A stretch of 64,000 bases of DNA from Patescibacteria group bacterium. Its GTDB lineage: Bacteria > Patescibacteriota > Minisyncoccia > Phycocordibacterales > UBA9973. The position numbers and the translations under genes are program-made. The notes under the pieces are model-generated. The model saw nothing but the letters and a program-made list of their open reading frames with translations, was not told the DNA's origin and made no database searches. Positions 1 to 64,000 of the stretch are shown in pieces (positions within the stretch are counted from its first letter, which is position 1; the number at the start of each line of letters is the position of its first letter). The stretch is taken from contig JAGWUB010000001.1 in assembly GCA_028868715.1 (NCBI GenBank), positions 53,480-117,479 of the forward strand, in the 5' to 3' direction.

Positions 1-604
1 GTAAAATAGCGTGGACGATCAGGGAGTCGACTATTTTTACCACTGGTAAATCTTCGGCCATTTTTTGTAACTCGGCTTCGGATTTTTCATCTGATTTCCC
101 TCCAGCCTTACTGATAGAATCTGATATATTAGAAGATTCTTTTTGAATAATATTTTGAAATTCGGCCTGGAGAGTTTTTCTATACTGTACCAACACAGAT
201 CGAATCGAAGCGGCGTCAGTAAGCCTAGGTAAAATTTTTAACCCAGAACGTTTCTTTATAAAATCAATCACTGGCAGGTCATCGACATCCAGCATGGCCA
301 CTTCTAAGCCCTCCGCAGTTTTTTTATAAGCAACTATATTATAATTACGAGCAATTGGTTCAGGGATGAGAGAGAGCACAGCAAAATCAATCTTCTCTTT
401 AACCAAATTTATAAATGGTATTCCTAAAACAAAAGCTTCAGTTTGTTTTAAATCAGTTTCGGATATTTTTCCTTCAGAAAGTAAAAAGTTCCCGAGTTTT
501 TGTTTTTTGGTTTCAGCTTTTTTTACCGCCGCATCGAAATCCTCGCGGGTGATAAGACCTGATTTTAAAATAAATTTTTTAAATTGTTCTTCGTCAATTT
601 GCAT
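1..604 (-). CDS. Type IV pilus / type II secretion assembly ATPase, N-terminal part (PilB/GspE family). The gene runs off the window, so the 3' end is missing.
   Basis: The reverse strand reads MQIDEEQFKKFILKSGLITREDFDAAV...LLSEGKISETDL...LPVVKIVDSLIVHAIL. That is the GspE_N/T2SSE_N architecture followed by the start of the ATPase N2 domain (PVVKLVN-like). It is absent from the ORF track because no stop codon falls inside the window. Confidence 0.6.
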   Translation of the reverse strand, partial: MQIDEEQFKKFILKSGLITREDFDAAVKKAETKKQKLGNFLLSEGKISETDLKQTEAFVLGIPFINLVKEKIDFAVLSLIPEPIARNYNIVAYKKTAEGLEVAMLDVDDLPVIDFIKKRSGLKILPRLTDAASIRSVLVQYRKTLQAEFQNIIQKESSNISDSISKAGGKSDEKSEAELQKMAEDLPVVKIVDSLIVHAIL

Positions 605-611
605 CACTTAC

Positions 612-648
612 ATTATACCAAAAAAATCCCCGCATAGGGGATTTTTTT
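612..648 (-). terminator. Rho-independent terminator for the 659..2014 gene (stem 626-642, U-run from the A-run at 620-625). A TATAAT -10 at 612-617 (minus) sits just upstream of the pilB start.
   Basis: atccccgcataggggat is flanked by an A-run and a T-run. ggtataatg lies immediately before the minus-strand ATG at 604. Confidence 0.55.
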
Positions 649-658
649 GGTAGCTTAT

Positions 659-2014
659 CTAGTTTTCCTTGTATATCGGTTTTTTCTTTATTTCTGAGCA
701 GGAGGCAGAGGTTGCTCCTTGAGTACATGTCCAGGTGAAAGTAGAAATACCACTATGGATTGCGCCAGGATCACCGACCGAGCAAGAATAATGTATAGCT
801 GGATTTGAACACTTTGCAACGCCACAATTATTTGGTGGTACTACTTGGCCTTCCGTATGATCATTGTTGCAAGTGCCGACGGTAGGCATACAGTGCCACA
901 CAAATGGGTCGTCGCAAGTGCCAGAGCCAGTCTGGGCCCAAAAACTACCTGAACCGTCCGAACACGTAACTGAAGCAGAGGCTAGCTGTAAATTATTATG
1001 ATAAAGATAAAAAGTAGTAAGTCCAGATATAATTGGAACACTGGTGGGGATAGGGTTAGATGAAAGATAAGAGACGTGAACATTGTCAGGATTGTTGTGG
1101 GTCACTTCTGTCGTACCACCAGAAACAAGATTAGAGGTAGTCCAAGAAATTAAGGTTTGGAAAGGATTAGTAGTGGTGTCGCAATTGCCGACACTGATGG
1201 TCCCTGTTGGCATGGGGCCTGTGCTACAAATAGTGCCATTGAAAATAGTTCCTGTCTCACAAGTAGCTGTAGGGTTTTTTTCAGTAAGTTTTGTATCGTT
1301 ATTATAAAGGAAAAAATATCTATCACTACCATAAGTAATCGGGTAAGTGGCTGAACCAAAATTTCCAGTGCCGACGGTAACATTTGTCGGGGTTGTGACT
1401 TCAGAGGTGCCGACTGGATTTGTCGTGGTCCAGTTTAAATTAGTATTACAAGTGCTAGCTCCGGACGGGATTATACAGTCAGTGGCAGTAAGGGTGCCAG
1501 ACATATTAGAAACACCGGTGATAGTAAAATTTCCAGACTTAGTATCGGCGGGAAGTCCACCATGGGTATTAAGGGTGGTGTCGTTATATACACTTGCTCT
1601 TATCGTATAGGTTCCTGCTGGCCAAGAACTGACGTTCACGTTATCTGTTGCAGTGTAGGGGCCTTCCCAGCAAGCTAGCGGATTGTTACAAAATGGTGAG
1701 TGCCAAGTTTGAAAATACATTTGGGCGCCAGTGCTATTGTTGGTAATGGTATAGTCCACTCTGGTTGCAGTATCTTGATAACCAAAGCCAGCAGTTCCTT
1801 CACAGGAATAACTCAATGTTCCAGAAATTGTTATGCCGATAGTTACTGGGCTATTGTATGTTCCAGTAGGTTGATCAATGGAATTTATAGTAGGGTCAAT
1901 CTGTGGATCGCTAGATGGATCACAGGAAGCAAAAGCTACATTTGCTTTAAAAAAGACTCCAGATGCAACCATTAAGCTCACTAAAACCAAGAGGCTAAAA
2001 AATTTAAATTTCAT
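659..2014 (-). CDS. Secreted Thr/Gly/Ser/Cys-rich repeat protein, paralog A; function unknown, possibly a surface or pilus-associated adhesin.
   Basis: N-terminal signal peptide MKFKFFSLLVLVSLMVASG...AFA. The body is low-complexity T/G/S-rich with conserved Cys. It has an internal TLTATDCIIPSGASTCNTNLNWTTTNPV repeat shared with 2104..3528. Both proteins end in HY(S/N)C(S/T)V...TW(T/S)C...ASC(S/T)E(I/L)KKKP...EN. Confidence 0.55.
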   Translation of the reverse strand: MKFKFFSLLVLVSLMVASGVFFKANVAFASCDPSSDPQIDPTINSIDQPTGTYNSPVTIGITISGTLSYSCEGTAGFGYQDTATRVDYTITNNSTGAQMYFQTWHSPFCNNPLACWEGPYTATDNVNVSSWPAGTYTIRASVYNDTTLNTHGGLPADTKSGNFTITGVSNMSGTLTATDCIIPSGASTCNTNLNWTTTNPVGTSEVTTPTNVTVGTGNFGSATYPITYGSDRYFFLYNNDTKLTEKNPTATCETGTIFNGTICSTGPMPTGTISVGNCDTTTNPFQTLISWTTSNLVSGGTTEVTHNNPDNVHVSYLSSNPIPTSVPIISGLTTFYLYHNNLQLASASVTCSDGSGSFWAQTGSGTCDDPFVWHCMPTVGTCNNDHTEGQVVPPNNCGVAKCSNPAIHYSCSVGDPGAIHSGISTFTWTCTQGATSASCSEIKKKPIYKEN

Positions 2015-2103
2015 AATATTGTTATATTATATACAATCTAATAATGTTTAATTCTATACTTAATTATACTAGAGTGGGTTTTAAATAACAATAAAATATA
2101 TAG

Positions 2104-3528
2104 CTAGTTCTCAATAAACGCAGGTTTTTTCTTTAATTCTGTACAGGATGCGGTAGTGCCACCATTACTACCAGGGCAAGACCATGTCCAGCTAGAAATA
2201 TTGGATACACCACCAGTGCCTACACCTGCTGGAACAGTACAATTGTAATGAGTGGTTGCGCAGACGCCGTTTGTTGCCGCTGCACAGGATTGAGAAGCTC
2301 CCCCACCGTCATAATTAGGGTTAGTTGGGTCTGTGCAAAGAAGTCCCGTACCTGATGGTGAAGGATTGGTGCAAGTACGAGTTTGTAGACCACCTGCACA
2401 AGCGCTCCAAGCACTCCAACCTCCGTTTATGTTAGGGGTGCACACACCACCGAGCCAAGACGTCCCCGCAGCACAAGTTCCCGTTGGGGCAACTTGAGTA
2501 AGTAGCACAGCGTTGTTGTATAGATAAAAGATTATGCCACTTCCGTTAGTAATAGAGTAAGTTGAGGAACCTGAATTTCCTGACCCTGCGGTAATATTGG
2601 TCGGAGTTGTGACAGATGAAGTGGCTACTGGATTTGTCGTGGTCCAATTTAAGGTACTACTACAAGTACTACCTCCTGAAAGAATGGTGCAATTAGAGGC
2701 AGTGAGGGTGCCGGTCATCCCTGGAGCACATGTGGAACCATTCCAAACAGTCCCTGCGGCGCAAGTTCCCGTGGGGGCAGCTTGAGCAAGTAACACAGCG
2801 TTGTTGTATAGATAATAGATTCTTCCATTGCCATTAGTGACCAAAAAAGAAGTAGCTGTACCTGAATTTCCTGACCCTGCGGTAATACTCTTAGGAGTTG
2901 TTACCGCTGAAGTAGCTACTGGATTTGTTGTGGTCCAGTTTAAAGTAGTAGTACAAAAGGAAGCCCCTGAGGCAATGGTACAATTAGAGGCAGTAAGTGT
3001 GCCGGACATGGGACCTGTAACTGAAAAGGTTCCTGAAGCACTGATTGTAAATCCCGTCGAAGGATCCCAAGCATAAACTGTTACCGTGTGTACACCACTT
3101 GAAAGTCCAGTAGTGTTAACTAAAAAACTATAAGAATAAGTATATGGTTGATAAATAGAACTACCACCAGGCGGTAAGCAATCAGCTGGTTGATTTATGC
3201 CACCCTGAGTTATGGTCATACTAAAACCATTCATTACTCCAGAATCTATTTGATATTGAGGGGTGTCTAAGGTATGCGCAGTTGCCGGTAGTGCTGGGAT
3301 ACCTGGATCGCAACCAGCTACGGGAAATTCGTCTTGAGTGGACCCTCCCTGTCCCGAGCCAGAAACAGTAGTAGAGGTTGTAACATTACTAGATGGAACT
3401 ATTGAATCAACACTAAGAGCAGCAACCGAACTAGTCACAAATGCCTGGGCATTGTTATGGAATGGAACTAAGAAAAAAATAGCAATAAAGACAGAGAGTG
3501 TTATGGATGATAAGTGTTTGAATTTCAT
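2104..3528 (-). CDS. Secreted Thr/Gly/Ser/Cys-rich repeat protein, paralog B, containing two ~90-aa tandem internal repeats.
   Basis: Signal peptide MKFKHLSSITLSVFIAIFFLVPFHNNAQA. The unit TGTLTASNCTI(A/L)SG(A/G)S(F/T)C(T/S)(T/S)TLNWTTTNPVATS...YYLYNNAVLL(A/T)Q(A/V)APTGTCAAGT occurs twice. The C-terminal module is shared with 659..2014. Confidence 0.55.
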   Translation of the reverse strand: MKFKHLSSITLSVFIAIFFLVPFHNNAQAFVTSSVAALSVDSIVPSSNVTTSTTVSGSGQGGSTQDEFPVAGCDPGIPALPATAHTLDTPQYQIDSGVMNGFSMTITQGGINQPADCLPPGGSSIYQPYTYSYSFLVNTTGLSSGVHTVTVYAWDPSTGFTISASGTFSVTGPMSGTLTASNCTIASGASFCTTTLNWTTTNPVATSAVTTPKSITAGSGNSGTATSFLVTNGNGRIYYLYNNAVLLAQAAPTGTCAAGTVWNGSTCAPGMTGTLTASNCTILSGGSTCSSTLNWTTTNPVATSSVTTPTNITAGSGNSGSSTYSITNGSGIIFYLYNNAVLLTQVAPTGTCAAGTSWLGGVCTPNINGGWSAWSACAGGLQTRTCTNPSPSGTGLLCTDPTNPNYDGGGASQSCAAATNGVCATTHYNCTVPAGVGTGGVSNISSWTWSCPGSNGGTTASCTELKKKPAFIEN

Positions 3529-3688
3529 AATAATTATATAGTTATGCTTAAAATTTCATAAAGTTAGTTTATATGTTAGTAATTATACTAGATATAATAG
3601 AAACCAAACTAGGTAATGTGGATAACTATAAATAGTGAACGTCAGTATTGCATTAAAATAATACCCGTGATATACTACTTTAGTAATG

Positions 3689-3716
3689 AGTCCTGTCGAA
3701 ACAGGGCTTTTTTATT
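3689..3716 (+). terminator. Intrinsic-terminator-like hairpin in the nusA leader (gtcctgtcgaaacagggc followed by a T-run); possible attenuator.
   Basis: A perfect 7-bp stem is followed by tttttta on the plus strand, about 25 nt before the nusA ATG. The only upstream gene is on the opposite strand and points away. Confidence 0.4.
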
Positions 3717-3739
3717 TAAAAACTTAATAAAATAACAAT

Positions 3740-4912
3740 ATGTTAGACTTAAAAACATTCAAATCAGCTCTGGAACAGCTGGAAGAAGACCGCAAGATTC
3801 CAAAAGAAAAGATATTAGACGCCATAGAACAAGCCATGGCTGCTGCTTACAAGAAAGATTACGGCAAAAAAGGACAAATCATCCGCGCCAAATTTGATCT
3901 TGATACTGGTAAGACAAATTTCTTTCAAGTAAAAATAGTAGTTGACGAAACTATTGCAAATATAGATCAAGAAAGTGCCAGCGAAGGTGCACATAAAAAG
4001 CACAAAGAAGAATATTCTCTAAAAGATGGTGATGAGCGAGTGCATTTCAATGCTGAGCATCACATCATGCTGGAAGATGCGAAAAAAATTAAAAAGGGGG
4101 TGGAATTAAATGATGAAATCATTTTTCCATTAGAAGCCCGAGATGACTATGGCCGAATTGCCGCCCAGACAGCCAAGCAAGTAATCATTCAAAAAATTCG
4201 TGAAGCCGAACGAGTTTCTATTATCGATGAATATGGCACCAAAGAAGGAGAAATAATCTCTGGAATAGTCCAAAAAGTGGAAAGAGGAAATATTTATATT
4301 GATTTCAACCGCGCTACTGGAATATTGCCAGCCGAGGAACAAATTCCTGGGGAATTTTGGGAGAGAGGCCGACGTGTGCGCGCCTACTTATATTCTGTAG
4401 AAGACACTCAAAGAGGAATCAATTTACGTCTGTCTCGTACTCATCCAAAATTTATTGAAAAGCTTTTTGCGATGGAGGCGCCAGAAATCCAAAATGGAAT
4501 TGTAGAAATAAAATCAATCGCCAGAGAAGCAGGCGCGCGTTCTAAGATTGCGGTACATTCAAACGATGAACATATCGATGCTGTCGGCTCATGCGTCGGC
4601 CAAAAAGGCACCCGTGTAAATACAATCACTCAAGAATTGGGCGGAGAAAAAATAGATATTATTCCTTGGTCTGCTGATCCGAAAATTTTTGTGACGAATT
4701 CTATCTCTCCAGCAAAAGTTATCTCTATTGAAATAGACGAAAAGGAACACAAGGCTATTGTAGAAGTAGCGGATGACCAACTATCACTGGCTATCGGCAA
4801 AGGCGGACAAAATGTACGCTTGGCTGCCAAGCTCACTGGCTGGAGGATAGACATCAAGGGCGACGGTAAGATGGTAACTTCAGATGAAGTAGTTGAAAAA
4901 ATGGAAGAATAG
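3740..4912 (+). CDS. nusA: Transcription termination/antitermination factor NusA.
   Basis: S1 domain plus two KH domains (GQKGTRVNTITQELGGEKIDII; LAIGKGGQNVRLAAKLTGWRIDI). Length is 390 aa. Confidence 0.9.
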   Translation: MLDLKTFKSALEQLEEDRKIPKEKILDAIEQAMAAAYKKDYGKKGQIIRAKFDLDTGKTNFFQVKIVVDETIANIDQESASEGAHKKHKEEYSLKDGDERVHFNAEHHIMLEDAKKIKKGVELNDEIIFPLEARDDYGRIAAQTAKQVIIQKIREAERVSIIDEYGTKEGEIISGIVQKVERGNIYIDFNRATGILPAEEQIPGEFWERGRRVRAYLYSVEDTQRGINLRLSRTHPKFIEKLFAMEAPEIQNGIVEIKSIAREAGARSKIAVHSNDEHIDAVGSCVGQKGTRVNTITQELGGEKIDIIPWSADPKIFVTNSISPAKVISIEIDEKEHKAIVEVADDQLSLAIGKGGQNVRLAAKLTGWRIDIKGDGKMVTSDEVVEKMEE

Positions 4913-4927
4913 AATTATACTAGCGGT

Positions 4928-5512
4928 ATGGCAAATATAAATCAAAAACCTTCAAAATACATGCTAAATTTATTGCATGTACTTCCAGCATTTGTGGAAG
5001 AAAAACCAGATGTGCTCAATGTCATTGTCGAAAACAATGCCGGCTCACTCAATAAATACGAGATCATAACCGAGTCAGGTCAACTAAAGCTCGACCGGGT
5101 TGGATATTCTCCAATGGTTTATCCATTTGCCTACGGAGCGATCCCACAAACTTGGGATTTTGACAACGATCCGCTCGACATCGTGATCGCAAATGTTACC
5201 GAGCAATTTGTCCCAGGATCTTTGGTAGAAGTTAGAATAATTGGAATGATGAAGTTTGAAGATGATGGTGAAGTAGATGATAAGATAATCGGTGTGGTAA
5301 ATGATGACAAGAGAAACAACCACATAAAAACCATAGATGACTTAGGAGAATATTTTAAAATTGAAACAAAATATTTTTGGGAGAAATACAAAGAATTGAA
5401 AAAGGCCGGCACTGGCATCACCAAAGGATTCTTTGACCAAGCCGAAGCCATCAAGATAGTGCAGGAATGTGAACAAAGATACAAAGATATATACTTGAAA
5501 AAATTTGAATAG
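4928..5512 (+). CDS. ppa: Inorganic pyrophosphatase, family I.
   Basis: DNDPLDIVI and PQTWDFD motifs match family I PPase. Length is 194 aa. Confidence 0.8.
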   Translation: MANINQKPSKYMLNLLHVLPAFVEEKPDVLNVIVENNAGSLNKYEIITESGQLKLDRVGYSPMVYPFAYGAIPQTWDFDNDPLDIVIANVTEQFVPGSLVEVRIIGMMKFEDDGEVDDKIIGVVNDDKRNNHIKTIDDLGEYFKIETKYFWEKYKELKKAGTGITKGFFDQAEAIKIVQECEQRYKDIYLKKFE

Positions 5513-5537
5513 CTAAATTTAATAAATAATAAAAAGT

Positions 5538-5651
5538 ATGGAACAAGAACAAGAACCAATAGAATACAAATCTAACGGGGCGCTTGTCGGTCTGGTAATT
5601 ATCGTTATCATTCTCGTAATCGGATTGATCTATCTCATACTAAAAAAATAA
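5538..5651 (+). CDS. Small hydrophobic peptide of 37 aa with a single TM helix, hypothetical.
   Basis: ATG at 5538, sequence MEQEQEPIEYKSNGALVGLVIIVIILVIGLIYLILKK, stop at 5649-5651. It lies in the ppa-tig gap and there is no homology evidence. Confidence 0.2.
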   Translation: MEQEQEPIEYKSNGALVGLVIIVIILVIGLIYLILKK

Positions 5652-5658
5652 AATAAAT

Positions 5659-6708
5659 ATGAAAGTAACCGTAAAAAAACTACCAAAAAGCGAGATAGAA
5701 ATCGATGGAGAATTAGACGCTGAACAATTTGAAACTTATTTCAAACAGGCGCTAAAGCTACTAAGTGAAAACTTAAAATTAGATGGATTTAGAAAAGGTA
5801 AAATACCGGAGGCTGTTTTACTGCAAACTATTCCGGAAATGATGATATTAGAAAAGATGGCCGAGCTCGCCCTAAATGAGCATTACCCTAAAATTTTAGA
5901 AGATGAAAAAATTGATGCCATTAGTAGACCGGAAATTTCTATCACTAAATTGGCTCGCAAAAATCCACTAGAATTTAAGATCAAAACTGCTGTTTTGCCG
6001 GAGGTCAAACTTCCCGACTATAAAAATATAGCTAAAAAAATAATCGCGAATATTACTGAAGCTGAAAAAAATATTGTAGTGACAGATGAAGACTTGGAAA
6101 ATACAATAATGGATATCCGAAAATCTCGCGCACCTAAAATACATATGAAGGAAGGCGCCGACAAAACCTCAGGTGAAGAAATAAAGGAAGAATTACCAGA
6201 ATTTAATGACGAGTTTGTCAGAGCGCTTGGGCCATTTAAAGATGTAGCTGATTTTAAAGAAAAATTAAGTGTCAATATCAAGCTAGAGAAGGAAAATGCG
6301 CAGAAGGAAAAAACCAGATTAAATATTATTGAAAAAATAATTGAGGATAGCACTATTGAAGTGCCAGAAATTTTGATTGAAATTGAAATAGATAAAATCT
6401 TGCACCGCATGGAGTCTGACATCACTCAAATGGGTCTAAAGTTTGAAGACTACTTGAAGCATTTGAACAAAACAGTTGATGATTTAAAGAAAGAATTTAG
6501 AACTGATGGAGAGAAAAAAGCTAAGCTCGGACTTATTTTAAATGAGATTGCTAAAGCAGAAAAAATAGCTGTGGATGAAGAGCTACTCGCCAAAGAAGTC
6601 GCGCATATTCTGGAAATGTATAAAGATGCTGACCCAGAGCGAGCTAGAATGCATGCCGAAAATGTTCTCACTAACGAAAAAATCTTTCAATTTTTAGAGA
6701 GTCAGTAA
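5659..6708 (+). CDS. tig: Trigger factor, shortened form.
   Basis: The N-terminus MKVTVKKLPKSEIEIDGELDAEQFE...GFRKGKIP matches the ribosome-binding domain of trigger factor. It lies immediately upstream of clpP, in the conserved order. Confidence 0.8.
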   Translation: MKVTVKKLPKSEIEIDGELDAEQFETYFKQALKLLSENLKLDGFRKGKIPEAVLLQTIPEMMILEKMAELALNEHYPKILEDEKIDAISRPEISITKLARKNPLEFKIKTAVLPEVKLPDYKNIAKKIIANITEAEKNIVVTDEDLENTIMDIRKSRAPKIHMKEGADKTSGEEIKEELPEFNDEFVRALGPFKDVADFKEKLSVNIKLEKENAQKEKTRLNIIEKIIEDSTIEVPEILIEIEIDKILHRMESDITQMGLKFEDYLKHLNKTVDDLKKEFRTDGEKKAKLGLILNEIAKAEKIAVDEELLAKEVAHILEMYKDADPERARMHAENVLTNEKIFQFLESQ

Positions 6709-6745
6709 ATCTTGAAAAAACTCAAAAAAAGAGTATACTAGGGCT

Positions 6746-7351
6746 ATGTTAATCCCAACCGTAATTGAAAAAAGTCAGTTTGGAGAGCGCGCTTATGATA
6801 TTTACTCACGACTACTTCGTGAACGTATCATCTTTTTGAGTGGTCCGATAGACGACCACACGGCAAATATAGTCATTGCTCAGCTCCTATTCCTAGAATC
6901 TGAAGACTCCAAAAAGGATATCTATCTTTATGTAAATTCACCTGGTGGATCCGTAACCTCTACTTTAGCAGTAGTAGACACCATGAATCATGTACGTCCA
7001 GACATTGCTACTTTTTGTGTCGGCTTAGCAGCCTCTGGCGCAGCTATTATCCTATCCGCTGGTAAGAAAGGCAAAAGACATATCTTGCCAAATGCTGAAG
7101 TCATGATTCACCAACCTTTGGGTGGAGTAGAAGGCCAAGCTACAGACATAGCCATCACTGCAAAACATATACTAAAAACTAGAGATAATCTAAATAAAAT
7201 GCTTGCAAAAAATACTGGTAAATCTCTAGCCCAAATTGAAAAAGATGTAGAGCGAGATTTCTTCATGGATGCTGATGAAGCTAAAAAATATGGAATTATT
7301 GACGAAATCGTCACCAAATCCAAACTCCCAGAAAAAAAATCTAGTAATTAG
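6746..7351 (+). CDS. clpP: ATP-dependent Clp protease proteolytic subunit.
   Basis: [19 protein letters not shown]...[14 protein letters not shown]...MIHQP gives the Ser-His catalytic context typical of ClpP. Confidence 0.95.
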
Positions 7352-7352
7352 T

Positions 7353-9242
7353 TTAAATTATTTTAATAGTTCCACCAGTGTTGCCGGCCATGATGTAGTC
7401 GGCAACTTTGTTTTCTACTAAGTCTTCAATGGCGCGCTTGATGGGGCGAGCACCAAACTCCGAATCAAATCCAGCGCTAGCCACCTTGTCGATGAGAGCA
7501 TCGGTGATTTCTAAAGTAATTTTTTTATCTTCATAAAGACGTTCGGCAAATTCAGCAAGCAATAATTTAGTTATCTCTCTGGCCTGCCCCGCATCAAGTG
7601 GTTTGAAAAGCACAACCGCATTAAATCTATTTAAAAATTCTGGAGCAAAGATGCTGTTTTTTATCAAACTATCAACTAAAGCTTTCTTTTCAATATTTGG
7701 ATTAGCAATAATGTCTGCGCTTCCTGCATTGGAAGTAGCGATAATCAAGGCATCTTTGAAGCTCGCCTCTCTCCCAGAGCTACGCGTCAAGCGGCCTTCA
7801 TCTAAGACTTGCAACAGCAGATTGCGAATAAGCACATTAGACTTTTCAAGCTCATCAAAAAATACCAGCGAAAGTGGAGCCTCTTCTATGGCGCTGGTTA
7901 GCCTCTCGGTAAAAGATTCAATAGAAGTAGCCAGTGAAAATTCACTCATATCAAATCGAATCATGGCATTTTTCCTTCCAAAATAACTTTCGGCCAAAAT
8001 CTTGGCAGTATAAGTCTTTCCCACTCCAGTCGGACCCAAGAATAGAAAACTGCCAGCAGGCTTGCTGTGGTCTGCAATCCCCGTACGCAAGCGGACCAAG
8101 GCTTCCGTCACATCTTTGACTGCTTCATCTTGTCCGACAATTTTCCCCCGCATTGAAGCTTCGAGCTCAAGTAGCACCTTCTTTTCATCGGCGCCGATAG
8201 CTCCTATCGGGATGTTGGTTTTATCAGATACCACTTGCCTGACATCATCTATGGTGATCACCTTTCCCAATGTTTTCAGTTCTTCCAAAACCAAGATGGA
8301 CTTCGCAGGCTGAGGTTGATTGCCGATCAGGCGGTCGGTGAGTCGCACAATTTCTAAAATGGCATCGTCGGCAATGGAAATATTGTTTATCCGAGCATTT
8401 TCCTTTAGGATAGATATCGTGTCCTCATCACTAGTTTCTGCTAAGTCTATTTTGGTAAACTTTGAGAGAAATTCTGGATGATTTTTTAATACTTGATCGT
8501 AATTTGAAAAATCGGTGGTTATAATAATTCCCAAGTGAGGCATCGCGAGATAAGGCAAAAGTCGTTCATAAATATCTTCATAGCGATGAATATTTTCAAT
8601 TATGAGAATGATATTTCCGGCGGCCGCAGCTTCGTTTAAACATTTATCAAAGTCTGGCAAGGAAAGTCCTTCAGTAAAAAGTTCTACTACTCGATGGTGA
8701 TGAATGCCGGAGAATGACAAGCCGGATTGCCCTAGCCGTCCTAGGTATGATATCAAGGTAGATTTACCGATTCCAGTGTCCCCCACTAAAAGCACGTTGT
8801 GATTGGAATCTTTCAAGAGTCCCCGTTCGATCATCCGAAGGGCTTTGTCTTTACCGTAAACTGTTTGCGGTGCTAGGCCGACGACATCCCGACTATGTTT
8901 ATTTAAGGTATAAGTTTCGCCATACGAAAGTGAGGCGCCAAAGCTGGGAAGTCTTTCTAAATAGTCTAGGTTAATTTTTATAGGAACGAGTAAAAAGATT
9001 GGAAAGGTCAAAATAGCTAAAAGGGTGAAAACTGAACCGATAATTATCAAAATAATACGAGCAACAAAGCCTATAATTCGTGACAAAAAGAAGAAAACTA
9101 TTTTTTCAAAAATAGTAAAATCGTTTCCTCTCCCAGTGTCCATTTTCCAGGGCAAAAAGAGAGTCTTTAGCAAGAGCGGAATAGAAAAAGCGTTATACGC
9201 ATAGGTCACAAGGTTCTTCCACGATTGTAGTCCTGGGTGCAT
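7353..9242 (-). CDS. Two-domain Clp/Hsp100-type AAA+ ATPase (ClpA/ClpC-like). Two N-terminal transmembrane helices replace the usual N-domain.
   Basis: First AAA domain has Walker A LLVGDTGIGKSTL. Second AAA domain has FLFLGPTGVGKTYTAKILAE...ARPIKRAIEDLV. The N-terminus carries hydrophobic stretches IIGFVARIILIIIGSVFTLLAILTFPIFLLV. Confidence 0.8.
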   Translation of the reverse strand: MHPGLQSWKNLVTYAYNAFSIPLLLKTLFLPWKMDTGRGNDFTIFEKIVFFFLSRIIGFVARIILIIIGSVFTLLAILTFPIFLLVPIKINLDYLERLPSFGASLSYGETYTLNKHSRDVVGLAPQTVYGKDKALRMIERGLLKDSNHNVLLVGDTGIGKSTLISYLGRLGQSGLSFSGIHHHRVVELFTEGLSLPDFDKCLNEAAAAGNIILIIENIHRYEDIYERLLPYLAMPHLGIIITTDFSNYDQVLKNHPEFLSKFTKIDLAETSDEDTISILKENARINNISIADDAILEIVRLTDRLIGNQPQPAKSILVLEELKTLGKVITIDDVRQVVSDKTNIPIGAIGADEKKVLLELEASMRGKIVGQDEAVKDVTEALVRLRTGIADHSKPAGSFLFLGPTGVGKTYTAKILAESYFGRKNAMIRFDMSEFSLATSIESFTERLTSAIEEAPLSLVFFDELEKSNVLIRNLLLQVLDEGRLTRSSGREASFKDALIIATSNAGSADIIANPNIEKKALVDSLIKNSIFAPEFLNRFNAVVLFKPLDAGQAREITKLLLAEFAERLYEDKKITLEITDALIDKVASAGFDSEFGARPIKRAIEDLVENKVADYIMAGNTGGTIKII

Positions 9243-9264
9243 GTGTTTATTCTAGCATAAATGG

Positions 9265-9316
9265 ATCCCGTTAGAGATAGAGGGTCGCTACGAGCCCTCG
9301 CGATCTCTAACGGGAT
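9265..9316. repeat. Hairpin element, copy 1. Arms ATCCCGTTAGAGAT and ATCTCTAACGGGAT flank an inner GC-rich near-palindrome.
   Basis: ggATCCCGTTAGAGATagagggtcgctacgagccctcgcgATCTCTAACGGGATgg, located 23 nt upstream of the Clp ATPase start. The same arms occur at 26946..27030. Confidence 0.6.
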
Positions 9317-9514
9317 GGACAAAATATAAGTATTTTGTTATACTATATGTGTAACTTTACAAATTTATTTTAACTTGGTTCGCAAGAATATTCCATATAT
9401 TATGAAGCGTTTAAGGAAAAATTTTAAAACTTTTTACCGGGCAGACAGAAAAATTACTTTGTCAAACTAAGACCATAATTATAGTGGCTCATTCTTGTAG
9501 GCTAAAAAAAGCTT

Positions 9515-11047
9515 ATGAGTATAACATTAATAACGATTCTAATAAGCGCAGTGGCGCTTCTTTTAGGTGCAGGTATCGGATACTACCTACGCTTGATAAT
9601 AGCTTTAGGCAAGCGAAGGTCTATCGAAATAGACATCAAGCAAATGATGGTTGGCGCCAAGGAGGAGGCGCAAAGGATCACCGATGAAGCCAAGAAGGCC
9701 TCTGAAGCCAAGCTAGCGGAATTAAAAGAAGAAGAAAAGAAAAAGGAGCAAGAATTTAAAGAAACTGAAAAAAGACTTATCAAAAAAGATGAGTTTTTGG
9801 ATGCTCGGCAGACAGAAATAGATAAAGAGGTAGAAAACATCAAAACAAAAGTAGAGGAAATAAAAAATATCAAAGAGAAAGTAATAAAAATAGAAGGAGA
9901 AAAGAGAGCTGAACTAGAAAAAGTAGCTGGGCTCTCCGAGGAAGAGGCCAAAGAAGAACTCTTGAAGGAAGTTGAGAAGAAATATGAAGAGGATATTGTA
10001 GTCAGAATCCAAAAAATTGAAAATGTGAATGAGGAAAAATTGGAAAGAAGGGCAAAAGACATTTTGGCCACCTCAATACAACGACTCGCTAAAAGTACTG
10101 CCTCCGAATTGATGACTACCGTCGTATCCATCCCAAACAATGAAATTAAAGGGAAAATTATAGGTAAAGAAGGTAGAAATATCAGGGCTTTTGAAAGAGC
10201 CGCTGGGGTGGAGCTCATCGTGGATGATACTCCGGGCTCAATCGTCATCTCTTCCTTTGATCCTATCAGGAGGCAAGTCGCGCGTCTGGCTTTAGAAAAC
10301 CTAATATTAGACGGACGAATTCAACCAGCCAAAATAGAAGAACTAGTAGAAAAGGCTAAAGAAGAAATAAATAAAATAATCAAAGAAAAAGGCGAGCAAG
10401 CCGTATACGAATGCGGAATCTTCAATCTAGACCCACGCATCGTCGCTATTGTCGGCAGACTTTATTTCCGCACCAGTTACGGACAAAATGTTCTCCAGCA
10501 CTCTGTAGAAATGGCGCACATCGCTGGTATGATTGCCGAAGAATTGGGCGTGGATGTAGCTATAGCTAAAGCCGGAGCCTTAGTGCACGACATCGGAAAA
10601 GCGCTTGACCACGAAGTCCAAGGAACCCACGTAGACATAGGTATGCGTATCTTGCAAAAATTCGGTGCCGACGAGCGAATTATTACCTCGATGAAGAGTC
10701 ACCACGAGCAATATCCATATGAAACGATTGAGTCTGTCATCGTTCAGACAGCTGACGCAATTTCCGGAGGACGACCTGGAGCTCGCCGTGACTCAGTAGA
10801 AAATTACCTCAAGAGACTTCAAGAGCTTGAAGCCTTGGTAAACGCCTTTCCGGCGATTGAAAAGTCATACGCGCTACAGGCGGGACGAGAAATTCGTATA
10901 TTTGTTACTCCAGAAAAAATTACTGACGCCGAAGCCAAGCTAATGGCGCGAGATATTGCAATAAAAATAGAACAAGAACTCAAATATCCAGGCGAAATCA
11001 AAGTCACGATGATACGAGAGACTAGAATTATAGAATACGCGAGATAA
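9515..11047 (+). CDS. rny: Ribonuclease Y.
   Basis: N-terminal TM, a coiled-coil region, a KH domain (GKIIGKEGRNIRAFERAAGVELIVDD) and an HD domain (LVHDIGKALDHE...SHHEQYPYE). Length is 510 aa. Confidence 0.9.
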   Translation: MSITLITILISAVALLLGAGIGYYLRLIIALGKRRSIEIDIKQMMVGAKEEAQRITDEAKKASEAKLAELKEEEKKKEQEFKETEKRLIKKDEFLDARQTEIDKEVENIKTKVEEIKNIKEKVIKIEGEKRAELEKVAGLSEEEAKEELLKEVEKKYEEDIVVRIQKIENVNEEKLERRAKDILATSIQRLAKSTASELMTTVVSIPNNEIKGKIIGKEGRNIRAFERAAGVELIVDDTPGSIVISSFDPIRRQVARLALENLILDGRIQPAKIEELVEKAKEEINKIIKEKGEQAVYECGIFNLDPRIVAIVGRLYFRTSYGQNVLQHSVEMAHIAGMIAEELGVDVAIAKAGALVHDIGKALDHEVQGTHVDIGMRILQKFGADERIITSMKSHHEQYPYETIESVIVQTADAISGGRPGARRDSVENYLKRLQELEALVNAFPAIEKSYALQAGREIRIFVTPEKITDAEAKLMARDIAIKIEQELKYPGEIKVTMIRETRIIEYAR

Positions 11048-11200
11048 AATCAAACACTTGCCTTAAAAAACCCTTGATATATAATAAATGTAGGCTACAA
11101 ATGTAGTAATTTATAAGTAAAAGGCCACCGTTCGCTCCACCATAGTGGAGCAAGCACCGGGGCAGGGTCGAAAGATTTACAAAAATAACTTTAAAAACAT

Positions 11201-11473
11201 ATGAATAAACAAGCATTAGCTGATTTAGTACATGTAAAGCTTGGTGGTACAAAGGTACAAGCCGAGGAAGTTGTTGATGGATTGTTTGATGCCATCATCG
11301 CGACTTTGAAAAAAGGTGGTGAAGTTTCAATCGCTGGCTTCGGAATCTTTTCCGTAAAGCAAAGAGCAGCTCGTATGGCTCGTAACCCAAAAACTGGAGA
11401 ACAAGTCAAAGTAGCCGCAAAAAGAGTTCCAAAATTCCGACCTGCAAAAGGTTTGAAGGACACTGTTGCTTAA
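11201..11473 (+). CDS. hup: DNA-binding protein HU.
   Basis: MNKQALADLV...GFGIFSVKQRAARMARNPKTGEQVKVAAKRVPKFRPAKGLKD is the HU/IHF fold signature. Confidence 0.9.
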   Translation: MNKQALADLVHVKLGGTKVQAEEVVDGLFDAIIATLKKGGEVSIAGFGIFSVKQRAARMARNPKTGEQVKVAAKRVPKFRPAKGLKDTVA

Positions 11474-11506
11474 ATTTTATCTCGCGAGACAAAATATAGC
11501 ATAAAC

Positions 11507-11533
11507 AAAAAACACCCTTATCGGGTGTTTTTT
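11507..11533. terminator. Bidirectional intrinsic terminator between hup (+) and lexA (-).
   Basis: The aaaaaacaccc-ttatc-gggtgtttttt hairpin has A/T runs on both sides. Confidence 0.6.
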
Positions 11534-11544
11534 GTTTATGCATT

Positions 11545-12138
11545 TTAATACTTCCTGATAACTGCCTTCACGACGGCATTTATATTTAAAGAGTGCTCTG
11601 GGTAAATTGGTTTGTATTTCTTGTTAGCTGGTTCGAGCCAAACTTTGTTTCCAGACTTGCGGAAATACTTCATGGTAAATTCTCCGTCTACTTCAGCGAT
11701 AACTATTTGCATATCACGGGCGATATTTGCTCGCTCCACGAGAACCATATCCCCTTTTTCAATGTGCGCATCAATCATAGAATCACCATCCACTTCGAGC
11801 ATATAAGTGAGTGATTTATTTTTTACCAACATATCGTCTAGGTTCACCGTGTCTACTTGTTCTTCTTCAACCGTAGCTGGTAGTCCAGCTGTCACTAGCC
11901 CAGCCATTTGAATACTGTTAAGATTTTCTGCAAAAGACTCTGACGGAATAAGTCTGCCCAAGTGATCCTTGGCCACCAACCCTGCTTCCATTAATTTCTC
12001 CACCACCTTAAACACGGCGTTCTTGGATTTGAAACCAAAGAGCTTCATCATCTCAGAATAGGTGGGCATTCGTTTATTTTTGGAGTAGAAAGATTCTATC
12101 TCGGTTTGATGAGAATTATGCATAGATATTCTTCTCAA
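11545..12138 (-). CDS. lexA: LexA repressor (S24 peptidase family).
   Basis: N-terminal winged helix-turn-helix. C-terminal autoprotease part reads VDGDSMIDAHIEKGDMVLVE...KYFRKSGNKVWLEPANKKY. Confidence 0.85.
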   Translation of the reverse strand: MRRISMHNSHQTEIESFYSKNKRMPTYSEMMKLFGFKSKNAVFKVVEKLMEAGLVAKDHLGRLIPSESFAENLNSIQMAGLVTAGLPATVEEEQVDTVNLDDMLVKNKSLTYMLEVDGDSMIDAHIEKGDMVLVERANIARDMQIVIAEVDGEFTMKYFRKSGNKVWLEPANKKYKPIYPEHSLNINAVVKAVIRKY

Positions 12139-12333
12139 AGAAGAGGTGAATTATCCTTTGCCCAAAGCTTTGCCTGGTATGGTAGCGAACTTTCTGTAAG
12201 AGTAGTTTATGGTCTCTCGCCTCCTTGAAGTAAGTCTCGCCTTGGAGAATCTTTAAATCAATTTTTTTATTAATCTTTTGTATTTCTCGTTCTAACATTT
12301 TTAAATATTGTGATTGAGACATATAATTGCCCA
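12116..12333 (-). CDS. Small coiled-coil ORF of about 72 aa, co-transcribed upstream of lexA, hypothetical.
   Basis: Begins at an in-frame Met downstream of the mapped promoter (MGNYMSQSQYLKMLEREIQKINKK...). It overlaps the lexA start by 23 nt. There is no recognisable Shine-Dalgarno sequence and no homology evidence. Confidence 0.3.
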
Positions 12334-12371
12334 TTTGCTGGGTGGTTAAAATACTAATTAACGACTTAACT

Positions 12372-12400
12372 AGTATAAGTGAACGAGCGTTCACTGTCAA
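12372..12400 (-). promoter_or_regulatory. Near-consensus sigma70 promoter (TTGACA, 17-nt spacer, TATACT) with a Cheo-type LexA box GAAC-N4-GTTC inside the spacer.
   Basis: The minus strand reads TTGACAgtGAACgctcGTTCacTTATACT. The palindrome tGAACGAGCGTTCa on the plus strand is at 12381-12392. Confidence 0.65.
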
Positions 12401-12439
12401 CAATATACCTGTGGATAACCCCCACACCTTTTGTTTTAT

Positions 12440-13990
12440 TTAAACATTCACCTTGGGTCGATATTGGATGGCTTCTAGGATGTGCTTGCCTTCAATCTCG
12501 GGAGAGTTTTCTAGGTCAGCGATGGTACGGGCAATTTTGATGACTCGGTGGTAAGCTCGCGCCGAGAGGCCGAGCCTCTCGGCGCTATCATCTAGCAAGT
12601 CGCGCACTTCTTTTTTTAATTTCACAATCCCCGACAAATCTTTCACATTCATTTCACTGTTGGTATTTATTTTTCTGCCGAGTTTTCCAAATCTATTCTT
12701 TTGAATCTCGCGCGCTCCTGCTACGCGCTCTTTTATCTTTTCGCTTTTCTCTCCATTCCCCTCTCCGCCGAGCTTCTTGTAATCCACGTTGCCGACCGAA
12801 ACCCAAAGATCAATCCGGTCCATGATTGGCCCAGAAAGTTTTCTTTTATATCTATCCAAATCAGATGGTTTACAAATACATGCCTTTTTCTTACTCCCAG
12901 CATTTCCACAAGGGCAAGGATTCATCGCCGCCACCAGTATAAAGTTTGATGGAAAGATAGCTGAGCCTTTAGCTCGAGAAATGGAAACAATATTATCTTC
13001 GAGAGGCTGACGCAAAGATTCTATGACTCTCTTTTCAAATTCTGGGAATTCATCTAAAAATAAAACTCCACGGTGCGCCAAAGTCACTTCCCCAGGCTTC
13101 GGATAAGTTCCGCCGCCAATCAATGATACGTACGAAGAAGTGTGGTGTGGGGCGCGAAATGGCGGAAAGCAAACCAGTTCACCTTGGGTACTACCAGCCA
13201 CTGAATGAATTCCAGTAATTTCTAACACTTCTTCAGTACTTAAGTCTGGCAATAATCCAGAAAATACTCTGGCGAGCATTGTCTTGCCAGTACCGGGCGG
13301 ACCATACATAGCAATGTTGTGTCCGCCGGCAGCTGCAATTTCCAATCCTCGTTTAGCAGTTTCTTGTCCACGAATATCAGAAAAGTCTCCACCTTTTATT
13401 TCTTTTTTATAACTTATGTTGGTTTTAGGTTGGCTAGGAATTTTCTTGGGGATTTTTTCACTTCCCCTAGCTGGAATATCTAAATGTTCTATGACTTCTC
13501 TCAAGTTGCTAGCTCCAAAAATTTTTATGCCTTCCACCAGCGCTGCTTCGACTGCATTTTCTTTTGGTAAATATATTTCTTCAAATCCACGCCTTTTTGC
13601 TTCTTCAGCCAGTGGCAAGGCTCCACGGATACTGCGCAGAGTGCCATCGAGACCTAGCTCGCCTAGAAAAATCTTCTTTTCTGAATCAAATTTTATTTCC
13701 CCAGCCGAGAGCAAATAGGCGACGGCAATCGCCAGATCAAAAAACGGCCCTTCTTTTTTCAAGTCGGCCGGTGACAATGATACTATTATTTTTTGATTTT
13801 TAGCTTTGGGAGATTTAAAACCAGAATTTTTTATTGCCCCACTGACTCTGTCTTTGGATTCATCTACTGCTTTATCAGGGAGACCCACCACGCTAAAGGT
13901 GTGTAGACCCTTAGATAAGTCTACCTCGATAGTCACGATCGCTCCTTTCAGTAAATTCACTTGTGCTGAATAAACTTTTGCGAAACTCAT
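12440..13990 (-). CDS. comM: Mg-chelatase-like AAA+ ATPase of the YifB/ComM family.
   Basis: The N-terminus resembles the Lon-type protease-like domain at the start of YifB/ComM proteins (MSFAKVYSAQVNLLKGAIVTIEVD...). Walker A is YGPPGTGKTMLA. The C-terminal segment is ComM-like. Confidence 0.85.
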   Translation of the reverse strand: MSFAKVYSAQVNLLKGAIVTIEVDLSKGLHTFSVVGLPDKAVDESKDRVSGAIKNSGFKSPKAKNQKIIVSLSPADLKKEGPFFDLAIAVAYLLSAGEIKFDSEKKIFLGELGLDGTLRSIRGALPLAEEAKRRGFEEIYLPKENAVEAALVEGIKIFGASNLREVIEHLDIPARGSEKIPKKIPSQPKTNISYKKEIKGGDFSDIRGQETAKRGLEIAAAGGHNIAMYGPPGTGKTMLARVFSGLLPDLSTEEVLEITGIHSVAGSTQGELVCFPPFRAPHHTSSYVSLIGGGTYPKPGEVTLAHRGVLFLDEFPEFEKRVIESLRQPLEDNIVSISRAKGSAIFPSNFILVAAMNPCPCGNAGSKKKACICKPSDLDRYKRKLSGPIMDRIDLWVSVGNVDYKKLGGEGNGEKSEKIKERVAGAREIQKNRFGKLGRKINTNSEMNVKDLSGIVKLKKEVRDLLDDSAERLGLSARAYHRVIKIARTIADLENSPEIEGKHILEAIQYRPKVNV

Positions 13991-14011
13991 ATTGTTTATG
14001 AATTATTAAAA

Positions 14012-14368
14012 TTACTTTTCTAGATGTTTTTTACAAGTTCTAGCCGCTGGATTGGCTTCTAGTCGGGCTGCTTCAATGTCTTTTTTACAAACTTCACACT
14101 TTCCAAAAGACTCTCTATTTATCCCCTTCAGTGCTTTCAAAATCATATTTAGTCTAGGCTCCAATGTCTTAATCATAGAACTTCGGGCCTCGAAATCCTC
14201 AAACCTATCCGCCATGTCATTTTGGTCCGACTGTGGAGAGCTAATCTCTTCTGGGGTCGCTTCCCATTCACCCGTATCAGGATCTAGTTTGCCCATATCG
14301 CGCAATTCTCCTAAAAGCATGTCGCGTTCCTTCTCTAATTTTTCTTTAATTTTTTTCTTATCTAACAT
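14012..14368 (-). CDS. DksA/TraR-family zinc-finger protein. The start is taken at an internal Met to avoid the upstream hairpin.
   Basis: CEVCKKDIEAARLEANPAARTCKKH matches a DksA/TraR-type finger with a C-x2-C ... C-x2-H variant. A coiled-coil region precedes it. Confidence 0.55.
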   Translation of the reverse strand: MLDKKKIKEKLEKERDMLLGELRDMGKLDPDTGEWEATPEEISSPQSDQNDMADRFEDFEARSSMIKTLEPRLNMILKALKGINRESFGKCEVCKKDIEAARLEANPAARTCKKHLEK

Positions 14369-14502
14369 GCCCAAATGATAACACTTTAATTTCCTATAGC
14401 AAGCCCCCACACCTTTTGTTTTTAACGAAAGGTGTAGGGGCAAGTACTATTTTTTTGTTTAATTCTGTGCTAGAATATTCGAGTGTTAATAATTTAATAT
14501 TG

Positions 14503-14635
14503 TTTTATCGAGAGTGGTGGTAGAGAATTGGCTCAGCGACCCCACAGCAACCTAAAATATAAGGTGCTAACTCCAACCCTAACCGGGAAAGATAATTAGT
14601 CATTATATTTCCTGTGTTATCAGGAATTTTTTGTT
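14503..14635 (+). ncRNA. SAM-I (S-box) riboswitch with a terminator expression platform, upstream of metK.
   Basis: P1 is ttatc...gataa. It contains AGAGtGGtGGtAGAGA, GCAACC, and AAGGTGCTAACTCC (consensus AAGGUGCCAAUUCC). The terminator hairpin ttcctgtgttatcaggaa plus tttttt is at 14609-14633. Confidence 0.65.
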
Positions 14636-14650
14636 TTCAATTATCTCACC

Positions 14651-15628
14651 ATGAAAAAAACAGCCGAATTTGTAAGCCCAAAACATCCCGACAAAATTTG
14701 CGATTTCATCGCCGACAGTATTTTAGATGCTTACTTGGAGGGCGACAGAGAAAGCCGAGTTGCGATTGAAATAATGGGCGGACACAATTTGATCACTATC
14801 AACGGTGAAGTTACTTCCAAGAGTAGTCCGAATATAGAAAAGCTGGTGAAAGAAATTGTCGGAGAAAGTTATAAAGTTGTAACCAATATTGTTTTACAAA
14901 GTACAGAAATTGCAGAAGGTGTGAACACCGGCGGAGCAGGAGACCAAGGAATTATGAAAGGTTATGCCACAAATGAGACAGCCGAATACCTACCACTAGA
15001 ATACGTACTGGCTCGTGATTTGTGCCAAAAAATATTTAATGTGTATCCCTACGACGGCAAAACCCAAGTAACTATAGAGGGTGACAAAGTGCTCACTGTG
15101 GTTGCCAGTTTTCAAAATACAAAAAATGACGAACTTTTAAAATTAACTAAAGAAATAATTAAATCTAATGAATATTTGATAAATCCAGCGGGAGAATGGA
15201 CATATGGTGGTTTTGACGCGGACACCGGACTTTCCGGTAGAAAATTAATCATAGACAACTATGGTCCGCAAATAGCAATCGGTGGTGGCTCTTTTTCAGG
15301 TAAAGATGCCACCAAGGTAGATCGCTCTGGTGCCTATATGGCGCGTTATGTCGCTAAAAATTTAGTTGCGAGTGGATATGGCAAAGAAGTATTAGTCTCT
15401 GTGGCGTATGCTATCGGCATGGCTGAACCATTGATGATAGAAGCTGTAAATGAAAAGGGTGAAGACTTGGCAGATATTGTAAAGAAAAATTTTGATTTTA
15501 AACCACTTGCCATCATCACCCGCCTCGGCTTGCGTGATCCGATCTTTCGCCAAACCGCCACCTATGGCCACTTCGGCAAACCAAATTTACCATGGGAAAA
15601 AGTTGAGAAAATAAAAGTAAAAAAGTAA
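14651..15628 (+). CDS. metK: S-adenosylmethionine synthetase, a short 325-aa form.
   Basis: Carries HPDKICD, GDQGIMKGYATNET, GLSGRKLIIDNYG...GGGSFSGKDATKVDRSGAYMARYVAKN and YGHFGKP motifs. Confidence 0.85.
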   Translation: MKKTAEFVSPKHPDKICDFIADSILDAYLEGDRESRVAIEIMGGHNLITINGEVTSKSSPNIEKLVKEIVGESYKVVTNIVLQSTEIAEGVNTGGAGDQGIMKGYATNETAEYLPLEYVLARDLCQKIFNVYPYDGKTQVTIEGDKVLTVVASFQNTKNDELLKLTKEIIKSNEYLINPAGEWTYGGFDADTGLSGRKLIIDNYGPQIAIGGGSFSGKDATKVDRSGAYMARYVAKNLVASGYGKEVLVSVAYAIGMAEPLMIEAVNEKGEDLADIVKKNFDFKPLAIITRLGLRDPIFRQTATYGHFGKPNLPWEKVEKIKVKK

Positions 15629-15685
15629 AATGACGAGCAGTTTCAAAGAAACTTGCTCGCCATTGATGTTTATCATCCTCTCCTT

Positions 15686-16171
15686 TTATTCAATTTTTAT
15701 CACTTTATAGTGGTGATTTTTGTTTGCATGGCAAAACTCCACTTCGTCACCGACCTCGGTGCCGAGAAGAGGCGCTACCAACGGTGCAGTATATGAGAAG
15801 GTGGGGATCTTCCCCATTTTTCTTTTTTCGAAAACAAGGAAACTACCGACCCGGAAAGCTCTTCCCCTCCCAGAGAACATCTCACGAACAGCCACAAGCC
15901 GTCCGATCTTTACGGTGCCATCGTTTGGCTCCGGATCTACGATGGTCGCCGAGTTTCGCAGGCGGATTAACTCCTTGGCCTTTTTGGCCCACATATTAAT
16001 GACCCGCTCTCCATCCATAAAGCCAGCATTCCCATATTCATCGCCACGTTCATCTTGAACGCTTTCTGCGACTTGAATCGCTGCTGTAAGCGCACGAGTG
16101 TTAGCCTCGTCAATTTCCCGCTCCAACGATTCAAGGCCGTCTTTTGTGAAATAAACTCTCATTTTCTCCAT
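15686..16171 (-). CDS. greA: Transcription elongation factor GreA.
   Basis: N-terminal coiled-coil followed by a C-terminal FKBP-like domain (...LLGTEVGDEVEF...YKVIKIE). Confidence 0.8.
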   Translation of the reverse strand: MEKMRVYFTKDGLESLEREIDEANTRALTAAIQVAESVQDERGDEYGNAGFMDGERVINMWAKKAKELIRLRNSATIVDPEPNDGTVKIGRLVAVREMFSGRGRAFRVGSFLVFEKRKMGKIPTFSYTAPLVAPLLGTEVGDEVEFCHANKNHHYKVIKIE

Positions 16172-16341
16172 CCCTCCAAGTTTTTTTATTTTTTAGAACA
16201 CAACTCCGTAATGAAGATAACATTTTTACGACATAAAGTCAAGTATCTGTCAACATGTTAAAATAGCCTCATTTATTGGTTAAAGTGATTGATATGGAGT
16301 TTGCTTGACTATAGGCATTACCTTGATACTATGAATAGTAC

Positions 16342-17004
16342 ATGGATCCTTCTAAGAAAGTATTAGTTTTGTTTTCTGGTGGTCGAGATTCTTCGTCAGT
16401 AGTTATTGAAATGGTACGTGCTGGATATTATGTGAAACTGTTTACTTATCAAGGTGGATTGCCAGAATTAGTTGGCCCACGTGGTGATTCAGCTCCCGAT
16501 ATTAGGCATATGGAATTAATGAAAGTTTTCCCAAAGAATATTGACGTGGAACGTATTATTACTGGGAATGCTTACTTATTAAGAAAATTAGCAATAGAAA
16601 AAACAAATAGTATGCATGTAGTGTATCCCATTGCCATTGCACTTGGTATACACGCAGGCGCTATTTTGTATTGTTTAGAAAATGGTATTCACGATATTGC
16701 ATGTGGATATTCTGGATATCAAGGAAAAGAAGACAGATATATTGAACAACGTGAAGACTTTTTCGATCGCATGAAAGTTTTCCTAAAAGATTATGATATT
16801 GAATATCATGCACCGATCATTAAGAAATCAAAAAATGAGGTAATGGATATATTAGAACGCTACGGAGTCAGCTCAAATTCACTTGAAAATAAAGCGATTT
16901 GGGGAGGTATTCCATTTGATATTGATAAAGCAGAGGAATATTGGGAAAAAGCGCTACCAGTGTTTAGGGAGTATATTGAGTATATGAGGCCTTCACATAA
17001 ATAA
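16342..17004 (+). CDS. PP-loop superfamily ATP pyrophosphatase (adenine-nucleotide alpha-hydrolase; QueC/ExsB-like without the zinc Cys cluster).
   Basis: SGGRDSS PP-loop motif (VLVLFSGGRDSSSVV). No C-terminal Cys cluster is present, so it is not a canonical QueC. Confidence 0.5.
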   Translation: MDPSKKVLVLFSGGRDSSSVVIEMVRAGYYVKLFTYQGGLPELVGPRGDSAPDIRHMELMKVFPKNIDVERIITGNAYLLRKLAIEKTNSMHVVYPIAIALGIHAGAILYCLENGIHDIACGYSGYQGKEDRYIEQREDFFDRMKVFLKDYDIEYHAPIIKKSKNEVMDILERYGVSSNSLENKAIWGGIPFDIDKAEEYWEKALPVFREYIEYMRPSHK

Positions 17005-17007
17005 AAT

Positions 17008-17565
17008 ATGAATTTATCTCCATATGTAAAGAAAGCATTATATTTTGCCGCTGAAAAGCATGATGGGCAATATCGTAAGGGTGGACATGTGCCATACATC
17101 GTACATCCTGTGCAGGTCGCATTTACTATATCTACATATACAAACAACGAAAATGTAATTGCCGCAGCACTCCTTCATGATGTCCTTGAGGATTGTGCTG
17201 ACGTATCCCTTGCTATACTTCAAAATGAATTTAATGATAGTACTGCTCAAATAGTTTACGAAGTAAGTCTTGTTGATAGTAAAAAATATAAAACCTGGAA
17301 AGAAAAGAAGAAAGCTTACTTAGAAAAAATAAAAAATGCGTCAAAAAACGCACTTATGATTGTTGCTGCTGATAAAATGAGCAATATGCATGGATATTTC
17401 TCAGCCTTAAGAGATAAGGGTGATTTAGTAGCCAAAGATTTTGGCGGAACAACTGATGAATATTTTTGGTATTATGTCGAAGTTGGCAAGGTACTTTTTT
17501 CAATACTTGGTGAACATCCTATTGTAAAAGACTACAATGATATATTAAAATTTTTTAGTAAATAA
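17008..17565 (+). CDS. HD-domain (p)ppGpp hydrolase-like protein (small alarmone hydrolase, Mesh1/SpoT-HD type).
   Basis: AAEKHDGQYRKGGHVPYIVHPVQVA...AAALLHDVLEDC matches the RelA/SpoT HD hydrolase core (HDGQ.R..G.PYI.HP..VA ... AALLHDV.ED). Confidence 0.7.
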   Translation: MNLSPYVKKALYFAAEKHDGQYRKGGHVPYIVHPVQVAFTISTYTNNENVIAAALLHDVLEDCADVSLAILQNEFNDSTAQIVYEVSLVDSKKYKTWKEKKKAYLEKIKNASKNALMIVAADKMSNMHGYFSALRDKGDLVAKDFGGTTDEYFWYYVEVGKVLFSILGEHPIVKDYNDILKFFSK

Positions 17566-17584
17566 ACTCTTACACTTTTTCTTT

Positions 17585-18088
17585 TTAAGAATTATATTTT
17601 CGATTATGATAACCTTCATGCAAGGTTTCATTTATTTCGTTGAAAGCTGTAGTGGTGATTTGTATTTCAAAAGGCATTTCATTTTTGTATGCAATAAATT
17701 GTAAAAGTTGTAACTTCTTACCTTCTTTAGATTCATCCGGACGTACCATTGGTTCTTTTATATAATCATGATCCAAATAGCCAGGGAAAGTTTGCCATAT
17801 TTTTTCAAGAACTTTATAAACATCGTCAACTGATTCTACTATAATACGTATACCATACACATCATCGATAGAAAAAATACTTTTTACGTTTTTTAACTGT
17901 ATTTTTTTCTGCAACGTTTCTGGGTCTTTTATACGGAAACTAACAACTTTATTTTTTACAGTTTTTTCTAAAAGTATTTTAATATCGTTCGATAGGTCTT
18001 TTATAGTACAACCTATACATTGTTCATACACAGAAACAGTCTCAGGTATTGTTTCATGTTTCTTTATTTTATTAAATGATTCTTTCAT
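17585..18088 (-). CDS. RelA/SpoT-family nucleotidyltransferase (small alarmone synthetase-like, 167 aa).
   Basis: Carries DDVYGIRIIV (the DxxGxRxx catalytic loop), EIQITTTAFNEINETLHEGYHNRKY (the ExQIRT...H..YK region, with Arg replaced by Thr), and a basic patch FRIKDPETLQKKIQLK. Confidence 0.6.
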   Translation of the reverse strand: MKESFNKIKKHETIPETVSVYEQCIGCTIKDLSNDIKILLEKTVKNKVVSFRIKDPETLQKKIQLKNVKSIFSIDDVYGIRIIVESVDDVYKVLEKIWQTFPGYLDHDYIKEPMVRPDESKEGKKLQLLQFIAYKNEMPFEIQITTTAFNEINETLHEGYHNRKYNS

Positions 18089-18243
18089 ATAATTATATTT
18101 AAGTTTATCAAAAAATTACAATAATAACTATATTCTAATTGACAAAGGTATGCTTTGCAGTATAATCGTTGTTATATAGCGTTTATTGTTGTATTCAAAA
18201 AATGGAAGTCCGAAAAGTGGTTTAATTCGTTTCGATAGAAACT

Positions 18244-19293
18244 ATGGAACAATCGCTAATTAAAAAGAATCCTCAATTTGATAACCATGAGCTAGTCTCA
18301 TTCTTTTTTGATAAAGAGACAGGTCTGCGTGGTATTATCGCCATACACTCGACTAAACTTGGCCCCGCAGTTGGGGGCACTAGATATTTTCCCTATAATT
18401 CGGATGAAGAAGCATTGGAAGATGTGCTGCGCCTTTCTCGCTCCATGTCATACAAGTGCATCTTGGCTGGAGTAAAATATGGAGGTGGAAAATGTGTGCT
18501 GATCGCTCCATCGCAAAATAAAATTAAAGCCAAAGAATATCTCGAGGCTTATGGCCGAATACTAAAAGAATATTCTACGAAATTTTTTACCGGCGAAGAT
18601 GTCGGCATGAGCCAAAACGACATAGAGATACTCGGGAAAATAACTCCAAATATTATCGGCACCAAGGCCAAAGCTGGGGACCCTTCCCCTTGGGCGGCGC
18701 TTTCCACTTACTATGCCATCCGCGGAGCGCTTAAATTTTTATACGGAGACACGTCGTTAAAAGGTAAAAAAATTATTATCAAGGGACTTGGAAAAGTTGG
18801 CATGGAGCTAGCTAGGCTCGCAAATGAAGAAGGAGCTATACTCCTCGTGTCTGATGTAGATAAAAAGCGTACTGATCAAGCGCTGAAATCTTTTAAGAAT
18901 GTATCCGTCATCGCCCCTTCTGAATTTTCTTCTCATGAGTGTGATATTTTTGCGCCTTGTGCTTTGGGTAAGGATATCACCGACTATATTGCCCAAAAAA
19001 TTGAAGTAAAAATTATCTGTGGAGCTGCCAACAATCAGCTCGTTTCCGAAAAAGAAGGCGTGACTCTCTTTAAACGGGGTGTCGTATATGTTCCAGACTA
19101 TGTAGCTAATGGCGGAGGACTAATAAATGTCGTCGCCGAACTTTCAAACGGTGGCTACAACAAAGAAAATGTTCTACAGAAATGTAAAAATATTGAGGAT
19201 GAAGTGGTCACCATCCTCAAGGAAAGCAAGGAAACAGATACCGCTCCGAGTGAAATTGCCGATAGAATTGCTAAACGTGCCCTAGAACAATAA
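18244..19293 (+). CDS. Leucine (Glu/Leu/Phe/Val-family) dehydrogenase.
   Basis: GGTRYFPY...GGGK matches the ELFV dehydrogenase signature, plus an NAD Rossmann motif GLGKVG. A near-consensus promoter TTGACA-16-TATAAT is at 18139-18168. Confidence 0.8.
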   Translation: MEQSLIKKNPQFDNHELVSFFFDKETGLRGIIAIHSTKLGPAVGGTRYFPYNSDEEALEDVLRLSRSMSYKCILAGVKYGGGKCVLIAPSQNKIKAKEYLEAYGRILKEYSTKFFTGEDVGMSQNDIEILGKITPNIIGTKAKAGDPSPWAALSTYYAIRGALKFLYGDTSLKGKKIIIKGLGKVGMELARLANEEGAILLVSDVDKKRTDQALKSFKNVSVIAPSEFSSHECDIFAPCALGKDITDYIAQKIEVKIICGAANNQLVSEKEGVTLFKRGVVYVPDYVANGGGLINVVAELSNGGYNKENVLQKCKNIEDEVVTILKESKETDTAPSEIADRIAKRALEQ

Positions 19294-19296
19294 TTT

Positions 19297-20811
19297 ATGT
19301 CCGGGAAAAGATATAAAATTAAGAATAAACATTTTATACATGAAATTGAAACCCGGAAATCTAGTTATTGGGAAAATATAAGAGATAAAAATAAACTCAA
19401 AATATTCAAAGACACGGTAGCTTCCGTGCCAGCCTACCGTTTGTTTTTAAAAAAACACTCCATTGATCCCAAAAAAATTCGCACGATAGCAGATCTAGCT
19501 CATGTGCCCGTTACAACTAAAGATTCCTATCTAAGATCTTTTTCTGTGGCTAACCTTTGTAAGAAAGGAACACTTATGCACCCCCTAGTTTTCACAGCAA
19601 CTTCTGGATCTACGGGCGAACCATACTATTTTCCTAGATTTGAAAAAATAGATAGAGAATACTCTATTTTAATTGAATACTATCTTTCCCAAAACAAAAT
19701 ATCACTGGAAGGGCCAACTCTAGTTGTCGTTTGTTTCGGTATGGGAATTTGGATTGGTGGAGTTATCACCTATCAGGCTTTCGAGGCGGCAAGTCGAGAA
19801 AGCGGATATCCAATATCAATTATCACTCCAGGAACAAACAAAGAAGAAGTTTTAAATTCTCTTGCAAAACTTGCACCAAATTTTTCACAAACTATTCTGA
19901 TTGGCTACCCACCCTTTATCAAAGACCTGATAGACGAGGCGGCAAGTAAAAAAATAAATCTTAGTAAGTTAAATATGCGTTTAATGTTTGCCGCCGAATC
20001 ATTCTCAGAAAAGTTTAGAGATTACTTGGGTAAAAAGGCAAAAATTGACAACATTTACCGTGACACATTAAATGTATATGGTAGTGCTGACATCGGTGCC
20101 ATGGCATGGGAAACAGGAGTATCAATTCTAATTAAACGGATACTTACTAAAGATAAAAAATTATATGCAGATTTTTTTCCATCGGTTTCACAAATGCCAA
20201 CAATGGCTCAATACAATCCACACTTTATAACCTTTGAGTCAGTCGATGGAAATATTATACTGTCAGCTGAAAATGCTCTGCCGCTAGTTAGATACGCTAT
20301 TGGAGATCATGGTGGAGCTATAAGTTTTAGAGAAGTAGAGAAAAAATTTAAGAAAAATGGTTATGATCTAAAAACACTTGCAAAAAAAGCTGGTATCACT
20401 TCAATCCCAGAATTACCATTCGTGTATATTTACGAGCGAAGCGATTTTTCAACAAAGTTTTATGGTGCAATTGTTTTTCCAGAATATATAAAGTCTGCAC
20501 TGGAACGAGATAAGGTTGAGAATTTAGTTACCGGAAAATTTACTATGTTCACTCGCCACGATAAAAAACATAACCAGTTTCTAGAAGTAAATGTTGAGCT
20601 CAAAAAAGGAATACATGCTGACAAAAATTTAAATAAACTAGTCCAGAATCTTGTCTTTCAAGAACTTATAGAGCGAAGTACTGAGTGTAGAAATAACGCC
20701 CAGCTTTTAGGCAAAAAAATGCTACCAAAAATTACCTTTTGGTCATATGAAGATTCTCTATATTTCAAAACTGGTATCAAGCAAAAGTGGGTGAAAAAAA
20801 CACCAAAATAG
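19297..20811 (+). CDS. PaaK/CapK/F390-synthetase-family adenylate-forming enzyme.
   Basis: VPVTTKDSYLRSF corresponds to the PaaK LPxTxKxDLR motif, and TSGSTGEPYYFP is the AMP-binding motif. Length is 504 aa. Confidence 0.65.
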   Translation: MSGKRYKIKNKHFIHEIETRKSSYWENIRDKNKLKIFKDTVASVPAYRLFLKKHSIDPKKIRTIADLAHVPVTTKDSYLRSFSVANLCKKGTLMHPLVFTATSGSTGEPYYFPRFEKIDREYSILIEYYLSQNKISLEGPTLVVVCFGMGIWIGGVITYQAFEAASRESGYPISIITPGTNKEEVLNSLAKLAPNFSQTILIGYPPFIKDLIDEAASKKINLSKLNMRLMFAAESFSEKFRDYLGKKAKIDNIYRDTLNVYGSADIGAMAWETGVSILIKRILTKDKKLYADFFPSVSQMPTMAQYNPHFITFESVDGNIILSAENALPLVRYAIGDHGGAISFREVEKKFKKNGYDLKTLAKKAGITSIPELPFVYIYERSDFSTKFYGAIVFPEYIKSALERDKVENLVTGKFTMFTRHDKKHNQFLEVNVELKKGIHADKNLNKLVQNLVFQELIERSTECRNNAQLLGKKMLPKITFWSYEDSLYFKTGIKQKWVKKTPK

Positions 20812-20854
20812 CTGTTCCTTTGTCGTTGTAAATAAGTTATACTTATAATAGTTT

Positions 20855-22039
20855 ATGAAAGAAACTGAACAATATTTACAAGAATTTTCGGATAAAAAAA
20901 TCGGGGTTAAACCTATTTTTTTTAATCTAAAAATTGCTCAAGAAAAAGAGTCACTTAGGAAACTTTTTGATTCAAGTACAATCATCCGGGTTGCTGATGA
21001 TTATCAGGAAGAATTACTAGAACTTTTTGGTATAAATCATCCGACTGAAGTCTATCAACCAGGGTTCAAAGAATCATTTGAAAAATATTACGCAGATTTA
21101 CAAAAGGAAACTCCCCTCTCCGACCACGGAGTTTGGGTTTATTTTCCATGGAATGGAGTTTTGTCACATATTTTGGAAGAAAAAGATTTTCAAATTGTCC
21201 GAACTGCCAGAAATAGAAATCTGATTGACCAAAGAGAACAAGAAAAATTTCACGACGCTACAGTAGGCATCGCTGGGCTTTCCGTCGGCTCTAGTGTGGC
21301 CTTTGCGCTTACCTTGCAAGGGGGTCCAAAGCATATTAAGCTCGCTGATATGGATCGTCTAGCACTTACTAATACAAATAGAGTGCTTATGGGAGTAGAT
21401 CATTTAGGTTCACTGAAAGTGGAGATGGCGGCACATAAAATATATGAGATAAATCCGTATGCAGAAATTGAACTTTTCCCCGAGGGATTAAACACTGAAA
21501 ATATAAGCCTTTTTTGTGAAAATTTGGATTTAGTCATTGATGAAATAGACAACCTAGCCATAAAATACCTCTTACGCACTGAAGCAAAAAAAAGGAAAAT
21601 TGCAGTGGTAATGGGTGCCGATAATGGGGACAATGCTGTCGTTGACGTGGAGCGTTATGATCTTGACCCAGATTTGCCTTTTTTCCATGGCCGACTGGGG
21701 GAAACTTCATACGATGAGCTTTCAAAGCTTGATAAGTTTGGCATAGGCAAAACTATTACCAAGCATATTGGAGCAGAAAATGTGACCATCCGAACTCAAG
21801 AATCACTATTGGAAATGGGGAAAACCATTGTCTCTTGGCCACAGCTCGGTGGGGCAGCACTCATCAATGGAGCTGCTGTCGCCTACTGTGTACGAAAAAT
21901 TTTAAACGGTCAGTCAGTAGAGGGCAACCGCGCACTCATTTCATTGGATGAAAAACTAATTCCGGAGTATACTAGTGATGAGGAAATAAAGAAGCGAAAT
22001 AATGCTTCTACCGCATTTAAAAAAATCTTTGGATTATAA
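20855..22039 (+). CDS. ThiF/MoeB/E1-like adenylyltransferase with a ~130-aa N-terminal extension.
   Basis: E1 Rossmann VGIAGLSVGSSVAFALTL...KLADMDRLALTNTNR. No rhodanese domain and no C-terminal Cys pair are evident. Confidence 0.7.
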   Translation: MKETEQYLQEFSDKKIGVKPIFFNLKIAQEKESLRKLFDSSTIIRVADDYQEELLELFGINHPTEVYQPGFKESFEKYYADLQKETPLSDHGVWVYFPWNGVLSHILEEKDFQIVRTARNRNLIDQREQEKFHDATVGIAGLSVGSSVAFALTLQGGPKHIKLADMDRLALTNTNRVLMGVDHLGSLKVEMAAHKIYEINPYAEIELFPEGLNTENISLFCENLDLVIDEIDNLAIKYLLRTEAKKRKIAVVMGADNGDNAVVDVERYDLDPDLPFFHGRLGETSYDELSKLDKFGIGKTITKHIGAENVTIRTQESLLEMGKTIVSWPQLGGAALINGAAVAYCVRKILNGQSVEGNRALISLDEKLIPEYTSDEEIKKRNNASTAFKKIFGL

Positions 22040-22040
22040 A

Positions 22041-23111
22041 ATGGAACAAGACATAAAACAGATTATACAAGATGCAATCTATGCGCCTTCTGGTGAAAAT
22101 TGCCAACCATGGAGCTTTAGGATCTCAGGAGCAACGATCAATCTTTTTAATTTACCTGAAAGAGATCAGTCGCCGTACAATCGAGGACAATATGGTTCTT
22201 ATGTAGCGCACGGGGCTGTATTGGAAAATATTAAAATATCAGCTGAGCAATTGGGATATAGAGTAGATATTAAACTTTTTCCTGAACCTAGTAACAAAAA
22301 TCACATAGCTTTGATAAGCTTAGAAAAACTATCTACTTCTATCGAAAAACCAATTCTTTATGGAGCAATAGCTAAAAGAGTAACAAATAGAAAACCTTAC
22401 GAGGATACGTTGCTCTCCCCCTTGGAATTAGACGAGCTTGTAAAAAGTATTTCAGATAATTCAGTTAAAATTTTAATTACGCAAAAGAATTCTGATAAAA
22501 AAACTTTGGCCGAAATCGGCAGTTTAAACGAAAGCATAATGATGAGTAATGAATTTTTACACGACTTTTTTTTCTCGCATGTAACTTGGACGAAAGAAAT
22601 GGACGAACAAAAAAAGATTGGTTTTTTTGTAGATACTCTAGAGCTACCACTCCCTGCCAAGAAACTCTTTAAAATAGCTAAGAATTGGAAAATAGTTAAA
22701 TTTTTAAATAAATTTGGATTTTCAAAGGAAGTAGGTAAACAAAATGCAAAAACTTATACTTCATCGTCGGGTTTTGGAATACTTTCTATAAAAGATACAT
22801 CGCCAGAGAGTTTTATAAATGCTGGCATGGCCCTTGAGCGGATTTGGCTCACGGCAACTAATCTTGGATTAAATTTCCAACCGGTCTCTGGATTATTATT
22901 TTTAGTTTATGCAGTCAAATTAGATGGAACAGCACAATTTTCAAAAAATCAAACAGACCTTATAGATAAAGGTTATGAGACAATTAAAAAAACTTTTCAG
23001 GTTGATTCTAGCGAAAATGTAGTGTTTATGTTCAGGATTGGTCATGGAAATATAAAACCCACAGCCAGATCGTCGCGATTCAATGTTGAAGACTTTATTC
23101 AGGTAGCTTAA
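22041..23111 (+). CDS. Nitroreductase-superfamily (FMN-dependent, SagB/McbC-like) oxidoreductase. Its start is coupled 1 nt after the ThiF-like stop.
   Basis: IIQDAIYAPSGENCQPWSF is the nitroreductase N-terminal signature. A second half-domain follows at ~200-356 aa. The ATG at 22041 directly follows the TAA at 22037-22039. Confidence 0.55.
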   Translation: MEQDIKQIIQDAIYAPSGENCQPWSFRISGATINLFNLPERDQSPYNRGQYGSYVAHGAVLENIKISAEQLGYRVDIKLFPEPSNKNHIALISLEKLSTSIEKPILYGAIAKRVTNRKPYEDTLLSPLELDELVKSISDNSVKILITQKNSDKKTLAEIGSLNESIMMSNEFLHDFFFSHVTWTKEMDEQKKIGFFVDTLELPLPAKKLFKIAKNWKIVKFLNKFGFSKEVGKQNAKTYTSSSGFGILSIKDTSPESFINAGMALERIWLTATNLGLNFQPVSGLLFLVYAVKLDGTAQFSKNQTDLIDKGYETIKKTFQVDSSENVVFMFRIGHGNIKPTARSSRFNVEDFIQVA

Positions 23112-23113
23112 TT

Positions 23114-24748
23114 ATGATGACAAATTTATTTTTGAATAATGCAAATTATAATATATTAATTGTCGGAATTGCAGTAGGTTCTATCTTGCTCTTAGGTTTT
23201 ACCATTTATTTTAATAACCGAGAAAGTGTTACCAATAGAGCGTTTTTTTATTACTGTTTAGCAGTTGCTTTGTGGGGTATCTCAAATTTTTTTGAATACC
23301 AATTTACAGAAAATACTATTGCTCTCTGGGCACTTCGTACCCATTTATTTATTTCTGTGTGGTATAGTTTAACTTTTTTCCGTCTTTGTTATGTATTCCC
23401 AAATAATCAGTTCAAGTTCCCGAAGTGGTATAAATATTATGTAATTCCATTTATAGTCATCACTTCCTTGGTTACCTTAACTCCCTTAGTTTTTATTAGA
23501 CTTGCTCACTTAGCAACAGTAGGACAAGTCACTCGTGCAGAAATAGGTCCAGGTATGGCCCTTTTTGGATTGGCGGCTTTTGGATTACTTATTGCTGGGC
23601 TTATTGTTTTGTCTGTTCGGGCTATGAAGGTAAAAGGCATAGAGAGAAAACAATTGTGGCTCGTTTTTTGGGGGATGCTTTTAACTGCCTGTTTAACTCT
23701 TGTTTTTAATTTGGTTCTTCCTGTTGGTTTTCAGAATGTAACCTATATACCTTTTGCTGCACTTTTTGTTTTACCATTTGTTTTCCTTGTTTCTTACACC
23801 ATATACAGACACAAGCTTTTTGATATTAAAATTATGGCTATTGCCTTCGTTGCTTTTGTACTTACAATATTTAGTCTTTCTAATGTTATTTATGCCACAG
23901 GTCCTAGCCAAATCGTATTAAATACTTCCTTCTTTTTACTTGTATTGTTGGGAAGTATTATTCTAATACAAAGCATATTGAGAGAAATAAAACAGCGTGA
24001 GCGACTTGAGATTCTAACTGGTCAATTAGAGGAAGCAAATGAAAATCTGACCGAACTTATTAAGCAAAGGGAAAGCTTGGTGCATCTTATTACCCACAAG
24101 GTGAAAGGATCATTTACGCGTTCCAAATACATTTTTGCTGGTCTACTCGATGGAACCTTTGGGGAAATATCTGCAGATGTAAAGAAATACGCAGAGCAGG
24201 GATTGGAATCAGACAACGCGGGGATAAATACAGTGGATTTGGTGTTAAATGTCGCCAATATGCAGAAAGGCGTAGTGAAATATGACATGAAAAAGATGGA
24301 TTTCAAAGATATTGTATTGAGTAGTCTATCTGAAAAAGAAGTAGCTATAACAAAAAAGGGTTTGCAGTTGGAAAAAGATATCAAAGACGGAGATTTCTCT
24401 ATTATGGGAGATACTTTTTGGCTCAAGGAAGCGGTAAATAATTTAATTGAAAATTCAATAAAATATACCAAGCAAGGAAAAATTATCGTGGGGCTTGAAA
24501 AAAATAATGACAAGATAAAACTTTCCGTCAAAGATACTGGCATAGGAATTACCGAAGAAGACAAAAAGAATCTCTTTACCGAAGGTGGACGAGGTAAAGA
24601 TTCCGTCAAGGTAAATGTGGATAGCACTGGCTATGGTCTCTACACAGTCAAACTAATCGCCGAAGCCCACAAGGGGCGTGTCTGGGCCGAATCCGCAGGT
24701 CCTGATAAAGGCTCCGCCTTCTACCTAGAACTCCCTGCTACTCAATAA
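23114..24748 (+). CDS. Sensor histidine kinase with a 7-TM N-terminal sensor.
   Basis: Roughly 7 predicted TM helices lie in the first 290 aa. A coiled-coil follows, then a dimerisation His region (LITHKVKGSF) and a HATPase_c domain (N-box NLIENSIKYT, then DTGIGI and GYGLY). No adjacent response regulator is present. Confidence 0.75.
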   Translation: MMTNLFLNNANYNILIVGIAVGSILLLGFTIYFNNRESVTNRAFFYYCLAVALWGISNFFEYQFTENTIALWALRTHLFISVWYSLTFFRLCYVFPNNQFKFPKWYKYYVIPFIVITSLVTLTPLVFIRLAHLATVGQVTRAEIGPGMALFGLAAFGLLIAGLIVLSVRAMKVKGIERKQLWLVFWGMLLTACLTLVFNLVLPVGFQNVTYIPFAALFVLPFVFLVSYTIYRHKLFDIKIMAIAFVAFVLTIFSLSNVIYATGPSQIVLNTSFFLLVLLGSIILIQSILREIKQRERLEILTGQLEEANENLTELIKQRESLVHLITHKVKGSFTRSKYIFAGLLDGTFGEISADVKKYAEQGLESDNAGINTVDLVLNVANMQKGVVKYDMKKMDFKDIVLSSLSEKEVAITKKGLQLEKDIKDGDFSIMGDTFWLKEAVNNLIENSIKYTKQGKIIVGLEKNNDKIKLSVKDTGIGITEEDKKNLFTEGGRGKDSVKVNVDSTGYGLYTVKLIAEAHKGRVWAESAGPDKGSAFYLELPATQ

Positions 24749-25321
24749 TTACTTTTCCTGAACAATAAAGTGAAATACGTGCCAATGCTTTTGTTCACCG
24801 GAAGCATCTTTACCATCTTTCTCTTCTTCGATAAATTCTAAAATTTTTAAACCAGACAATAAATCGAGTGCTTGTTTTTTTGTATGAAACGCAAGATTAG
24901 ATTTTGAATTATTCCAGCTATCTCTAGCACCAAAAAACTGCCCTACAAAAATACCTTTTGGCGCAAGTGAACCTGTGATTTTTTTTATAAAAGATTTAAA
25001 ACCCCTCTTGCCGTAAAATGGCAATGCGTACTGAGCATTTATTAAATTAAAAGTGTTTTTAGGAAAATTATATTTATGAAAGGATATATTTTTAAACTTA
25101 AACTTTTTATTTTTTAATTTTTTTGCAAATATTTTTACTTCGGGTGAACTGTCAGTCGCCAAGACATGCTTGAAACCTTTTTTAACTAGAAACTTTGATT
25201 CAATCAAGGTCCCAGCCCCTAGATCTAAAGCATTTTCTTTATTTTTACAAAAAGAAACCGCTAGAACCAATAGTTCTCTTGGCTTTCTTCCCATATGTTT
25301 TTTAAAATATTCTTCCCACAT
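24749..25321 (-). CDS. Class I SAM-dependent methyltransferase.
   Basis: Motif I ALDLGAGTLIES. Length is 190 aa. Confidence 0.6.
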   Translation of the reverse strand: MWEEYFKKHMGRKPRELLVLAVSFCKNKENALDLGAGTLIESKFLVKKGFKHVLATDSSPEVKIFAKKLKNKKFKFKNISFHKYNFPKNTFNLINAQYALPFYGKRGFKSFIKKITGSLAPKGIFVGQFFGARDSWNNSKSNLAFHTKKQALDLLSGLKILEFIEEEKDGKDASGEQKHWHVFHFIVQEK

Positions 25322-25409
25322 AATATAAACTATACACTAAAAAGAGAAAGGGCCGAAGTAGTTGCGTCAGCACTTTCTCCGACCCTATTGTTGTTGGTAT
25401 CTTTTGGGC

Positions 25410-25865
25410 TTACTCATCATCACCACCACCATCATCGCTACTACACATGTTGTCACATGTTGCTGCTTTGCCGACGAAACTTTCGCCGAATTCTGCGACA
25501 AATAGAGCATGGGTTTTTGCAACTTGGGGTTGCAGGTCGTCGTCCTCAAGAGCGGGTTTGTGATACAAGACTTTTCCGAAGATCTGTGTTGTATCTTGTT
25601 CATATTTTCTCATGTCGAGAATGTGAGCATGCCAAAGCTCATCAATTTGACCACTCGGCACAATGCCCAAGCCTGGATACTTGAGTGATATGAGAAGAAA
25701 TCTACGATACCACTTGTCAGCTTCGGTGGCCTCGTCGTTAGTCCAACCCATACCTCTTGGTGCCGGTTGCTGCAACCGACCAAGTACGTTATCCAGATTC
25801 ATGTTTTTAATGGCTTGAATGCCTTTCTGAACACGACCCGAATTATTTAATACATCTTTATCCAT
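25410..25865 (-). CDS. Hypothetical protein with a DUF1399-like ELWHAHIL motif and an acidic Cys-containing tail. It is compositionally GC-rich relative to its neighbours.
   Basis: QIDELWHAHILDMRKYEQD resembles the D(L/I)xWHTHxL core of DUF1399/GRDP-type proteins. Local GC is visibly higher than flanking DNA, judged by eye. Confidence 0.4.
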   Translation of the reverse strand: MDKDVLNNSGRVQKGIQAIKNMNLDNVLGRLQQPAPRGMGWTNDEATEADKWYRRFLLISLKYPGLGIVPSGQIDELWHAHILDMRKYEQDTTQIFGKVLYHKPALEDDDLQPQVAKTHALFVAEFGESFVGKAATCDNMCSSDDGGGDDE

Positions 25866-26071
25866 AAAGAACTCCTTTTTTCGTGCCGAATTCGCCTCGA
25901 CTATTTTGCGACTTATCCTTTTGAGATAAGTGTTTTAGGCCCTTTTTAAGGGGCACAAAACACTTGTCTCACTGGCAACCACGTTCATAGAAAAAACTAG
26001 TTACAGCGCTAGTGTAACCCGTTATTATATTAAGTCAATAGTGGAAAATTATGTATAAAAATAAGTAAATT

Positions 26072-26947
26072 CTATTTCTTAATCTGGCTAGATGCTAGGC
26101 GGAGGATTATTTCGTGGACGGCATTTTCACTATTGGTTATAACCACAGAATTATCATCGGCAAAGACATACATCATCACTATTTTGTTGTCAGTATCATA
26201 TAGAATGCGCGCATTTTTGTTTTCTACAATGCCATCTTGAAATTCTTTAGTTAAGAGATATTTTGTATCGGGTGAAAAATTGATTCCAAAAAATCCATGC
26301 AAGTCCACAAACAGCTTTGGCTCCCAAGCATGCATAGTGTCAAAAATATCAGGGATAGAACGCATTTTTAATAACATAAAAAAACTCTTGCCTGCGGAGA
26401 TGGAAGGGTTGGTTTGGTCAGCACTATTAAATGCACCCATAAAGAAATTGTCGTCTATAAAGTTATTGGTACCAGGAGTAAAATTGCCCTCTATAATGGT
26501 AATAAATTGCCTCAAGCCCACTGGACCCTTATTCAGGGTTGGGTACATTCCCTCTATTCCCCCTGGTTTTACAGTAGTGTTGTTAACTGCGTTGAAAAAC
26601 TTGGCTGAGATTGCATCTTTTTTTAAATCAGCCAGCTCCAAGAGAGAATCTTTGTCGGTAAAAATTATAGGTATAAATTGTTTTTGTACTGGAACACTTG
26701 GAGCACTTCGCTGAAAAATAAAGAAGAATAAAGTTCCTAAAGAGATAAAAGTGAGAAGCATCCCCAAAAACATAAAGAATTTATTCTTTTTTGACTGCGG
26801 AGATAGCTCTCTTTTTTCTTTTTCATGCTCCTCCTCGCCGTGAATTATTTTTTTTATTAATCCACCTTTGTCCTCCTCCAAAACATGAGCCATGTCTTCG
26901 GCATAAGTTTGCACTATCTTATTTTGGGGTATGTTGTTATTTTCCAT
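26072..26947 (-). CDS. Single-pass membrane protein with a large extracytoplasmic domain, hypothetical. The start is set at the second Met to exclude the palindromic element.
   Basis: TM FFMFLGMLLTFISLGTLFFFIF. No recognised motifs. Confidence 0.45.
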   Translation of the reverse strand: MENNNIPQNKIVQTYAEDMAHVLEEDKGGLIKKIIHGEEEHEKEKRELSPQSKKNKFFMFLGMLLTFISLGTLFFFIFQRSAPSVPVQKQFIPIIFTDKDSLLELADLKKDAISAKFFNAVNNTTVKPGGIEGMYPTLNKGPVGLRQFITIIEGNFTPGTNNFIDDNFFMGAFNSADQTNPSISAGKSFFMLLKMRSIPDIFDTMHAWEPKLFVDLHGFFGINFSPDTKYLLTKEFQDGIVENKNARILYDTDNKIVMMYVFADDNSVVITNSENAVHEIILRLASSQIKK

Positions 26948-27030
26948 CCCGTTAGAGATAGGATGCGCTAGCGCATCCATAGTTATTTATATTTATAATT
27001 AATTTTAACATGATTGATCTCTAACGGGAT
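26946..27030. repeat. Hairpin element, copy 2. It has the same 14-bp arms as copy 1, plus a perfect inner palindrome GGATGCGCTAGCGCATCC.
   Basis: ATCCCGTTAGAGATaGGATGCGCTAGCGCATCC...(37 nt AT-rich)...gATCTCTAACGGGATcc. It fills the pnp-stop to next-gene-start gap. Confidence 0.6.
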
Positions 27031-27033
27031 CCA

Positions 27034-29202
27034 TTATTTTTTACCAAAAAAATCTTTGTCCGCTTCACGAATAGACAAACTCGTCTTACCATTTTCTCGA
27101 TCTACTTTGATGATCTTGACTGGCACAATCATTCCTTCTTTTATTATATCTGAAACTCTCTCTACGCGAAATGGCGCTAGCTCAGAGATATGCACCATGC
27201 CATCAGTATAAGCATTTAGTCTGATAAAAGCTCCAAAGTCCGCCACTTTGACGACTTCCCCTTTGAGCACTTCCCCGACTTGAAATTCATGCGTCATCAT
27301 TTCTACTATTTCCTTGGCCTTCTCTGCTGACTCACCTTTACCGGTAAAGTAAACTGTGCCATCGTCTTCAATAGTTATTTCTGCGCCAGTTTTTTCTTTA
27401 ATTTCTTTAATAGTCTTACCGCCACCACCGATAACCATGCCGATCTTGTCTGGTCTAATTTTTATAATCAGTATCTTTGGCGCATTTGGAGAAATATCTT
27501 TGCGTGGAGCTGGTATTTCTTTTTCAATCCTGTCGATGATAGCTATCCGAGCAGCCTTGGCCGCAACCATGGCCTCGCCAAGTATTTTTATTGGCACTCC
27601 TTCTACTTTTACATCGAGCTGGATAGCCGTCACTCCATTTCTAGTACCAGCAATTTTGAAATCCATGTCACCATGATGGTCTTCTGGGCCTTGAATATCA
27701 GTCAAAACTTTATATTTATCATCCGACTCATGCATCAAGCCCATAGCAATCCCAGCTACTGGTGCTTTGATCGGCACTCCGCCGTCCATCAGGGCTATGA
27801 TTGCGGCGCAAATTGAAGCTTGGGAAGTAGAGCCATTGGAAGCCATTGATTCCGAAACGATTCGGATGGTATAAGGAAAATCTGTTACGCTCGGCAACAC
27901 CATGGCGAGTGCTTTTTCCGCCAAAGCTCCGTGGCCGACTTCGCGACGATTGGTAAATCCCGCACGACCAACTTCTCCAGCTGAATAAGGTGGAAAATTG
28001 TAGTGGTGCATGAATCTTTTCTCGACTCGGAGTTGCATACCATCAACCAGGTTTCTATCTTCTGGGCCACCGAGAGTCAAAACTGATAAAACGTGTGTGC
28101 CTCCGCGATAAAAAATTCCAGAACCGTGCAAAATAGAGGAAATCCCGCCAGCTTGCGCATATAAGTCTCGAAGTTCATCCATTTTTCTGCCATCGGCTCG
28201 CTTGCCTTCATTGATTGCCTTAGCATGCAAGATACTATTCTCGGTATCATCAAATAGACTGTCTTCTAAAGCAAAATCATCTCTATCAGGATAGTGATCT
28301 TTGACCATTTTGTTCCAGACATTATGTAATTCATCTATTTCTTTCTTGCCTGGGCCGGCAAAAATAGCTTCATCCATCTTTGGTAGAATATTTTCGTTAA
28401 ATAATTTAACTGACTCGGCTGAAATTGTTTCCTTGGCAATAATTCTTTTTTCTTTGCCTATCTCGGCAACTATCATTTTCTGAAAATTTTCCAATTTAGT
28501 TATCTCTGCACTTGCCAACTTCAAAGCTTCTTCTAATTCTGGCTCGGGAGTCTGATGTGCCGAAGCTTCAATCATGTTTATGTTTCCGTTTTTACCGCAT
28601 ACTGTCAGATCAAATTTATATTGAGAATCATCTTCACGTAACTTTTGTGAAGGATTGATTTTTATAGTTTCGTCATCGTATTTACCAATACGCACACAGC
28701 CGATAGGACCATTCCATGGGATATTGGAAACAGCCAGAGCGAGAGAAGCCGCATTTACCGCCAAAATAGTAGGGTCATTGTCATCAACCGATATGACGGT
28801 GACGATCACTTGCACCGCATGACGAATAGAATGATCAAAAAGTGGACGGAGTGTCCTGTCAATCACCCTACTGCCGAGTACTGCATCCTCGGATGGCTTC
28901 CCTTCTCGGCGAACAAACCTAGACCCTAGAATCTTACCAGCCGCATAAAACTTTTCCACATAGTCAACTGTCAGGTTGAACCAACCCAAGCCTTTTTGGC
29001 TGTCTTTAGACATACAAGCAGTGGCTAGCACCACTGTTTCTCCATATCGGAGCATTACTGACCCATGAGCTTGTTCTGCTAAATCCGTAAAGATAGCAGT
29101 AAGGGTCCTTCCACCAACCTCAACCGAGTATTCTTTTTTTTGCATATTGTCTTTTGGGCTCCTCTTTAGAATAAAGTACTGTTCCACTATGCTGGGCAAC
29201 AT
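27034..29202 (-). CDS. pnp: Polyribonucleotide nucleotidyltransferase (PNPase).
   Basis: Two RNase PH domains, then a KH domain (GGGGKTIKEIKEKTGAEI) and an S1 domain at the C-terminus. Length is 722 aa. Confidence 0.95.
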   Translation of the reverse strand: MLPSIVEQYFILKRSPKDNMQKKEYSVEVGGRTLTAIFTDLAEQAHGSVMLRYGETVVLATACMSKDSQKGLGWFNLTVDYVEKFYAAGKILGSRFVRREGKPSEDAVLGSRVIDRTLRPLFDHSIRHAVQVIVTVISVDDNDPTILAVNAASLALAVSNIPWNGPIGCVRIGKYDDETIKINPSQKLREDDSQYKFDLTVCGKNGNINMIEASAHQTPEPELEEALKLASAEITKLENFQKMIVAEIGKEKRIIAKETISAESVKLFNENILPKMDEAIFAGPGKKEIDELHNVWNKMVKDHYPDRDDFALEDSLFDDTENSILHAKAINEGKRADGRKMDELRDLYAQAGGISSILHGSGIFYRGGTHVLSVLTLGGPEDRNLVDGMQLRVEKRFMHHYNFPPYSAGEVGRAGFTNRREVGHGALAEKALAMVLPSVTDFPYTIRIVSESMASNGSTSQASICAAIIALMDGGVPIKAPVAGIAMGLMHESDDKYKVLTDIQGPEDHHGDMDFKIAGTRNGVTAIQLDVKVEGVPIKILGEAMVAAKAARIAIIDRIEKEIPAPRKDISPNAPKILIIKIRPDKIGMVIGGGGKTIKEIKEKTGAEITIEDDGTVYFTGKGESAEKAKEIVEMMTHEFQVGEVLKGEVVKVADFGAFIRLNAYTDGMVHISELAPFRVERVSDIIKEGMIVPVKIIKVDRENGKTSLSIREADKDFFGKK

Positions 29203-29597
29203 TATCTCTATCTAAAGACGAACCTGAATTAAATGATAAAATAACACAAACTTATAAATATCCTAGCATTTTACATAGAAAATGCCAACTTTTTTGCATT
29301 AAAATAGCATTAACTAGTTATCCACAGTGCGTTTGACTTGCGACTTCTATTGGTCTACCCTATAAATGTAGCCCCGAAGAGAAGTCTGGCACTAGATGAC
29401 TGAACCAGAGAGATGACAGTAACCATCGTGAGAACCTTTGTTTGCAGTACTAATAGGTCGTCCTGTAATTCTACCCTTATTTCATAGGGTCAGAAAAGGC
29501 AATCTCGTGATATTTAGCTTGTTTTATAAAACATCAATTTAAAAAATTCGGCTATATCTTAGCTTCTTACTCGTTACTTGGGGTATTTTTTATCCTT

Positions 29598-30632
29598 TTG
29601 GCTATACCTAGAGAGGTTGGAGCTAGCTTTTTGAGTTCTATTTTAAACAATCAAGCTTATGCCGACGTAAATACTTCTGGTTCCAATAACAATTCTCAGA
29701 CTATGGACCTATTGCAAGCAAATGTGTCTTCGGCTCAGGTATTTCAAGACAATAAAGACCCTAAGGTTGACCCGAGTGCAGTGAATATCGTTGCTGACAA
29801 CTCTTTACTACCAGCAACTAGCTCTATGGGCACCTCGGCTGGAAGTGATGCTTCTGATTCTACCACCCCAGACCAAACTAGTGTTTATGTCATCCGTAAA
29901 GGTGATTCTATCGCTAAAATAGCCGATATGTTTGGTGTTTCCACCAATACCATTCTCTGGGCAAACGATATGAAGAAGGGCGATCCACTAGTCCCTGGAA
30001 ATGTGCTCTTGATTTTACCAGTTTCTGGGCTAGAACATACTGTCACTAAGGGGCAAACCTTAAAAGGTATCGCGGCTCTTTATAAAGCAGATATAAATGA
30101 AATTATTCAATCCAACGATATAACTCTAGATACTCAACTCAACGTCGGTGACAAACTTATCATCCCAAATGCTGAAAAAGCTGAAGAAACTGACAAACCA
30201 ATAAAGAACTTAAAAGACAGCACAGCTAAAGATAAAAAATATTACGATTTACATCCTGCTAAAAATCTTTCTGGATATTACATAGACCCTGTTCCAGGAT
30301 GTAGACTAACTCAAGGACTTCATGATGGAAATGCCGTAGATCTTGGTTGTCCAACGGGTACACCTATATATGCTGCGGCTGCGGGTACAGTTATCTTTGC
30401 AAAATTAGGAAATAATGGAGGTTATGGAAATTTGGTAATTATCTCGCATCCAAATGGAACGGAAACTTTGTACGCCCACCAATCCGCAATACTTACTCAC
30501 CCTGGTGAACAAGTTTCCCAAGGAGAAGCCATAGGTGCAGTCGGGTCCACTGGACGCTCTACTGGTCCCCACTTGCACTTTGAAGTCAAAGGCGCTCGCA
30601 ATCCCGGTGCCGATGGAAGTTGGGCACACTAG
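29598..30632 (+). CDS. LysM-domain peptidoglycan-binding M23 metallopeptidase.
   Basis: Two LysM repeats (YVIRKGDSIAKIADMFGVS; HTVTKGQTLKGIAALYKA) and a C-terminal M23 domain (HPNGTETLYAHQS...GSTGRSTGPHLHFEV). An in-frame upstream hydrophobic segment has no ATG, so the true start is uncertain. Confidence 0.75.
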   Translation: MAIPREVGASFLSSILNNQAYADVNTSGSNNNSQTMDLLQANVSSAQVFQDNKDPKVDPSAVNIVADNSLLPATSSMGTSAGSDASDSTTPDQTSVYVIRKGDSIAKIADMFGVSTNTILWANDMKKGDPLVPGNVLLILPVSGLEHTVTKGQTLKGIAALYKADINEIIQSNDITLDTQLNVGDKLIIPNAEKAEETDKPIKNLKDSTAKDKKYYDLHPAKNLSGYYIDPVPGCRLTQGLHDGNAVDLGCPTGTPIYAAAAGTVIFAKLGNNGGYGNLVIISHPNGTETLYAHQSAILTHPGEQVSQGEAIGAVGSTGRSTGPHLHFEVKGARNPGADGSWAH

Positions 30633-30644
30633 ATAAAAATAAAA

Positions 30645-30685
30645 ACTAAAAAACACCCTGAGCTTGTAGAAGGGTGTTTTTTTAT
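30645..30685. terminator. Bidirectional intrinsic terminator between the M23 peptidase (+) and ZIP transporter (-) genes.
   Basis: aaaaaacaccct...agggtgttttttt. Confidence 0.55.
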
Positions 30686-30692
30686 TACTTTT

Positions 30693-31415
30693 CTAAATCC
30701 CAGCTAAGTGAATTGCTACATATAAAATTGCTACGCCGAGAACTGTAGCTAGGGTCGTCCAAGCAGTCGGATGATTGTGGTGACTCTCTGGCAATAAGTC
30801 AGATGCTCCTATGTACAAGAAAAAGCCGGTAAAGATTGCGAGAATAATTCCTAGAGTTGATACCGGCACGGTAAAAAATAAAGTGGAAAGGACGCCCAAG
30901 ACTGGAGCAGCCGCATCAATCACTAGCCATTTAAAGGCTTGATTTCGGGTTCCAGAGTTTTTTAAAATCATATTGACGGTATTGATCCCATCAGAAAAAT
31001 CGTGTACCAATACGGCTATGGCTACCACCACTCCCACCGCTGGAGATACTTGAAAAGCCAGGCCAATCGCGACTCCATCTAAAAAGCTGTGCACTGACAA
31101 ACTTCCAGCTCCCAATATTCCCCTCTTATTTACTTTGTCTTCTTCTCCACCCTCCTCATGTGAATGAAAAAAAACAAATCGATCTAAAATCGTGTAAGCC
31201 ATAAATCCCAAAGCGACAATTGAAGTTATAAAATAAATGTCGTAATTTTTACTACCTAAATTTATGGCTTCTGGTAACAAATCAAAAAAGGCTACACCCA
31301 GAATGGCTCCGGCTGAAAAACCTAAAATCAAATGTAACTTGTCTTTAAAACGCAAAGCGAATATTCCACCGAAAAGGGTGGAGGCCAACGCAGCGATACT
31401 TATCCATATGATCAT
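30693..31415 (-). CDS. ZIP-family divalent metal transporter (ZupT-like).
   Basis: Eight TM helices, HSFLDGVAIG and HDFSDG metal-binding motifs, and a His-rich loop HSHEEGGEED. Confidence 0.8.
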   Translation of the reverse strand: MIIWISIAALASTLFGGIFALRFKDKLHLILGFSAGAILGVAFFDLLPEAINLGSKNYDIYFITSIVALGFMAYTILDRFVFFHSHEEGGEEDKVNKRGILGAGSLSVHSFLDGVAIGLAFQVSPAVGVVVAIAVLVHDFSDGINTVNMILKNSGTRNQAFKWLVIDAAAPVLGVLSTLFFTVPVSTLGIILAIFTGFFLYIGASDLLPESHHNHPTAWTTLATVLGVAILYVAIHLAGI

Positions 31416-31503
31416 ATTTTCATGATAACATAATTATAAATTTTTGTTATAAGCTAGAATATTAAAATTTTTTGTGATATATTAGATTAGCTTTTAGCTA
31501 AAA

Positions 31504-31577
31504 CGGGCTGTAGTATACCGGTAGTACAAGCGCTTTGGGAGCGTTTAGACTGGGTTCGATTCCCAGCAGCCCGACCA
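31504..31577 (+). tRNA. tRNA-Pro (anticodon UGG), CCA encoded.
   Basis: Manual cloverleaf: acceptor CGGGCTG/CAGCCCG, D-stem GTAT/GTAC, anticodon stem AGCGC/GCGTT with loop TTTGGGA, T-arm CTGGG-TTCGATT-CCCAG, discriminator A, then CCA. Confidence 0.75.
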
Positions 31578-31598
31578 GTTGTTTAAAATGATCATATT

Positions 31599-31669
31599 GC
31601 GGGGTTAGTTTATCGGTAAAATAACAGTTTTCCAAACTGTGGTGAAGGGTTCGACTCCCTTACCCCGCA
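31599..31669 (+). tRNA. tRNA-Gly (anticodon UCC).
   Basis: Acceptor GCGGGGT/ACCCCGC, D-stem GTTT/AAAT, anticodon stem ACAGT/ACTGT with loop TTTCCAA, T-arm AAGGG-TTCGACT-CCCTT. CCA is not fully encoded. Confidence 0.75.
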
Positions 31670-31775
31670 CCGAAGTAAGGGATAAGCAAACAAATTTATT
31701 TGTTTGCGGAGGGAGGAGAAAGGCTTTTCTGTGTTGAGCGAAGTGAAACAGAAAAGCACCTGGCTATGTAATAGC

Positions 31776-31794
31776 CGACTCCCTTACCCCGCAC
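31776..31794 (+). repeat. 19-bp perfect direct repeat of the tRNA-Gly 3' end (cgactcccttaccccgcac; first copy 31652-31670).
   Basis: The exact duplication lies 124 bp downstream of the tRNA. Two strong hairpins sit between the copies (gcaaacaaat-tta-atttgtttgc and gcttttctgt...acagaaaagc). Confidence 0.6.
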
Positions 31795-31802
31795 TAGATT
31801 AG

Positions 31803-32216
31803 TCACAAAATAACATCACTGACTACTTTTACCTTAGCTTTTTTGGTTTTTAAGTCTAAATATACAACCAAAAGATCCACCTGCCACTCTATGTCATCAT
31901 CTATTTTTTTGTCTAAAAGATAAGTTTGGATTGTCCGTGATAAACGTTTCATTTTCCATGGGTGCATATTATCTTCTGGATTATATCCATCTTCCCCTTC
32001 TGATTTTACCAAGGTTTCACTCGGCAAATGAGAAACTGATTTCACTTCCACAAAATAAAGTTTGTTGTCTTTCTTTGCAACAATATCAATTTCACCCCAT
32101 TTTTTAGTGTAATTTCTATCCAATACTGAAAAGCCGTGTTTCACGAGAAACTTTTCAGCTATATTTTCACCAATTTCTCCTGTTTTTTGTTTTTCAGAAG
32201 TAAAAACTTTTGGCAT
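31803..32216 (-). CDS. YraN/UPF0102-family predicted endonuclease.
   Basis: EIGENIAEKFLVKHGFSVLDRNYTKKWGEIDIVAKKDNKLYFVEVKSV matches the YraN consensus (GE.AA..YL...G..IL.RN.R...GEIDLIA...L.FVEVK.R). Confidence 0.65.
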   Translation of the reverse strand: MPKVFTSEKQKTGEIGENIAEKFLVKHGFSVLDRNYTKKWGEIDIVAKKDNKLYFVEVKSVSHLPSETLVKSEGEDGYNPEDNMHPWKMKRLSRTIQTYLLDKKIDDDIEWQVDLLVVYLDLKTKKAKVKVVSDVIL

Positions 32217-32454
32217 TTTGGTTGTGTTTCATAAGAAACATGTTTCACATGAAACCTTTTATCGAAATTTTGTCTTTTAGTAAAATATCCTTATATAACA
32301 ACATATTTTCAATATAATGACACTAAAAAGACAGATTATAAATATGTCCTTTATACACATACTAACAGTTTTATCCACAGTTTTGTGTAAAACCCTTATA
32401 GCTAAAGCTTTTGCAAAAGGACAATAATTTTAAATAACTTATAGGCTATTTTTG

Positions 32455-32526
32455 TGCACCCGGAGGGATTCGAACCCCCAACGACGGTTCCGAAGACCGG
32501 CGTGATATCCATTTCACTACGGGTGC
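32455..32526 (-). tRNA. tRNA-Arg (anticodon UCG), tentative.
   Basis: The minus strand gives GCACCCG-TA-GTGA-AATGGATA-TCAC-G-CCGGT-CTTCGGA-ACCGT-CGTT-GGGGG-TTCGAAT-CCCTC-CGGGTGC-A. The acceptor and T-arm are good. The anticodon stem has one terminal mismatch. Confidence 0.6.
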
Positions 32527-32648
32527 AGCGAATATAAATTATACCTTATTTTAATCTAATATCAAAATATCTTTATTTTACAAGCTTAAAACGTAAAATT
32601 GCAAAGTGCTGTATATAGTATATAATTATTAAATTAAAACTAATCAGC

Positions 32649-32719
32649 GCGGTGTTGGTTTAGTGGTAGAACACGTCCTTGCCAAGGATGAGACAGGAGT
32701 TCGATTCTCCTACGCCGCA
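32649..32719 (+). tRNA. tRNA-Gly (anticodon GCC).
   Basis: Acceptor GCGGTGT/ACGCCGC, D-stem GTTT/GAAC, anticodon stem CGTCC/GGATG with loop TTGCCAA, T-arm AGGAG-TTCGATT-CTCCT. This closely matches a canonical bacterial tRNA-Gly(GCC) from memory. Confidence 0.75.
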
Positions 32720-32730
32720 CAAGTTCCAAA

Positions 32731-34281
32731 GTGGAAACAAATCTTAAAAATTTAATATCAAAGATACCTAAAGAAGTTTCACATGTAACCAATGTCTTAG
32801 AAAAGGCTGGTTTTGAGGCATATTTAGTTGGTGGATGCGTCCGAGATCTTATTATGAACAAGAAACCCAAGGATTGGGATATTACTACAAATGCCACCCC
32901 AGAAGATATTGTGGGACTCTTTGAGAAAACAGTTTATGAAAATACTTTTGGAACGGTGGCAGTTTGTATTCCTACTAAGGAGGGTGTTATTCATGAAACA
33001 ATTGATAAGGATGTTTCTCGTGAAACTCCAGAATATATGATTATAGAGGTTACTCCTTTCAGACTTGAGGCAAAATATACTGATTTTAGGCACCCAGATG
33101 AGGTAAAATTCAGTAATAAGCTGGAAGATGATCTTAAGAGACGTGATTTCACCATTAATGCCTTGTCCTATAGAGTAACAGGTAAAGGACATAATCTAAC
33201 GGACATATTTGATGGCCTAAAGGACATAGAAAATAAGGTGTTACGGACAGTAGGGAAGCCAGATGAACGTTTTGGTGAAGACGCACTTCGTATGCTTCGA
33301 GCGGTACGTTTTGCAGTACAATTAAATTTTTCTATTTCGGAAGAGACGGTGAAAAGTATTTTAAAAAATTCTAATTTAATAAAAAAAATATCAGCAGAAA
33401 GAATTCATGATGAATTTGTAAAAATAATAAATTCACAAAATCCAAGTGCCGGAATTGTGATGTTGCAAAAATTTGGATTGTTAAAAAATATTATTCCAGA
33501 GCTAGAAGAGGGTATCGGTTGTATGCAGTCCGGCGAGCATGTTCATGATGTTTGGCAGCATTCGCTATATGCCCTGCAACATGCGGCAGACAAGAATTGG
33601 CCTTTAGAAATAAGGCTCGCAGCGCTTTTTCATGACATTGGCAAGCCCAAAAGTCGCCGAGAAGAAGGCCGACCAGGCAAGAAGCAATATACCTTTTATG
33701 GCCACGAAGTCATCAGTGCCCGAATGGCAAAAAAAATAATGGAGCGACTAAAATTTCCAAAAAAAGAAATCGAATTGGTTTCCAAACTTGTTCGCAATCA
33801 TATGTTTTTTTCTGACACAGAATTAATTACTCTTTCAGCTGTCCGAAGAATAATTGTCAAAATTGGTAAAGAAAATATTTGGGATTTGATGCATGTGCGC
33901 GAGTGCGACCGAGTGGGTACTAGTAAAAAAGAGACGTCCTATAGACTCCGTAAGTATCATGCGATGATTGAGGAAGCCCTCCGAGACCCAATATCTGTCA
34001 GTCAATTGAAAATTAACGGTGAATTTATGATACAAGAGCTTGGAATTAAGCCTGGCCCTAGAATGGGGTGGATTTTGAGCGCACTTCTGGAAGAAGTCTT
34101 GGATGATCCATCAAAAAACACCGTAGAACACCTTTCGGAGCTCACTAAATCCTTAAATATGCTCGGGAATCCAGAGCTTAAAACCCTAGGAGAGCGAGGA
34201 AAGGAGAAAAAAGAAGAACTAGAAGAACGTGAAGTAGCCAAACTCCACCAAAAACATGGGGTACGGAAACAAAATAATTAG
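32731..34281 (+). CDS. cca: CCA-adding tRNA nucleotidyltransferase with a C-terminal HD domain.
   Basis: Pol-beta NTase head GGCVRDLIMNKKPKDWDITT, the poly(A) polymerase head/neck region, and an HD domain (LFHDIGKP...HE). This fits the tRNAs that lack an encoded CCA. Confidence 0.8.
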   Translation: METNLKNLISKIPKEVSHVTNVLEKAGFEAYLVGGCVRDLIMNKKPKDWDITTNATPEDIVGLFEKTVYENTFGTVAVCIPTKEGVIHETIDKDVSRETPEYMIIEVTPFRLEAKYTDFRHPDEVKFSNKLEDDLKRRDFTINALSYRVTGKGHNLTDIFDGLKDIENKVLRTVGKPDERFGEDALRMLRAVRFAVQLNFSISEETVKSILKNSNLIKKISAERIHDEFVKIINSQNPSAGIVMLQKFGLLKNIIPELEEGIGCMQSGEHVHDVWQHSLYALQHAADKNWPLEIRLAALFHDIGKPKSRREEGRPGKKQYTFYGHEVISARMAKKIMERLKFPKKEIELVSKLVRNHMFFSDTELITLSAVRRIIVKIGKENIWDLMHVRECDRVGTSKKETSYRLRKYHAMIEEALRDPISVSQLKINGEFMIQELGIKPGPRMGWILSALLEEVLDDPSKNTVEHLSELTKSLNMLGNPELKTLGERGKEKKEELEEREVAKLHQKHGVRKQNN

Positions 34282-34940
34282 TCAGCGAAGTGGCCTTTGG
34301 GGTCAGCGCCGAAGAAGAGTTTATGGAGTGTTTTCAAAACACTTTCAAAAAGGATAGTACTATAAGAAGAAAAATTGAAAATAACCGCTAAGGTAAAGAG
34401 GGAAAGCGAGAGCTTTATGCTTAAAAAAGACAATGGAATAGCAATCAGCGCGAAAAACACTGGAACAAGGGTCCGGATGGTACTGCCACGGATTTCTCTT
34501 TTGCTTATCTCTGGGTTTTTTATATGATCAGAATACAATACATATCTTCGCATCCAGTATAGGGTCAAGCCGATGAGAATAATATGTGTGCCGAAAATTA
34601 TCACCGAAAGTTCATTTTTGCCGAATTGACCGAGGATACTAGCTGAAAAGGGCACTAAACTTATCAACATAAAAAATAGAGCGTTGATATTAGTGAGCAT
34701 GGAGTCTATGGTTTTGGCATATACAGAAACAAAAAAGTGGTGGGCTCTCCAGTAAGTAAAAAGTAAGGCAAAACTTAAAATATAACTTAGAAATAGGGGA
34801 AGCAATTGTTTAACCTGAATCCAAAGACCCATATTATCTATCGGGCCCCAGATAGCTGGCACTTTAATCTCAAAAACCAAAATCGTCATCACGATGGCAA
34901 AGATGCCATCGGAAAGCTGGTCTAGTCTTGAATGATTCAT
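34278..34940 (-). CDS. DUF1211 / TMEM175-like putative K+ channel membrane protein. The start is set at the internal Met MNHSRLDQLSDGIF.
   Basis: RLDQLSDGIFAIVMTILVFEIKVP matches the DUF1211 signature (R.E.FSDGVFAIA.TLLVLEI.VP). About 6 TM helices. Confidence 0.55.
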   Translation of the reverse strand: MNHSRLDQLSDGIFAIVMTILVFEIKVPAIWGPIDNMGLWIQVKQLLPLFLSYILSFALLFTYWRAHHFFVSVYAKTIDSMLTNINALFFMLISLVPFSASILGQFGKNELSVIIFGTHIILIGLTLYWMRRYVLYSDHIKNPEISKREIRGSTIRTLVPVFFALIAIPLSFLSIKLSLSLFTLAVIFNFSSYSTILFESVLKTLHKLFFGADPKGHFAD

Positions 34941-35090
34941 AAGTAAATAATAGCAAGAATTCTTAGAACTATCAATTTTTGATAGACACGACATATTTTT
35001 CTGTTGAAAAATTGCTCTGCTCGCCCCGTCGGTCTGCGCAAGGTCTCTCAAAAATTATAGTTCAAGAATTCATTGTGATAGAATAATGGG

Positions 35091-35882
35091 ATGAAAATTG
35101 GAATTTTTGATTCAGGACTAGGTGGACTGGTAATCGCTAAAGCCATCCACAAAATGTTGCCGGCTTACGACTATGTGTATTTGGGGGACACAAAAAGAAT
35201 GCCTTATGGCAACCGCAGTGAGGAAGCAGTATTGGAATTTACAAAAGAAGGAGTGGATTATCTTTTTCGTAAAGAAAATTGCGCCATAGTTGTTATCGCT
35301 TGCAATACTGCTTCGGCAAAAGCACTACGAAAACTACAGAGAGAGTATTTGCTAAAAAATTTTCCCGACCGGAAAGTGCTTGGAGTTTTAATTCCCGCCG
35401 CCGAAGAATGTGTAAAATTTAAAAACGTCGGCATCTTGGCGACGAGAGGCACCGTGAGTTCAAATACGTTTCCCAAGGAAATAAAAAAGTTAAATAAAGA
35501 AATAAAAGTTTTTCAAAATTCTGCACCGATGCTAGCATCGCTCGCTGAAGAGGGGAGAAATAATTTGGCTGTGCCATTTATCGAAAAATATTTAAAACCG
35601 TTGCTAAACAAAAAATTAGATGCGCTGGTTCTCGGCTGTACTCACTACGTTATATTTAAAAAAGAGATACGGAAAATTGTCGGTAAAAAAATTAAAATTG
35701 TTTCCCAAGATGAAATAATTCCAAGAAAATTGAAAAAATATCTAGAACGACATCGAGAGGTTACCAGAAAAATTTCTTGTACCCGAGACGTAAAGATTTT
35801 AGTTACCGACAAAACTGACATGGTAAAGAAATTGACCGAGGAGTGGTTTGGAAAAACAAAACCCAAACTTGTGACTATTTAG
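35091..35882 (+). CDS. murI: Glutamate racemase.
   Basis: IGIFDSGLGGL...YLGDTKRMPYGNRS...VIACNTASA...GCTHY. Confidence 0.85.
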   Translation: MKIGIFDSGLGGLVIAKAIHKMLPAYDYVYLGDTKRMPYGNRSEEAVLEFTKEGVDYLFRKENCAIVVIACNTASAKALRKLQREYLLKNFPDRKVLGVLIPAAEECVKFKNVGILATRGTVSSNTFPKEIKKLNKEIKVFQNSAPMLASLAEEGRNNLAVPFIEKYLKPLLNKKLDALVLGCTHYVIFKKEIRKIVGKKIKIVSQDEIIPRKLKKYLERHREVTRKISCTRDVKILVTDKTDMVKKLTEEWFGKTKPKLVTI

Positions 35883-36682
35883 ATTTCAAGCAAGATAGGG
35901 CAGTGGTCAGAACCGAGAACTTCAGATAAGATTTTCGCTGACTTAACTTTTTTTTCTAGCTTTTTGCTCACAAAAAAATAATCGATTCTCCAGCCGACGT
36001 TCCGCGCTCGGGCATTTGCAAAATGGCTCCACCAAGTATAGTGGCCCGATCCTTTAGTAAAAATTCTAAAACTATCTACAAATCCTGCTTTAATAATTTT
36101 ATCTATTCCTTCACGCTCTTCGTCGGTAAAACCTTTGTTGCCAACATTTTCTTTTGGCCGAGCTAGATCATCTGGAGTATGCGCTACATTTAAATCTCCG
36201 CAAAATATTACTGGCTTCTTTTTTTCAAGCTCGCGCATATATTCTAAAAAAGCGGGATCCCATTTCTCGTGACGTAGGGGAATACGTGAAAGATCATCTT
36301 TGGCGTTTGGAGTGTAAACAGTTACTATGTACAAATTTTTATATTCCAATGCTATCACCCGACCTTCGGTATTTGGATCTCCATAGCCATCATTTATTAG
36401 CTTATGTTTTTTTGCAATTTTGGCGGGTATATCCAGTAAAACTGAAAGTGGTTTTTCTTTTACAAAAATAGCCGTGCCACTATAACCCTTCCGAATGGCA
36501 GAATTCCAATACTCTTCGTAGTCTTTCAGATCCACTTCACCCTGATGGATACTTTGTTCTCTTTCGGCTTTAGTTTCTTGTAGACAAATAATGTCCGGCT
36601 GATATTTTTTTACAAAGGGCACTAAAAAACCTTTTTTGTGTACCGCTCTTATCCCATTCACATTCCAAGAAATTATACGCAT
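35879..36682 (-). CDS. xth: Exodeoxyribonuclease III (AP endonuclease).
   Basis: MRIISWNVNGIRA...DIICLQETK...GDLNVAH...SDHCPI. Confidence 0.9.
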   Translation of the reverse strand: MRIISWNVNGIRAVHKKGFLVPFVKKYQPDIICLQETKAEREQSIHQGEVDLKDYEEYWNSAIRKGYSGTAIFVKEKPLSVLLDIPAKIAKKHKLINDGYGDPNTEGRVIALEYKNLYIVTVYTPNAKDDLSRIPLRHEKWDPAFLEYMRELEKKKPVIFCGDLNVAHTPDDLARPKENVGNKGFTDEEREGIDKIIKAGFVDSFRIFTKGSGHYTWWSHFANARARNVGWRIDYFFVSKKLEKKVKSAKILSEVLGSDHCPILLEI

Positions 36683-36700
36683 GTTGTTTGTGTTATATGA

Positions 36701-37648
36701 TTAACCTTTATTATGAAACCTTTTATATATGTCCCGCAAATGTTTGTCAGTCACGTGAGTGTAGATCTGAGTGGTGCCTATGTTGGCATGACCCAAGATG
36801 GCTTGCACCGAACGCAGGTCTGCGCCGTTACTCAGTAGATCCGTCGCGAAGCAATGTCGTATCACGTGTGGGGTAACTTTTTTTGAAATGCCTGACTTGA
36901 TGGCATGCTGTTTTACAATTCTTTCTATGGATCTACGAGTAAGTGGATTAATATTTTTGTTTTTTATAACCGCGCCCTTACTCAAAGATTTTTTTGATAT
37001 TTCATTTGGCACTTGTAAAAACAACGCTTCGCTCATGTCTTTGCGAGCTGTTAAATAATTTTTTAAATATTTTTTCGCGTTGGGGGATATAAACACCACG
37101 CGTACTTTACCACCTTTCCCACGAATAGATAACTCTTCCGAGGACAAGTCTATGTCGGCAGTCAAAGAACACAATTCTGAAACACGTAGTCCAGTAGAAA
37201 ATAAAAGTTCTAGAATTGCTTTATCGCGCAGATCTTTTAGGTCACTACCTTTTGGTGAGTCTAGCAATCTATTTAGTTCAGCTGGAGTGATCAAGTCCAA
37301 AGAACGTTCACTGACTTTGGCTAGTTCGATGCGTTCAGCTGGGAGTGACTTCACTTCTTGTCTTGCCAAATATTTTAAAAATGCGCGCAGTGCAATGAGA
37401 TAATAATTTTGAGTTTTTTTTGTTAAAGTTTCTCCCTTGGCTTTGGCATTTCCAGCGCTCTGCCGATTGAGCCAGAGACGAAATTCGCGCACGGAAGTAT
37501 CGGTGATATTGGCCGGGTTATCATTTTTAGAAAATTCTAAAAACCGAGATAAGTAGTGGTCGTAATTTCGAACAGTGTGTAGTGACCGTCCTTTTTCTAT
37601 TTCAGTATATTCCAAAAACTGAGTTTTTAATTGTTTGAGGGAAGCCAT
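36701..37648 (-). CDS. Tyrosine site-specific recombinase XerC/XerD.
   Basis: C-terminal catalytic region HVIRHCFATDLLSNGADLRSVQAILGHANIGTTQIYTHV with the R..H..R..Y residues. An N-terminal SAM-like core-binding domain precedes it. Confidence 0.85.
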   Translation of the reverse strand: MASLKQLKTQFLEYTEIEKGRSLHTVRNYDHYLSRFLEFSKNDNPANITDTSVREFRLWLNRQSAGNAKAKGETLTKKTQNYYLIALRAFLKYLARQEVKSLPAERIELAKVSERSLDLITPAELNRLLDSPKGSDLKDLRDKAILELLFSTGLRVSELCSLTADIDLSSEELSIRGKGGKVRVVFISPNAKKYLKNYLTARKDMSEALFLQVPNEISKKSLSKGAVIKNKNINPLTRRSIERIVKQHAIKSGISKKVTPHVIRHCFATDLLSNGADLRSVQAILGHANIGTTQIYTHVTDKHLRDIYKRFHNKG

Positions 37649-37716
37649 GAACCTATTCTACCATTTACCCGACGTCGCACAATATGGGATTGCAATTTTT
37701 GAGGTTTTATGTTAGT

Positions 37717-37989
37717 ATGCAAAGCATGTTAGCTACGAAGAAAAAACAGACAATTATAAAGAAGAATCAAATTCATGATAAAGATACCGGCTCTCCAGAG
37801 GTGCAGGTAGCTGTAATTTCTGCTGCGATTGACGAACTTGCAAAGCATTTAAAGAAACATAAAAAAGACAATCATTCTCGAAGAGGACTTATAAAAATGG
37901 TGGCAGATAGACGCACTCATTTAAAATATTTAGAGCGAACAAACAAGCCTCGCTACAATGCTCTCATGAAGAAAATGGATCTAGCTTAG
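37717..37989 (+). CDS. rpsO: 30S ribosomal protein S15.
   Basis: GSPEVQVAVISAAIDELAKHLKKHKKDNHSRRGLIKMVADRRTHLKYL is the S15 signature. The start is taken at the ATG at 37717. Confidence 0.85.
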   Translation: MQSMLATKKKQTIIKKNQIHDKDTGSPEVQVAVISAAIDELAKHLKKHKKDNHSRRGLIKMVADRRTHLKYLERTNKPRYNALMKKMDLA

Positions 37990-38017
37990 TTTTTGAACAA
38001 TTTTTCTCTTCTTCTCT

Positions 38018-38482
38018 TTGTGGTACAATTTAATAATGAATAGTATTCATTACAGGGGTCCCTTTGTATTTTTTTCAATCATAGTCGTAGTGATGCTTGG
38101 AGGAATCGCTTACTTATATTTTCATAACTATACTCCAACTAATAATGTTTTTTGGTTAGATGCCTCTCTAGAAGTAACTACAGATTGGGGTTCTTGTCCG
38201 TCTACTTTTCCATGCTATGAAACTTATTTATTAAATCAAGATGGAAATGTTTTTCATAACAATGAGCAAAGAGGGTCATTGCCGACAACGCAAACAAAGG
38301 AAGTTATCCAAAAAGCTTACAACTTTTATAAGGACAACAAGTGTACTCCTATTTTTGAGACAAAGGTGACTCAAAACTATAAGTTAAAAATAGATGGAAA
38401 CACTTATGAATTTGGAGGTACGCAGGGATGTGAAGAAATGCAAAGTATTATGAATACTTTTGTAGAGTCGATTAATAAATAA
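38018..38482 (+). CDS. Hypothetical membrane-anchored protein with an N-terminal TM and a Cys-containing extracytoplasmic domain.
   Basis: TM FVFFSIIVVVMLGGIAYLYF. No recognised motifs. Confidence 0.35.
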   Translation: MWYNLIMNSIHYRGPFVFFSIIVVVMLGGIAYLYFHNYTPTNNVFWLDASLEVTTDWGSCPSTFPCYETYLLNQDGNVFHNNEQRGSLPTTQTKEVIQKAYNFYKDNKCTPIFETKVTQNYKLKIDGNTYEFGGTQGCEEMQSIMNTFVESINK

Positions 38483-38505
38483 TTAAGTAATATATAAATA
38501 AAAAT

Positions 38506-39021
38506 ATGACAGTAATAAAACATAAAGAACAGAGAGTTGGAGTTTTCATTGATACCCAAAATTTGTATCATTGCGCTCGCAACTTGTACAAGGCACGAGT
38601 TAATTTCGGAGCCGTTTTAAAAGATGCCGTAGCCGGCAGAAAGCTCGTGCGCGCCGTCGCTTATGTCATCACCACTGAAGCCGGTGATGAAAAGAACTTT
38701 TTTGAAGCATTAGGCAAACTAGGCATTGAAACTAAAACTAAAGATTTACAAATTTTCGCCGGTGGAAGTAAAAAAGCCGATTGGGATGTGGGGCTAGCCG
38801 TGGATGCAATCAAAATGTCACCTAGGCTGGACTCAGTGGTAATAGTTTCCGGAGATGGAGACTTTGTGCCACTAGTAGAGTATTTACAGACTATTGGGGT
38901 ACAAGTAGAAGTCGTTTCATTTGGTAAATCAACCTCTGGTAAGCTTCGTGAGGCAGTAGACGACTTTGTGGACCTAGGAGAAAATCCAAGAAAATATCTA
39001 ATAGGTTCTCTTTCTAGGTAA
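38506..39021 (+). CDS. NYN-domain (LabA-like) protein.
   Basis: RVGVFIDTQNLYHCAR...ADWDVGLAVDAIKMSPRLDSVVIVSGDGDFVPLVEYLQTIGVQVEVVS matches the NYN/LabA PIN-like core. Confidence 0.7.
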   Translation: MTVIKHKEQRVGVFIDTQNLYHCARNLYKARVNFGAVLKDAVAGRKLVRAVAYVITTEAGDEKNFFEALGKLGIETKTKDLQIFAGGSKKADWDVGLAVDAIKMSPRLDSVVIVSGDGDFVPLVEYLQTIGVQVEVVSFGKSTSGKLREAVDDFVDLGENPRKYLIGSLSR

Positions 39022-39092
39022 ACAACTGACAAAGTGGTATAAAAAAGGAATAGTTATCGGAATTTAAAAACTAAATTTTATATAATATAAAA

Positions 39093-41684
39093 ATGCCTCA
39101 AGAGAACGAAAAATCAGACTCCGAACTAAAAAATATTGTGCAAAAAGCCATGGCAGATATACGTTCTGCGAGAGGAGAGAGAGAAACTCAAAAAGACATT
39201 GTCGGTAAACCTATTTTGATTCCTGCTGATAAAAACATAGATCAAAAAATTGATGCTAGAAGAGAAAGAATGGAGAGATGGAAAAAGCAAGCTATGGAAA
39301 AAGGGAGTGGAACTCCCACTTCTCATATTGAAGCGGAAAAGACAGTGAGGGTCATGCGCTCGAATGGGGAAATAGAGGACGGATGGAAGCTGGTGAATAT
39401 AGTAGATGGATCAGCTATTGTAACAAAAAAAGATAGAAAGTCTGGGAAATTATTGAGAAAAGTAATTTCTGAAGCTGAGCTTGAAATGTTTAACGCGAAA
39501 GACTTTGATAAAGAGGTCTCAGAGCTTCCTAAAAACGAAGAACCTGTGCCATCTCCACAACCTGAACTAGAACCAATAGAAGGAAGTTTGTCGGAAGATA
39601 TTTTAAATGATGCAAGGCAAAAATATGCCGAAGAATACAAAAAATTCATGGCTAGTGCTGGAAAGCTAACCAAATGGAAAAGAGCTCTGGTGGGAGTAAC
39701 AGTAAAAGATTCAAAAATCCCTCCAGAATTGAAAAAATTAGAAGAAGATTATAATGGGGCTGCAGTAGTTTTGGGTAGGGAAATGTATGATAAGAAATTT
39801 AAGGAATTAGAATTAGATAATCTTAATCTGCCAAAAAAATTATATGAGGAGAGGGTTGTTGCATTGGAACAATATAAACAAAAGGAAATTTTTACTAAAA
39901 TAATAATTCAGGAGCAAGAAGAACTAGCAAAGCTTGAAGTAAAAAACCTACCTCCAAAAGAAAAGGGAATAGTTGGGAAGAGTTGGAACTGGTATTTAAA
40001 ACAACCAAGATGGAAAAAACTGGCAATGACCACAGCCTTATCGGTAGGAGTTTTTGCTATAGTTGCTCCTGGCACCATAGCTGCAGCCGGAGGGCTTACT
40101 GCTTTTGCTACTATCAGAGCCGTGCGCGGAATAGCAGGAAGCGTGGTAGGGCAAACTGCCGCTAAATCTATCGACTGGCTATTTAAAGATAAATCTACTG
40201 AAAGAAGAATTCAAGACGAGAAAGATTTGGCTGAAGAGTTCGGGCAAGCGCTTGATTATGCTGATCTTAATCATGAAGATATAAAACATATTAAGGATTC
40301 ACATGCCAAAGCTTTAAAATTTGAACAAATGAGTAAAAAGGCAAGGATCTTAGCAAAAGCCGGAGTCGGTTTGTTTGCGGGTGGATTGGCGTCGGCTGGA
40401 GCAGGTGGATTGGCGTCGGCTGGAGCCGATTATATGTTTCATGGTAGTACTCCAGAAATATTTACTCCTGGATTAACTAAACCCGGAGAAATTCCTCCAC
40501 AGACAGAAACACCATCTTCGACACCAGAAGCTAATATTCCAAAAGCTCCTTCTCTCCCAAATGAGATGCCCACAACAAAGCCTGGAGTGACGCTCGAAAA
40601 TGCCGTAGTCCACAAAGGACAAGGAATTGAAAATGCATTTATAAAACAAATTGAAACGAATCCAAAACTTGCCCAAGATTTAGGATTCAAAGGCGATATA
40701 AACGACACTAAGGCGTTGCATTTATTTGCTGGAAATGAAGCTCACAACATTGCGCTAAAGACTGGTTATGCTGACGCAGCCGGAAATGAAATCCGAGTCA
40801 CCGGAGGAGACAAGGTCGCTTACGAGCTAAAGATGGAAAATGGAAAAATTGTAGTAGATGAAAAATCACTCGATGGAAAAATAATAGAAACCCATCACGA
40901 AGGAGATAAATTTGAAACAAAATTAAATGATTACGAATATAAAAAAGGTGCACCGGTTGTAGAAAATAAACCTGCAGGTCAACACCAAGTTGAATACAAA
41001 CATACTCCACTCGAACAGCATAAAATAGAAACAATTCATCAAGATTTGCTGGAAAAATATAACAGGCCTCAACACAACATTGTAGATCATAGTTCTCAGC
41101 CAGATCATATTACCAAAACTAGGATAAATGAATTTAAAACGGGAACCACAGAATTTAAAACGGGCACGACGGTAATGGAAACTGGAACGACGATCAAAAC
41201 AGGCACAGAAATACGAACAGGGGTGAGGCCAACAACTGAAACTATGCAAACTCCCAAAGGCGCACCCACACCTGAAGAAATAAAGGCAAAAGTTGAACCT
41301 ATAACCCAAAAAACAATTATAGATACTAACCCTAAAATAAAAGGAACTCCTTTTGAGCAAAATTCTTATAAACTAAGTCCCGAACAATTAAATAAAGTTT
41401 ACGAAACTCATACCAAAAATATAAATTTTATTGCTTCTAAGAATGATTGGGGTTATGAAGGACCAGCAAGCGCCAAAAACTTTGTCGGCACAAAACCTAT
41501 CGAAAATGATGCCTTGGTCCCATACTTAAATAAGTTATTAAAACTTACTGGAGAAAAACCTACCATCTTGCTGACTCTGACTGGACCAAAAGATGAAACA
41601 GTAGAACAATACATGACTAGAGTTTTACAAATCGCAGTCCAAAGAGGAACGCCAATCGATCAATTACAAATAGAAAATCGATAA
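39093..41684 (+). CDS. Large (863 aa) hypothetical membrane protein. It has an N-terminal cytoplasmic coiled-coil region, a central Gly/Ala-rich TM hairpin and a C-terminal repeat-containing domain.
   Basis: TM segments LAMTTALSVGVFAIVAPGTIAAAGG and GVGLFAGGLASAGAGGLASAGA. Short tandem repeats EFKTGTTEFKTGTTVMETGTTIKTGTEIRTG. No enzymatic motif recognised. Confidence 0.55.
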   Translation: MPQENEKSDSELKNIVQKAMADIRSARGERETQKDIVGKPILIPADKNIDQKIDARRERMERWKKQAMEKGSGTPTSHIEAEKTVRVMRSNGEIEDGWKLVNIVDGSAIVTKKDRKSGKLLRKVISEAELEMFNAKDFDKEVSELPKNEEPVPSPQPELEPIEGSLSEDILNDARQKYAEEYKKFMASAGKLTKWKRALVGVTVKDSKIPPELKKLEEDYNGAAVVLGREMYDKKFKELELDNLNLPKKLYEERVVALEQYKQKEIFTKIIIQEQEELAKLEVKNLPPKEKGIVGKSWNWYLKQPRWKKLAMTTALSVGVFAIVAPGTIAAAGGLTAFATIRAVRGIAGSVVGQTAAKSIDWLFKDKSTERRIQDEKDLAEEFGQALDYADLNHEDIKHIKDSHAKALKFEQMSKKARILAKAGVGLFAGGLASAGAGGLASAGADYMFHGSTPEIFTPGLTKPGEIPPQTETPSSTPEANIPKAPSLPNEMPTTKPGVTLENAVVHKGQGIENAFIKQIETNPKLAQDLGFKGDINDTKALHLFAGNEAHNIALKTGYADAAGNEIRVTGGDKVAYELKMENGKIVVDEKSLDGKIIETHHEGDKFETKLNDYEYKKGAPVVENKPAGQHQVEYKHTPLEQHKIETIHQDLLEKYNRPQHNIVDHSSQPDHITKTRINEFKTGTTEFKTGTTVMETGTTIKTGTEIRTGVRPTTETMQTPKGAPTPEEIKAKVEPITQKTIIDTNPKIKGTPFEQNSYKLSPEQLNKVYETHTKNINFIASKNDWGYEGPASAKNFVGTKPIENDALVPYLNKLLKLTGEKPTILLTLTGPKDETVEQYMTRVLQIAVQRGTPIDQLQIENR

Positions 41685-41709
41685 AAAAATTATTATTAAC
41701 AAAAAATTT

Positions 41710-42015
41710 ATGAATCCAATTCAAAAAAACATTACTAGCGCGTTAGACTTAAACAAGCTTCCACTCCAAGAACAGCAAGAAATCATAATGCGAGTCGGGG
41801 CCATCATTTACCAAAATGTATTGATGCGAGTCTTGGAAACAATGTCTGAATCCGAACAAGATGAGTTTGAAAAACTACTCGACAGCAATGCCAAGCCTGA
41901 AGAGGTATTTGCATTTTTAAAAAACAAAGTAGAAAATTTTGAAGAAATAATAGATGAAGAAGCTTTTAAATTTAAAACCAAGTCAGACAACATAATGAGT
42001 CAAATAGGAAACTAG
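41710..42015 (+). CDS. Small acidic helical hypothetical protein (101 aa).
   Basis: The ORF carries no motif I recognise. Confidence 0.35.
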   Translation: MNPIQKNITSALDLNKLPLQEQQEIIMRVGAIIYQNVLMRVLETMSESEQDEFEKLLDSNAKPEEVFAFLKNKVENFEEIIDEEAFKFKTKSDNIMSQIGN

Positions 42016-42035
42016 TTCTATGCTATATTAGAGGC

Positions 42036-44087
42036 ATGGATCATTTGCAGGGTTTAAATATTAAGCAAAGAGAGGCGGCACTTCACCTGAAGGGTCCGCT
42101 TTTGATTGTGGCTGGAGCAGGAGCTGGTAAAACCAAGACTATAACCCATAGAATCGTGAATTTGATCAAAGAAGGAGTGTCTCCGGATAAAATTTTAGCT
42201 GTAACCTTTACGAATAAAGCCGCCAAGGAAATGCGTGAGCGAGTTATCTCGGAAATAAAGAAAAATTCTAACGGAGTGGCAGAACAAAATAGTACCCCTT
42301 TTGTCAGCACTTTTCACTCCTTGGGGGTATATATAATCAAGGAAAATGCAAGAATTCTGGGATTGACCAAGTATTTCACTATTTTAGATGAGGGAGATGC
42401 CACAAATATGATAAAAGAAATCCTAAAAGAGCTTGGGATAGATCCAAAACAATATGAACCCAAGAAAATCAAAAATATAATTTCAAGAGAAAAGGGAAAA
42501 TTCATATATTTAGCCGATTATACTGAAAGGGAAAATAGTCCCATGGGTGGAACTATGGGCAAACTGGTAGCCCAAGTTTGGGGATTATATGAAAAGAAAA
42601 AAATAAAGGAAAATGCGCTTGATTTTGACGATTTACTCTTGAAATCGACCAAATTACTCAAGGAAAACCTAGAGATTCGAAAAATTTATCAAGAACGCTG
42701 GGAATATATCCATATTGATGAGTACCAAGACACCAATGAAGTCCAGTATTTGATGTCAAAATTACTCTCAGAGAATAATAAAAACATAGTAGTAGTGGGA
42801 GATGCGGATCAAAATATTTATTCTTGGCGTGGAGCAAATTTAAAAAACATCTTAAATTTTGAAAAAGATTATCCAGATGCAAAGATAATAATGCTAGAAG
42901 AAAATTATCGATCAACCAAAAATATCTTAGAAGCAGCCAACGTGGTGATTAAAAAAAATGTATATAGGCCAGATAAAAATTTATTTACGAAAAATGAAGC
43001 TGGAGAAAAAATAGGACTCTATGAAGCGTTGGACGAAGTGGATGAGGCAGACTTCATCGCCACAAAAATTTTAGAAATTATAGACAGCCGAGAAAATTTT
43101 TCAGGGCGGGGTCTCTCGCAGGCTGACGAGCCGAGAGGGAGCGCTGAGCCAGTAGGATCAGACAGCGACCCCGCAGTGAAAGAGTTTTCTCGGCTGTCAC
43201 AAATTGCAGTTCTGTATCGAGCAAATTTCCAATCACGAGCGATAGAGGAAGCGATGTTGAAATATAATATTCCATATCAAGTTTTGGGTGTGAAGTTTTT
43301 TGAAAGAAGAGAGATTAAAGACACTCTAGCTTATTTGCGTGCTGCCTTAAACCCACAAAGTTTATCTGACATAAAAAGAATAATAAATTTCCCAGCTCGA
43401 GGCATAGGCAAAGTTACTTTAGCAAAAATTTTTGCAGGAGACACCGAAAATCTTCCAATAAAAATGCGAATTAAAATTGATAATTTTTATAAAATCCTAG
43501 AAGAAATAAAAGAGAAAATACAAAGTGAAAAGGCAAGTCAAGTAATAAAATTTGTAGTTAAAAAATCTGGAATTGAAAATGAATTAAAGAATGGCACCGA
43601 AGAAGAAGTGGAGCGATTGGAAAACATAAAAGAGCTAGCTACGCTGGCGCTCAAATATGACAATCTGGCAAATGGTGCTGGAATTGAAAAGCTTTTAGAG
43701 GACGCCTCGCTGGCATCAGACCAAGACAGCATAATGGTCAATCAAGAAAAAGTTGAAAAAAAAGTTGTGGATGCAGTAAAATTAATGACCGTGCATGCGG
43801 CAAAAGGGCTTGAATTTAAATACGTTTTTGTGGCTGGATTAGAAGATGGACTTTTCCCTTATCAGAGATATGATAGCGCCGAAGAGACAGACAGAGAAGA
43901 AGAGCGCCGACTTTTTTACGTGGCGATAACCAGAGCGAAGGAAAAATTATTTTTATCTTTTGCAAATTTCAGAACTATTTTTGGATCACGTCAGATAAAT
44001 ACGCCGTCAGAATTTATTTCTGACATCCCACCAGATATAATAGAAGCAGAAGGAGAAAAAACAGGAATAAAAACAATTTACATATAA
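42036..44087 (+). CDS. pcrA: ATP-dependent DNA helicase PcrA/UvrD.
   Basis: LNIKQREAA...GPLLIVAGAGAGKTKTITHRI (motif I), DEYQDTN (motif II), and ...VHAAKGLEF... Confidence 0.9.
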   Translation: MDHLQGLNIKQREAALHLKGPLLIVAGAGAGKTKTITHRIVNLIKEGVSPDKILAVTFTNKAAKEMRERVISEIKKNSNGVAEQNSTPFVSTFHSLGVYIIKENARILGLTKYFTILDEGDATNMIKEILKELGIDPKQYEPKKIKNIISREKGKFIYLADYTERENSPMGGTMGKLVAQVWGLYEKKKIKENALDFDDLLLKSTKLLKENLEIRKIYQERWEYIHIDEYQDTNEVQYLMSKLLSENNKNIVVVGDADQNIYSWRGANLKNILNFEKDYPDAKIIMLEENYRSTKNILEAANVVIKKNVYRPDKNLFTKNEAGEKIGLYEALDEVDEADFIATKILEIIDSRENFSGRGLSQADEPRGSAEPVGSDSDPAVKEFSRLSQIAVLYRANFQSRAIEEAMLKYNIPYQVLGVKFFERREIKDTLAYLRAALNPQSLSDIKRIINFPARGIGKVTLAKIFAGDTENLPIKMRIKIDNFYKILEEIKEKIQSEKASQVIKFVVKKSGIENELKNGTEEEVERLENIKELATLALKYDNLANGAGIEKLLEDASLASDQDSIMVNQEKVEKKVVDAVKLMTVHAAKGLEFKYVFVAGLEDGLFPYQRYDSAEETDREEERRLFYVAITRAKEKLFLSFANFRTIFGSRQINTPSEFISDIPPDIIEAEGEKTGIKTIYI

Positions 44088-44120
44088 TCTTATTTCAGCC
44101 ATGGCTGAAATAGTAAAATT

Positions 44121-44936
44121 ATGAAAGCAAAAAAATCATTGGGACAAAACTTTTTAAAATCTAGCCTAGCACTCAAAAAAATAATTGAGGCGGGAGAAAT
44201 AAAATCTACAGATTTGATTCTGGAAATAGGACCAGGGAAGGGGGCACTGACAGAAAAACTTTTGGCAGTGGCTGGTACGGTGGTCGCTGTAGAAAAAGAT
44301 CGTGAACTTTTTGAATTCCTAAAAATTAAATTTGAAAAAGAAATAAAGGCAAAAACTCTTATCCTCGTATGCGCTGATATTTTAAACTTCGCGGAACAAG
44401 ATTTTTATCAGTCGCTCGGGGATGAGCTTCGCTCAACCACTCCTTCTAAAACTTTTGTTCCGCTTCGTTATAAAGTGATCGCCAATATTCCTTACAACAT
44501 TACTGGAGCGATTTTGAAAAAATTTTTAACGAAAAAAAATCAACCTGACAGTATGATACTCATGGTTCAGCATGATGTGGCAAAAAGAATCATGGCCAAT
44601 GATAAAAAAGAGAGTATTTTATCAATTTCAGTGAAAGCATACGGGGAACCGAAGCTAATAATGAAGGTACCAGCGCGATATTTCTCACCAGCTCCAAAGG
44701 TAGACTCAGCAGTAATAGCGATAAAAAATATTTCTCATGAAATTTTCAAAAAAAATCAAATAAGTGAAGAAAAATTTTGGGAAATAGTAAAAACTGGCTT
44801 CGCCCACAAGCGAAAAAAGCTCTCTGGAAACCTAAAAAATACAACTTTTCTCAAAAAAAGTGTTTTAGCAAATTTTGGGGATAAACGGGCCGAAGATTTG
44901 TCACTTTTAGACTGGATAACACTGGCTAAAGTATAG
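44121..44936 (+). CDS. rsmA: 16S rRNA (adenine1518/1519-N6)-dimethyltransferase RsmA/KsgA.
   Basis: KKSLGQNFL...EIGPGKGALT...ANIPYNIT. Confidence 0.9.
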   Translation: MKAKKSLGQNFLKSSLALKKIIEAGEIKSTDLILEIGPGKGALTEKLLAVAGTVVAVEKDRELFEFLKIKFEKEIKAKTLILVCADILNFAEQDFYQSLGDELRSTTPSKTFVPLRYKVIANIPYNITGAILKKFLTKKNQPDSMILMVQHDVAKRIMANDKKESILSISVKAYGEPKLIMKVPARYFSPAPKVDSAVIAIKNISHEIFKKNQISEEKFWEIVKTGFAHKRKKLSGNLKNTTFLKKSVLANFGDKRAEDLSLLDWITLAKV

Positions 44937-45016
44937 TTTGCTTTTTAAAAAGATGTTACAATATAAGCATAACTAAATTAGATTGGTTAAAACAAAAAAA
45001 GGTAATTTTTATAACC

Positions 45017-45880
45017 TTGGCGGTGGTTTTTGTCGTTGTGCTTTTTCTCACAAAAAACAAAACTTTCTTTACAAATACAAGACCAGATGGACTAGTTTAC
45101 AACGGAAATGAAAAAATTCAAGATTTAGTAAATAGGGACACTGATGGAGATGGTGTACCAGATTGGGAAGAATCTTTATATGGGACTGATCCGACTAAAA
45201 AATCCACTTTTGATGGCATTCCAGATGCCGTGTATATAGCCAAATTAAGTGGACAATCACCGCAAAATGGAGAAATAAACCTAAATATCAAAGGGCAGGA
45301 AAATTTGACGCAAACAGATCAGCTTTCCAGAGAGCTTTTTTCCAGTGTGGCGGCCTTAAATCAAGCTGGGGGTATAGACCAAAATGCCGTAGACCAATTA
45401 AGTAATTCCTTGGCTAGTAAGATACAAAACGGAGAAGCTAGAAAAATGTTTGTATATTCTGATGTTAGGGTTGGGAAAAGTGATAGTGTGCAGGCTATAA
45501 AAAATTATAATACCACGTTAAATAATATTTATTCTAAATATCCAATGAAATACACGATAGGTGATGTGCTGCAAAAATTTATTATTGATCAAAACAATGT
45601 CGACGAGAGTGTATTGCCACAATTCGATCCGATCATAAAACAGACAAACAATATCATAAATGATATGTCTAAAATGGATGTGCCGCCAAGTTTAGCATAT
45701 CTGCACTTAGATACGTTAAATAAATTAGAAAAAGTATACGAAAATGTCACTGACATTAGACAATACAGCACAGACATAGTTGTAGCTATGAGTGGTATCA
45801 GCCAATATCAGACAAGCGCCGATAATTTAGTTTCCAGCACAAATAATCTGGCTAGTGCCATAGAAAATAGATTGAAATAA
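45017..45880 (+). CDS. Membrane-anchored hypothetical protein with a DxDGDGxxD calcium-binding-like motif. It is the first gene of the T4SS-like block and appears to use a TTG start.
   Basis: N-terminal TM VVFVVVLFLT. DTDGDGVPDWEE is a thrombospondin-type-3/calcium-binding-like motif. No ATG is available, so the start is uncertain. Confidence 0.4.
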   Translation: MAVVFVVVLFLTKNKTFFTNTRPDGLVYNGNEKIQDLVNRDTDGDGVPDWEESLYGTDPTKKSTFDGIPDAVYIAKLSGQSPQNGEINLNIKGQENLTQTDQLSRELFSSVAALNQAGGIDQNAVDQLSNSLASKIQNGEARKMFVYSDVRVGKSDSVQAIKNYNTTLNNIYSKYPMKYTIGDVLQKFIIDQNNVDESVLPQFDPIIKQTNNIINDMSKMDVPPSLAYLHLDTLNKLEKVYENVTDIRQYSTDIVVAMSGISQYQTSADNLVSSTNNLASAIENRLK

Positions 45881-45932
45881 TTGCTATTAGGGCTTCATTA
45901 TAAGGTAAATACAGGATATAATATAAATAAAA

Positions 45933-47930
45933 ATGAGCTTCGAAAATAAAACAACTCAAAAATTAATTTCCGCTCTCTTAATTATTTTGACTCTGATACC
46001 GACTGTTTTAATCTTTGTGCCAAAACAAGTAACTGCGCAGGGGCTCCCTGTGACCGCTTTTTGCCCCACCGCAACAAACCCTCAAGCTGTGTGTGCAAGT
46101 GAGGGCACTTCGTTTTGGCATAAAATTCTAACAGGTATGGTGGTTGGTACTAGTGCTACAACTGCAACAAATACAACTAAAGAAATAGTCACTGAGGCTT
46201 TAAAAGAAATCGTCCGAGTCGCGGCGCAAAGGTTGCTCGCGCAAATGACTCAAAGTACCGTAAACTGGATAAATACTGGCTTTCACGGAGCGCCACTTTT
46301 TGTGGAAAATCCTGGATCTTTCTTTGCTGATATAGGTAAAACCGAACTAAGAGACTTCGTAAATATAGTAGGCTATGACAGTGTTAATCAGCCTTTTGGT
46401 AAAAGCTTTGCTTTAAATGCTATAAATAGTTACCGAAGCACCTTTGCCAACAATGCCCAATACTCTTTTAGTAAAGTCACAAATGATCCTGTTTTGCTCA
46501 ATCACTTGAGGACAAATTTTAGCACCGGTGGTTGGGATGCATTTTTAATAAATAGTCAATTCCCTCAAAACAATTACCTCGGGTCTCAAATGATATATAC
46601 CGATGAACTGGCTAGAAGGTTGAGTGGCACAAATCCGACTCAAACAGATATAATCAAACAAACCTTGGCTCAAGGACAAGGATTCCTATCTCCACAGAAA
46701 TGTTTGACTAACCCTGATTATAATAATCTCAATAATCAATTTCATAAACCAACTTTCAAGTGTTCACCACCGACAGAAGATTGTAGTAATGACCCCACTG
46801 GCAACTGTGTTAGTCGTGAAATTATACGATGCAAGAGGGAAGAGTCTACTTGGGATGCAACCAATTTTTGTCCAAACAACCCAGCAGACGGAACTCCCGG
46901 CTTAGTAAATACTACTCCTGGATCAGTGGTAGCTTCATCTATAATGAAAGCGGTAAATGTGCCCATCGACAAAGCAACATTGGCTGGGACAGTGGGTAAT
47001 AGTTTGACTGATGGCTTGTCCGCTATTTTTGATGCCTTACTAAATAAACTAGTCTCTTCTGGATTAAATGCAATTACAAATCCAACGCACAACACAAACA
47101 GTGCTAATAATTCTACAAACAACGTAGCTGGCACAGGCTTTGACTGGACTGGAGCGGGGCAAACAGTAGCGCTTGGCACATTTAAAACAGATGTCCAAAC
47201 AGCAATAAACAGCGCCAACCAAGAGCTTAAATTGATAGACAATACTGATACAAATACTCCTGGAATTTTACAAATATTTAACCAAATTTGGCCAAAAACC
47301 GGAGAACTAGATATGTGCTTACCGGGACCAAACATTGGATGGGAAAATAGAGTAGATACAGACATACAAAATTCAAATGCGAATCCAACAACAATAGCTC
47401 CCGTAATAACTTCATTTAAAACATGGGTAACTAATAAGATGAGGGCAGAACTTCCAGACTCAAAAAACTTTTTGAGTACGGTTAATTCTATTGCCGAAGT
47501 AAATAAACAAGCGACTGACTTAAACAATAGGGAAAGTACAATAATAAATACTTTAACAAAACTTCAATCAATACAGGATGAATTGAGTGGTATAACCACT
47601 CAGCCAGACGCAGGCTCGGGGAGCGACACAGCTTTGACAAATTTGAAGCAAAGATATGATGGAATGCTGGTAGACCTATCTAGTCCTATCACTGTAGCTG
47701 ATATGCGAAATAAATTGGCTGACGCCAAAGACAACTTAACCAACTTGGGCACGCTCATTACACAATGCACCACAGAGCGAACTGCAAAAGGCTGGGCAAA
47801 CCCCGGAGGAGCAGATAGTGTGTTTAATAATTCCAGTACCGAAAAAAATGTATTTTGTAATTCGTACCCAAGTGTGCCAGTATCTTGTGATGCAGTTTTC
47901 CAGACTAGTGCAGAAGATTACAAAAAATAA
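45933..47930 (+). CDS. Large secreted or membrane-anchored protein (665 aa), hypothetical; a T4SS-associated surface component.
   Basis: N-terminal signal/TM LISALLIILTLIPTVLIFVP. It is Cys-containing and Thr/Asn-rich. No enzymatic motif. Confidence 0.5.
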   Translation: MSFENKTTQKLISALLIILTLIPTVLIFVPKQVTAQGLPVTAFCPTATNPQAVCASEGTSFWHKILTGMVVGTSATTATNTTKEIVTEALKEIVRVAAQRLLAQMTQSTVNWINTGFHGAPLFVENPGSFFADIGKTELRDFVNIVGYDSVNQPFGKSFALNAINSYRSTFANNAQYSFSKVTNDPVLLNHLRTNFSTGGWDAFLINSQFPQNNYLGSQMIYTDELARRLSGTNPTQTDIIKQTLAQGQGFLSPQKCLTNPDYNNLNNQFHKPTFKCSPPTEDCSNDPTGNCVSREIIRCKREESTWDATNFCPNNPADGTPGLVNTTPGSVVASSIMKAVNVPIDKATLAGTVGNSLTDGLSAIFDALLNKLVSSGLNAITNPTHNTNSANNSTNNVAGTGFDWTGAGQTVALGTFKTDVQTAINSANQELKLIDNTDTNTPGILQIFNQIWPKTGELDMCLPGPNIGWENRVDTDIQNSNANPTTIAPVITSFKTWVTNKMRAELPDSKNFLSTVNSIAEVNKQATDLNNRESTIINTLTKLQSIQDELSGITTQPDAGSGSDTALTNLKQRYDGMLVDLSSPITVADMRNKLADAKDNLTNLGTLITQCTTERTAKGWANPGGADSVFNNSSTEKNVFCNSYPSVPVSCDAVFQTSAEDYKK

Positions 47931-47935
47931 TTTAA

Positions 47936-50374
47936 ATGCGAAAAATACTTAAAAAATTAATTACGGCTGGTTTCATAGCCATCATACTAGTTGGACTGTT
48001 TAGCTCGCCAGCTAAAACTCAAGCGCAGACGGGATCACCAACAAAAGGAACCTGCACTATAACAGATACTAGTGAACGCCCTCCTATTGTTTCTAATGTA
48101 CCAAATCAAACATTTGATCAATGTACTGGACTAAAACCAACAACAGGTAATGTTGCTTGGGCAGCAGATGGTGGTGGAGCAACCGTAAATGCAGCACCAG
48201 CGGGTCCGACAGGAACTTGTACTACAGTTGATACAAGAGACACTGTAGATAAAACTCAATACCCAACTGGAGCTACAACCGTAGCAAAAACTACTCAAGC
48301 AGATTGTACAAAAATGAACCAACCTGGCCTAGTGGCAACTTGGACAGCAGATGCGACTGACAGCACTAGTAATATGTTTAAGCAGTGCTCACTTGATGGA
48401 AATTTTAGTATTGATAAATGTACCGTGTATGTTCTTTATATTATTTTTTATGAATTACCTGCTTACATTTTATGGTTAACGGCCTATATATTTAACGCCT
48501 CCATACCTTTAACTATCGGCACTGTTTTGTATCATAATAATTTTTTACCGGAAGCATGGAGAATCGTACGAGACTTTTCAAACATATTCTTTATCTTGGT
48601 GTTGCTATACGTGGCAATCAAAATGATTTTAGGGTTCGGTGGAGGAGAAGTAAAGAAAATGGTTGTGAACGTCGTGATCGCTGCCCTTCTCATCAACTTC
48701 AGCATGTTTATGACTGAAGTAGTAATTGATTCTTCAAATATTTTAGCTTTAATTTTTTATAATAAAATTACTGTGAATCCTGCTCAAACCAGTACCGAGA
48801 GTGATACCCCATATTACCCAACTTTAAATAAAGACAAAACGGCTATTGAAGAAAAGGATATTGCGGGCGGGATAGTAAAAGGTTTTGATATAACCAAATT
48901 TCTTAGCCCTGATTCAGTAACTCTACAAGTGGGCGACAAGCCTGCGGGTAGCGCTATGGCCACTGCGAAAAACACAGCGACTGGTACTGTGATCGGATCA
49001 ATTTTTGGACCCCTAGGTGGAGTCGCTGGGGGAGCTATCGGTTATTTATTTTCTGCTTCGGCATCAGGGAATCAAACTGGTCTTCAAGTAGCCATAATCT
49101 TCACGGCGTGCGCTGTGTTCCTAATGGCATCTTGGGCTTTTCTAATAGCCGGATTTGCATTTTTGGGAAGATTAATTGAACTTTGGATTTTAATTATCTT
49201 TTCACCTTTTGCTTTAATGTCTTTTTCTGTACCAAGATTAAAAAGTATAAAATTTTTAGGTTGGGATGCTTGGCTAGAGCGCTTGATGCATACTGCTTTT
49301 ATGGCGCCAATTTTTATGTTTTTCTTGTTACTGATATCAAAACTGGTACAAATAGATATCTTGGGCGGACTAACAAATACAGATAAGCCACCTTCAATTG
49401 CTCATGCATTACTTATCCTTGCAATTCCAGCAATAATATATCTGACCATGCTTTACAAAGCCACTGAGTATGCCAAAAAAAATGCGGGCGAATTTGGGGC
49501 AGCGGTAGTCAAGTATGGAGAAATGGCGGCAGTGGCTGTAGGTGGGTTGGCATTGGGTGCAGCGTCTGGAGGAACATCGATGGCAGCTACGGCAACTATT
49601 GGTAGAGCTGGTGCTGCTGCTGCTAATTCAGGGTGGGCTAAAAAATGGGAATCAAAAGGGTGGGGTGGTGAATACTTTAGGAGAGCAGCTACAGCTGTTG
49701 GCTCATCAAGCTTCGATGTTCGTGGAATAAAAATAGGAGGTAAAGCTTTGGGAACAACTATAGGAGCTGGTGAAGGAAGAAAAGATGGATTTACAGAAAG
49801 AAGGAAAAAACAAGTAGAAAATAGACAAAAGAGAGCTAAGGATCTTGAGGTTGGAGAGGATGAGCCATTAAAACAAAAGTTAAATAATTCAGAAAATGAC
49901 TTACAGCAAATGATGAATAAGGTTGCAAGAGATTTTGAAATAATCGATAAAGACTTGGAAGGTCAAAGACAAAAGAAAAACGATGCTGTAGTTGGGTCAA
50001 TTGAAGAAGCGACAGCTTCGAGAGAAATTGAGAGATTAAATAATATAAAGAGAGATATAAATGATGGCAAGGCCTTTAATTATGTAGATAGTGCTGGCGG
50101 TATTCATAATGTAAGTTCTACAACTGTAATAGGGGGAGATAATAATGGAAAAACTATAAAACAAATGCAAAGAGAAGTAATTCCTGAACAAAAAAATGAT
50201 GTAACAAAAGAAAATAGAGCAAGAAAATGGACTTACGCAGATACCACGCGAAGTAAGTTTGGGCAGGCAAAAAGTTTTGTGTTCAGTGGTGGAACACATA
50301 GTTTTGCAGGAGCACATGAAGCTGCTCACGCCATAATAATGGAAGCAAAATTGCCAGACAATGTGGCAAAATAA
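47936..50374 (+). CDS. VirB6/TrbL-like polytopic membrane protein (812 aa). It has an N-terminal secreted Thr-rich domain, then ~6-8 TM helices, then a charged C-terminal region.
   Basis: Signal peptide. A hydrophobic core YVLYIIFYELPAYILWLTAYIFNASIPLTIGTVL...FFILVLLYVAIKMILGF...VVIAALLINFSMFMTEVVIDSS...IIFTACAVFLMASWAFLIAGFAFLGRLIELWILIIFSPFALM is typical of TrbL/VirB6-type channel subunits. The call rests on architecture and context only. Confidence 0.5.
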   Translation: MRKILKKLITAGFIAIILVGLFSSPAKTQAQTGSPTKGTCTITDTSERPPIVSNVPNQTFDQCTGLKPTTGNVAWAADGGGATVNAAPAGPTGTCTTVDTRDTVDKTQYPTGATTVAKTTQADCTKMNQPGLVATWTADATDSTSNMFKQCSLDGNFSIDKCTVYVLYIIFYELPAYILWLTAYIFNASIPLTIGTVLYHNNFLPEAWRIVRDFSNIFFILVLLYVAIKMILGFGGGEVKKMVVNVVIAALLINFSMFMTEVVIDSSNILALIFYNKITVNPAQTSTESDTPYYPTLNKDKTAIEEKDIAGGIVKGFDITKFLSPDSVTLQVGDKPAGSAMATAKNTATGTVIGSIFGPLGGVAGGAIGYLFSASASGNQTGLQVAIIFTACAVFLMASWAFLIAGFAFLGRLIELWILIIFSPFALMSFSVPRLKSIKFLGWDAWLERLMHTAFMAPIFMFFLLLISKLVQIDILGGLTNTDKPPSIAHALLILAIPAIIYLTMLYKATEYAKKNAGEFGAAVVKYGEMAAVAVGGLALGAASGGTSMAATATIGRAGAAAANSGWAKKWESKGWGGEYFRRAATAVGSSSFDVRGIKIGGKALGTTIGAGEGRKDGFTERRKKQVENRQKRAKDLEVGEDEPLKQKLNNSENDLQQMMNKVARDFEIIDKDLEGQRQKKNDAVVGSIEEATASREIERLNNIKRDINDGKAFNYVDSAGGIHNVSSTTVIGGDNNGKTIKQMQREVIPEQKNDVTKENRARKWTYADTTRSKFGQAKSFVFSGGTHSFAGAHEAAHAIIMEAKLPDNVAK

Positions 50375-50383
50375 AATAAATTT

Positions 50384-50878
50384 ATGACAGAAAAATTACA
50401 ACAAATAATTAAGAGAGAGGTAGCAAAGTTGCCAAAATATACCCAGGAAGCAATAACTTCCTTGGATTGGGGAAATGTTATAGAACAAATCGGTAAAAAA
50501 TATTCTTTTAATGAGAGTGAGTTAAATGATCTACATGTACAGACATTACTGGTGTTGATAGGCCTTACAGACCCTAATTTATATGCAAAAAATATAGAGA
50601 ATGAAGTAGGTACTACTAAAGATGAAGCAGAAAAAATTGCAAGTGAAGCGTTTGAAAAAATATTTGAGCCAATCAACAATATTTTAGAAGAAAAGATTAA
50701 GAAAAATATGAAAGATAAAAAAACAGATGTGGTACAAAACGTTAATTTCATTCTTTCTGGCGGAGATTATTCTGTTTTTGTAGATGATGCAAATGTGGGC
50801 TCTCTTAATAGCCAAAAAACTGATAAACTAATAGGTACTTCAAATATTTTGGAAACAAAAAAAAGGTTAATAGATTAA
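50384..50878 (+). CDS. Small soluble hypothetical protein, member 1 of a tandem paralog pair.
   Basis: Shares LP...ITSLDW...GKKY.F.E.EL..L...TLL.L.GL..P with the next ORF. Confidence 0.4.
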   Translation: MTEKLQQIIKREVAKLPKYTQEAITSLDWGNVIEQIGKKYSFNESELNDLHVQTLLVLIGLTDPNLYAKNIENEVGTTKDEAEKIASEAFEKIFEPINNILEEKIKKNMKDKKTDVVQNVNFILSGGDYSVFVDDANVGSLNSQKTDKLIGTSNILETKKRLID

Positions 50879-50888
50879 TTAAATTTAT

Positions 50889-51599
50889 ATGGAAAATAAC
50901 ACAGTAGATTTATTACAAATAAAAATAGAGAATGCTAAAAAACAATTGCCGGATGAGACTGTGAATGCGATCGCAGCGGTTGATTGGAAAGCGGCCATTC
51001 TAAGTTTGCGAGAAAAGAAAGGATACAATTTTGAACAGCTTGGAGATTTGGAACTAGAAACAGAATTACTCTTGTGCGGACTTGCCAGCCCAGCAGAATA
51101 TCCTAAAGAATTGCAAAATAGAATGAGAATTTCTAAGGCAGAAACAGATGAATTGGTAAACGACATGAATATTTTGGTTTTTAATAAAATAAAAGAAGAA
51201 ATGATTAAAAATTCAGAAAGAAGAAAAGTATTTGAAAAGAAAGCCGAACCCATTAGAGCCAACGAAGTAGTGCAGGGATCCTCTGCCGCTGGTGGGATGG
51301 AGATAAATAAAACAGAAAATACCGTCCTAAAATCAGCTGGGATAGAAGTTATCAAGCCTGAAATTACAAGTGGAGAAAAACCAGTAGAAAGCAGAGAAGC
51401 TATCTTGAAAAAAGTTGAAAATCCAGAAACCCCAAAAGCACAATCCATGTTGGCGCAAAAAATTATGAGTTCAGTGCAAACACCAATAGTAAAAACAGAG
51501 CATACCCTAGAAAATATTTCAGGCAATAAAGGAGAGGTCGTAACACCAATAAAAAATCAGCCATTAAAAGTAGATCCGTATCGAGAATTACCCGAATAA
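50889..51599 (+). CDS. Small soluble hypothetical protein, member 2 of the tandem paralog pair, with a longer C-terminal tail.
   Basis: Its N-terminal ~110 aa align by eye with 50384..50878 (LPDETVNAIAAVDWKAAILSLREKKGYNFEQLGDLELETELLLCGLASP). Confidence 0.4.
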   Translation: MENNTVDLLQIKIENAKKQLPDETVNAIAAVDWKAAILSLREKKGYNFEQLGDLELETELLLCGLASPAEYPKELQNRMRISKAETDELVNDMNILVFNKIKEEMIKNSERRKVFEKKAEPIRANEVVQGSSAAGGMEINKTENTVLKSAGIEVIKPEITSGEKPVESREAILKKVENPETPKAQSMLAQKIMSSVQTPIVKTEHTLENISGNKGEVVTPIKNQPLKVDPYRELPE

Positions 51600-51612
51600 G
51601 GTGTAAATAATT

Positions 51613-52038
51613 ATGCAGTTTAAAGTTCCACAATTTTTAGAAATAGAAGACAAAATTTTTGGCCCATTTACTTTTCGGGAGTTTGTTTACTTGGTGGGTG
51701 GGGGAGGAATGTGCTTTGTAGTCTATAAATTACTGGGGCTTGTCTGGGGAGCGATACCTATCTTGGCCATTGCTGGATTTGCCGGAATGCTTACTTTTTA
51801 CCGCCCAAACAATAAACCCTTTATAGACATGCTGGAAGCTGGTTTTAAGTATGGGTTTCAAAGTAAACTGTATATCTGGAAAAGACGTCAGATTAAAGTT
51901 GCCAAAAATAAAGCTCCAGTGGTGGTTGAGGACAAAAATATAGCCATGAGAGAAAATGTAAAGTTAAGTGGTAATAAATTGCGAGACTTAGCTTGGAGTT
52001 TAGATGTTTTGGATTTAAAAAAGGAAGGTAATAATTAG
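51613..52038 (+). CDS. PrgI/VirB3-like small two-TM membrane protein, sited directly upstream of VirB4.
   Basis: 141 aa with two adjacent TM helices FVYLVGGGGMCFVVYKLLGLVWGAIPILAIAGFAGMLTFY. The position immediately 5' of a VirB4 homolog is typical of PrgI/VirB3-family proteins. Confidence 0.45.
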   Translation: MQFKVPQFLEIEDKIFGPFTFREFVYLVGGGGMCFVVYKLLGLVWGAIPILAIAGFAGMLTFYRPNNKPFIDMLEAGFKYGFQSKLYIWKRRQIKVAKNKAPVVVEDKNIAMRENVKLSGNKLRDLAWSLDVLDLKKEGNN

Positions 52039-52106
52039 ACCTTAGGCACTAGGCTCTAGCGAGAAAGCTAAAGCCTAACGCCTAGAGCCTAGAGCCCTAG
52101 AAAAAT

Positions 52107-52748
52107 ATGGCATTAAATGCAAAAGCAACTCAAGAGTTTGTACCGATAAAGGAGGTGCGCGACGGAACCATCGTGTTAAAAGATGGTGGCCTGCGGGCTA
52201 TTGTCTTGGCTAATTCAGTCAATCTTTCTTTGAAATCTGATGATGAACAGCGAGCAACGATACTTCAATTTCAAAACTTTTTAAATACTTTAGACTTTGC
52301 TATCCAAATATCAGTGCAATCAAGAAGATTGGACATTCGTCCTTATCTTTTGCTGTTAGAAAATAGAATCAAAGTCCAAAATGAACCTCTTCTAAAAATA
52401 CAAACAAAGGAATATATAGAATTTGTCAGAAGCTTTACCGAGTCGGTAAATATAATGACCAAAACTTTTTTTATTGTGGTACCTTATACCCACACGGTAT
52501 TAAAATCAGATTCTGGGGTTTTGGGAAAACTATTCAAGAGAAGCAGTAAGGAAGAGAAAAAAATTGAAAAAGAGGAGGATTTTGAAGAAAAAAAATCCCA
52601 GCTAGAACAGAGAGTGGGGGTGATACAACAAGGCCTTAGCCGTTGTGGCATAAAATCAGCCAGATTGGGTACTGAAGAAGTAGTGGAAGTTTTTTATAAG
52701 GTTTTCAATCCCGGAGAAGTGGAAGGAAAAATTAAACTTGAACAATAA
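52107..52748 (+). CDS. VirB4/TraE-family ATPase, N-terminal domain, encoded as a separate ORF.
   Basis: ATQEFVPIKEVRDGTIVLKDGGLRAIVLANSVNLSLKSDDEQ matches the conserved N-terminus of Gram-positive-type VirB4 proteins (PrgJ/TcpF/Orf16-like). TAA at 52746-52748 is followed 2 nt later by the ATG of the next ORF. Confidence 0.6.
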   Translation: MALNAKATQEFVPIKEVRDGTIVLKDGGLRAIVLANSVNLSLKSDDEQRATILQFQNFLNTLDFAIQISVQSRRLDIRPYLLLLENRIKVQNEPLLKIQTKEYIEFVRSFTESVNIMTKTFFIVVPYTHTVLKSDSGVLGKLFKRSSKEEKKIEKEEDFEEKKSQLEQRVGVIQQGLSRCGIKSARLGTEEVVEVFYKVFNPGEVEGKIKLEQ

Positions 52749-52750
52749 TT

Positions 52751-54625
52751 ATGATGGATTTTTTTAAAAAATTATTTGGTGGAAAAAATGTGCGGCCGAG
52801 CTTGGACGCTAGGCACGCGGGTGATAGTGGTATGCAAGCCACGGTAATGCCCGTCTTGCCGGAAGAAATCTATGAATCAGCCAGCATAGAATTGCAAGAC
52901 ATCATCGCTCCATCAGCTCTTAAAATTGAATCGAAATCAATAAACCTAGGAGAAAAGATAGCTCGTACTTTTTTTATAATATCTTATCCGAGGTTTTTAA
53001 CTGATAACTGGTTTTCTCCAATAATTAATTTGGATAAAGTTTTTGATATCTCAATCTTCATTCATCCGATAGATACTTCGCTAGCGCTAAGACAGTTTCA
53101 GAAAAAGGTTGCTGAAGTGCAAAGTCAGATAAATGTTCGTGAGAAAAAGGGTATGGTGCGTGACCCAATGCTGGATACTGCTTATCAAGATTTAGAAGGA
53201 TTGCGTGACAATTTGATCCAAGCGCAAGAAAAAATGTTTGATATGGGTATATATATCACTATTTATGCCGACAACGAGATGGAGCTTTTCAAAGTTGAGA
53301 ATGAGATAAAATCAATGCTGGAGTCCAGACTCATATATATCAAACCGGCCCTTTTCCAACAAGAAGAAGGTTTTAAAAGTATCATTCCGATAAATACTGA
53401 CCTGTTAAATATTCACCAAAAATTAAATTCAGAGCCGTTATCCAGTATTTTTCCTTTTGTTTCTTTTGACCTAACTTCAGATACTGGTATCCTCTACGGA
53501 ATAAACAGGCACAACTCAAGTTTAGTTATTTTTGATAGATTTTCTTTGGAAAACTACAACTCGGTAACCTTTGCTAAGTCTGGATCAGGAAAATCTTATG
53601 CGACTAAGCTGGAAATTTTGAGATCTCTGATGTTTGATATTGATGTCATGGTCATAGACCCAGAGCGGGAATATGAATTCTTGTCTGAAGCCGTCGGTGG
53701 AAGATATTTTAATATTTCTCTTTCAAGTGACCACCATATGAACCCTTTTGACCTGCCTATCCCTCGTGAGGATGAAACTGCCGAAGATGTGCTCCGATCA
53801 AATATTATAAACCTAGTCGGACTGTTTAGATTAATGCTCGGAGGACTAACCCCCGAAGAAGATTCACTGGTTGATCGCGCTATCTCAGAAACCTATGCGA
53901 TGAAAGATATAACTCCAGAATCAGATTTTTCAAACATTGAACCTCCACTGCTTTCTGACTTTGAAATGGTTCTCTCGGGCATGGAAGGAGCCGACTCTGT
54001 AGTTTCTAGGTTGGCAAAATATACTCATGGTTCTTGGGCAACATTTTTGAATAGACCAAGTAATGTAGATATTAATAAAAAATTCGTAGTATTTTCTATC
54101 CGCGACATGGAAGACGAATTAAAGCCAGTGGCAATGTATATCATCATGCATTTTATCTGGAATGCTATCCGTAAAAATCTAAAGAAGCGTCTCCTGGTGG
54201 TGGACGAAGCTTGGTGGATGATGAAATCCGAAGACACAGCATCCTTCTTGTATTCTATGGCAAAAAGAGGCAGAAAATACTATTTAGGACTTGCTACTAT
54301 CACCCAAGATGCGGCGGACTTTATGAAATCTCCCTATGGCATACCGATAGTTACCAACTCTTCTATACAAATTCTTTTAAAACAATCGCCAACCACCATA
54401 GACATACTACAAAAAACATTTAATTTAACGGATGAAGAAAAATATTTACTTTTGGAGTCTGGGGTAGGTGAAGGTATTTTCTTTGCAGGCCTAAAACATG
54501 TGGCTATCAAAGTCGTGGCCTCATATACGGAAGACCAAATCATAACTTCTGACCCATCACAAATATTGTTAAACCGAAAAGCAAAGGAAGATTATGAAAC
54601 AGCGGTAAAGGACGGGAAACTTTAA
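52751..54625 (+). CDS. VirB4-family type IV secretion ATPase, central and C-terminal ATPase domains.
   Basis: Walker A FAKSGSGKSYATK, Walker B LLVVDEAWWMM, and a C-terminal region typical of VirB4/TrsE/CagE. Confidence 0.85.
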   Translation: MMDFFKKLFGGKNVRPSLDARHAGDSGMQATVMPVLPEEIYESASIELQDIIAPSALKIESKSINLGEKIARTFFIISYPRFLTDNWFSPIINLDKVFDISIFIHPIDTSLALRQFQKKVAEVQSQINVREKKGMVRDPMLDTAYQDLEGLRDNLIQAQEKMFDMGIYITIYADNEMELFKVENEIKSMLESRLIYIKPALFQQEEGFKSIIPINTDLLNIHQKLNSEPLSSIFPFVSFDLTSDTGILYGINRHNSSLVIFDRFSLENYNSVTFAKSGSGKSYATKLEILRSLMFDIDVMVIDPEREYEFLSEAVGGRYFNISLSSDHHMNPFDLPIPREDETAEDVLRSNIINLVGLFRLMLGGLTPEEDSLVDRAISETYAMKDITPESDFSNIEPPLLSDFEMVLSGMEGADSVVSRLAKYTHGSWATFLNRPSNVDINKKFVVFSIRDMEDELKPVAMYIIMHFIWNAIRKNLKKRLLVVDEAWWMMKSEDTASFLYSMAKRGRKYYLGLATITQDAADFMKSPYGIPIVTNSSIQILLKQSPTTIDILQKTFNLTDEEKYLLLESGVGEGIFFAGLKHVAIKVVASYTEDQIITSDPSQILLNRKAKEDYETAVKDGKL

Positions 54626-54679
54626 GGCAAGAAAGTGGGTTCTGGGCGGTAGTTATTAGAAAATGATACAATTATTGTT

Positions 54680-55666
54680 ATGAAGTTAAAAGTTTTATCA
54701 TATTTAGGAATCGGATTGGCAATACTTGTAATAATAGTATCTATTTCACCGTTCCAAACGCGGGCAGCCGTCTCACCGAGCGCTATCTCTGTAGATATAA
54801 TGCCACTTAATCCCGCTGCGGGAGAAAGTACGACGATTGCCTTGGGTAGTTTCGCTACTAATTTAGATAGTGTCTCAATATCTTGGTATGTAAATGGTAA
54901 AAAAGTTTCTGCTGGAATTGGAATGAAAACATTTTCGGTCAACGCACCCGCAACTGGCTCATCGACTACGGTTCGAGCTGTAGTGTCTTTGGTAGATGGG
55001 GATATAGAAAAAAAAGTAGTGATAAGCCCCAATGTGATGGTCTTGCTATATCAAGCAACTGACTCATATGTACCGCCATTTTATCGCGGTAAGGCATTGC
55101 CGACAGTTGGAAGTGACATAAAGGTGGTAGCTATGCCTGAAGCAAAAAATATTTCTCCTCAAAATATGCTTTACGCTTGGAAAAGAAATTACACAAATGA
55201 TGCGACTGGATCTGGCTATGGCAAGAATTCTCTTACTTATACGAATGATTACTTATCAAACTCGGACAACGTTTCAGTGACAGTTTCTTCAATCGATGGA
55301 AAATATTCATCAGAGGCAAGCCTTGATATCGGACCAACCCAACCGAAAATATCTTTTTATAAAAACGACACTTTGCTCGGGACATTGTGGGAACAAGCCC
55401 TCACAGATGGACACATGGTAAAAGGTGATGAAGTGATGGTGGCAGAACCATATTTTATTTCACCGAAAGAATTGTGGAATCCAAGCTTGGTGTGGAATTG
55501 GTATATTAATGATAGCCTGACGGATAATACATCAAGCATTCATAAAAACTGGCTACCAATAAAGATAGAAGGGGGATCAACAGGAACTTCTGCTTTGAGA
55601 TTAGATATTAGTAGTAACGACCAAATTTTAGAAACAGCTAGTAAGCAAATAAATGTCACATTTTAA
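54680..55666 (+). CDS. Secreted hypothetical protein with repeated Ig-like beta-rich segments; T4SS-associated.
   Basis: Signal peptide MKLKVLSYLGIGLAILVIIVSISPFQTRA. No catalytic motif. Confidence 0.45.
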   Translation: MKLKVLSYLGIGLAILVIIVSISPFQTRAAVSPSAISVDIMPLNPAAGESTTIALGSFATNLDSVSISWYVNGKKVSAGIGMKTFSVNAPATGSSTTVRAVVSLVDGDIEKKVVISPNVMVLLYQATDSYVPPFYRGKALPTVGSDIKVVAMPEAKNISPQNMLYAWKRNYTNDATGSGYGKNSLTYTNDYLSNSDNVSVTVSSIDGKYSSEASLDIGPTQPKISFYKNDTLLGTLWEQALTDGHMVKGDEVMVAEPYFISPKELWNPSLVWNWYINDSLTDNTSSIHKNWLPIKIEGGSTGTSALRLDISSNDQILETASKQINVTF

Positions 55667-56825
55667 AATGAAAAAATATTTACCATACGTTTTAATACTA
55701 ATTATTATAGTGGGATTTTTTGGTTCAGCATTGAAAGTTAGTGCAGAAACATATCAACAATGCGTAGAAAGAACTAAAAACTTACCTATAGATACTAACG
55801 TAGATCCGTGTGCAGGATTACAACCAGACCCAGGAACTGTAATAAACAATAATGTCACCCCAGCAACCCCAAAAACACCAGACCCAGCAAGCTACCACCT
55901 CTTGCAACCACTCCCAGGTGTAAGTGGAGATTTTAGCCCTGGGCCGACAAATGCTCTAGGTAGTTATTTGAATTCAATGATAACTCTATTTATCGGTCTG
56001 TGTGCTGTGGTAGCGGTGGTGATGATTGTGATAGGTGGCATAGAGTGGTCTACAAGTGAACTCATTTCTAAAAAAGAAGCAGCCAAGGAGCGGATTTGGG
56101 GTGCTGTTTTAGGGCTTCTCTTGGCTCTGGGTTCATATGCTCTTTTATATACAATAAATCCTGATTTACTAAATACTAATGTGGATATTGGGGATGTGAC
56201 AATACAATCGACAATTGAGCAACAGATTAAAGACCTTGTAGATATAAGAACCTCGGGAATCCAAACTATTGATGGAAAACCAGGAGCTAAAATAAACTTT
56301 AAAGCAGAGGCTTGTCCGGTGGCGTTAGCTGTTGAGGGAACAACAGGAGTGAAAGCTGCATACCTTTTAGCAATATTTGACCAAGAGTCAAGTAGTGGGA
56401 GTATGGCTTTTTCAGGGTGCTCATCAAGTAACGCAAGTTGTGTTAAATGGCGACCTGGTACTGGAGATGAGCAAAAATTAAATCAAATATTGGCCGCAAT
56501 CGGAAAAACTTCTCCAGTAAACGTATCACCTGGCGGTACAGCTGGTGGCGCCTATGGTGGGTGTATGGGATATATGCAAGTTTGTCCATCAGAATGGATT
56601 AGGGTTGGTGGGTTGGGTAAAAACCCTTGGAACTTAAACGATTCAATGACAGTAGCTGCAAATCTTTTAGTAAGAGAAAAGGGCTATAATCAAAACCCAG
56701 CACAATCTGTTTGTAAGTATTTCGGTAGTTGTGGTGGTGGTGGTCTAGTTAATTATCAAGCAAGTGTTCTACGTAAGGCTGCAGCATTTCAAGACAGGAT
56801 TAATAAAGGAGATTGTAGTGCCTAA
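55653..56825 (+). CDS. Fusion of a T4SS pilin-like (VirB2/TrbC-like) N-terminal module and a C-terminal lytic-transglycosylase (SLT, VirB1-like) domain.
   Basis: Signal peptide. A Pro/Thr linker follows, then two hydrophobic helices (MITLFIGLCAVVAVVMIVIGGIEW; IWGAVLGLLLALGSYALLY) in a pilin-like topology. The C-terminal SLT core is LAIFDQESSSGS...GCMGYMQVCPSEW, with the catalytic Glu in the ES motif and a GxMQ motif. Confidence 0.55.
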   Translation: MSHFKMKKYLPYVLILIIIVGFFGSALKVSAETYQQCVERTKNLPIDTNVDPCAGLQPDPGTVINNNVTPATPKTPDPASYHLLQPLPGVSGDFSPGPTNALGSYLNSMITLFIGLCAVVAVVMIVIGGIEWSTSELISKKEAAKERIWGAVLGLLLALGSYALLYTINPDLLNTNVDIGDVTIQSTIEQQIKDLVDIRTSGIQTIDGKPGAKINFKAEACPVALAVEGTTGVKAAYLLAIFDQESSSGSMAFSGCSSSNASCVKWRPGTGDEQKLNQILAAIGKTSPVNVSPGGTAGGAYGGCMGYMQVCPSEWIRVGGLGKNPWNLNDSMTVAANLLVREKGYNQNPAQSVCKYFGSCGGGGLVNYQASVLRKAAAFQDRINKGDCSA

Positions 56826-56836
56826 ATGATAAAAAT

Positions 56837-58240
56837 ATGCCAAAAAGAAACTTTATACTTTTAATAACCATCTTAGCTCTCATAATAATCGGGCTATTTG
56901 GATTTTTATATTTACGCTCGGGAACAACTCCTGTGGAGGTTGTCAGCAATGGCACAAATTTTCTTTCTATGTTTAATCCATTTAGAAGCAATCCTTCTAC
57001 TCCTGGAACCACTCCACCTGAAACAAACACACCTGGCGAAGATCAAGGTACTCAGAGCGGGGAGGTGGTAGCAGAAAACTTGAAAAAAGTTTCCACCATG
57101 CCTATCGCTGGGTTCACAATATTTTCCAAAGAAAGATTAAAGGAAGTTCCAGTAGTAGTGCCACCTCCAAGCACTACTGACAGTACAACCACACCAGCAA
57201 CAACCACGACACCTACTACTACAACTCCAGCAACCCCTCCATCAGCGGCTCCAGTTAAAAAAGCGCCAGTGGTTAAGCCTGTTCCACCAAAAACTGAGTT
57301 TGCCGAAGCTGTCAGGTATGTAGAGAGAGCTACTGGAAATATATATCAAACTTTTGTAGATAAAATAGAAGAAAAAAAGTTTTCTCAAACAGTTATACCT
57401 AAAATATATGATGCCTATTTTGGCAATCAAGGAATGTCTGTAGTCATGCGACACTTAAAATTAGGGGATGCAACTATAGAAACTTTCTATGGTCTTCTGC
57501 CGAAAGAGAAATTTGGCGAAGATCTAACTAATAATGAAATAAAGGGATCATTCTTACCAGACAATGTTAAAGACATTAGCCTATCGCCAGACGCTTCAAA
57601 AATATTTTACTTATTAAACGTAGGAAATTCTGCGGTTGGTACAATTTTAAATTTAGCAGATGGCAAAAAAACTCAAATTTTTAATTCTGTTTTTTCAGAG
57701 TGGAATTCCAACTGGGGAAGTGCCAATACAATTACTCTGACTACAAAACCTTCAGGAGCCGTGCCTGGATATATGTATGCGATTAATGTAGGCACTAAGA
57801 ATTTCAGCAATGTACTCGGAAACGTAAATGGATTAACCACGCTGATGAGCCCAAGTGGTAAATTGGTCTTGGTAGGCAATGGATCTTTGTCATTATATAT
57901 CTACCATACAGACACAAAAGCATTTGACCAGCTTGGAGTAAATACTCTACCTGAAAAATGTACCTGGAATAAAATGAGTGATGCTGTCTATTGTGCTGTG
58001 CCGACATTTATTACTGGGGCAACTTATCCAGATGATTGGTATCGTGGAGAAATATCATTCTCTGACCAAATTTGGAAAATAAATATAAAAGATGGAAACA
58101 CTAAGATGATCGCGGATCCACTCGCAATAACCAACCCGGAAGATATTGATGGTATTAAGCTCGCCGTGGATAACAATGAAAACTATTTATTTTTTGTAAA
58201 TAAAAAAGACTCCTTTCTTTGGGAGCTATCTCTAAAATAA
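56837..58240 (+). CDS. Bitopic membrane protein with a Pro/Thr-rich linker and a beta-rich C-terminal domain; the last gene of the T4SS-like block.
   Basis: N-terminal TM ILLITILALIIIGLFGFLYL and a linker PPSTTDSTTTPATTTTPTTTTPATPPSAAP. The C-terminal domain is unrecognised. Confidence 0.45.
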   Translation: MPKRNFILLITILALIIIGLFGFLYLRSGTTPVEVVSNGTNFLSMFNPFRSNPSTPGTTPPETNTPGEDQGTQSGEVVAENLKKVSTMPIAGFTIFSKERLKEVPVVVPPPSTTDSTTTPATTTTPTTTTPATPPSAAPVKKAPVVKPVPPKTEFAEAVRYVERATGNIYQTFVDKIEEKKFSQTVIPKIYDAYFGNQGMSVVMRHLKLGDATIETFYGLLPKEKFGEDLTNNEIKGSFLPDNVKDISLSPDASKIFYLLNVGNSAVGTILNLADGKKTQIFNSVFSEWNSNWGSANTITLTTKPSGAVPGYMYAINVGTKNFSNVLGNVNGLTTLMSPSGKLVLVGNGSLSLYIYHTDTKAFDQLGVNTLPEKCTWNKMSDAVYCAVPTFITGATYPDDWYRGEISFSDQIWKINIKDGNTKMIADPLAITNPEDIDGIKLAVDNNENYLFFVNKKDSFLWELSLK

Positions 58241-58272
58241 AAATTCTTTTGTAGTATAAGAAAGAATTTTTT
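58238..58272. terminator. Bidirectional terminator hairpin between the T4SS block (+) and jag (-).
   Basis: aaaattcttt-gtagtataag-aaagaatttt with flanking A/T runs. Confidence 0.5.
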
Positions 58273-58762
58273 ATATTTCTCCGATGTATTTTATGACCAC
58301 TCGACGAGAGGGGCCGAAACCCATAGATTCTGTCTTCAGATCGGGCGCATCAGATAAAAATTCATGGACTACTCTACGTTCAAAAGCTGACATCGGATCT
58401 ACTTCTATGTTTGATTTAAAATATCTTGCCCTCTCAGACATCATGTGGGCCACCGCGCGAATACTATCTATGCGACGTTTTTGAAAATCGTTAATGTCTA
58501 TTAAAATCGAGCTTTCTTTGCGTTTTGCTGCTAATTCTGGCGTACTTGGTGCGGGCTCCTTGGCTTCAATTATCCTGCGAACTAGGTGGTTTAGAGCGTA
58601 AATAGCTTCACCTTCGTGTTTGATAAAAAAATGTGGATCCTTCACTTCAACGGCAAACCAAGTGCTGGTTCCCTTATCCTCAAGAACATTGACCTTAGGT
58701 GTGTCTAGGGTAATTTTTTCAATTAATTCTCCTATTAATTTTTGAACTTGTTCCTTATTCAT
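58271..58762 (-). CDS. jag: Jag/KhpB (KH plus R3H RNA-binding protein).
   Basis: R3H region RRVVHEFLSDAPDLKTESMGFGPSRRVVIKY. Its position downstream of yidC is conserved. Confidence 0.75.
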   Translation of the reverse strand: MNKEQVQKLIGELIEKITLDTPKVNVLEDKGTSTWFAVEVKDPHFFIKHEGEAIYALNHLVRRIIEAKEPAPSTPELAAKRKESSILIDINDFQKRRIDSIRAVAHMMSERARYFKSNIEVDPMSAFERRVVHEFLSDAPDLKTESMGFGPSRRVVIKYIGEI

Positions 58763-59528
58763 GTTTTTTTTGTTCCTGTATTAATTTCTGCTCTTCTACT
58801 GGGAGAGCTTCAATGACTAAAGGATCGTGACGTTTCGCATATAGTTGCTGGCCCACCGCAAAAAGATTGCTGGTGATCCAATACAAGGCGATGGCTCCTG
58901 AAATACGGTAAGCTATGAAGGCTACGATAAACGGAAAAATGTATTTCATCTGCATGGTCATGCTTTTACTAAAACTCTCTGCAAAAGATCCAGGGGTGTT
59001 AGAGGCACTGACAGCAGGTTTCGGCATATAGTATGCTTGGAGGTATTGAGACACACCAGCTAGTATCGCCAAAAATAAACTTTTACCACTAATATCTAAA
59101 ATACCCAAGAAAAGCATATTGATGTGTGCCGGAACGTGGATGAAAGAATAAAGAACATTACTATTGAAAATAATTCCTTTATAGAAAACATAATATAAAG
59201 CAAAAATAATTGGGATCTGAATCAAAATCAAAAGACATCCAGAAAAAGGATTTGTTTTATGCTTTTTATAAAGTTCAAAAGTGAGCCTAGCTTGTTCTTC
59301 TTTACTTGCTCCACTTTCTTTTATTTTATTAAGCTCTGGAGCCAAAATACTCATTTGAGCCTGACTTTCTATGGACTTTTGAGAAAGAGGGAAGAGTATA
59401 ATTTTAACTAAAACCGTTAGTAAAATAACCGCAAGACCCACATCTCCACCTGGGATAATTGAAACCAAGAAGGCTAATGCGTTTATTAATGGATGATATA
59501 AAACAATATTCCAAATATTTCCAATCAT
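58755..59528 (-). CDS. yidC: Membrane protein insertase YidC (short form).
   Basis: Multi-TM with PLSQKSIESQAQMSILAPELNKIKE and the YidC/Oxa1 core. It sits in the rnpA-yidD-yidC-jag order. Confidence 0.85.
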   Translation of the reverse strand: MIGNIWNIVLYHPLINALAFLVSIIPGGDVGLAVILLTVLVKIILFPLSQKSIESQAQMSILAPELNKIKESGASKEEQARLTFELYKKHKTNPFSGCLLILIQIPIIFALYYVFYKGIIFNSNVLYSFIHVPAHINMLFLGILDISGKSLFLAILAGVSQYLQAYYMPKPAVSASNTPGSFAESFSKSMTMQMKYIFPFIVAFIAYRISGAIALYWITSNLFAVGQQLYAKRHDPLVIEALPVEEQKLIQEQKKHE

Positions 59529-59598
59529 TAGCCCATTCTATCCCATAGTCCGGTTTTTAGCAAAATTTATTGCGAGATAGGTATGAAAATTAATTTGA

Positions 59599-59814
59599 TC
59601 ACTTTAATGGGTCTATGTGGATTTTTTGCCATGGATGACACCTTAAAATACGAAAAAATCCCAAATAACTCCCTTTTACTATTCCATATTTTTGGATAGC
59701 TTCTTTGGTGTACTCCGAGCAAGTAGGATAAAAAACGCAACTCGGTTTAATAAAAACAGAAATGTATTTTTGGTAAAAATTAATTAATTTTATTGAGTAT
59801 GTTTTTAATTTCAT
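59599..59814 (-). CDS. yidD: Membrane protein insertion efficiency factor YidD.
   Basis: CVFYPTCSEYTKEAIQKYGIVKGSYLGFFRILRCHPW...HIDPL is the YidD signature. The start is taken at the internal Met, giving the usual ~70 aa. It overlaps the rnpA 3' end, as is common. Confidence 0.75.
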   Translation of the reverse strand: MKLKTYSIKLINFYQKYISVFIKPSCVFYPTCSEYTKEAIQKYGIVKGSYLGFFRILRCHPWQKIHIDPLK

Positions 59815-60106
59815 CTTCAAGTATTGAAATGTCGTCTTGATATTTTTTAAAAACAAGAGCCCCCAGCAATCCAGCAGGGAATTGATTGATATATTTACCC
59901 AAAGCGGTATATCCACGTCGTCGCAGTAGATTTCTCTTAACAGCCAGTTTGGCAATACTTTTAGGCGCAATACAAGAAATTTGTGGAGGGGTTTTATGGT
60001 TGGTTAGTAAAAATTTGAAAGTAAGGTTGGGGGAAACAACAAATTTCCCTGTTTTAAAAATTAGGTCTATGTTTTTTTTATCTACCCTGTTTTTTTTAGG
60101 AAGCAT
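59780..60106 (-). CDS. rnpA: RNase P protein component.
   Basis: MLPKKNRVDKKNIDLIFKTGKFV... is the basic RnpA N-terminus. It lies downstream of rpmH. Confidence 0.8.
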   Translation of the reverse strand: MLPKKNRVDKKNIDLIFKTGKFVVSPNLTFKFLLTNHKTPPQISCIAPKSIAKLAVKRNLLRRRGYTALGKYINQFPAGLLGALVFKKYQDDISILEDEIKNILNKIN

Positions 60107-60130
60107 TGTTTACCCATAAAGGATATTCGC

Positions 60131-60265
60131 TTATACAGAGAGCTTAGCCCGTCCTTTTCTTCTTCGGCGTTGAAGCACTTTTGTGCCAGTTTTAGTCCTA
60201 GATCTAACTAAAAATCCATGGGCGCGAGCTCTTTTTCTTTTTTTAGGTTGATATGTTTGTGACAT
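60131..60265 (-). CDS. rpmH: 50S ribosomal protein L34.
   Basis: Manual translation of the minus strand gives [44 protein letters not shown] (44 aa), a clear L34 signature. It is not in the ORF track because it is too short. Confidence 0.85.
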
Positions 60266-60320
60266 ATTTTATACTATATATTAAAATTGAATCTTAGGCA
60301 ACCCGCGGAAGAATATATTC

Positions 60321-60340
60321 TTATCCACAGATTATCAACA
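60321..60340 (+). promoter_or_regulatory. DnaA boxes upstream of dnaA: TTATCCACA (perfect) and TTATCAACA (one mismatch).
   Basis: The plus strand reads cTTATCCACAgaTTATCAACAgg, about 50 nt upstream of dnaA. Confidence 0.7.
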
Positions 60341-60389
60341 GGGTTATTAATTATTTTAATATTTTACTTTTACAAGAAGGTAGTATAAT

Positions 60390-61745
60390 GTGAATCACAT
60401 GGATACAAAACAGCTTTGGAAAAATTGTCTAGTTGAAATTGAGGCGAATTTATCGAAAGCAAATTTTAGCACTTGGTTTAAAAATACATCTATTTTAAAA
60501 GAGGAAATGGGTGTTATTTATATAAGGGTGCCAAATGAATTTGTTCGGGATTGGTTAATGAATAAATATCATAAACTTATAACTAAAACCCTAGCTGATG
60601 CTCATGAAAATATGCGAGCTGTTGAGTACGTAATCACTAAAATTGAGCCAAATATGCAGGAAATAGAAACAATAAACAAAGTTTCTTATATAAACAAGGA
60701 ATTGCCGTTAAGAGATCTCTATATAAACCCAGAAGATAACCTAAATCCACGCTATCACTTCAATTCTTTTATCGTCGGAGCATTTAATGAGCTAGCTTAC
60801 GCTGCTTCTCAGGCGATCATAGACAGTCCTGGGACTAAATACAATCCATTTTTTGTCTATGGAGCGACTGGACTTGGTAAAACGCACCTGATACAGGCTG
60901 TAGGTAATACAATAAAAGAGAAATATGAAAACAAAAAGGTGCATTATATGACTTTGGAAAAATTTGCGACTGATTTTATAAATTCATTACAAAGCAATAA
61001 GGCCAACTCATTCAAAGAAAAATATCGTAAGTATGATCTCCTGATCATAGACGATATTCAGTTTATTGGTAAGATGGAAAAAATACAAGAAGAATTATTC
61101 CACACATTTAACACCTTTTATGAAAGCAACAAGCAAATTATCTTTTCTTCCGACAAACACCCAAACTATATTCCGGAATTAGCTGATCGTTTGAAGTCTA
61201 GATTTGCGGCTGGGATGATAGTAGATGTGTCTGCGCCAGAATTTGAATCTCGTTTGGCAATTTTAAAGATAAAATTAAGAGAACTTAATATTGAGCTGGA
61301 GCCAGAAATAGTAGAGTATATCGCGAGCGCCGTAGAGGGGAATATTCGTGAACTTGAAGGTAGCCTAAATATAATAGTCTGCCAATATAGGTTGAAAAAT
61401 AGGCCTCTTCCGCTCTCTGAGGTCAAAAGTCTACTCAAAAACAACATGAAGCCGAAGAAAAATATAGCCATAAAAGAGGTTGTAAAAATAGTAAGTGACT
61501 ATTATAAAATAGAAGAACTATCTATTTATGAAAAAATAAGGAAGAAGGAAATAGTAAAAGCGAGACAAGTAATCATGTATCTACTGCGAGAAGATTTCAA
61601 CATCTCATATCCATTGATTGGGCAAAAATTAGGAGGTAAAGATCACACGACCGTCATCCACTCTTGTTTAAAAATTAAAGCAGATTTAAAAAATGATCCA
61701 CAGTTGTTACAAGAATTGGAACAGATAAGAATTATGTTTAAATAG
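60390..61745 (+). CDS. dnaA: Chromosomal replication initiator DnaA.
   Basis: AAA+ domain GATGLGKTHL, and a C-terminal DNA-binding domain ...KARQVIMYLLRE...GGKDHTTVIHS. Confidence 0.95.
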   Translation: MNHMDTKQLWKNCLVEIEANLSKANFSTWFKNTSILKEEMGVIYIRVPNEFVRDWLMNKYHKLITKTLADAHENMRAVEYVITKIEPNMQEIETINKVSYINKELPLRDLYINPEDNLNPRYHFNSFIVGAFNELAYAASQAIIDSPGTKYNPFFVYGATGLGKTHLIQAVGNTIKEKYENKKVHYMTLEKFATDFINSLQSNKANSFKEKYRKYDLLIIDDIQFIGKMEKIQEELFHTFNTFYESNKQIIFSSDKHPNYIPELADRLKSRFAAGMIVDVSAPEFESRLAILKIKLRELNIELEPEIVEYIASAVEGNIRELEGSLNIIVCQYRLKNRPLPLSEVKSLLKNNMKPKKNIAIKEVVKIVSDYYKIEELSIYEKIRKKEIVKARQVIMYLLREDFNISYPLIGQKLGGKDHTTVIHSCLKIKADLKNDPQLLQELEQIRIMFK

Positions 61746-61959
61746 TTGTTGATAAGTACCGTTAATGGTGTTGGTAAAAAATGATAAGTAAGTAAAGTTT
61801 TAAATTGTTAAATAATAATTATTAATTAAAAAAAAGTTATTAGATTAAAATTAAATAATAATTAGTTAAAATAATTATATTTAATCAATTAAAATAAATT
61901 TATCCACTTATCAACACAACTAACAGTATTAGTAATTTAAATATATAAAATATAAACAT
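61746..61959. other. Candidate oriC: the dnaA-dnaN intergenic AT-rich region with DnaA boxes.
   Basis: A 214-bp spacer, very AT-rich. It contains TGTTGATAA (61747-61755, minus-strand box), TTATCCACT (61900-61908) and TTATCAACA (61908-61916). Confidence 0.7.
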
Positions 61960-63057
61960 ATGAAATTAGAATGTAAAATAGAAGAACTTAAAAATGGAAT
62001 TTCTAAGGCAGAGAGAGTTATCGGAAAAAATCTTACTCTACCAATTTTAAATTCAATCCTATTAAGCACAGGAAAAAATTCTTTAATCCTAAGAGCCACC
62101 AATTTAAGTATTGGTGTTGAGATTGAAATTCCAGCTAAGGTGGCACAAGAGGGGGTGATAGCTATTTCCGGTTCAGTATTAAATAATATATTTTCAAACT
62201 TTTCTCAAAATGAAGATGTACTTCTCGAAGGTATAGACGGAAATTTATTAATTACAACAAAAAAAAGTAAAATAAAATTAAAAGGTCAACCACACGATGA
62301 CTTTCCAACAATACCGAAAGTTAGTGGGGTGGATTTTGAGATAGAGTCAAAAAAATTAATAGACGGTATAAAATCAGTCTATTACAGCTCTTTAATCTCA
62401 GATATAAAACCTGAGATTTCAAGTGTTTTTATATATACTAAAGATGATAATTTAGTTTTTGTATCAACTGATTCCTTTAGATTAGCAGAAAAGAAAATCA
62501 AAACAAAAAACCTCCCAGATATTATTGGTATTCTTATTCCATTTAAAAATGTTTCAGAAATACTTAGGATTTTTGGGGAGTTTACGGGAGTTTTAAAGCT
62601 ATGTTTTAATAAAAACGCAATCTCTTTTTCTTCAAATAATATATATTTAACATCCAGAGTAATTGATGGCATTTTTCCAGACTATCACCAAATCATCCCC
62701 AAAGAAGCTACTTCCACTGTGGTGGTGCTGAAACAGGACTTACTGAACGCACTAAAGATATCAAATATTTTTTCAGATAAATTCAACCAGGTAAATTTAG
62801 CAGTCAAGCCAAAGGAAAAGATTTTTGAGCTTTCCTCTACCAACAACGACATAGGTGAAAATAAAACATATTTGGACGCCACCATCACCGGAGAGAATGT
62901 GGAACTTGGCTTTAATTATAAATATTTTTTAGATTGTTTCCAATCAATCACGACTGATAGTATTTCTATAAAATTTTCTGGAGCAACTCGACCAATCGTT
63001 ATTTCAGCTGTTTCTGATTCCTCGTTTACATATCTCATTATGCCAATGAATAAGTAA
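61960..63057 (+). CDS. dnaN: DNA polymerase III beta sliding clamp.
   Basis: 365 aa with a three-domain clamp architecture. It sits immediately downstream of dnaA. Confidence 0.9.
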   Translation: MKLECKIEELKNGISKAERVIGKNLTLPILNSILLSTGKNSLILRATNLSIGVEIEIPAKVAQEGVIAISGSVLNNIFSNFSQNEDVLLEGIDGNLLITTKKSKIKLKGQPHDDFPTIPKVSGVDFEIESKKLIDGIKSVYYSSLISDIKPEISSVFIYTKDDNLVFVSTDSFRLAEKKIKTKNLPDIIGILIPFKNVSEILRIFGEFTGVLKLCFNKNAISFSSNNIYLTSRVIDGIFPDYHQIIPKEATSTVVVLKQDLLNALKISNIFSDKFNQVNLAVKPKEKIFELSSTNNDIGENKTYLDATITGENVELGFNYKYFLDCFQSITTDSISIKFSGATRPIVISAVSDSSFTYLIMPMNK

Positions 63058-63058
63058 A

Positions 63059-63316
63059 ATGATAGAAATAAAAGACTTACTTTCTAAATGGAACAACACC
63101 CTTCTTTCAGAAGAAGTAAAGACAGAATACATCAAAGAAGTTTTAGAGAAAGTAATTAAGATAAAAATAAAAAACACAGATATAAAAATAAAAGATAACA
63201 CAGTTTATTTAAATCTAAAACCAATTTACAAAAACGAGATCTTTCTAAACCAAGAAAAAATAATTTCTCTACTTACAGAAAAACTTGGTAAAAAAACTCC
63301 TAAAAATATCAGATAA
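63059..63316 (+). CDS. Small hypothetical protein downstream of dnaN, possibly DUF721/DciA-like.
   Basis: 85 aa. Its position and size fit the DUF721 proteins found next to dnaN/recF/gyrB. No confident motif. Confidence 0.35.
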   Translation: MIEIKDLLSKWNNTLLSEEVKTEYIKEVLEKVIKIKIKNTDIKIKDNTVYLNLKPIYKNEIFLNQEKIISLLTEKLGKKTPKNIR

Positions 63317-64000
63317 TTATTGAGGTATCTGGGTTGGCCAACTAGTGTGTATATTATCTACCGCCGTTGGTTTATCATTAATCGTTATTATTGGATAACG
63401 ACTTTTATTTTGAGCCCACCAATTCTGAATAGGTATTTCCCAATGACTAAACTGTGGGTCGTTACTTGGATTTACTGGAGGTGGACCGGTGATGTTTTCT
63501 GTATCCACCCAGTATAGAATAGAATGTACATTAGTAATCACTTTTTCTTCAGTTGTTTCTTGTGGAGTAAATTTTGTAGCTAATTTTCCAGAAATCTTAT
63601 CGATGAAAAACTTTTCATTTCCTTGCCAGAAACCAAGCAAGACTGGTTTGGTAGTTTGCGGGTCAACTGATAAATCTGGAGCTTCAAATTTTTCATCAGG
63701 TAGTGTTTTTAAAGCTTCAGTCATAAATTTATTCCAAATAGGTCCAGCTACAGCTGAGCCCCCACTCCTCATAGCTTTATTGTTATTATTACCCGCCCAG
63801 ACACCTACGGCGATCGATGGAGTATATCCAATCGTCCAAGCATCCTTGTCATTATTTGTCGTTCCAGTTTTTACCGCCACATCTTTATCAGGGATATAAA
63901 GAACAGAATGAGCTCCAAATGTAGGCACACGAGAAGCATCATTTTTTAAAATGTCTGATATGGTTAAAGCAGTATTTTTTGGCAGTACTTGCTGTGAGTT
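63317..64000 (-). CDS. Penicillin-binding protein transpeptidase domain, C-terminal part. The N-terminus lies beyond the window.
   Basis: KTGTTNNDKDAWTIGYTPSIAVGVWAGNNNN...GGSAVAGPIWNKFM carries the KTG motif and the C-terminal PBP signature. Confidence 0.75.
   Translation of the reverse strand, partial: NSQQVLPKNTALTISDILKNDASRVPTFGAHSVLYIPDKDVAVKTGTTNNDKDAWTIGYTPSIAVGVWAGNNNNKAMRSGGSAVAGPIWNKFMTEALKTLPDEKFEAPDLSVDPQTTKPVLLGFWQGNEKFFIDKISGKLATKFTPQETTEEKVITNVHSILYWVDTENITGPPPVNPSNDPQFSHWEIPIQNWWAQNKSRYPIITINDKPTAVDNIHTSWPTQIPQ

What the first reader, a model, noticed from the sequence alone, without database searches (positions are those of the whole stretch)
45017..58240. Origin-proximal T4SS/conjugation-like apparatus block lacking relaxase and coupling protein
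Eleven co-directional plus-strand genes form this block. They encode a split VirB4 ATPase, a VirB6/TrbL-like polytopic protein, a PrgI/VirB3-like protein, a pilin-like/SLT fusion, several signal-peptide proteins and a tandem pair of small soluble paralogs. I see no relaxase, no VirD4-type coupling ATPase, no VirB11 and no oriT. The block sits in a core position between ksgA and jag-yidC-rnpA-rpmH, next to oriC, rather than on an obvious mobile element. Its genes all point towards oriC, that is, head-on to the leftward replication fork. This fits a chromosomally fixed secretion/pilus/DNA-uptake machine rather than a conjugative element, and most components have no assignable family. It is the best candidate for an under-described system in this window.
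Basis: partly seen in the sequence, partly recalled or inferred. Interest (0 to 1): 0.75.

Follow-up and report, generated by a model that had tools for sequence, protein, structure and literature searches.

The report
Patescibacteria chromosomal type IV secretion system
This gene block is the relaxase-less type IV secretion machine that sits next to the replication origin in ultra-small Patescibacteria; it was described in 2023-2025, so this locus is one more ordinary member of a system whose function is still unknown.

Summary
Eleven co-directional, tightly packed genes (45017-58240, +) lie between ksgA and jag-yidC-yidD-rnpA-rpmH | dnaA-dnaN. They encode a split VirB4 (TrsD-like piece plus a CD1110-family ATPase), PrgI/VirB3, an 812-aa protein with a VirB6-like fold, a VirB2-like pilin module fused to a peptidoglycan hydrolase, two cytoplasmic paralogs, and four anchored or secreted proteins. 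No relaxase, VirD4, VirB11 or flanking att site occurs in the 64 kb.

The organism is a Paceibacteria/Nomurabacteria MAG. The same gene order next to dnaA recurs in 55 of 55 related species loci that reach dnaA. VirB4 is more conserved than DnaA.

Quinonero-Coronel et al. 2025 describe this relaxase-less, dnaA-proximal system. Wang et al. 2023 showed the homologous system is essential in a Saccharibacterium. Novelty: already known.

Two details appear unreported in the papers I read. The pilin module occurs only as the N-terminus of larger proteins here, and their C-terminal cell-wall hydrolase domains are swapped between close relatives. Two unassigned genes are conserved with the core: one has three Ig-like domains, the other is probably a TolB-like propeller.

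The parts
45017..45880 (+). Gene A, 287 aa: short hydrophobic N-terminus, one bacterial TSP3 (calcium-binding) repeat, then an unassigned domain. First gene of the block.
   Evidence: PF18884 TSP3_bac scores 26.7 bits, above the cut-off of 25. Positional orthologs were found in 35 loci, most of which begin with a hydrophobic N-terminus. A family profile has no PDB relative.
45933..47930 (+). Gene B, 665 aa: signal/anchor helix (residues 11-29), 12 cysteines, a conserved N-terminal domain and a variable C-terminal part. It lies directly upstream of the VirB6-like gene. It may be a VirB5/TraI-like analogue, but this is a weak lead.
   Evidence: No Pfam, NCBIfam or PDB hit for this copy. Of the 37 family members, 2 hit DUF4141, the gene next to traJ/traG in Bacteroides conjugative transposons, and 4 hit T2SS-T3SS_pil_N.
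47936..50374 (+). Gene C, 812 aa: extended VirB6-like polytopic membrane protein. It has a signal/anchor helix, a small extracellular beta domain, a core of about 6 TM helices, and a long cytoplasmic helical C-terminal domain.
50384..50878 (+). Gene D, 164 aa: cytoplasmic helical protein and paralog of E. Family unknown.
   Evidence: 33% identity to E over 98 aa, E 1e-5. No Pfam or PDB relative for the family. No TM segment.
50889..51599 (+). Gene E, 236 aa: cytoplasmic paralog of D, with a longer tail that ends in a conserved DPYRExPE motif.
   Evidence: (family consensus ends ...DPYRExPE).
51613..52038 (+). PrgI/VirB3-like small membrane protein, 141 aa.
   Evidence: PF12666 PrgI scores 35.3 bits, above the cut-off of 27. 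Present in 77 of 80 loci, mean 57% identity.
52107..52748 (+). TrsD-like protein, 213 aa: the detached N-terminal domain of VirB4.
   Evidence: NCBIfam VirB4_plasma positions 102-234, E 1e-10; TrsD/TraD family E 1.3e-5; CD1110 positions 2-119. It is a separate ORF in 80 of 80 loci, mean 70% identity.
52751..54625 (+). VirB4 ATPase body, 624 aa, CD1110/MPF_FATA-like, with intact Walker A and B motifs.
   Evidence: NF045971 scores 367.5 bits, above the cut-off of 325; PF19044 E 1.4e-24. 27% identity to pCF10 PrgJ residues 228-772. More than 8000 homolog clusters were found, and the top 120 are 86-96% identical and all from Patescibacteria.
54680..55666 (+). Gene I, 328 aa: an N-terminal membrane anchor followed by three tandem Ig/FN3-like beta-sandwich domains, predicted to be extracytoplasmic.
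55653..56825 (+). Gene J, 390 aa: signal/anchor helix, a Cys/Pro-rich segment, a VirB2-like pilin hairpin (about residues 80-174), and a C-terminal probable lytic transglycosylase with a QES motif.
   Evidence: T4SS_pilin 23.3 bits; Mbov_0395 pilin-like E 6.5e-5; SLT_2 E 0.009; MltB_2 E 0.0017. 62 of the 67 family members hit T4SS_pilin. The C-terminal domain falls in one BLAST cluster with those of L016 and L029; whether those two are among the three family members that hit SLT_2 (best E 2.9e-9) was not determined.
56837..58240 (+). Gene K, 467 aa: N-terminal membrane anchor, a Pro/Thr-rich linker, and a C-terminal domain that is probably a TolB-like beta-propeller.
   Evidence: A family profile matches the TolB propeller in the PDB at E 0.016. 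PD40 repeats are hit by 4 of the 67 family members and PG_binding_1 by 4 of 67. Present in 68 of 80 loci. No structure was predicted for this protein.
58271..60265 (-). Conserved right-hand flank: jag (58271-58762), yidC (58755-59528), yidD, rnpA (59780-60106) and rpmH (60131-60265).
   Evidence: Pfam R3H, 60KD_IMP, YidD and Ribonuclease_P hits. The L34 translation confirms rpmH. The flank is syntenic in 52-63 loci.
60321..61916 (.). Putative oriC region: DnaA boxes at 60321-60340 and 61694-61916, flanking dnaA (60390-61745, +).
   Evidence: Consensus or one-mismatch TTATCCACA sites cluster here. DnaA and DnaN are confirmed by Pfam.

Best explanation
The block is the chromosomal, vertically inherited Patescibacteria-type type IV secretion system. 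It is a monoderm (MPF_FATA-derived) machine that has lost its link to conjugation.

Proposed mechanism:
- A VirB4 ATPase, with its N-domain encoded separately as a TrsD-like protein, docks on PrgI/VirB3 and on an extended VirB6 in the cytoplasmic membrane to form the powered translocon.
- The J protein inserts through a VirB2-like hairpin and displays a peptidoglycan hydrolase outside the membrane, where it opens cell wall.
- The anchored or secreted proteins A, B, I (three Ig-like domains) and K (TolB-like propeller) build the extracytoplasmic, wall-spanning or host-contacting part. They stand in for the missing VirB7/9/10.
- D and E are cytoplasmic accessory or adaptor proteins.

With no relaxase or coupling protein in cis, the machine is not moving its own DNA. 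It most likely serves the episymbiotic lifestyle as a contact conduit to the host cell. My estimate is about 45% for extraction or uptake of host macromolecules (nucleic acids), about 30% for export of effectors or hydrolases, and the remainder for a pilus/adhesion role only.

What is shown: component identities, synteny, vertical inheritance, and the absence of DNA-processing genes in the window. What is inferred: assembly, topology, cargo and direction of transport.
For: Component identities are given.

No relaxase, T4CP, VirB11 or att site was found in the 64 kb.

Evidence for core status:
- At least 590 species-level genomes carry a close VirB4 relative.
- The same 11-gene order is seen in the related loci.
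- dnaA lies downstream on the same strand in 55 of 55 loci.
- VirB4 averages 82.9% identity against 74.3% for DnaA, and exceeds DnaA in 47 of 47 loci.
- VirB4 and DnaA identities correlate (Spearman 0.87).
- GC content equals that of the flanks.

Literature:
- PMC12102498 describes the same clade-specific T4SS (TrsD, VirB4, PrgI, VirB6, VirB2-like pilin; VirB1 linked to virB4 in Paceibacteria; relaxase absent; near dnaA, dnaN, rnpA, ksgA and rpmH).
- PMC10633639 shows by Tn-seq that the homologous locus is essential for epibiotic growth, while comEC is dispensable.
- PMC12857230 and PMC11665869 discuss an uptake or conduit role.
- bioRxiv 10.64898/2026.06.21.733656 reports host-RNA feeding by a cultivated member of the phylum (Minisyncoccota/Patescibacteria), with tubular structures at the host interface that may be T4SS pili.
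Against: - No experiment exists for any Paceibacteria T4SS. Essentiality is known only for a Saccharibacterium whose locus differs: it has free pilin arrays and a different neighbourhood.
- The VirB6 assignment rests on fold similarity of moderate Z. One equal-scoring hit is a designed helical repeat, and Foldseek E is 0.62.
- No VirB8-like (NTF2) component was identified. A, B, D, E and K were not folded.
- A T4CP and a relaxase could lie elsewhere in the genome; only 64 kb of a 312.6-kb contig of a multi-contig MAG was seen.
- The direction of transport and the cargo are pure inference.
Confidence: 0.8

Rival explanations
1. A working conjugation (DNA export) system whose relaxase, oriT and VirD4-type coupling protein are encoded elsewhere in the genome.
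For: PMC12102498 reports 5,713 VirD4 homologues in 2,918 Patescibacteria genomes, mostly far from virB4. Only 64 kb of this genome was available. The VirB4 belongs to a family otherwise used for conjugation.
Against: Relaxases were detected in only 103 Patescibacteria genomes in that survey. The t4cp homologue of S. epibionticum was not essential, whereas the T4SS genes were. The block is fixed next to dnaA and co-diverges with DnaA, which is not the behaviour of a self-transmissible element. No oriT-like or att feature was seen.
Confidence: 0.06
2. A dedicated nucleic-acid import machine, analogous to H. pylori ComB or the archaeal Ced system. Here a VirB4-only T4SS pulls DNA or RNA from the host or the environment into the cell.
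For: T4CP-less architecture, as in ComB. Weak CedB similarity in the P-loop region (E 1.4e-8). Patescibacteria lack nucleotide synthesis. PMC11665869, PMC12102498 and the 2026 RNA-feeding preprint all raise this idea.
Against: No ComB-type VirB7/9/10 and no CedA homologue were found. In S. epibionticum the T4SS is essential while comEC is dispensable, so any import would need another inner-membrane route. There is no direct evidence for the direction of transport.
Confidence: 0.35
3. A contact-dependent protein or effector exporter that attacks or manipulates the host cell. The variable hydrolase domain of J, and possibly B, would be delivered or displayed as payloads.
For: The C-terminal cell-wall-enzyme domain of J is replaced between close relatives, a pattern typical of polymorphic effectors. 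Wang et al. favour protein export or an alternative role. There are T4CP-less precedents: Ptl and Brucella VirB.
Against: J could equally be the system's own VirB1-type wall-remodelling enzyme. No immunity-like gene or effector signal was identified. No effector repertoire is known.
Confidence: 0.25
4. A decaying remnant of an integrated conjugative element with no current function.
For: Relaxase and T4CP are absent. A tyrosine recombinase lies 7.4 kb upstream at 36701-37648.
Against: All 11 ORFs are intact. VirB4 is more conserved than DnaA across 47 genomes, and the block order is preserved in dozens of species. The recombinase is separated from the block by housekeeping genes. GC content equals that of the flanks.
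Confidence: 0.01

Closest known systems
Patescibacteria-clade T4SS (Quinonero-Coronel et al. 2025, PMC12102498; Southlakia epibionticum SEML1_0006-0019, Wang et al. 2023, PMC10633639)
   Same: It has the same component set: TrsD-like protein, VirB4, PrgI/VirB3, VirB6, a VirB2-like pilin module and a wall hydrolase. It has no relaxase nearby. It sits in the same Paceibacteria neighbourhood (dnaA, dnaN, rnpA, ksgA, rpmH). The VirB4 homologs that carry a source name are all labelled Patescibacteria lineages.
   Different: Nothing essential differs; this locus is one member. Compared with the Saccharibacterial prototype, this lineage has no free pilin array. Its pilin module is fused to a hydrolase, and it carries lineage-specific accessory genes (A, B, D/E, I, K).
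MPF_FATA conjugative T4SSs of Gram-positive plasmids (pGO1/pSK41 trsC-D-E-F-G; pIP501; pCF10 prgH-I-J-K-L)
   Same: VirB4 is of the CD1110 type, 27% identical to PrgJ. A separate TrsD-like gene precedes VirB4, as in pGO1. A PrgI-family VirB3 is present. A membrane-anchored wall hydrolase lies downstream of VirB4, in the position of TrsG, TraG or PrgK. There is no outer-membrane core and no VirB11.
   Different: There is no relaxase, T4CP, surface adhesin (PrgB) or recognisable VirB8-like protein. The VirB6 is of the extended type at 812 aa, against 266 aa for PrgH. A VirB2-like pilin module is present. The system is chromosomal, origin-proximal and vertically inherited rather than plasmid- or ICE-borne.
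T4CP-less T4SSs: H. pylori ComB (DNA uptake), Bordetella Ptl, Brucella VirB; archaeal Ced (CedB)
   Same: They work with VirB4 as the only dedicated ATPase and without a coupling protein or relaxase. They are precedents for import (ComB, Ced) or two-step export (Ptl).
   Different: ComB, Ptl and Brucella VirB are diderm machines with VirB7/9/10. Ced uses CedA/A1/A2. None of these components is present here, and CedB similarity is limited to the P-loop.
Mycoplasma ICE transfer module (Mbov_0397 VirB4, Mbov_0395 pilin-like protein)
   Same: These are wall-less or monoderm small-genome bacteria. The NCBIfam models for their VirB4 and pilin-like protein give the second-best VirB4 hit and the best NCBIfam hit for the pilin module of J.
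   Different: Scores are below the curated cut-offs (264.7 vs 590; 22.5 vs 40). Mycoplasma ICEs are mobile and carry their own DDE transposase and transfer functions.

Membership tests
Patescibacteria-clade T4SS | VirB4 belongs to the Patescibacteria monophyletic clade, sister to MPF_FATA | tested here: inconclusive
   The CD1110-family (MPF_FATA-type) model is hit above its cut-off. The top 120 of more than 8000 homolog clusters are 86-96% identical, and all that carry a source name are labelled Patescibacteria, Paceibacterota, Nomurabacteria or Minisyncoccia. No phylogenetic tree was built here.
Patescibacteria-clade T4SS | A separate TrsD-like gene lies next to virB4 | tested here: met
   52107-52748 hits the TrsD/TraD family at E 1.3e-5 (below the curated cut-off) and the N-terminal region of VirB4 at E 1e-10. 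It is a separate ORF in 80 of 80 loci.
Patescibacteria-clade T4SS | A PrgI/VirB3 homologue lies near virB4 | tested here: met
   PF12666 scores 35.3 bits, above the cut-off of 27.
Patescibacteria-clade T4SS | A VirB6 homologue lies near virB4 | tested here: inconclusive
Patescibacteria-clade T4SS | A VirB2-like pilin lies near virB4 | tested here: met
   The PF18895 module is hit in 62 of the 67 J-family members, best E 9e-10. The window copy scores 23.3 bits, below the cut-off of 26.6. The module is always part of a larger protein.
Patescibacteria-clade T4SS | No relaxase near virB4; origin-proximal context (dnaA, dnaN, rnpA, ksgA, rpmH) in Paceibacteria | tested here: met
   dnaA is downstream in 55 of 55 loci.
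Conjugative element (ICE or plasmid MPF_FATA) | Relaxase (MOB) and oriT | tested here: not met
   No relaxase Pfam family was hit by any ORF of 110 aa or more in the 64 kb. oriT cannot be searched for without its relaxase. The rest of the genome was not available.
Conjugative element (ICE or plasmid MPF_FATA) | VirD4/TcpA-type coupling protein | tested here: not met
   No T4SS-DNA_transf, TrwB or TraG-D_C hit in the window (same calls). Its presence elsewhere in the genome cannot be tested with these tools.
Conjugative element (ICE or plasmid MPF_FATA) | Integrase plus flanking att repeats, with patchy distribution and atypical composition | tested here: not met
   The only recombinase (36701-37648) is 7.4 kb away, behind housekeeping genes. 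No flanking direct repeat was found. GC is 0.381 against 0.378 for the rest of the window, and the block co-diverges with DnaA.
Gram-positive T4SS core set | VirB8-like (NTF2-fold) cell-wall complex protein | not tested
   No sequence hit was found. I was folded and is all-beta and Ig-like, not NTF2.
ComB / Ced DNA-import systems | ComB7/9/10 outer-membrane core, or CedA/CedA1/CedA2 with CedB | tested here: not met
   No such families were hit. CedB similarity is confined to residues 454-524, the P-loop region, at 33.9 bits against a cut-off of 700.

The most novel reading that the evidence does not exclude
In this Paceibacteria lineage the VirB2-like 'pilin' is never a free pilin. It is the conserved membrane or pilus-insertion module of a polymorphic protein whose C-terminal cell-wall enzyme is repeatedly exchanged between close relatives (NlpC/P60, VanY/M15, Amidase_5, YkuD, SLT, CHAP and others). 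If the hydrolase acts on the host's wall rather than the epibiont's own, then J would be the host-wall-breaching head of the T4SS and a determinant of host range. Its domain type should then track host cell-wall chemistry.
Probability: 0.25. Interest if true: 0.6.

Novelty: already known. Interest (0 to 1): 0.3.

Why it matters
The system itself matters. It is among the most conserved gene sets in a radiation that makes up a large share of bacterial diversity. It is essential in the one species tested, and its cargo and direction of transport are unknown. It is the leading candidate for how these ultra-small epibionts take what they need from host cells.

This window adds no new system. The comparative work does give testable handles on the Paceibacteria version:
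- a fold-level VirB6 assignment for a protein annotated everywhere as hypothetical;
- two conserved extracytoplasmic accessory proteins (three Ig-like domains; a probable propeller);
- a pilin-module/hydrolase fusion whose enzyme domain is swapped between close relatives, which could report on host specificity.

Tried and rejected
- Sequence-level test of VirB6: Pfam and NCBIfam on the window copy, Pfam on all 61 family members (the window copy plus 60 orthologs), a family profile against PDB sequences, and hhalign against pCF10 PrgH were all negative. Only the fold comparison gave support.
- Profile searches of the A, B, D/E and I families against PDB sequences gave nothing significant.
- D/E are not related to the nearby DUF5663 protein at 41710-42015.
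- Phmmer of the window J C-terminal domain against the PDB gave no hit. Its lytic-transglycosylase assignment rests on weak SLT_2/MltB hits and a QES motif. Stronger SLT_2 hits exist in two other J-family members, but which ones was not determined.
- The promoter/terminator scan showed no excess over shuffled sequence, so nothing can be said about operon structure beyond the tight gene spacing.
- GC skew as an origin test: raw skew follows the coding strand, and the replication component at 4-fold sites is not different from zero. The head-on claim therefore stays unverified.
- ICE reading: I looked for relaxase, T4CP, integrase and att repeats and found none associated with the block.
- Locus-derived alignments could not be used for structure prediction because of the tool restriction, so only C and I were folded.

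Full report
**What is there.** The region 45017-58240 holds eleven + strand ORFs with gaps of -14 to +68 bp. HMM scans give four firm anchors.
- 52751-54625 is a VirB4 ATPase. It scores 367.5 bits against NCBIfam NF045971 (CD1110 family, cut-off 325) and hits Pfam P-loop_TraG at E 1.4e-24.
- 52107-52748 matches only the N-terminal part of full-length VirB4 models and the TrsD/TraD family.
- 51613-52038 is a PrgI/VirB3 protein, above the Pfam cut-off.
- 55653-56825 carries a VirB2-type T4SS_pilin module at residues 105-158, plus weak SLT_2/MltB similarity in its C-terminal half.

VirB4 aligns to pCF10 PrgJ residues 228-772 at 27% identity, E 6e-46. The missing N-terminal 227 residues correspond to the separate TrsD-like gene. 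The two small proteins at 50384 and 50889 are paralogs. The remaining five proteins have no family hit, apart from one TSP3 repeat in the first.

**Surroundings.** Every ORF of 110 aa or more in the 64 kb was scanned against Pfam. All identifiable neighbours are housekeeping genes: NusA, PPase, trigger factor, ClpP, ClpB-like, RNase Y, LexA-like, MetK behind a SAM riboswitch, PNPase, CCA-adding enzyme, UvrD/PcrA, KsgA and others.

No relaxase, VirD4-type coupling protein or VirB11 was found. The only recombinase (36701-37648, XerC/D-like architecture) is 7.4 kb upstream, behind housekeeping genes. No direct repeat brackets the block.

To the right lie jag, yidC, yidD, rnpA and rpmH on the minus strand, then dnaA and dnaN. 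DnaA boxes cluster at 60321-60340 and 61694-61916.

**Organism and conservation.** The VirB6-like protein and protein I have 100%-identical database entries from an NCBI MAG named 'Patescibacteria group bacterium' (KGL67_00505 and KGL67_00535), on a contig of 312,596 bp. VirB4 has more than 8000 homolog clusters. The best 120 are 86-96% identical, and those that carry names are labelled Nomurabacteria, Paceibacterota or Minisyncoccia.

A scan of one genome per species found at least 590 loci encoding a close VirB4 relative, and I kept 80 with 10-kb flanks. In these loci the gene order is A-B-C-D/E-PrgI-TrsD-VirB4-I-J-K, followed by jag-yidC-yidD-rnpA on the opposite strand and then dnaA-dnaN. 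Most absences coincide with contig ends.
- dnaA lies downstream of virB4, on the same strand and within 9 kb, in 55 of 55 loci that reach it.
- Mean identity to the window is 82.9% for VirB4 and 70.2% for TrsD, against 74.3% for DnaA and 63.4% for DnaN.
- VirB4 exceeds DnaA in 47 of 47 loci, and the two identities correlate (Spearman 0.87).
- The 80 loci were chosen by VirB4 similarity, which may slightly favour VirB4 in this comparison.
- GC content of the block equals the rest of the window (0.381 vs 0.378).

This is a vertically inherited core locus, not a mobile element.

Protein I (54680-55666) folds with pLDDT 89.9 into an N-terminal membrane helix followed by three Ig/FN3-like beta-sandwiches. 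These have only generic structural neighbours. The protein is present in 74 of 80 loci.

Protein K (56837-58240) has an anchor helix, a Pro/Thr-rich linker and a domain that weakly matches the TolB propeller (E 0.016). Four of the 67 family members hit PD40 repeats and four hit a peptidoglycan-binding domain.

Protein B is a secreted, cysteine-rich protein directly upstream of the VirB6-like gene. Two of the 37 family members hit DUF4141, the gene adjacent to the VirB6-like traJ in Bacteroides conjugative transposons. That is a weak lead to a VirB5/TraI-like role.

D and E remain without relatives. No VirB8-like protein was identified, but A, D, E and K could not be folded.

**An additional observation.** The pilin module of J is conserved in 62 of the 67 family members (this copy plus 66 positional orthologs), but the C-terminal domain differs between them:

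| C-terminal Pfam family | Members (of 67) |
|---|---|
| NlpC/P60 | 13 |
| VanY | 9 |
| Amidase_5 | 8 |
| YkuD | 5 |
| Peptidase_M15_4 | 3 |
| SLT_2 | 3 |
| SLT | 2 |
| CHAP | 2 |

An HMM of the module finds it only in ORFs of 171-733 aa in the window and the 80 loci, and never in a small free pilin. The regions after the module form at least 10 mutually unrelated BLAST clusters. Genome pairs whose DnaA proteins are 90-93% identical carry different clusters, while pairs at about 50-56% share one. The enzyme domain is therefore exchanged repeatedly. The papers I read do not describe this.

**Comparison with the literature.** The finding matches a published system almost point for point.
- Quinonero-Coronel et al. 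2025 (PMC12102498) surveyed Patescibacteria. They report a monophyletic VirB4 clade related to MPF_FATA, with widespread TrsD, PrgI/VirB3, VirB6 and VirB2-like proteins.
- They find VirB1 homologues linked to virB4 in Paceibacteria.
- They find relaxases in only 103 genomes, and T4CP homologues mostly far from virB4.
- They note enrichment of dnaA, dnaN, rnpA, ksgA and rpmH next to virB4 in Paceibacteria.
- Wang et al. 2023 (PMC10633639) showed by Tn-seq that the T4SS locus of Southlakia epibionticum is essential during co-culture. They noted the lack of coupling and relaxase proteins.
- Reviews call the function 'completely unknown' and propose uptake from the host or effector delivery.
- A 2026 preprint reports host-RNA feeding by a cultivated member of the phylum (Minisyncoccota/Patescibacteria), with tubular structures that may be T4SS pili.

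**Mechanism.** Component identities, synteny and the absence of DNA-processing genes in cis are shown. The rest is inferred.
- VirB4, TrsD, PrgI and VirB6 form the membrane translocon.
- J inserts through its VirB2-like hairpin, so that its hydrolase lies outside the membrane.
- A, B, I and K form the wall-spanning or host-contact part.
- The machine serves host interaction rather than conjugation.

I put uptake of host macromolecules at about 45%, export of effectors or hydrolases at about 30%, and the remainder on a pilus/adhesion role only. Conjugation with factors in trans is unlikely (about 6%). An ICE remnant is excluded by the conservation data.

**Replication orientation.** Gene order and DnaA boxes place oriC at dnaA, which would make the operon head-on to the leftward fork. 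That orientation is conserved in all 55 loci that reach dnaA.

GC skew does not confirm it. Raw skew follows the coding strand. The replication component at 4-fold degenerate sites is +0.04, with a bootstrap interval of -0.02 to +0.10. About 68% of coding bases left of dnaA point towards it.

**Verdict.** The system is already known, and this locus is one of thousands of near-identical members. Interest is low to moderate. It rests on the open question of function and on the hydrolase-swapping and accessory-protein details.

Noticed in passing
window 55653-56825 and positional orthologs in L001-L080: The VirB2-like pilin module is conserved, but the C-terminal cell-wall enzyme domain is exchanged between orthologs (NlpC/P60, VanY, Amidase_5, YkuD, M15_4, SLT, CHAP). 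Genomes with 90-93% identical DnaA carry unrelated domains.
   Followed up: yes
window whole; L001-L080: No free small pilin gene occurs within about 10 kb of virB4 in this lineage. The pilin module is found only in ORFs of 171-733 aa. Three loci have two such genes. This contrasts with the free pilin arrays reported for Saccharimonadia.
   Followed up: yes
window 52751-54625 vs 60390-61745: VirB4 is more conserved than DnaA in all 47 genomes compared (mean 82.5% vs 73.4%). This is unusual for a secretion ATPase. The 80 loci were picked by VirB4 similarity, which may inflate the difference slightly.
   Followed up: partly
window 39093-41684: This 863-aa protein has no Pfam hit. It shares a domain of about 115 aa (residues 503-616) with a gene that sits inside the T4SS block, between B and C, in 13 related loci such as L015 and L021. 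It may be a displaced accessory component.
   Followed up: partly
window 50889-51599 (and family alignment A9): The E paralog family ends in a conserved C-terminal motif, DPYRExPE. This could be an interaction or recognition tail.
   Followed up: no
window 38000-60200: About 68% of coding bases left of dnaA, including the whole 13-kb T4SS operon, point towards the presumed origin and so would be head-on to the leftward fork. GC skew at 4-fold sites shows no replication signal.
   Followed up: partly
window 31652-31670 and 31776-31794: An exact 19-nt copy of the 3' end of tRNA-Gly(tcc) lies about 105 bp downstream of the tRNA. It looks like an att-type remnant and is unrelated to the T4SS block.
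   Followed up: no
window 14502-14598: A SAM (S-box) riboswitch lies directly upstream of the SAM synthetase gene at 14651-15628.
   Followed up: no
window 18244-24748: A co-directional cluster encodes a Glu/Leu-dehydrogenase-like protein, an unassigned 504-aa protein, a ThiF-like E1 enzyme, a nitroreductase-family protein and a 7TM histidine kinase. It may be a peptide-modification cluster.
   Followed up: no
window 659-3528: Two adjacent minus-strand ORFs of 451 and 474 aa have no Pfam hit.
   Followed up: no

What the first reader, a model, noticed from the sequence alone, without database searches (positions are those of the whole stretch)
52107..54625. VirB4 ATPase encoded as two adjacent ORFs (N-domain 213 aa plus ATPase 624 aa)
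The conserved VirB4 N-terminal domain (PIKEVRDGTIVLKDGGLRAIV...) ends at a TAA at 52746-52748. The ATPase body restarts at an ATG two nucleotides later in another frame. The sequence at the junction reads GAACAATAATTATGATGG. This is either a genuine split gene, a programmed frameshift, or a sequencing or decay artefact. All other genes in the block look intact.
Basis: seen in the sequence. Interest (0 to 1): 0.5.

Follow-up and report, generated by a model that had tools for sequence, protein, structure and literature searches.

The report
Conserved two-gene VirB4 (TrsD plus ATPase)
The two adjacent reading frames are real, separate, conserved genes: a small TrsD-like protein matching the first part of the VirB4 secretion ATPase, then a VirB4 that lacks that part, an arrangement already described for Patescibacteria and some Gram-positive plasmids.

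Summary
ORF1 (52107-52748, 213 aa) ends at TAA, and ORF2 (52751-54625, 624 aa) starts 2 nt later in the -1 frame.

It is not a frameshift, a decaying gene or an assembly error:
- Three independent assemblies reproduce the junction exactly.
- None of 81 related loci (80 are species representatives) has a fused gene. In 78 of them a ~212-aa gene is followed by a separate ~610-aa VirB4. The spacer is 1-590 nt and all three relative frames occur. In one locus the small gene is inverted.
- More than 7,900 homologues of ORF1 exist, and the best 120 are all 211-216 aa.
- Both genes are under strong purifying selection.

ORF1 and ORF2 line up end to end on full-length VirB4 profiles. ORF1's predicted fold matches only TrwK/VirB4 of plasmid R388.

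The window is a Paceibacteria/Nomurabacteria-like chromosome. The type IV secretion (T4SS) block sits next to yidC, dnaA and dnaN. A 2025 paper (PMC12102498) already reports TrsD, a remote homologue of the VirB4 N-terminus, as the most abundant T4SS component of Patescibacteria, usually next to virB4 and essential in one cultured strain.

Verdict: already known, low interest. What remains open is TrsD's function and whether the two proteins bind each other.

The parts
51613..52038 (+). PrgI family (VirB3-like) small membrane protein, 141 aa, directly upstream of ORF1
   Evidence: Pfam PF12666 PrgI, 1.7e-8. The order PrgI, small gene, VirB4 is the same in L001, in Bacillota plasmids and in the exact-match contigs.
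52107..52748 (+). ORF1: TrsD-like / Pfam 'TraC-like' (PF26593) protein, 213 aa. It corresponds to the first ~185-230 residues of unsplit monoderm VirB4 proteins.
   Evidence: NCBIfam: VirB4_plasma model positions 102-234 (1.1e-10), CD1110 positions 2-119, TrsD/TraD positions 15-143. More than 7,955 homologues; the best 120 are 211-216 aa. The best 150 of 2,105 cluster representatives are 102-443 aa and none is ~800 aa. AF2 model pLDDT 87.1; the top 14 PDB fold matches are all TrwK/VirB4. hhalign against pSK41-type TraD gives E=2.1e-5 over nearly the full length.
52746..52753 (+). Junction: TAA stop of ORF1, 2-nt spacer (TT), ATG of ORF2 in the -1 frame
   Evidence: TGA at 52739-41 closes ORF2's frame upstream. 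The junction is identical in three independent assemblies. The A/T-rich context AACAATAATT-ATG resembles other starts in this genome, which has no Shine-Dalgarno sequences.
52751..54625 (+). ORF2: VirB4-type T4SS ATPase lacking the TrsD-equivalent N-terminal segment, 624 aa. Walker A (AKSGSGKSY) is at 53573-53599 and Walker B (LLVVDEAW) at 54191-54214.
   Evidence: NCBIfam CD1110 VirB4, 1.4e-109, model positions 184-733 of 752, above the cut-off. Pfam P-loop_TraG and AAA_10. PDB 4AG5 VirB4 C-terminal domain, 1.6e-38, and TrwK. Residues 52-580 align with 228-772 of a 796-aa PrgJ-like VirB4. Motif coordinates.
54680..55666 (+). 328-aa gene of the T4SS block with no family hit; conserved at the same position in relatives
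   Evidence: No Pfam hit. A 328-aa gene follows VirB4 in L001 as well.
55653..56825 (+). 390-aa protein with a T4SS-pilin-like segment and a weak lytic-transglycosylase-like C-terminal part
   Evidence: Pfam T4SS_pilin 6.9e-5 and SLT_2 0.0089, both below their cut-offs. The L001 counterpart carries T4SS_pilin (weak) plus VanY.
56837..58240 (+). 467-aa last gene of the block, no family hit, followed by jag, yidC, dnaA and dnaN
   Evidence: A 437-aa gene sits at the same position in L001.

Best explanation
ORF1 and ORF2 are two autonomous, co-oriented genes of the chromosomal, origin-proximal T4SS of a Paceibacteria/Nomurabacteria-like Patescibacterium. ORF1 is a TrsD-like protein that corresponds to the first segment of the VirB4 N-terminal domain. 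ORF2 is a VirB4 ATPase that lacks exactly that segment.

Shown here: the two-gene arrangement is ancestral and under selection in this clade. It is not a frameshift or an error. Together the two products cover an unsplit VirB4 end to end.

Inferred: each is translated separately. In this window ORF2 probably starts by termination-reinitiation or by leader-independent initiation at the A/T-rich TAA-TT-ATG junction, because the genome has no Shine-Dalgarno sequences. The two polypeptides then associate non-covalently to rebuild a complete VirB4 N-terminal domain. In the R388 T4SS, as I recall it, that domain anchors the ATPase hexamer to VirB3 (here PrgI) and to the inner-membrane complex.

The break falls in a flexible, poorly conserved stretch: the ORF1 tail has low pLDDT, and the first ~30-45 residues of ORF2 are variable.
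For: 1. Colinearity. ORF1 maps to VirB4_plasma model positions 102-234 and CD1110 positions 2-119. ORF2 maps to CD1110 positions 184-733. An artificial ORF1+ORF2 fusion aligns to VirB4_plasma in a stretch that runs through the junction (fusion residues 160-811 = model 235-893). It gains 42 bits over ORF2 alone (306.7 vs 264.7), and 12.6 bits on CD1110. ORF2 residue 52 aligns with residue 228 of a 796-aa PrgJ-like VirB4.
2. Fold. The ORF1 AF2 model has pLDDT 87.1 and pTM 0.75. Its 14 best PDB matches are all TrwK/VirB4 chains (probability 0.97-1.0, TM 0.36-0.57 normalised to the query). The next hits are unrelated, with probability at or below 0.21.
3. Conservation of the split. There are 0 fused genes in 81 related loci. 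In 78 loci the spacer is 1-590 nt (median 14) and the relative frames are 21/31/26. L001 has a 116-nt spacer. In L060 prgI and trsD are inverted and diverge from virB4.
4. Length conservation of homologues.
5. Purifying selection. For the nine closer relatives compared, pN is 0.09-0.13 for ORF1 and 0.07-0.09 for ORF2, against pS of 0.62-0.89.
6. The junction is reproduced exactly in three assemblies.
7. The same PrgI, small protein, ~650-aa DUF87 ATPase layout occurs on Bacillota plasmids, and the small protein plus ATPase pair also on the pSK41/pGO1 type with annotated traD.
8. Literature. TrsD is a remote homologue of the VirB4 N-terminal portion and the most abundant T4SS component in Patescibacteria. 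1,664 of 2,272 homologues lie next to virB4, and it is essential in Ca. Southlakia epibionticum ML1. The T4SS often lies near dnaA, dnaN and ksgA (PMC12102498). That matches this window.
Against: - Physical association of the two proteins was not tested.
- ORF1 scores only 25.2 bits on the NCBIfam TrsD model (cut-off 200), so it is a distant relative of the staphylococcal TrsD/TraD, not a member by that criterion.
- hhalign of the ORF1 family against a single PrgJ-like VirB4 sequence was not significant (E=0.51), although it fell in the expected N-terminal region.
- The fold search does not report which TrwK residues are matched. Placing ORF1 in the N-terminal domain therefore rests on the HMM coordinates.
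- The direction of evolution, fission of a full VirB4 or fusion of two older genes, is not resolved.
- The translation mechanism is inference only. 21 of 78 relatives have spacers longer than 50 nt, so coupling cannot be obligatory.
Confidence: 0.9

Rival explanations
1. Programmed -1 ribosomal frameshift (or another recoding event) joins ORF1 and ORF2 into one ~837-aa VirB4.
For: ORF2 is in the -1 frame, and the stop and start are only 2 nt apart. An A-rich run (GGAAAAATTAAAC) lies about 15 nt upstream.
Against: ORF2's frame has TGA at 52739-41, so only 52742-48 (ACAATAA) could serve, and that is not an X_XXY_YYZ site. Even if TGA were read as sense, the frame opens only at 52736. Relatives have spacers up to 590 nt and all three frame relations (21/31/26), with stops in between. 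One relative has the genes on opposite strands.
Confidence: 0.01
2. A sequencing or assembly indel, or recent pseudogenisation, broke a single VirB4 gene.
For: Adjacent ORFs in different frames are the classic signature of an indel. A few relatives do show damaged copies of the small gene: L025 is frameshifted twice and L033 has an in-frame stop.
Against: The junction and its flanks are identical (0-1 mismatch over 2-5 kb) in assemblies from three separate sequencing runs. The break point and the ~212-aa length are conserved across 78 related loci and more than 7,900 homologues. Synonymous sites are saturated while pN stays near 0.1. ORF2 starts with its own conserved N-terminus, of the MxxFxKLFGK type.
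Confidence: 0.01
3. ORF1 is an independent accessory factor that only descends from, or resembles, the VirB4 N-terminus. It might be an assembly chaperone, a regulator, or a VirB3/VirB8-binding adaptor used at a different stoichiometry. In this reading it does not simply complete the VirB4 N-terminal domain.
For: [quoted passage not shown] In Gracilibacteria TrsD homologues are mostly not next to virB4. Spacers, and in one case orientation, allow independent expression. ORF1 evolves faster than ORF2: 51-85% versus 74-91% identity across the same loci.
Against: ORF2 lacks precisely the segment that ORF1 supplies, and the pair is colinear with unsplit VirB4. The two genes are adjacent and co-oriented in 78 of 81 loci. 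Simple complementation is the most economical reading.
Confidence: 0.08

Closest known systems
TrsD + VirB4 pair of the Patescibacteria (CPR) T4SS (Quinonero-Coronel et al. 2025, PMC12102498; essential T4SS of Ca. Southlakia epibionticum, Wang et al. 2023, PMC10633639)
   Same: Same clade: the homologues are named Nomurabacteria, Paceibacterota or Parcubacteria. Same gene order, PrgI/VirB3, TrsD-like, VirB4, then pilin-like genes. Same chromosomal position near dnaA, dnaN and ksgA. Same statement that the small protein is a remote homologue of the VirB4 N-terminal portion.
   Different: Nothing substantive. This report adds explicit colinearity (the cognate VirB4 lacks the TrsD-equivalent segment), a junction survey, and a fold match to TrwK.
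TrsD/TraD + TrsE/TraE of staphylococcal conjugative plasmids pGO1/pSK41 (MPF_FATA, pGO1 subclass; NCBIfam NF041427)
   Same: A ~227-aa protein lies immediately upstream of a ~670-aa DUF87/VirB4 ATPase. The ORF1 family aligns to TraD over nearly its full length (hhalign E=2.1e-5). Intermediate Bacillota proteins such as pOM18 hit both the TrsD model and the VirB4 N-terminal models.
   Different: The sequence relationship is remote: 25.2 bits against a cut-off of 200. The plasmid systems are conjugative and carry a relaxase. The Patescibacteria locus is chromosomal, next to the origin, has pilin-like genes, and is thought to be repurposed.
Unsplit monoderm VirB4 ATPases (PrgJ of pCF10 type, CD1110 family, Mycoplasma ICE VirB4; 750-900 aa)
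   Same: ORF1 plus ORF2 cover the same profile positions in the same order. PrgI precedes the ATPase.
   Different: Those are one polypeptide. Here the chain is divided after roughly the first 185-230 residues.
TrwK/VirB4 of plasmid R388 (PDB 7O41, 7O43, 8RTB, 8RTD)
   Same: It is the only structural match for ORF1, and ORF2's C-terminal domain matches it by sequence. It serves as the model for how the N-terminal domain docks onto VirB3 and the inner-membrane complex.
   Different: It is a diderm MPF_T system with a single 823-aa chain. Identity to ORF1 in the structural alignment is only 13-17% for the better-superposed chains.

Membership tests
VirB4 family T4SS ATPase (ORF2) | Full-length hit above the curated cut-off to a VirB4 equivalog model | tested here: met
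   NF045971 CD1110-family VirB4: 367.5 bits against a cut-off of 325, model positions 184-733 of 752. The first ~183 model positions are not covered.
VirB4 family T4SS ATPase (ORF2) | P-loop NTPase C-terminal domain with Walker A and Walker B motifs | tested here: met
   GSGKS at residues 278-282 and LLVVDEAW at 481-488. Pfam P-loop_TraG 1.4e-24. 4AG5 VirB4 C-terminal domain 1.6e-38.
VirB4 family T4SS ATPase (ORF2) | Genomic association with other T4SS components (VirB3/PrgI, VirB6-like, pilin or hydrolase) | tested here: met
   PrgI at 51613-52038. A T4SS_pilin-like and SLT-like protein at 55653-56825. No VirB6, VirB8, VirD4 or relaxase was recognised by Pfam among the neighbours examined.
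VirB4 family T4SS ATPase (ORF2) | ATP hydrolysis and requirement for secretion or assembly | not testable with these tools
   Needs biochemistry or genetics. T4SS genes are reported as essential in Ca. S. epibionticum (PMC10633639; PMC12102498).
TrsD/TraD family (NCBIfam NF041427; CONJscan MPF_FATA TrsD) (ORF1) | Score above the curated cut-off of the NCBIfam TrsD subfamily model | tested here: not met
   25.2 bits against a cut-off of 200, E=1.3e-5, model positions 15-143 of 201. ORF1 is a distant relative only. For comparison, the pSK41-type TraD scores 227.6 bits.
TrsD/TraD family (NCBIfam NF041427; CONJscan MPF_FATA TrsD) (ORF1) | Hit to the CONJscan TrsD profile used in PMC12102498 to define Patescibacteria TrsD | not testable with these tools
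   That profile is not among the libraries offered. The paper reports 2,272 hits in Patescibacteria, 1,664 of them next to virB4.
TrsD/TraD family (NCBIfam NF041427; CONJscan MPF_FATA TrsD) (ORF1) | Stand-alone ~200-230-aa protein encoded immediately upstream of a shortened (~600-670 aa) VirB4 | tested here: met
   213 aa, 2 nt upstream of the 624-aa VirB4. The same layout is found in 78 relatives and in pSK41-type plasmids.
TrsD/TraD family (NCBIfam NF041427; CONJscan MPF_FATA TrsD) (ORF1) | Homology over the full length to a bona fide TrsD/TraD | tested here: inconclusive
   hhalign of the family alignment A1 against pSK41-type TraD: probability 76.7%, E=2.1e-5, 175 columns (8-204 against 32-217). 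Supportive but moderate.
Pfam PF26593 'TraC-like' (ORF1) | Hit to the Pfam model | tested here: inconclusive
   All close homologues, and the exact protein on other contigs, carry a precomputed PF26593 hit. The local Pfam scan of ORF1 did not return it, possibly because that copy lacks the model (untested).
VirB4 N-terminal domain, first segment (ORF1) | Sequence-profile match to the N-terminal positions of full-length VirB4 models, colinear with ORF2 | tested here: met
   VirB4_plasma positions 102-234 (1.1e-10) and CD1110 positions 2-119 (2.7e-4). The fusion alignment continues at position 235 through the junction.
VirB4 N-terminal domain, first segment (ORF1) | Fold match to a solved VirB4 | tested here: met
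   The top 14 Foldseek PDB hits are all TrwK/VirB4, probability 0.97-1.0, TM up to 0.57 normalised to the query. The tool does not report target residue ranges.

The most novel reading that the evidence does not exclude
The TrsD-like protein might be more than a detached piece of VirB4. It could be a separable adaptor whose independent expression lets the cell set its amount relative to the ATPase. That could gate docking of VirB4 hexamers onto PrgI/VirB3, or build an inner-membrane complex with a stoichiometry different from the R388 model. Variable spacers, hairpin or MITE-like inserts at the junction, and one inverted locus all permit such independent expression. If true, this would give the first function to TrsD, an essential protein of the Patescibacteria T4SS whose role is unknown.
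Probability: 0.1. Interest if true: 0.4.

Novelty: already known. Interest (0 to 1): 0.1.

Why it matters
For annotation, the result is practical. This junction should not be flagged as a pseudogene, frameshift or assembly error, and the 213-aa gene should be named TrsD-like or VirB4 N-terminal-segment protein rather than hypothetical.

Biologically, the locus belongs to the origin-proximal T4SS that is widespread in Patescibacteria and is reported as essential for epibiotic growth in the one strain tested. TrsD is its most common component and still has no assigned function.

The colinearity and fold evidence here sharpen one testable idea: TrsD completes the VirB4 N-terminal domain in trans. 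This does not change what is already published.

Tried and rejected
1. Slippery-site and frameshift reading. Rejected from the sequence (TGA at 52739-41, no heptamer) and from the frame statistics. Reading TGA as sense would extend ORF2's frame by only 5 codons.
2. Sequence search of ORF1 against the PDB. No meaningful hit; best E=0.55, to an unrelated phosphoprotein. A fold search was needed instead.
3. Pfam scan of ORF1. It returned only a sub-threshold, spurious Ufd2P_core hit.
4. hhalign of the ORF1 family against one full-length PrgJ-like VirB4. Not significant, E=0.51. The NCBIfam profiles were more informative.
5. AF2 prediction of an ORF1+ORF2 fusion with an alignment paired by genome from 10 relatives, meant to test whether ORF1 packs onto ORF2's N-terminal half.
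6. Guglielmini et al. 2014 (PMC4027160) and the 2025 FEMS review (PMC12857230). Neither mentions TrsD in its main text. The explicit statement is in PMC12102498.
Full report
**Observation**

- ORF1 runs 52107-52748 (+, 213 aa) and stops at TAA 52746-48.
- After two bases (TT), ORF2 starts at ATG 52751 and runs to 54625 (624 aa).
- The quoted string GAACAATAATTATGATGG is at 52740-52757.
- ORF2 is in the -1 frame relative to ORF1.

**What the two ORFs are**

ORF2 is a VirB4-type ATPase.
- It scores 367.5 bits (E=1.4e-109) on the NCBIfam CD1110-family VirB4 model, above the curated cut-off of 325. It covers only model positions 184-733 of 752.
- It has Pfam P-loop_TraG and AAA_10 hits.
- Walker A (GSGKS) is at residues 278-282 and Walker B (LLVVDEAW) at 481-488.
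- By sequence it matches the solved VirB4 C-terminal domain 4AG5 (1.6e-38) and TrwK of R388.

ORF1 corresponds to the missing N-terminal piece.
- It hits N-terminal positions of two full-length VirB4 models: VirB4_plasma 102-234 (1.1e-10) and CD1110 2-119 (2.7e-4).
- It also hits the stand-alone TrsD/TraD model, weakly (1.3e-5; 25.2 bits against a cut-off of 200).

**Colinearity**

- An artificial ORF1+ORF2 fusion scores higher than ORF2 alone on both full-length models: VirB4_plasma 306.7 against 264.7 bits, and CD1110 380.1 against 367.5 bits.
- Its alignment to VirB4_plasma runs straight through the junction. Fusion residues 160-811 align to model positions 235-893, directly after the 102-234 covered by ORF1.
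- ORF2 residues 52-580 align with residues 228-772 of a 796-aa PrgJ-like enterococcal VirB4.

The two products therefore tile an unsplit VirB4. ORF1 is the first part of the N-terminal domain. ORF2 keeps the remainder of that domain (about residues 45-240) and the ATPase domain.

**Fold**

- An AF2 model of ORF1, built from an 80-sequence alignment (A1), is confident: pLDDT 87.1, pTM 0.75.
- Against the PDB, its 14 best matches are all TrwK/VirB4 chains of the R388 T4SS. Probabilities are 0.97-1.0, TM normalised to the query is 0.36-0.57 (mostly 0.50-0.57), and 173-215 columns align.
- The next hits are unrelated, with probability 0.21 or lower.
- The tool does not list the matched target residues. 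The N-terminal placement therefore rests on the HMM coordinates.

**Is the split real and old?**

- *Reproducibility.* The exact ORF1 protein occurs on contigs from three separate runs (SRR32006837, -38, -39). These contigs match the window with 0, 0 and 1 mismatches over 4.9, 3.4 and 2.0 kb, and the junction is identical.
The best 120 are 211-216 aa at 83-92% identity, are named Nomurabacteria, Paceibacterota or Parcubacteria, and carry Pfam PF26593 'TraC-like'.
- *Wider search.* In a library of 1.84 billion cluster representatives there are 2,105 hits. The best 150 (35-87% identity) are 102-443 aa, and none is a fused ~800-aa protein.
- *Junction survey.* I examined 80 loci from species-representative genomes plus L001. 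No locus has a fused gene.
  - In 78 loci an intact ~212-aa gene is followed on the same strand by a separate ~603-628-aa VirB4.
  - The stop-to-ATG spacer is 1-590 nt, median 14. It is 7 nt or less in 37 loci and more than 50 nt in 21.
  - The relative frame is 0, 1 or 2 in 21, 31 and 26 loci.
- *Exceptions.* In L060, prgI and the small gene lie on the opposite strand and diverge from virB4. L025 is frameshifted twice, and L033 has an in-frame stop.
- *Selection.* For the nine closer relatives compared, non-synonymous differences are 0.09-0.13 (ORF1) and 0.07-0.09 (ORF2) per site. Synonymous sites are saturated at 0.62-0.89.

**Frameshift and artefact readings**

Both are rejected.
- ORF2's frame is closed by TGA at 52739-41, leaving ACAATAA as the only overlap. 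That is not a slippery heptamer.
- Reading TGA as sense would add only five codons.
- No frame relationship is conserved among relatives.

**Expression**

This part is inference.
- None of 41 genes in the window has a Shine-Dalgarno match of 5 nt or more within 25 nt of its start. Starts are preceded by A/T-rich strings.
- ORF2's context, AACAATAATT-ATG, resembles those of other genes, for example 19297 and 51613.
- The 2-nt spacer fits termination-reinitiation. Relatives with long spacers, and the inverted locus, show that coupling is not required.

**Context**

The window is a chromosomal segment of a Patescibacterium with about 38% GC.
- The T4SS block contains PrgI/VirB3-like (51613-52038), ORF1, ORF2, a 328-aa gene, a pilin-like plus hydrolase-like 390-aa gene, and a 467-aa gene.
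- Downstream of the block lie jag (R3H), yidC, dnaA and dnaN.
- Upstream of the block, beyond several unassigned ORFs, lie ksgA and a UvrD-type helicase.

**Comparison with what is known**

- Quinonero-Coronel et al. 2025 (PMC12102498) describe this system.
  - It is the most abundant T4SS component in Patescibacteria: 2,272 homologues, 1,664 of them associated with virB4.
  - It has no assigned function and is listed as essential in Ca. Southlakia epibionticum ML1.
  - In Paceibacteria, virB4 lies near dnaA, dnaN and ksgA.
- Wang et al. 2023 (PMC10633639) report that the T4SS of Ca. S. epibionticum is essential for epibiotic growth.
- The same two-gene layout exists on Bacillota plasmids:
  - pSK41/pGO1-type traD (227 aa) followed by a 670-aa DUF87 ATPase;
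  - Peribacillus pOM18, B. thuringiensis BTB_502p and C. perfringens pJFP838A.
- The pOM18 small protein hits both the TrsD model and the VirB4 N-terminal models, so it bridges the two.
- The ORF1 family aligns to TraD over nearly its full length (hhalign E=2.1e-5).

**Verdict**

This is a genuine, ancestral, selected two-gene encoding of VirB4, that is, TrsD-like plus VirB4. It is already described in the literature, so it is ordinary for this clade.

Two questions remain open. The first is whether the two proteins reassemble a canonical VirB4 N-terminal domain at 1:1, which is my preferred mechanism and is inferred. The second is whether TrsD has a distinct adaptor or regulatory role. An AF2 test on a paired fusion alignment could not be run.

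Noticed in passing
window 52045-52096 (PrgI to ORF1 spacer, 52039-52106): The spacer is 68 nt here but only 11 nt in L001. It holds an inverted repeat with 15-nt arms, 93% complementary, and a 22-nt loop. The RNA fold is -28.6 kcal/mol, z = -3.65, with 0 of 200 shuffles folding as well. It could be a small palindromic insert or a regulatory hairpin.
   Followed up: partly
L001 6640-6755: In this Nomurabacteria relative the ORF1-ORF2 spacer is 116 nt. It has an A/T-rich core flanked by ~20-nt terminal inverted repeats (TCCCGTTAGAAGC...GCTTCTAACGGGA). The fold is -44.2 kcal/mol, z = -5.6. It looks like a MITE-like or palindromic element inserted exactly at the gene junction.
   Followed up: partly
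whole window (41 long ORFs): No gene has a Shine-Dalgarno match of 5 nt or more within 25 nt of its start; starts sit in A/T-rich context. All 41 stops are TAA (28) or TAG (13), and none is TGA, although relatives do use TGA to end the ORF1 homologue (L009, L041, L042, L071).
   Followed up: partly
L060 2816-3881 (-) versus 3941-5797 (+): In Ca. Paceibacterota CTOTU14215, the prgI-like and trsD-like genes are inverted and diverge from virB4. This is either a real local inversion or a misassembly.
   Followed up: partly
L025 3356-3993; L033 3338-3976: The TrsD-like gene is broken in these two MAGs. L025 has three frames in succession and L033 has an in-frame stop. These may be assembly indels or real pseudogenes.
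   Followed up: no
window 55653-56825 versus L001 9637-10629: The pilin-like protein after VirB4 has a weak SLT_2 (lytic transglycosylase) C-terminal hit here. Its counterpart in a close relative carries VanY (a peptidase). The cell-wall hydrolase module may have been swapped. The gene also overlaps the preceding gene by 14 nt.
   Followed up: no
window 45933-50374: Two large ORFs (665 and 812 aa) with no Pfam hit lie upstream of the T4SS block, with two smaller unassigned ORFs (164 and 236 aa) between them and prgI. Large unannotated genes (983 and 949 aa) occupy the same position in L001. They may be lineage-specific T4SS or surface components.
   Followed up: no
L085 (Halobacterium hubeiense pSTJ001) 3566-7236: ORF1 also hits (6e-8) the N-terminal part of a 369-aa haloarchaeal plasmid protein. 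That protein lies directly upstream of an 853-aa ATPase annotated as 'TraM recognition domain-containing'. A split layout may therefore exist in archaeal conjugation-like systems too.
   Followed up: no

Follow-up and report, generated by a model that had tools for sequence, protein, structure and literature searches.

A VirB2-like pilin with a putative cell-wall enzyme as an exchangeable C-terminal cassette in an origin-proximal T4SS locus of Patescibacteria

Does the gene at 55653–56825 of the window (the whole stretch of DNA analysed here, 64 kb long) encode a genuine secretion pilin that carries its own cell-wall enzyme, and, if so, whose wall would that enzyme cut? [quoted passage not shown] In that model, Southlakia epibionticum, epibiotic growth requires the T4SS genes and the pilins (PMC10633639); peptidoglycan hydrolases with genes beside virB4 are also reported essential, according to the summary of PMC10633639 given in PMC12102498, and pilins and hydrolases are separate genes there (supplement). 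Free-standing Patescibacteria pilins are predicted only, per PMC10633639 and PMC12857230. In the main comparative study, which scored homologues of VirB1 and of VirB2 each on their own, most VirB2-bearing genomes were without VirB1, and the conclusion was that pilus biogenesis apparently proceeds without a need for VirB1 (PMC12102498). Our observations suggest that in Paceibacteria, the largest class, the wall-cutting function often lies within the pilin gene itself, in enzyme families that are invisible to VirB1 profiles. No prior description of a pilin–enzyme fusion or of cassette exchange was found in the literature searched, in which subscription-only papers and supplementary tables were covered incompletely.

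The reading that we favour, and hold to be narrowly probable, is that the protein is a VirB2-like pilin of a chromosomal, origin-proximal T4SS in a Paceibacteria/Nomurabacteria-type Patescibacterium, with a built-in cell-wall enzyme, so that the functions of VirB2 and VirB1 would be combined in one chain.

The pilin module and the enzyme domain of the fusion gene

The open reading frame and its combination of domains were confirmed. More than 60 independent assemblies contain the fused frame, as do the gene calls of several pipelines, which rules out a misassembly or merged-gene artefact. Residues are counted here from 55653, but translation probably starts at ATG 55668, giving 385 aa, because the listed ATG falls within the end of the upstream gene (stop at 55666), homologues begin with MKK, and a database protein identical to the fusion (P0001) is 385 aa long. 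The parts of the gene are as follows.

55653–56825, forward strand: gene for the pilin fused to a putative lytic transglycosylase, from the open reading frame list and the sequence, 390 aa as listed
55653–55745, forward strand: predicted Sec-type signal peptide, residues 1–31 (or ~6–31), with predicted cleavage after VSA, between KVSA and ET
55746–55889, forward strand: Pro/Thr-rich N-terminal linker, residues 32–79, variable, with two Cys, predicted to be disordered
55890–56186, forward strand: T4SS_pilin (VirB2-like) module, residues 80–178, comprising a YHLLQPLPG motif, TM helix 1, a loop, TM helix 2 and a TINPDLL motif
56187–56234, forward strand: short flexible tether from pilin hairpin to enzyme, residues 179–194
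56235–56822, forward strand: putative lytic transglycosylase/lysozyme-like catalytic domain, MltB/Slt35-like, residues ~195–390

A preliminary description of this DNA had proposed a signal peptide, a Pro/Thr linker and two hydrophobic helices, and these were indeed located at residues ~6–31, 32–79 and 101–134/138–167. The two AF2 helices of the pilin module are joined by a short connecting loop STSELISKKEAAKERI, and the hydrophobic segments of the module span residues 101–138 and 147–169. The signal peptide (hydrophobic segment 6–33, AF2 helix 10–26) aligns with those of free-standing pilins, its cleavage site being placed by the AXA rule. The N-terminal linker cannot be aligned between orthologues, pLDDT is below 50 across residues 25–102, and nucleotide homology with sister loci breaks in this region (~55720–55965). 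Values below 50 recur in the tether region (residues 172–185).

An HMM built from 37 free-standing pilins, 32 of whose 33 scanned members match PF18895 (T4SS_pilin) at E <= 0.01, recognised the N-terminal part of the fusion protein with 155 bits (E = 2e-47). Over 99% of its length, the module is 60–65% identical to free-standing T4SS_pilin proteins of 120–175 aa, encoded at this very position in sister genomes, and it also matches the NCBIfam Mbov_0395 pilin-like family (E = 6.5e-5). Against PF18895 itself, both the whole protein (23.3 bits) and the isolated module (26.1 bits) fall just below the cut-off of 26.6 bits. With its signal peptide, two TM helices and short loop, predicted to be cytoplasmic, the hairpin has the make-up of that family, and on these similarities we assign it to PF18895. 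The earlier proposal of VirB2/TrbC-pilin-like helices thus stands as regards the VirB2-like T4SS_pilin family, but likeness to classical TrbC/VirB2 (PF04956) is weak and confined to relatives: the fusion protein itself has no match, and relatives show weak ones over the hairpin (9/33, 6/120 and 4/10, E from 1e-4 to 2e-2). A profile of the module searched against PDB sequences gave only chance matches to membrane proteins and no solved VirB2/TraA pilin. By the free-standing-pilin HMM, the fusion is the sole pilin-like frame in the window.

The enzyme domain contains the ES and GYMQ motifs noticed earlier, as QES with the predicted catalytic Glu245 (codon 56385–56387) and as GYMQ at residues 306–309 (nt 56568–56579). 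Residues E245, G303, G306, Q309 and P312 do not vary among 15 orthologues, and each of the 24 complete members of this lytic transglycosylase (LT) cassette class has the ES/T and GxxGxxQxxP motifs. Its family had to be revised: the preliminary description had named a VirB1-type SLT domain, PF01464 (family 1), but this gave no match to the fusion protein at E <= 1, and the best matches are family 3, MltB/Slt35-like. With a profile of the 15 orthologues, matches were obtained to MltB (9vlr), with E = 1.1e-6, and to SltB3 and SltB1, with E between 2.6e-4 and 2e-3; in the profile alignment E245-S246 and G303...Q309..P312 fall on the corresponding MltB motifs. As a single sequence the protein reaches 15.7 bits against SLT_2 (PF13406), below the cut-off of 24.3, and eight relatives match that family with E down to 9e-9. 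The predicted fold is lysozyme-like and alpha-helical, with g-type lysozymes likewise among the fold matches. We therefore regard the domain as a putative family 3 lytic transglycosylase (MltB/Slt35, SLT_2), and the proposal of a pilin-like module fused to a lytic transglycosylase is borne out by the pilin HMM and by the match of the orthologue profile to MltB/SltB structures (E = 1e-6).

Among 1.84 billion representative proteins searched, the closest relatives of the LT domain are almost all pilin-fused; weaker relatives without a pilin have another N-terminus, made of a signal peptide and a coiled coil. This bears on a simpler explanation, in which the hairpin just anchors a housekeeping wall enzyme and its location in a T4SS locus is incidental. 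Simple N-terminal TM anchors are found in Gram-positive T4SS hydrolases and many autolysins, and non-specific fold matches of the kind obtained here are typical of helical hairpins. However, no other part of the protein is as conserved as the hairpin (53–69% identity, versus 32–57% for the enzyme), which scores highly with the HMM of free-standing pilins, lies in the exact slot that such a pilin takes in sister genomes, and is replaced by a different N-terminus in the pilin-less LT relatives. A plain anchor is thus disfavoured, and we consider it very improbable.

The junction itself, TINP[DNE]L, is nearly invariant in fused and free-standing pilins, and the latter stop at this motif or slightly beyond, with tails of variable length. 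This conservation, the disorder of the tether behind it and the C-terminal processing of VirB2-family prepilins established for TrbC of RP4 would all suit a pro-protein, cleaved near TINPDL during pilin maturation and releasing a soluble hydrolase stoichiometrically with the matured pilin. Against this, the locus contains no recognisable TraF-like or other maturation peptidase, and TINPDL belongs to the pilin module itself and need not be a cleavage site; we judge such processing improbable.

The T4SS locus and the exchange of its C-terminal cassette

The setting in a T4SS locus, also proposed before, is upheld by a VirB4 gene two genes upstream and by PrgI in the same operon. The gene order is VirB6-like, PrgI/VirB3, TraC-like, VirB4, p328, pilin, p467, on the chromosome and near dnaA.

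47936–50374, forward strand: 812-aa polytopic membrane protein, presumed VirB6-like channel subunit, with several hydrophobic helices, 35–40% identity and conserved position in related loci
51613–52038, forward strand: PrgI (VirB3-like), Pfam PrgI, 35.3 bits
52107–52748, forward strand: 213-aa conserved T4SS-locus protein, 79–80% identical by tblastn to orthologues in L001 and L003 that are recorded as PF26593 TraC-like
52751–54625, forward strand: VirB4-like T4SS ATPase, two genes upstream of the fusion, Pfam P-loop_TraG (1.4e-24) and AAA_10
54680–55666, forward strand: p328, conserved secreted or anchored protein directly upstream of the pilin, its stop overlapping or abutting the pilin start
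56837–58240, forward strand: p467, conserved protein directly downstream, starting 12 nt past the fusion stop codon and forming the 3' boundary of the cassette

The 812-aa protein has no Pfam match and is presumed to be VirB6-like from its position and the literature (PMC12102498); p328 and p467 gave no Pfam or PDB similarity. Downstream of the locus lie dnaA (60390), dnaN, yidC and jag, and ksgA is at 44121. No relaxase or coupling-protein (T4CP) domain was found in the frames scanned, which for 1–39 kb were the larger ones. The locus thereby agrees with the origin-proximal T4SS pattern of Patescibacteria (MPF-FATA-related; Quinonero-Coronel et al. 2025) as described in PMC12102498, namely virB4, PrgI/VirB3, a VirB6-like gene and a VirB2-like pilin near dnaA/dnaN/rnpA/ksgA, with relaxase and coupling protein absent nearby. 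Since a class A PBP gene adjoins dnaN in relatives, the organism is expected to make peptidoglycan.

Related loci allowed us to follow the slot between p328 and p467, which was always occupied by this pilin in about 75 of 80 species-representative loci. In every one of these ~75 loci p328 precedes the pilin, and p467 follows it in all loci, whichever cassette class is present. VirB4 is 84–95% identical in amino acids to its orthologues at related loci. For instance, L001 has a pilin–LT fusion in the slot, and L003, L004 and L005, with VirB4 87–92% identical to that of the window, have a bare pilin of 147/165 aa. About 90% of the slot pilins carry a C-terminal domain of 100–240 aa, and about 8% are without an enzyme, which is therefore not indispensable to the pilin; L003, L047, L053 and L058 are among the loci with such bare pilins. 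A second pilin–hydrolase gene exists beside the T2SSE ATPase. The fusion is also found in other genomes, where the preliminary description had suggested looking for it: PF18895 matches 105 of 120 relatives, and about 60 of the 105 also match peptidoglycan-enzyme families (VanY 23, NlpC/P60 11, SLT_2 8, SLT 5, YkuD 5, M15_4 4, SLT_3 4, Amidase_5 4).

At least 10 unrelated C-terminal clusters occur in this one slot, including LT/SLT_2, SLT, SLT_3-like, NlpC/P60, VanY, M15_4, YkuD and unknowns. The nearest VirB4 neighbour has the same cassette class in 12 of 70 cases (0.10 expected by chance), and in none of 10 pairs with VirB4 at least 95% identical is the class shared, so that cassette family and VirB4 phylogeny are essentially uncorrelated. 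Between L055 and L057, a VanY/YkuD swap is flanked on both sides by DNA that is 93–94% identical. In the window, blastn homology to L026, L012 and L013 stops at 56191–56192, placing the 5' breakpoint at ~56192, and nucleotide homology resumes at 56829–56836, the boundary of p467; one breakpoint thus directly follows the TINPDL motif of the pilin, and the other lies at the gene that comes next. Overall, the C-terminal enzyme is a cassette that can be exchanged, in place of which relatives have unrelated peptidoglycan hydrolases.

The exchangeable nature of this part was missed in the preliminary description. A long BLAST alignment to L026, reaching residue 345, was considered as a sign of cassette homology and ruled out, the C-terminal parts alone being dissimilar.

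The largest cassette class (c0) has no Pfam match, and its profile finds nothing in the PDB. In hhalign comparisons of c0 with other cassette alignments, which are small, known related pairs also scored poorly. From invariant H/D/H-x-H residues one could guess at an LAS/M15-like metal site; c0 is not demonstrably a peptidoglycan enzyme.

Possible roles at the cell's own wall and at the host's

For the favoured reading of a VirB2-like pilin with a built-in enzyme, the most likely function is that of a pilin-tethered VirB1 equivalent, cutting peptidoglycan wherever the pilin is assembled. The N-terminus would be exported by means of the Sec signal peptide, and the two helices would enter the membrane as a hairpin whose short KK..K.R loop would stay in the cytoplasm. 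Because of this hairpin, both termini, that is, the N-terminal linker and the C-terminal enzyme, would lie outside the membrane, a topology read from the sequence and from the known topology of VirB2/TraA. Given the strict synteny and the positional orthology with free-standing pilins, the neighbouring VirB4, VirB3 and VirB6-like machinery would presumably treat the module as an ordinary T4SS pilin. The tethered MltB-like enzyme, with Glu245 as its putative acid catalyst, could then cleave glycan strands beside the pilin and so make room in the peptidoglycan for a secretion channel or a pilus. Its minimal target would be the cell's own wall at the site of the machine; should the pilin polymerise, it would take this enzyme outward with it, as far as the host wall. 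As the comparison of loci shows, the cassette is replaced by recombination, with the pilin module (...TINPDL) on one side and the conserved gene p467 on the other.

A housekeeping role directed solely at the cell's own wall leaves it unexplained that cassettes turn over faster than the flanking genes diverge. Such very fast exchange, at a junction that stays the same, suggests that an outside partner exerts the selection, which would provide a concrete handle on the role of the T4SS. This leads to a more far-reaching possibility, which we entertain only tentatively: the fusion may form or cap a T4SS pilus outside the cell, and the enzyme, exposed on the outer face of this pilus, may digest the wall of a host or prey and give the episymbiont access to the host membrane. 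The protein would then be a polymorphic pilin-borne effector, its cassette swapped to suit host wall chemistry or to evade inhibitors. The near independence of cassette class from VirB4 phylogeny, and replacement between 93%-identical flanks, form a pattern of host-specificity and polymorphic-toxin loci, and every cassette that could be recognised belongs to an endolysin or effector type (LT, lysozyme-like, NlpC/P60, M15/VanY, YkuD). Furthermore, both predicted extracytoplasmic ends of the pilin are hypervariable around its conserved hairpin, and the termini of the pilin point to the outside in F-type pili of solved structure. The requirement for T4SS and pilins in the epibiotic growth of a cultured relative (PMC10633639) would fit as well, and a pilus as conduit to the host has been the subject of speculation in reviews (PMC12857230).

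Several points argue against such a host-directed weapon. No cognate immunity gene that co-varies with the cassette follows it, the next gene being the conserved p467 in all loci whichever cassette is present, and the clade is one without any observed pilus. If the fusion is the only pilin, each subunit would bear a domain of ~22 kDa, which filament packing might not accommodate, and the tether is short, at about 15–20 residues.

Taken further, the single pilin of the T4SS locus in Paceibacteria might be a polymorphic delivery scaffold, in which a pilus of VirB2-like hairpins displays interchangeable peptidoglycan-degrading 'warheads', swapped by recombination, possibly via natural transformation, to match or outrun the walls of hosts. 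This idea is speculative, and we would call it rather unlikely as it stands; if true, the essential T4SS of Patescibacteria would be, at least partly, a wall-breaching organelle for epibiotic feeding. The scaffold would also offer a natural example of a pilin that tolerates a large C-terminal cargo, and swappable wall-cutting enzymes may bear on how Patescibacteria cross cell walls.

Comparison with known systems

Among the closest parallels are the PF18895 T4SS_pilins of Patescibacteria (e.g., SEML1_0014–0019 of Southlakia epibionticum), with which the fusion shares the signal peptide, the two-helix hairpin with its short basic loop, the position beside virB4, virB3 and virB6, the gene slot and 60–65% sequence identity to free-standing members. 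Unlike these free-standing pilins, it adds a C-terminal enzyme of ~210 aa and an N-terminal linker of 48 aa; Saccharimonadia pilins differ in being short, arrayed and apart from hydrolases, and similarity to classical TrbC/VirB2 is marginal.

With VirB1 of Agrobacterium, P19, TrbN and EtgA, the fusion shares a predicted lytic-transglycosylase fold, a single catalytic Glu, a gene within a secretion operon and, presumably, the local opening of peptidoglycan. These proteins are, however, soluble family 1 SLT enzymes (PF01464), whereas the enzyme described here is MltB/Slt35-like (SLT_2) and covalently joined to a pilin, which makes it, by its sequence affinities, a functional analogue of VirB1 and not an orthologue. 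With MltB/Slt35 and SltB1/SltB3, which provide the best profile and fold matches, the fusion enzyme aligns in the catalytic E-S/T and GxxGxxQFxPxT motifs, but only the catalytic core is common to them (about 130–160 aligned residues, 13–19% identity); Slt35 has alpha and gamma lobes and an EF-hand that are missing from the fusion enzyme, whose domain is Cys-rich.

PrgK (pCF10), TraG (pIP501) and CwlT (ICEBs1) resemble the fusion in their monoderm MPF-FATA-type T4SS context and as modular, membrane-anchored peptidoglycan hydrolases, with SLT, CHAP/NlpC and LytM domains; these hydrolases are essential for function. They differ in having a single N-terminal TM or lipid anchor in place of a pilin hairpin, and often several enzyme domains per protein, and we know of no report of rapid cassette replacement in one slot for any of them.

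The arrangement, in which a conserved N-terminal part for delivery is followed by a sharply defined junction motif and by unrelated C-terminal cassettes swapped among close relatives, recalls the polymorphic toxins CdiA-CT, Rhs and LXG, from which the present locus is set apart by the lack of an adjacent immunity gene, by recognisable cassettes that all act on peptidoglycan and by an N-terminal part that is a pilin. Finally, Salmonella FlgJ, which combines a rod-cap domain with a muramidase, and the EscI–EtgA pair likewise couple a component of a trans-envelope filament physically to a wall-cutter, fused or split depending on the lineage; these belong to another machine and have unrelated domains, and there the enzyme sits on a cap or rod protein and not on a polymerising pilin.

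Architecture of the pilin-transglycosylase fusion

The ORF at 55653-56825 (+) is real and has a 390-aa product; its domain layout, as judged from the ORF list, the sequence and helix predictions, was correctly given in the preliminary description. Since the listed ATG (55653) falls within the final codons of the conserved upstream gene, p328 (stop at 55664-55666), all homologues open with MKK and an identical database protein has 385 aa, the true start is probably ATG 55668, one base past the p328 stop; the TAAAATG junction suggests translational coupling. With residues numbered from 55653, the protein comprises:

Layout of the fusion protein
Residues ~6-31: hydrophobic signal peptide (...KVSA/ET)
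Residues 32-79: disordered Pro/Thr-rich linker with two Cys
Residues 81-89: conserved motif YHLLQPLPG
Residues 101-134 and 138-167: two long hydrophobic helices, connected by STSELISKKEAAKERI
Residues 167-173: motif TINPDLL
Between TINPDLL and the C-terminal domain: short tether, low prediction confidence
Residues ~195-390: helical C-terminal domain, predicted well

Against Pfam T4SS_pilin (PF18895; cut-off 26.6 bits) the whole protein scored 23.3 bits and the isolated module 26.1, and NCBIfam returned the Mbov_0395 pilin-like conjugal protein (E = 6.5e-5). Searching with the module alone retrieved free-standing proteins of 120-175 aa, nearly all annotated with PF18895, at 60-65% identity over 99% of the module, and of the 120 relatives retrieved by the first search, 105 matched PF18895. 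An HMM of 37 free-standing pilins matched the window protein from signal peptide through TINPDLL with 155 bits (E = 2e-47) and detected no second pilin-like ORF in the 64-kb window. These similarities mark the N-terminal module as a T4SS pilin rather than a generic anchor; a plain membrane anchor devoid of pilin similarity is hard to square with such identity to free-standing pilins, and we regard it as very improbable. The tie to classical TrbC/VirB2, the families originally invoked, appears weak: the window protein itself had no match, and relatives gave marginal matches over the hairpin (9/33, 6/120 and 4/10). The pilin-module profile detected no solved pilin structure, and fold searches do not discriminate two-helix hairpins.

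As for the C-terminal domain, the single window sequence barely touched Pfam SLT_2 (PF13406; 15.7 bits) and likewise TIGR MltB_2; a profile of 15 full-length orthologues matched crystal structures of MltB (E = 1.1e-6), SltB3 and SltB1. In that alignment, E245-S246 coincides with the catalytic E-S/T motif and GGCMGYMQVCPSEW with GxxGxxQFxPxT; E245, G303, G306, Q309 and P312 are invariant in the 15-orthologue alignment, and both motifs are present in each of the 24 complete members of the cassette class. These profile matches identify a lytic transglycosylase (LT)-type enzyme, be it transglycosylase or muramidase, and the interpretation as a pilin-LT fusion was essentially right. What did not hold was the assignment to the VirB1-type SLT family (PF01464), which gave no match for the window protein; the enzyme, MltB-like with a conserved catalytic motif, would therefore be a functional analogue of VirB1 and not an orthologue. 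When 1.84 billion representative proteins were searched exhaustively with HMMER, only 105 clusters with the window-type LT cassette emerged at E <= 1e-3. The 37 best matches (E <= 1e-10) carry the domain at the C-terminus, nearly always behind a pilin module, the exceptions looking like fragments; weaker matches are ~450-aa proteins with signal peptide, coiled coil and then LT, a plausible source of the cassette.

The pilin slot of an origin-proximal T4SS locus

The fusion gene lies near the end of a co-directional cluster, which runs in this order:

Co-directional T4SS cluster
45933-47930: Cys-rich secreted 665-aa protein
812-aa polytopic protein, presumably VirB6-like
Two small proteins
PrgI/VirB3
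213-aa protein, orthologues TraC-like
52751-54625: VirB4 ATPase
54680-55666: p328
55653-56825 (+): pilin fusion
56837-58240: p467, the conserved downstream protein

Upstream of the cluster are ksgA and a UvrD helicase gene; past it, jag and yidC follow on the opposite strand, then dnaA and dnaN. The ORFs scanned in the window included no relaxase or coupling protein. The locus fits the origin-proximal, MPF-FATA-related T4SS known in Patescibacteria (PMC12102498), and our genome-collection scan recovered Patescibacteria only (Nomurabacteria, Paceibacterota, Minisyncoccia), some assemblies being generically or wrongly labelled. The closest locus, L026, has VirB4 95% and DnaA 94% identical to the window.

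The order PrgI, TraC-like, VirB4, p328, pilin, p467, Jag, YidC, DnaA was found in ~75 of 80 species-representative loci. The fusion recurs in other genomes: L001, whose VirB4 is 87% identical, has a 413-aa pilin-LT fusion in the slot between p328 and p467, and L003, L004 and L005 (88-92%) have a bare 147- or 165-aa pilin there, leaving no space for an additional gene. About 90% of slot pilins (~75 loci) carry a C-terminal extension of 100-240 aa, just six or so being bare or nearly so. Because bare pilins and fusions share this position across loci, the fusion is the clade's own locus pilin, positionally orthologous to the bare forms, and not an extra protein.

Several further features of these loci were observed. 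VirB4 is unusually conserved (80-95% aa identity across species representatives, L001-L085), comparably to DnaA (mostly 79-94%), whereas the VirB6-like protein (35-40%) and exposed pilin parts diverge strongly. The p328 and p467 genes always flank the pilin gene (~75 loci, 32-70% identity); both proteins open with a hydrophobic segment, p467 has a long Pro/Thr-rich linker, neither shows Pfam or PDB similarity, and they are candidate unrecognised T4SS components. The 665-aa protein has no family match and 31-34% identity in related loci; a calcium-binding repeat of the bacterial TSP3 type occurs in the product of 45017-45880, in the upstream part of the cluster. Just ahead of PrgI, L001:5437-5784 and L003:5482-5850 are occupied by a small inserted gene, absent from the window, for a 23S_rRNA_IVP/bAvd-like four-helix bundle; in L005 the insertion lies ahead of the pilin and consists of a gene with an NYN domain plus an ORF of 82 aa. 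Two pilin fusions (NlpC/P60, class c9) flank the p467 gene in L051 (5221-6975 and 8341-10227). A second pilin-hydrolase gene with an NlpC/P60 or VanY cassette occurs in L002:8296-11119 (= L021) and L028:~4150-6837, directly 3' of a 565-aa T2SSE-family ATPase and far from virB4; these genomes also hold a slot pilin (L035 on L021's contig, L013 in L028's assembly). L019 (JAMPXW010000001.1, 276,871 bp) shows complete Patescibacteria T4SS/dnaA synteny under a 'Burkholderiales bacterium' MAG (VirB4 85%, DnaA 83% identical to the window) and is probably mis-binned; several 'uncultured Candidatus Saccharibacteria' assemblies group with Nomurabacteria/Paceibacterota loci. Elsewhere in the window, three ORFs of 450-500 aa, at 659-2014 (-), 2104-3528 (-) and 19297-20811 (+), had no Pfam match at E <= 1e-5.

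Cassette exchange at fixed junctions

Clustering resolved the C-terminal extensions into at least ten unrelated groups occupying this one slot.

Cassette classes by number of slot loci (remainder singletons)
c0, unknown: 15
NlpC/P60: 12
c4, weak SLT_3 lysozyme-like: 11
VanY: 10
SLT_2-like LT (the window's class): 7, plus the window
Peptidase_M15_4: 5
c5, related to c4: 3
YkuD: 3
c9: 3
SLT: 1

Cassette class hardly follows VirB4 phylogeny: it was shared with the nearest VirB4 neighbour in 12 of 70 cases (0.10 expected by chance) and by none of ten pairs with VirB4 at least 95% identical, and even pairs at 99.7-99.8% differ (VanY vs YkuD, NlpC/P60 vs VanY). Between L055 and L057, DNA identity of 93% over 6.3 kb ends at the close of the pilin module, the cassette is unalignable, and 94% identity resumes from the next gene onward. 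Likewise, homology between the window and L026, L012 and L013 stops at 56191-56192, just past TINPDLLNT, and returns at 56829-56836, where p467 starts; a further break in the window comparisons lies in the N-terminal linker (~55720-55965). With L006, a locus of the window's own cassette class, homology is unbroken across the cassette. The enzyme is an exchangeable cassette with fixed junctions, and the T4SS pilin of this clade is normally the carrier of a rapidly exchanged peptidoglycan-enzyme cassette.

The commonest cassette, c0 (~150 aa; L015:6001-7122, L025:5998-7098 and 13 more loci; database proteins P0037, P0019 and others), had no counterpart in Pfam or the PDB. A metal-dependent hydrolase is suggested by its invariant residues, namely Cys pairs and H305/H314/D322/E362/H365/H367 (P0037 numbering). 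AF2 predicts most of the domain with confidence (pLDDT 84-96), but hairpin matches swamped the fold search.

Possible function and relation to known systems

The topology of VirB2/TraA pilins is established, and together with the signal peptide and basic loop it points to an N-out, loop-in, C-out arrangement, which would place the enzyme on the outer face of the membrane. The pilin module would engage VirB4, VirB3 and the VirB6-like machinery as VirB2 does, and the enzyme would cut peptidoglycan where the pilin is assembled. A pilin-tethered VirB1 equivalent is the reading we favour, with moderate confidence; in relatives a gene for a class A PBP adjoins dnaN, so the organism has its own wall to cross. 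This reading leaves the fast cassette turnover and the hypervariable exposed N-terminal linker unexplained, and exposure to an outside partner would suit both better. In the main rival reading the pilin would polymerise and present the enzyme to a host wall. Against it, no immunity-protein ORF lies between cassette and p467, pili are yet to be observed in this clade, and a filament would have to be buildable from cargo-bearing subunits alone; we consider this rival less likely, and hold the fusion as a pilus-borne, host-directed, polymorphic wall-breaching device to be equally tentative. A pro-protein cleaved near TINPDL, on the analogy of TrbC maturation, is possible but unsupported, and in our view improbable.

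The T4SS locus of Southlakia epibionticum (Saccharimonadia) encodes six short PF18895 pilins and, next to virB4, multi-domain hydrolases as separate proteins (lysozyme-like x2 with a cysteine peptidase; M15B-like), unlike the fusion here; T4SS genes and pilins are essential for its epibiotic growth (PMC10633639), as reportedly are the hydrolases next to virB4 (PMC12102498, summarising PMC10633639). In a survey spanning the Patescibacteria, VirB1 and VirB2 were scored apart, additional domains were given only for VirB1 matches, and most VirB2 genomes were found to be without VirB1, so that pilus biogenesis seemed independent of it (PMC12102498). Neither pilin-hydrolase fusion nor cassette exchange is mentioned in that survey, a 2025 T4SS review (PMC12857230) or the other literature searched. 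Databases already display automatic Pfam architectures such as PF18895+PF13406, so the proteins themselves are not new; their interpretation appears to be. Polymorphic toxin loci offer a precedent for the cassette behaviour, although their defining immunity gene is absent from the window locus. Further conceptual precedents are FlgJ, in which rod cap and muramidase are fused in some lineages and split in others, the EscI-EtgA partnership and the membrane-anchored modular hydrolases of Gram-positive T4SS.
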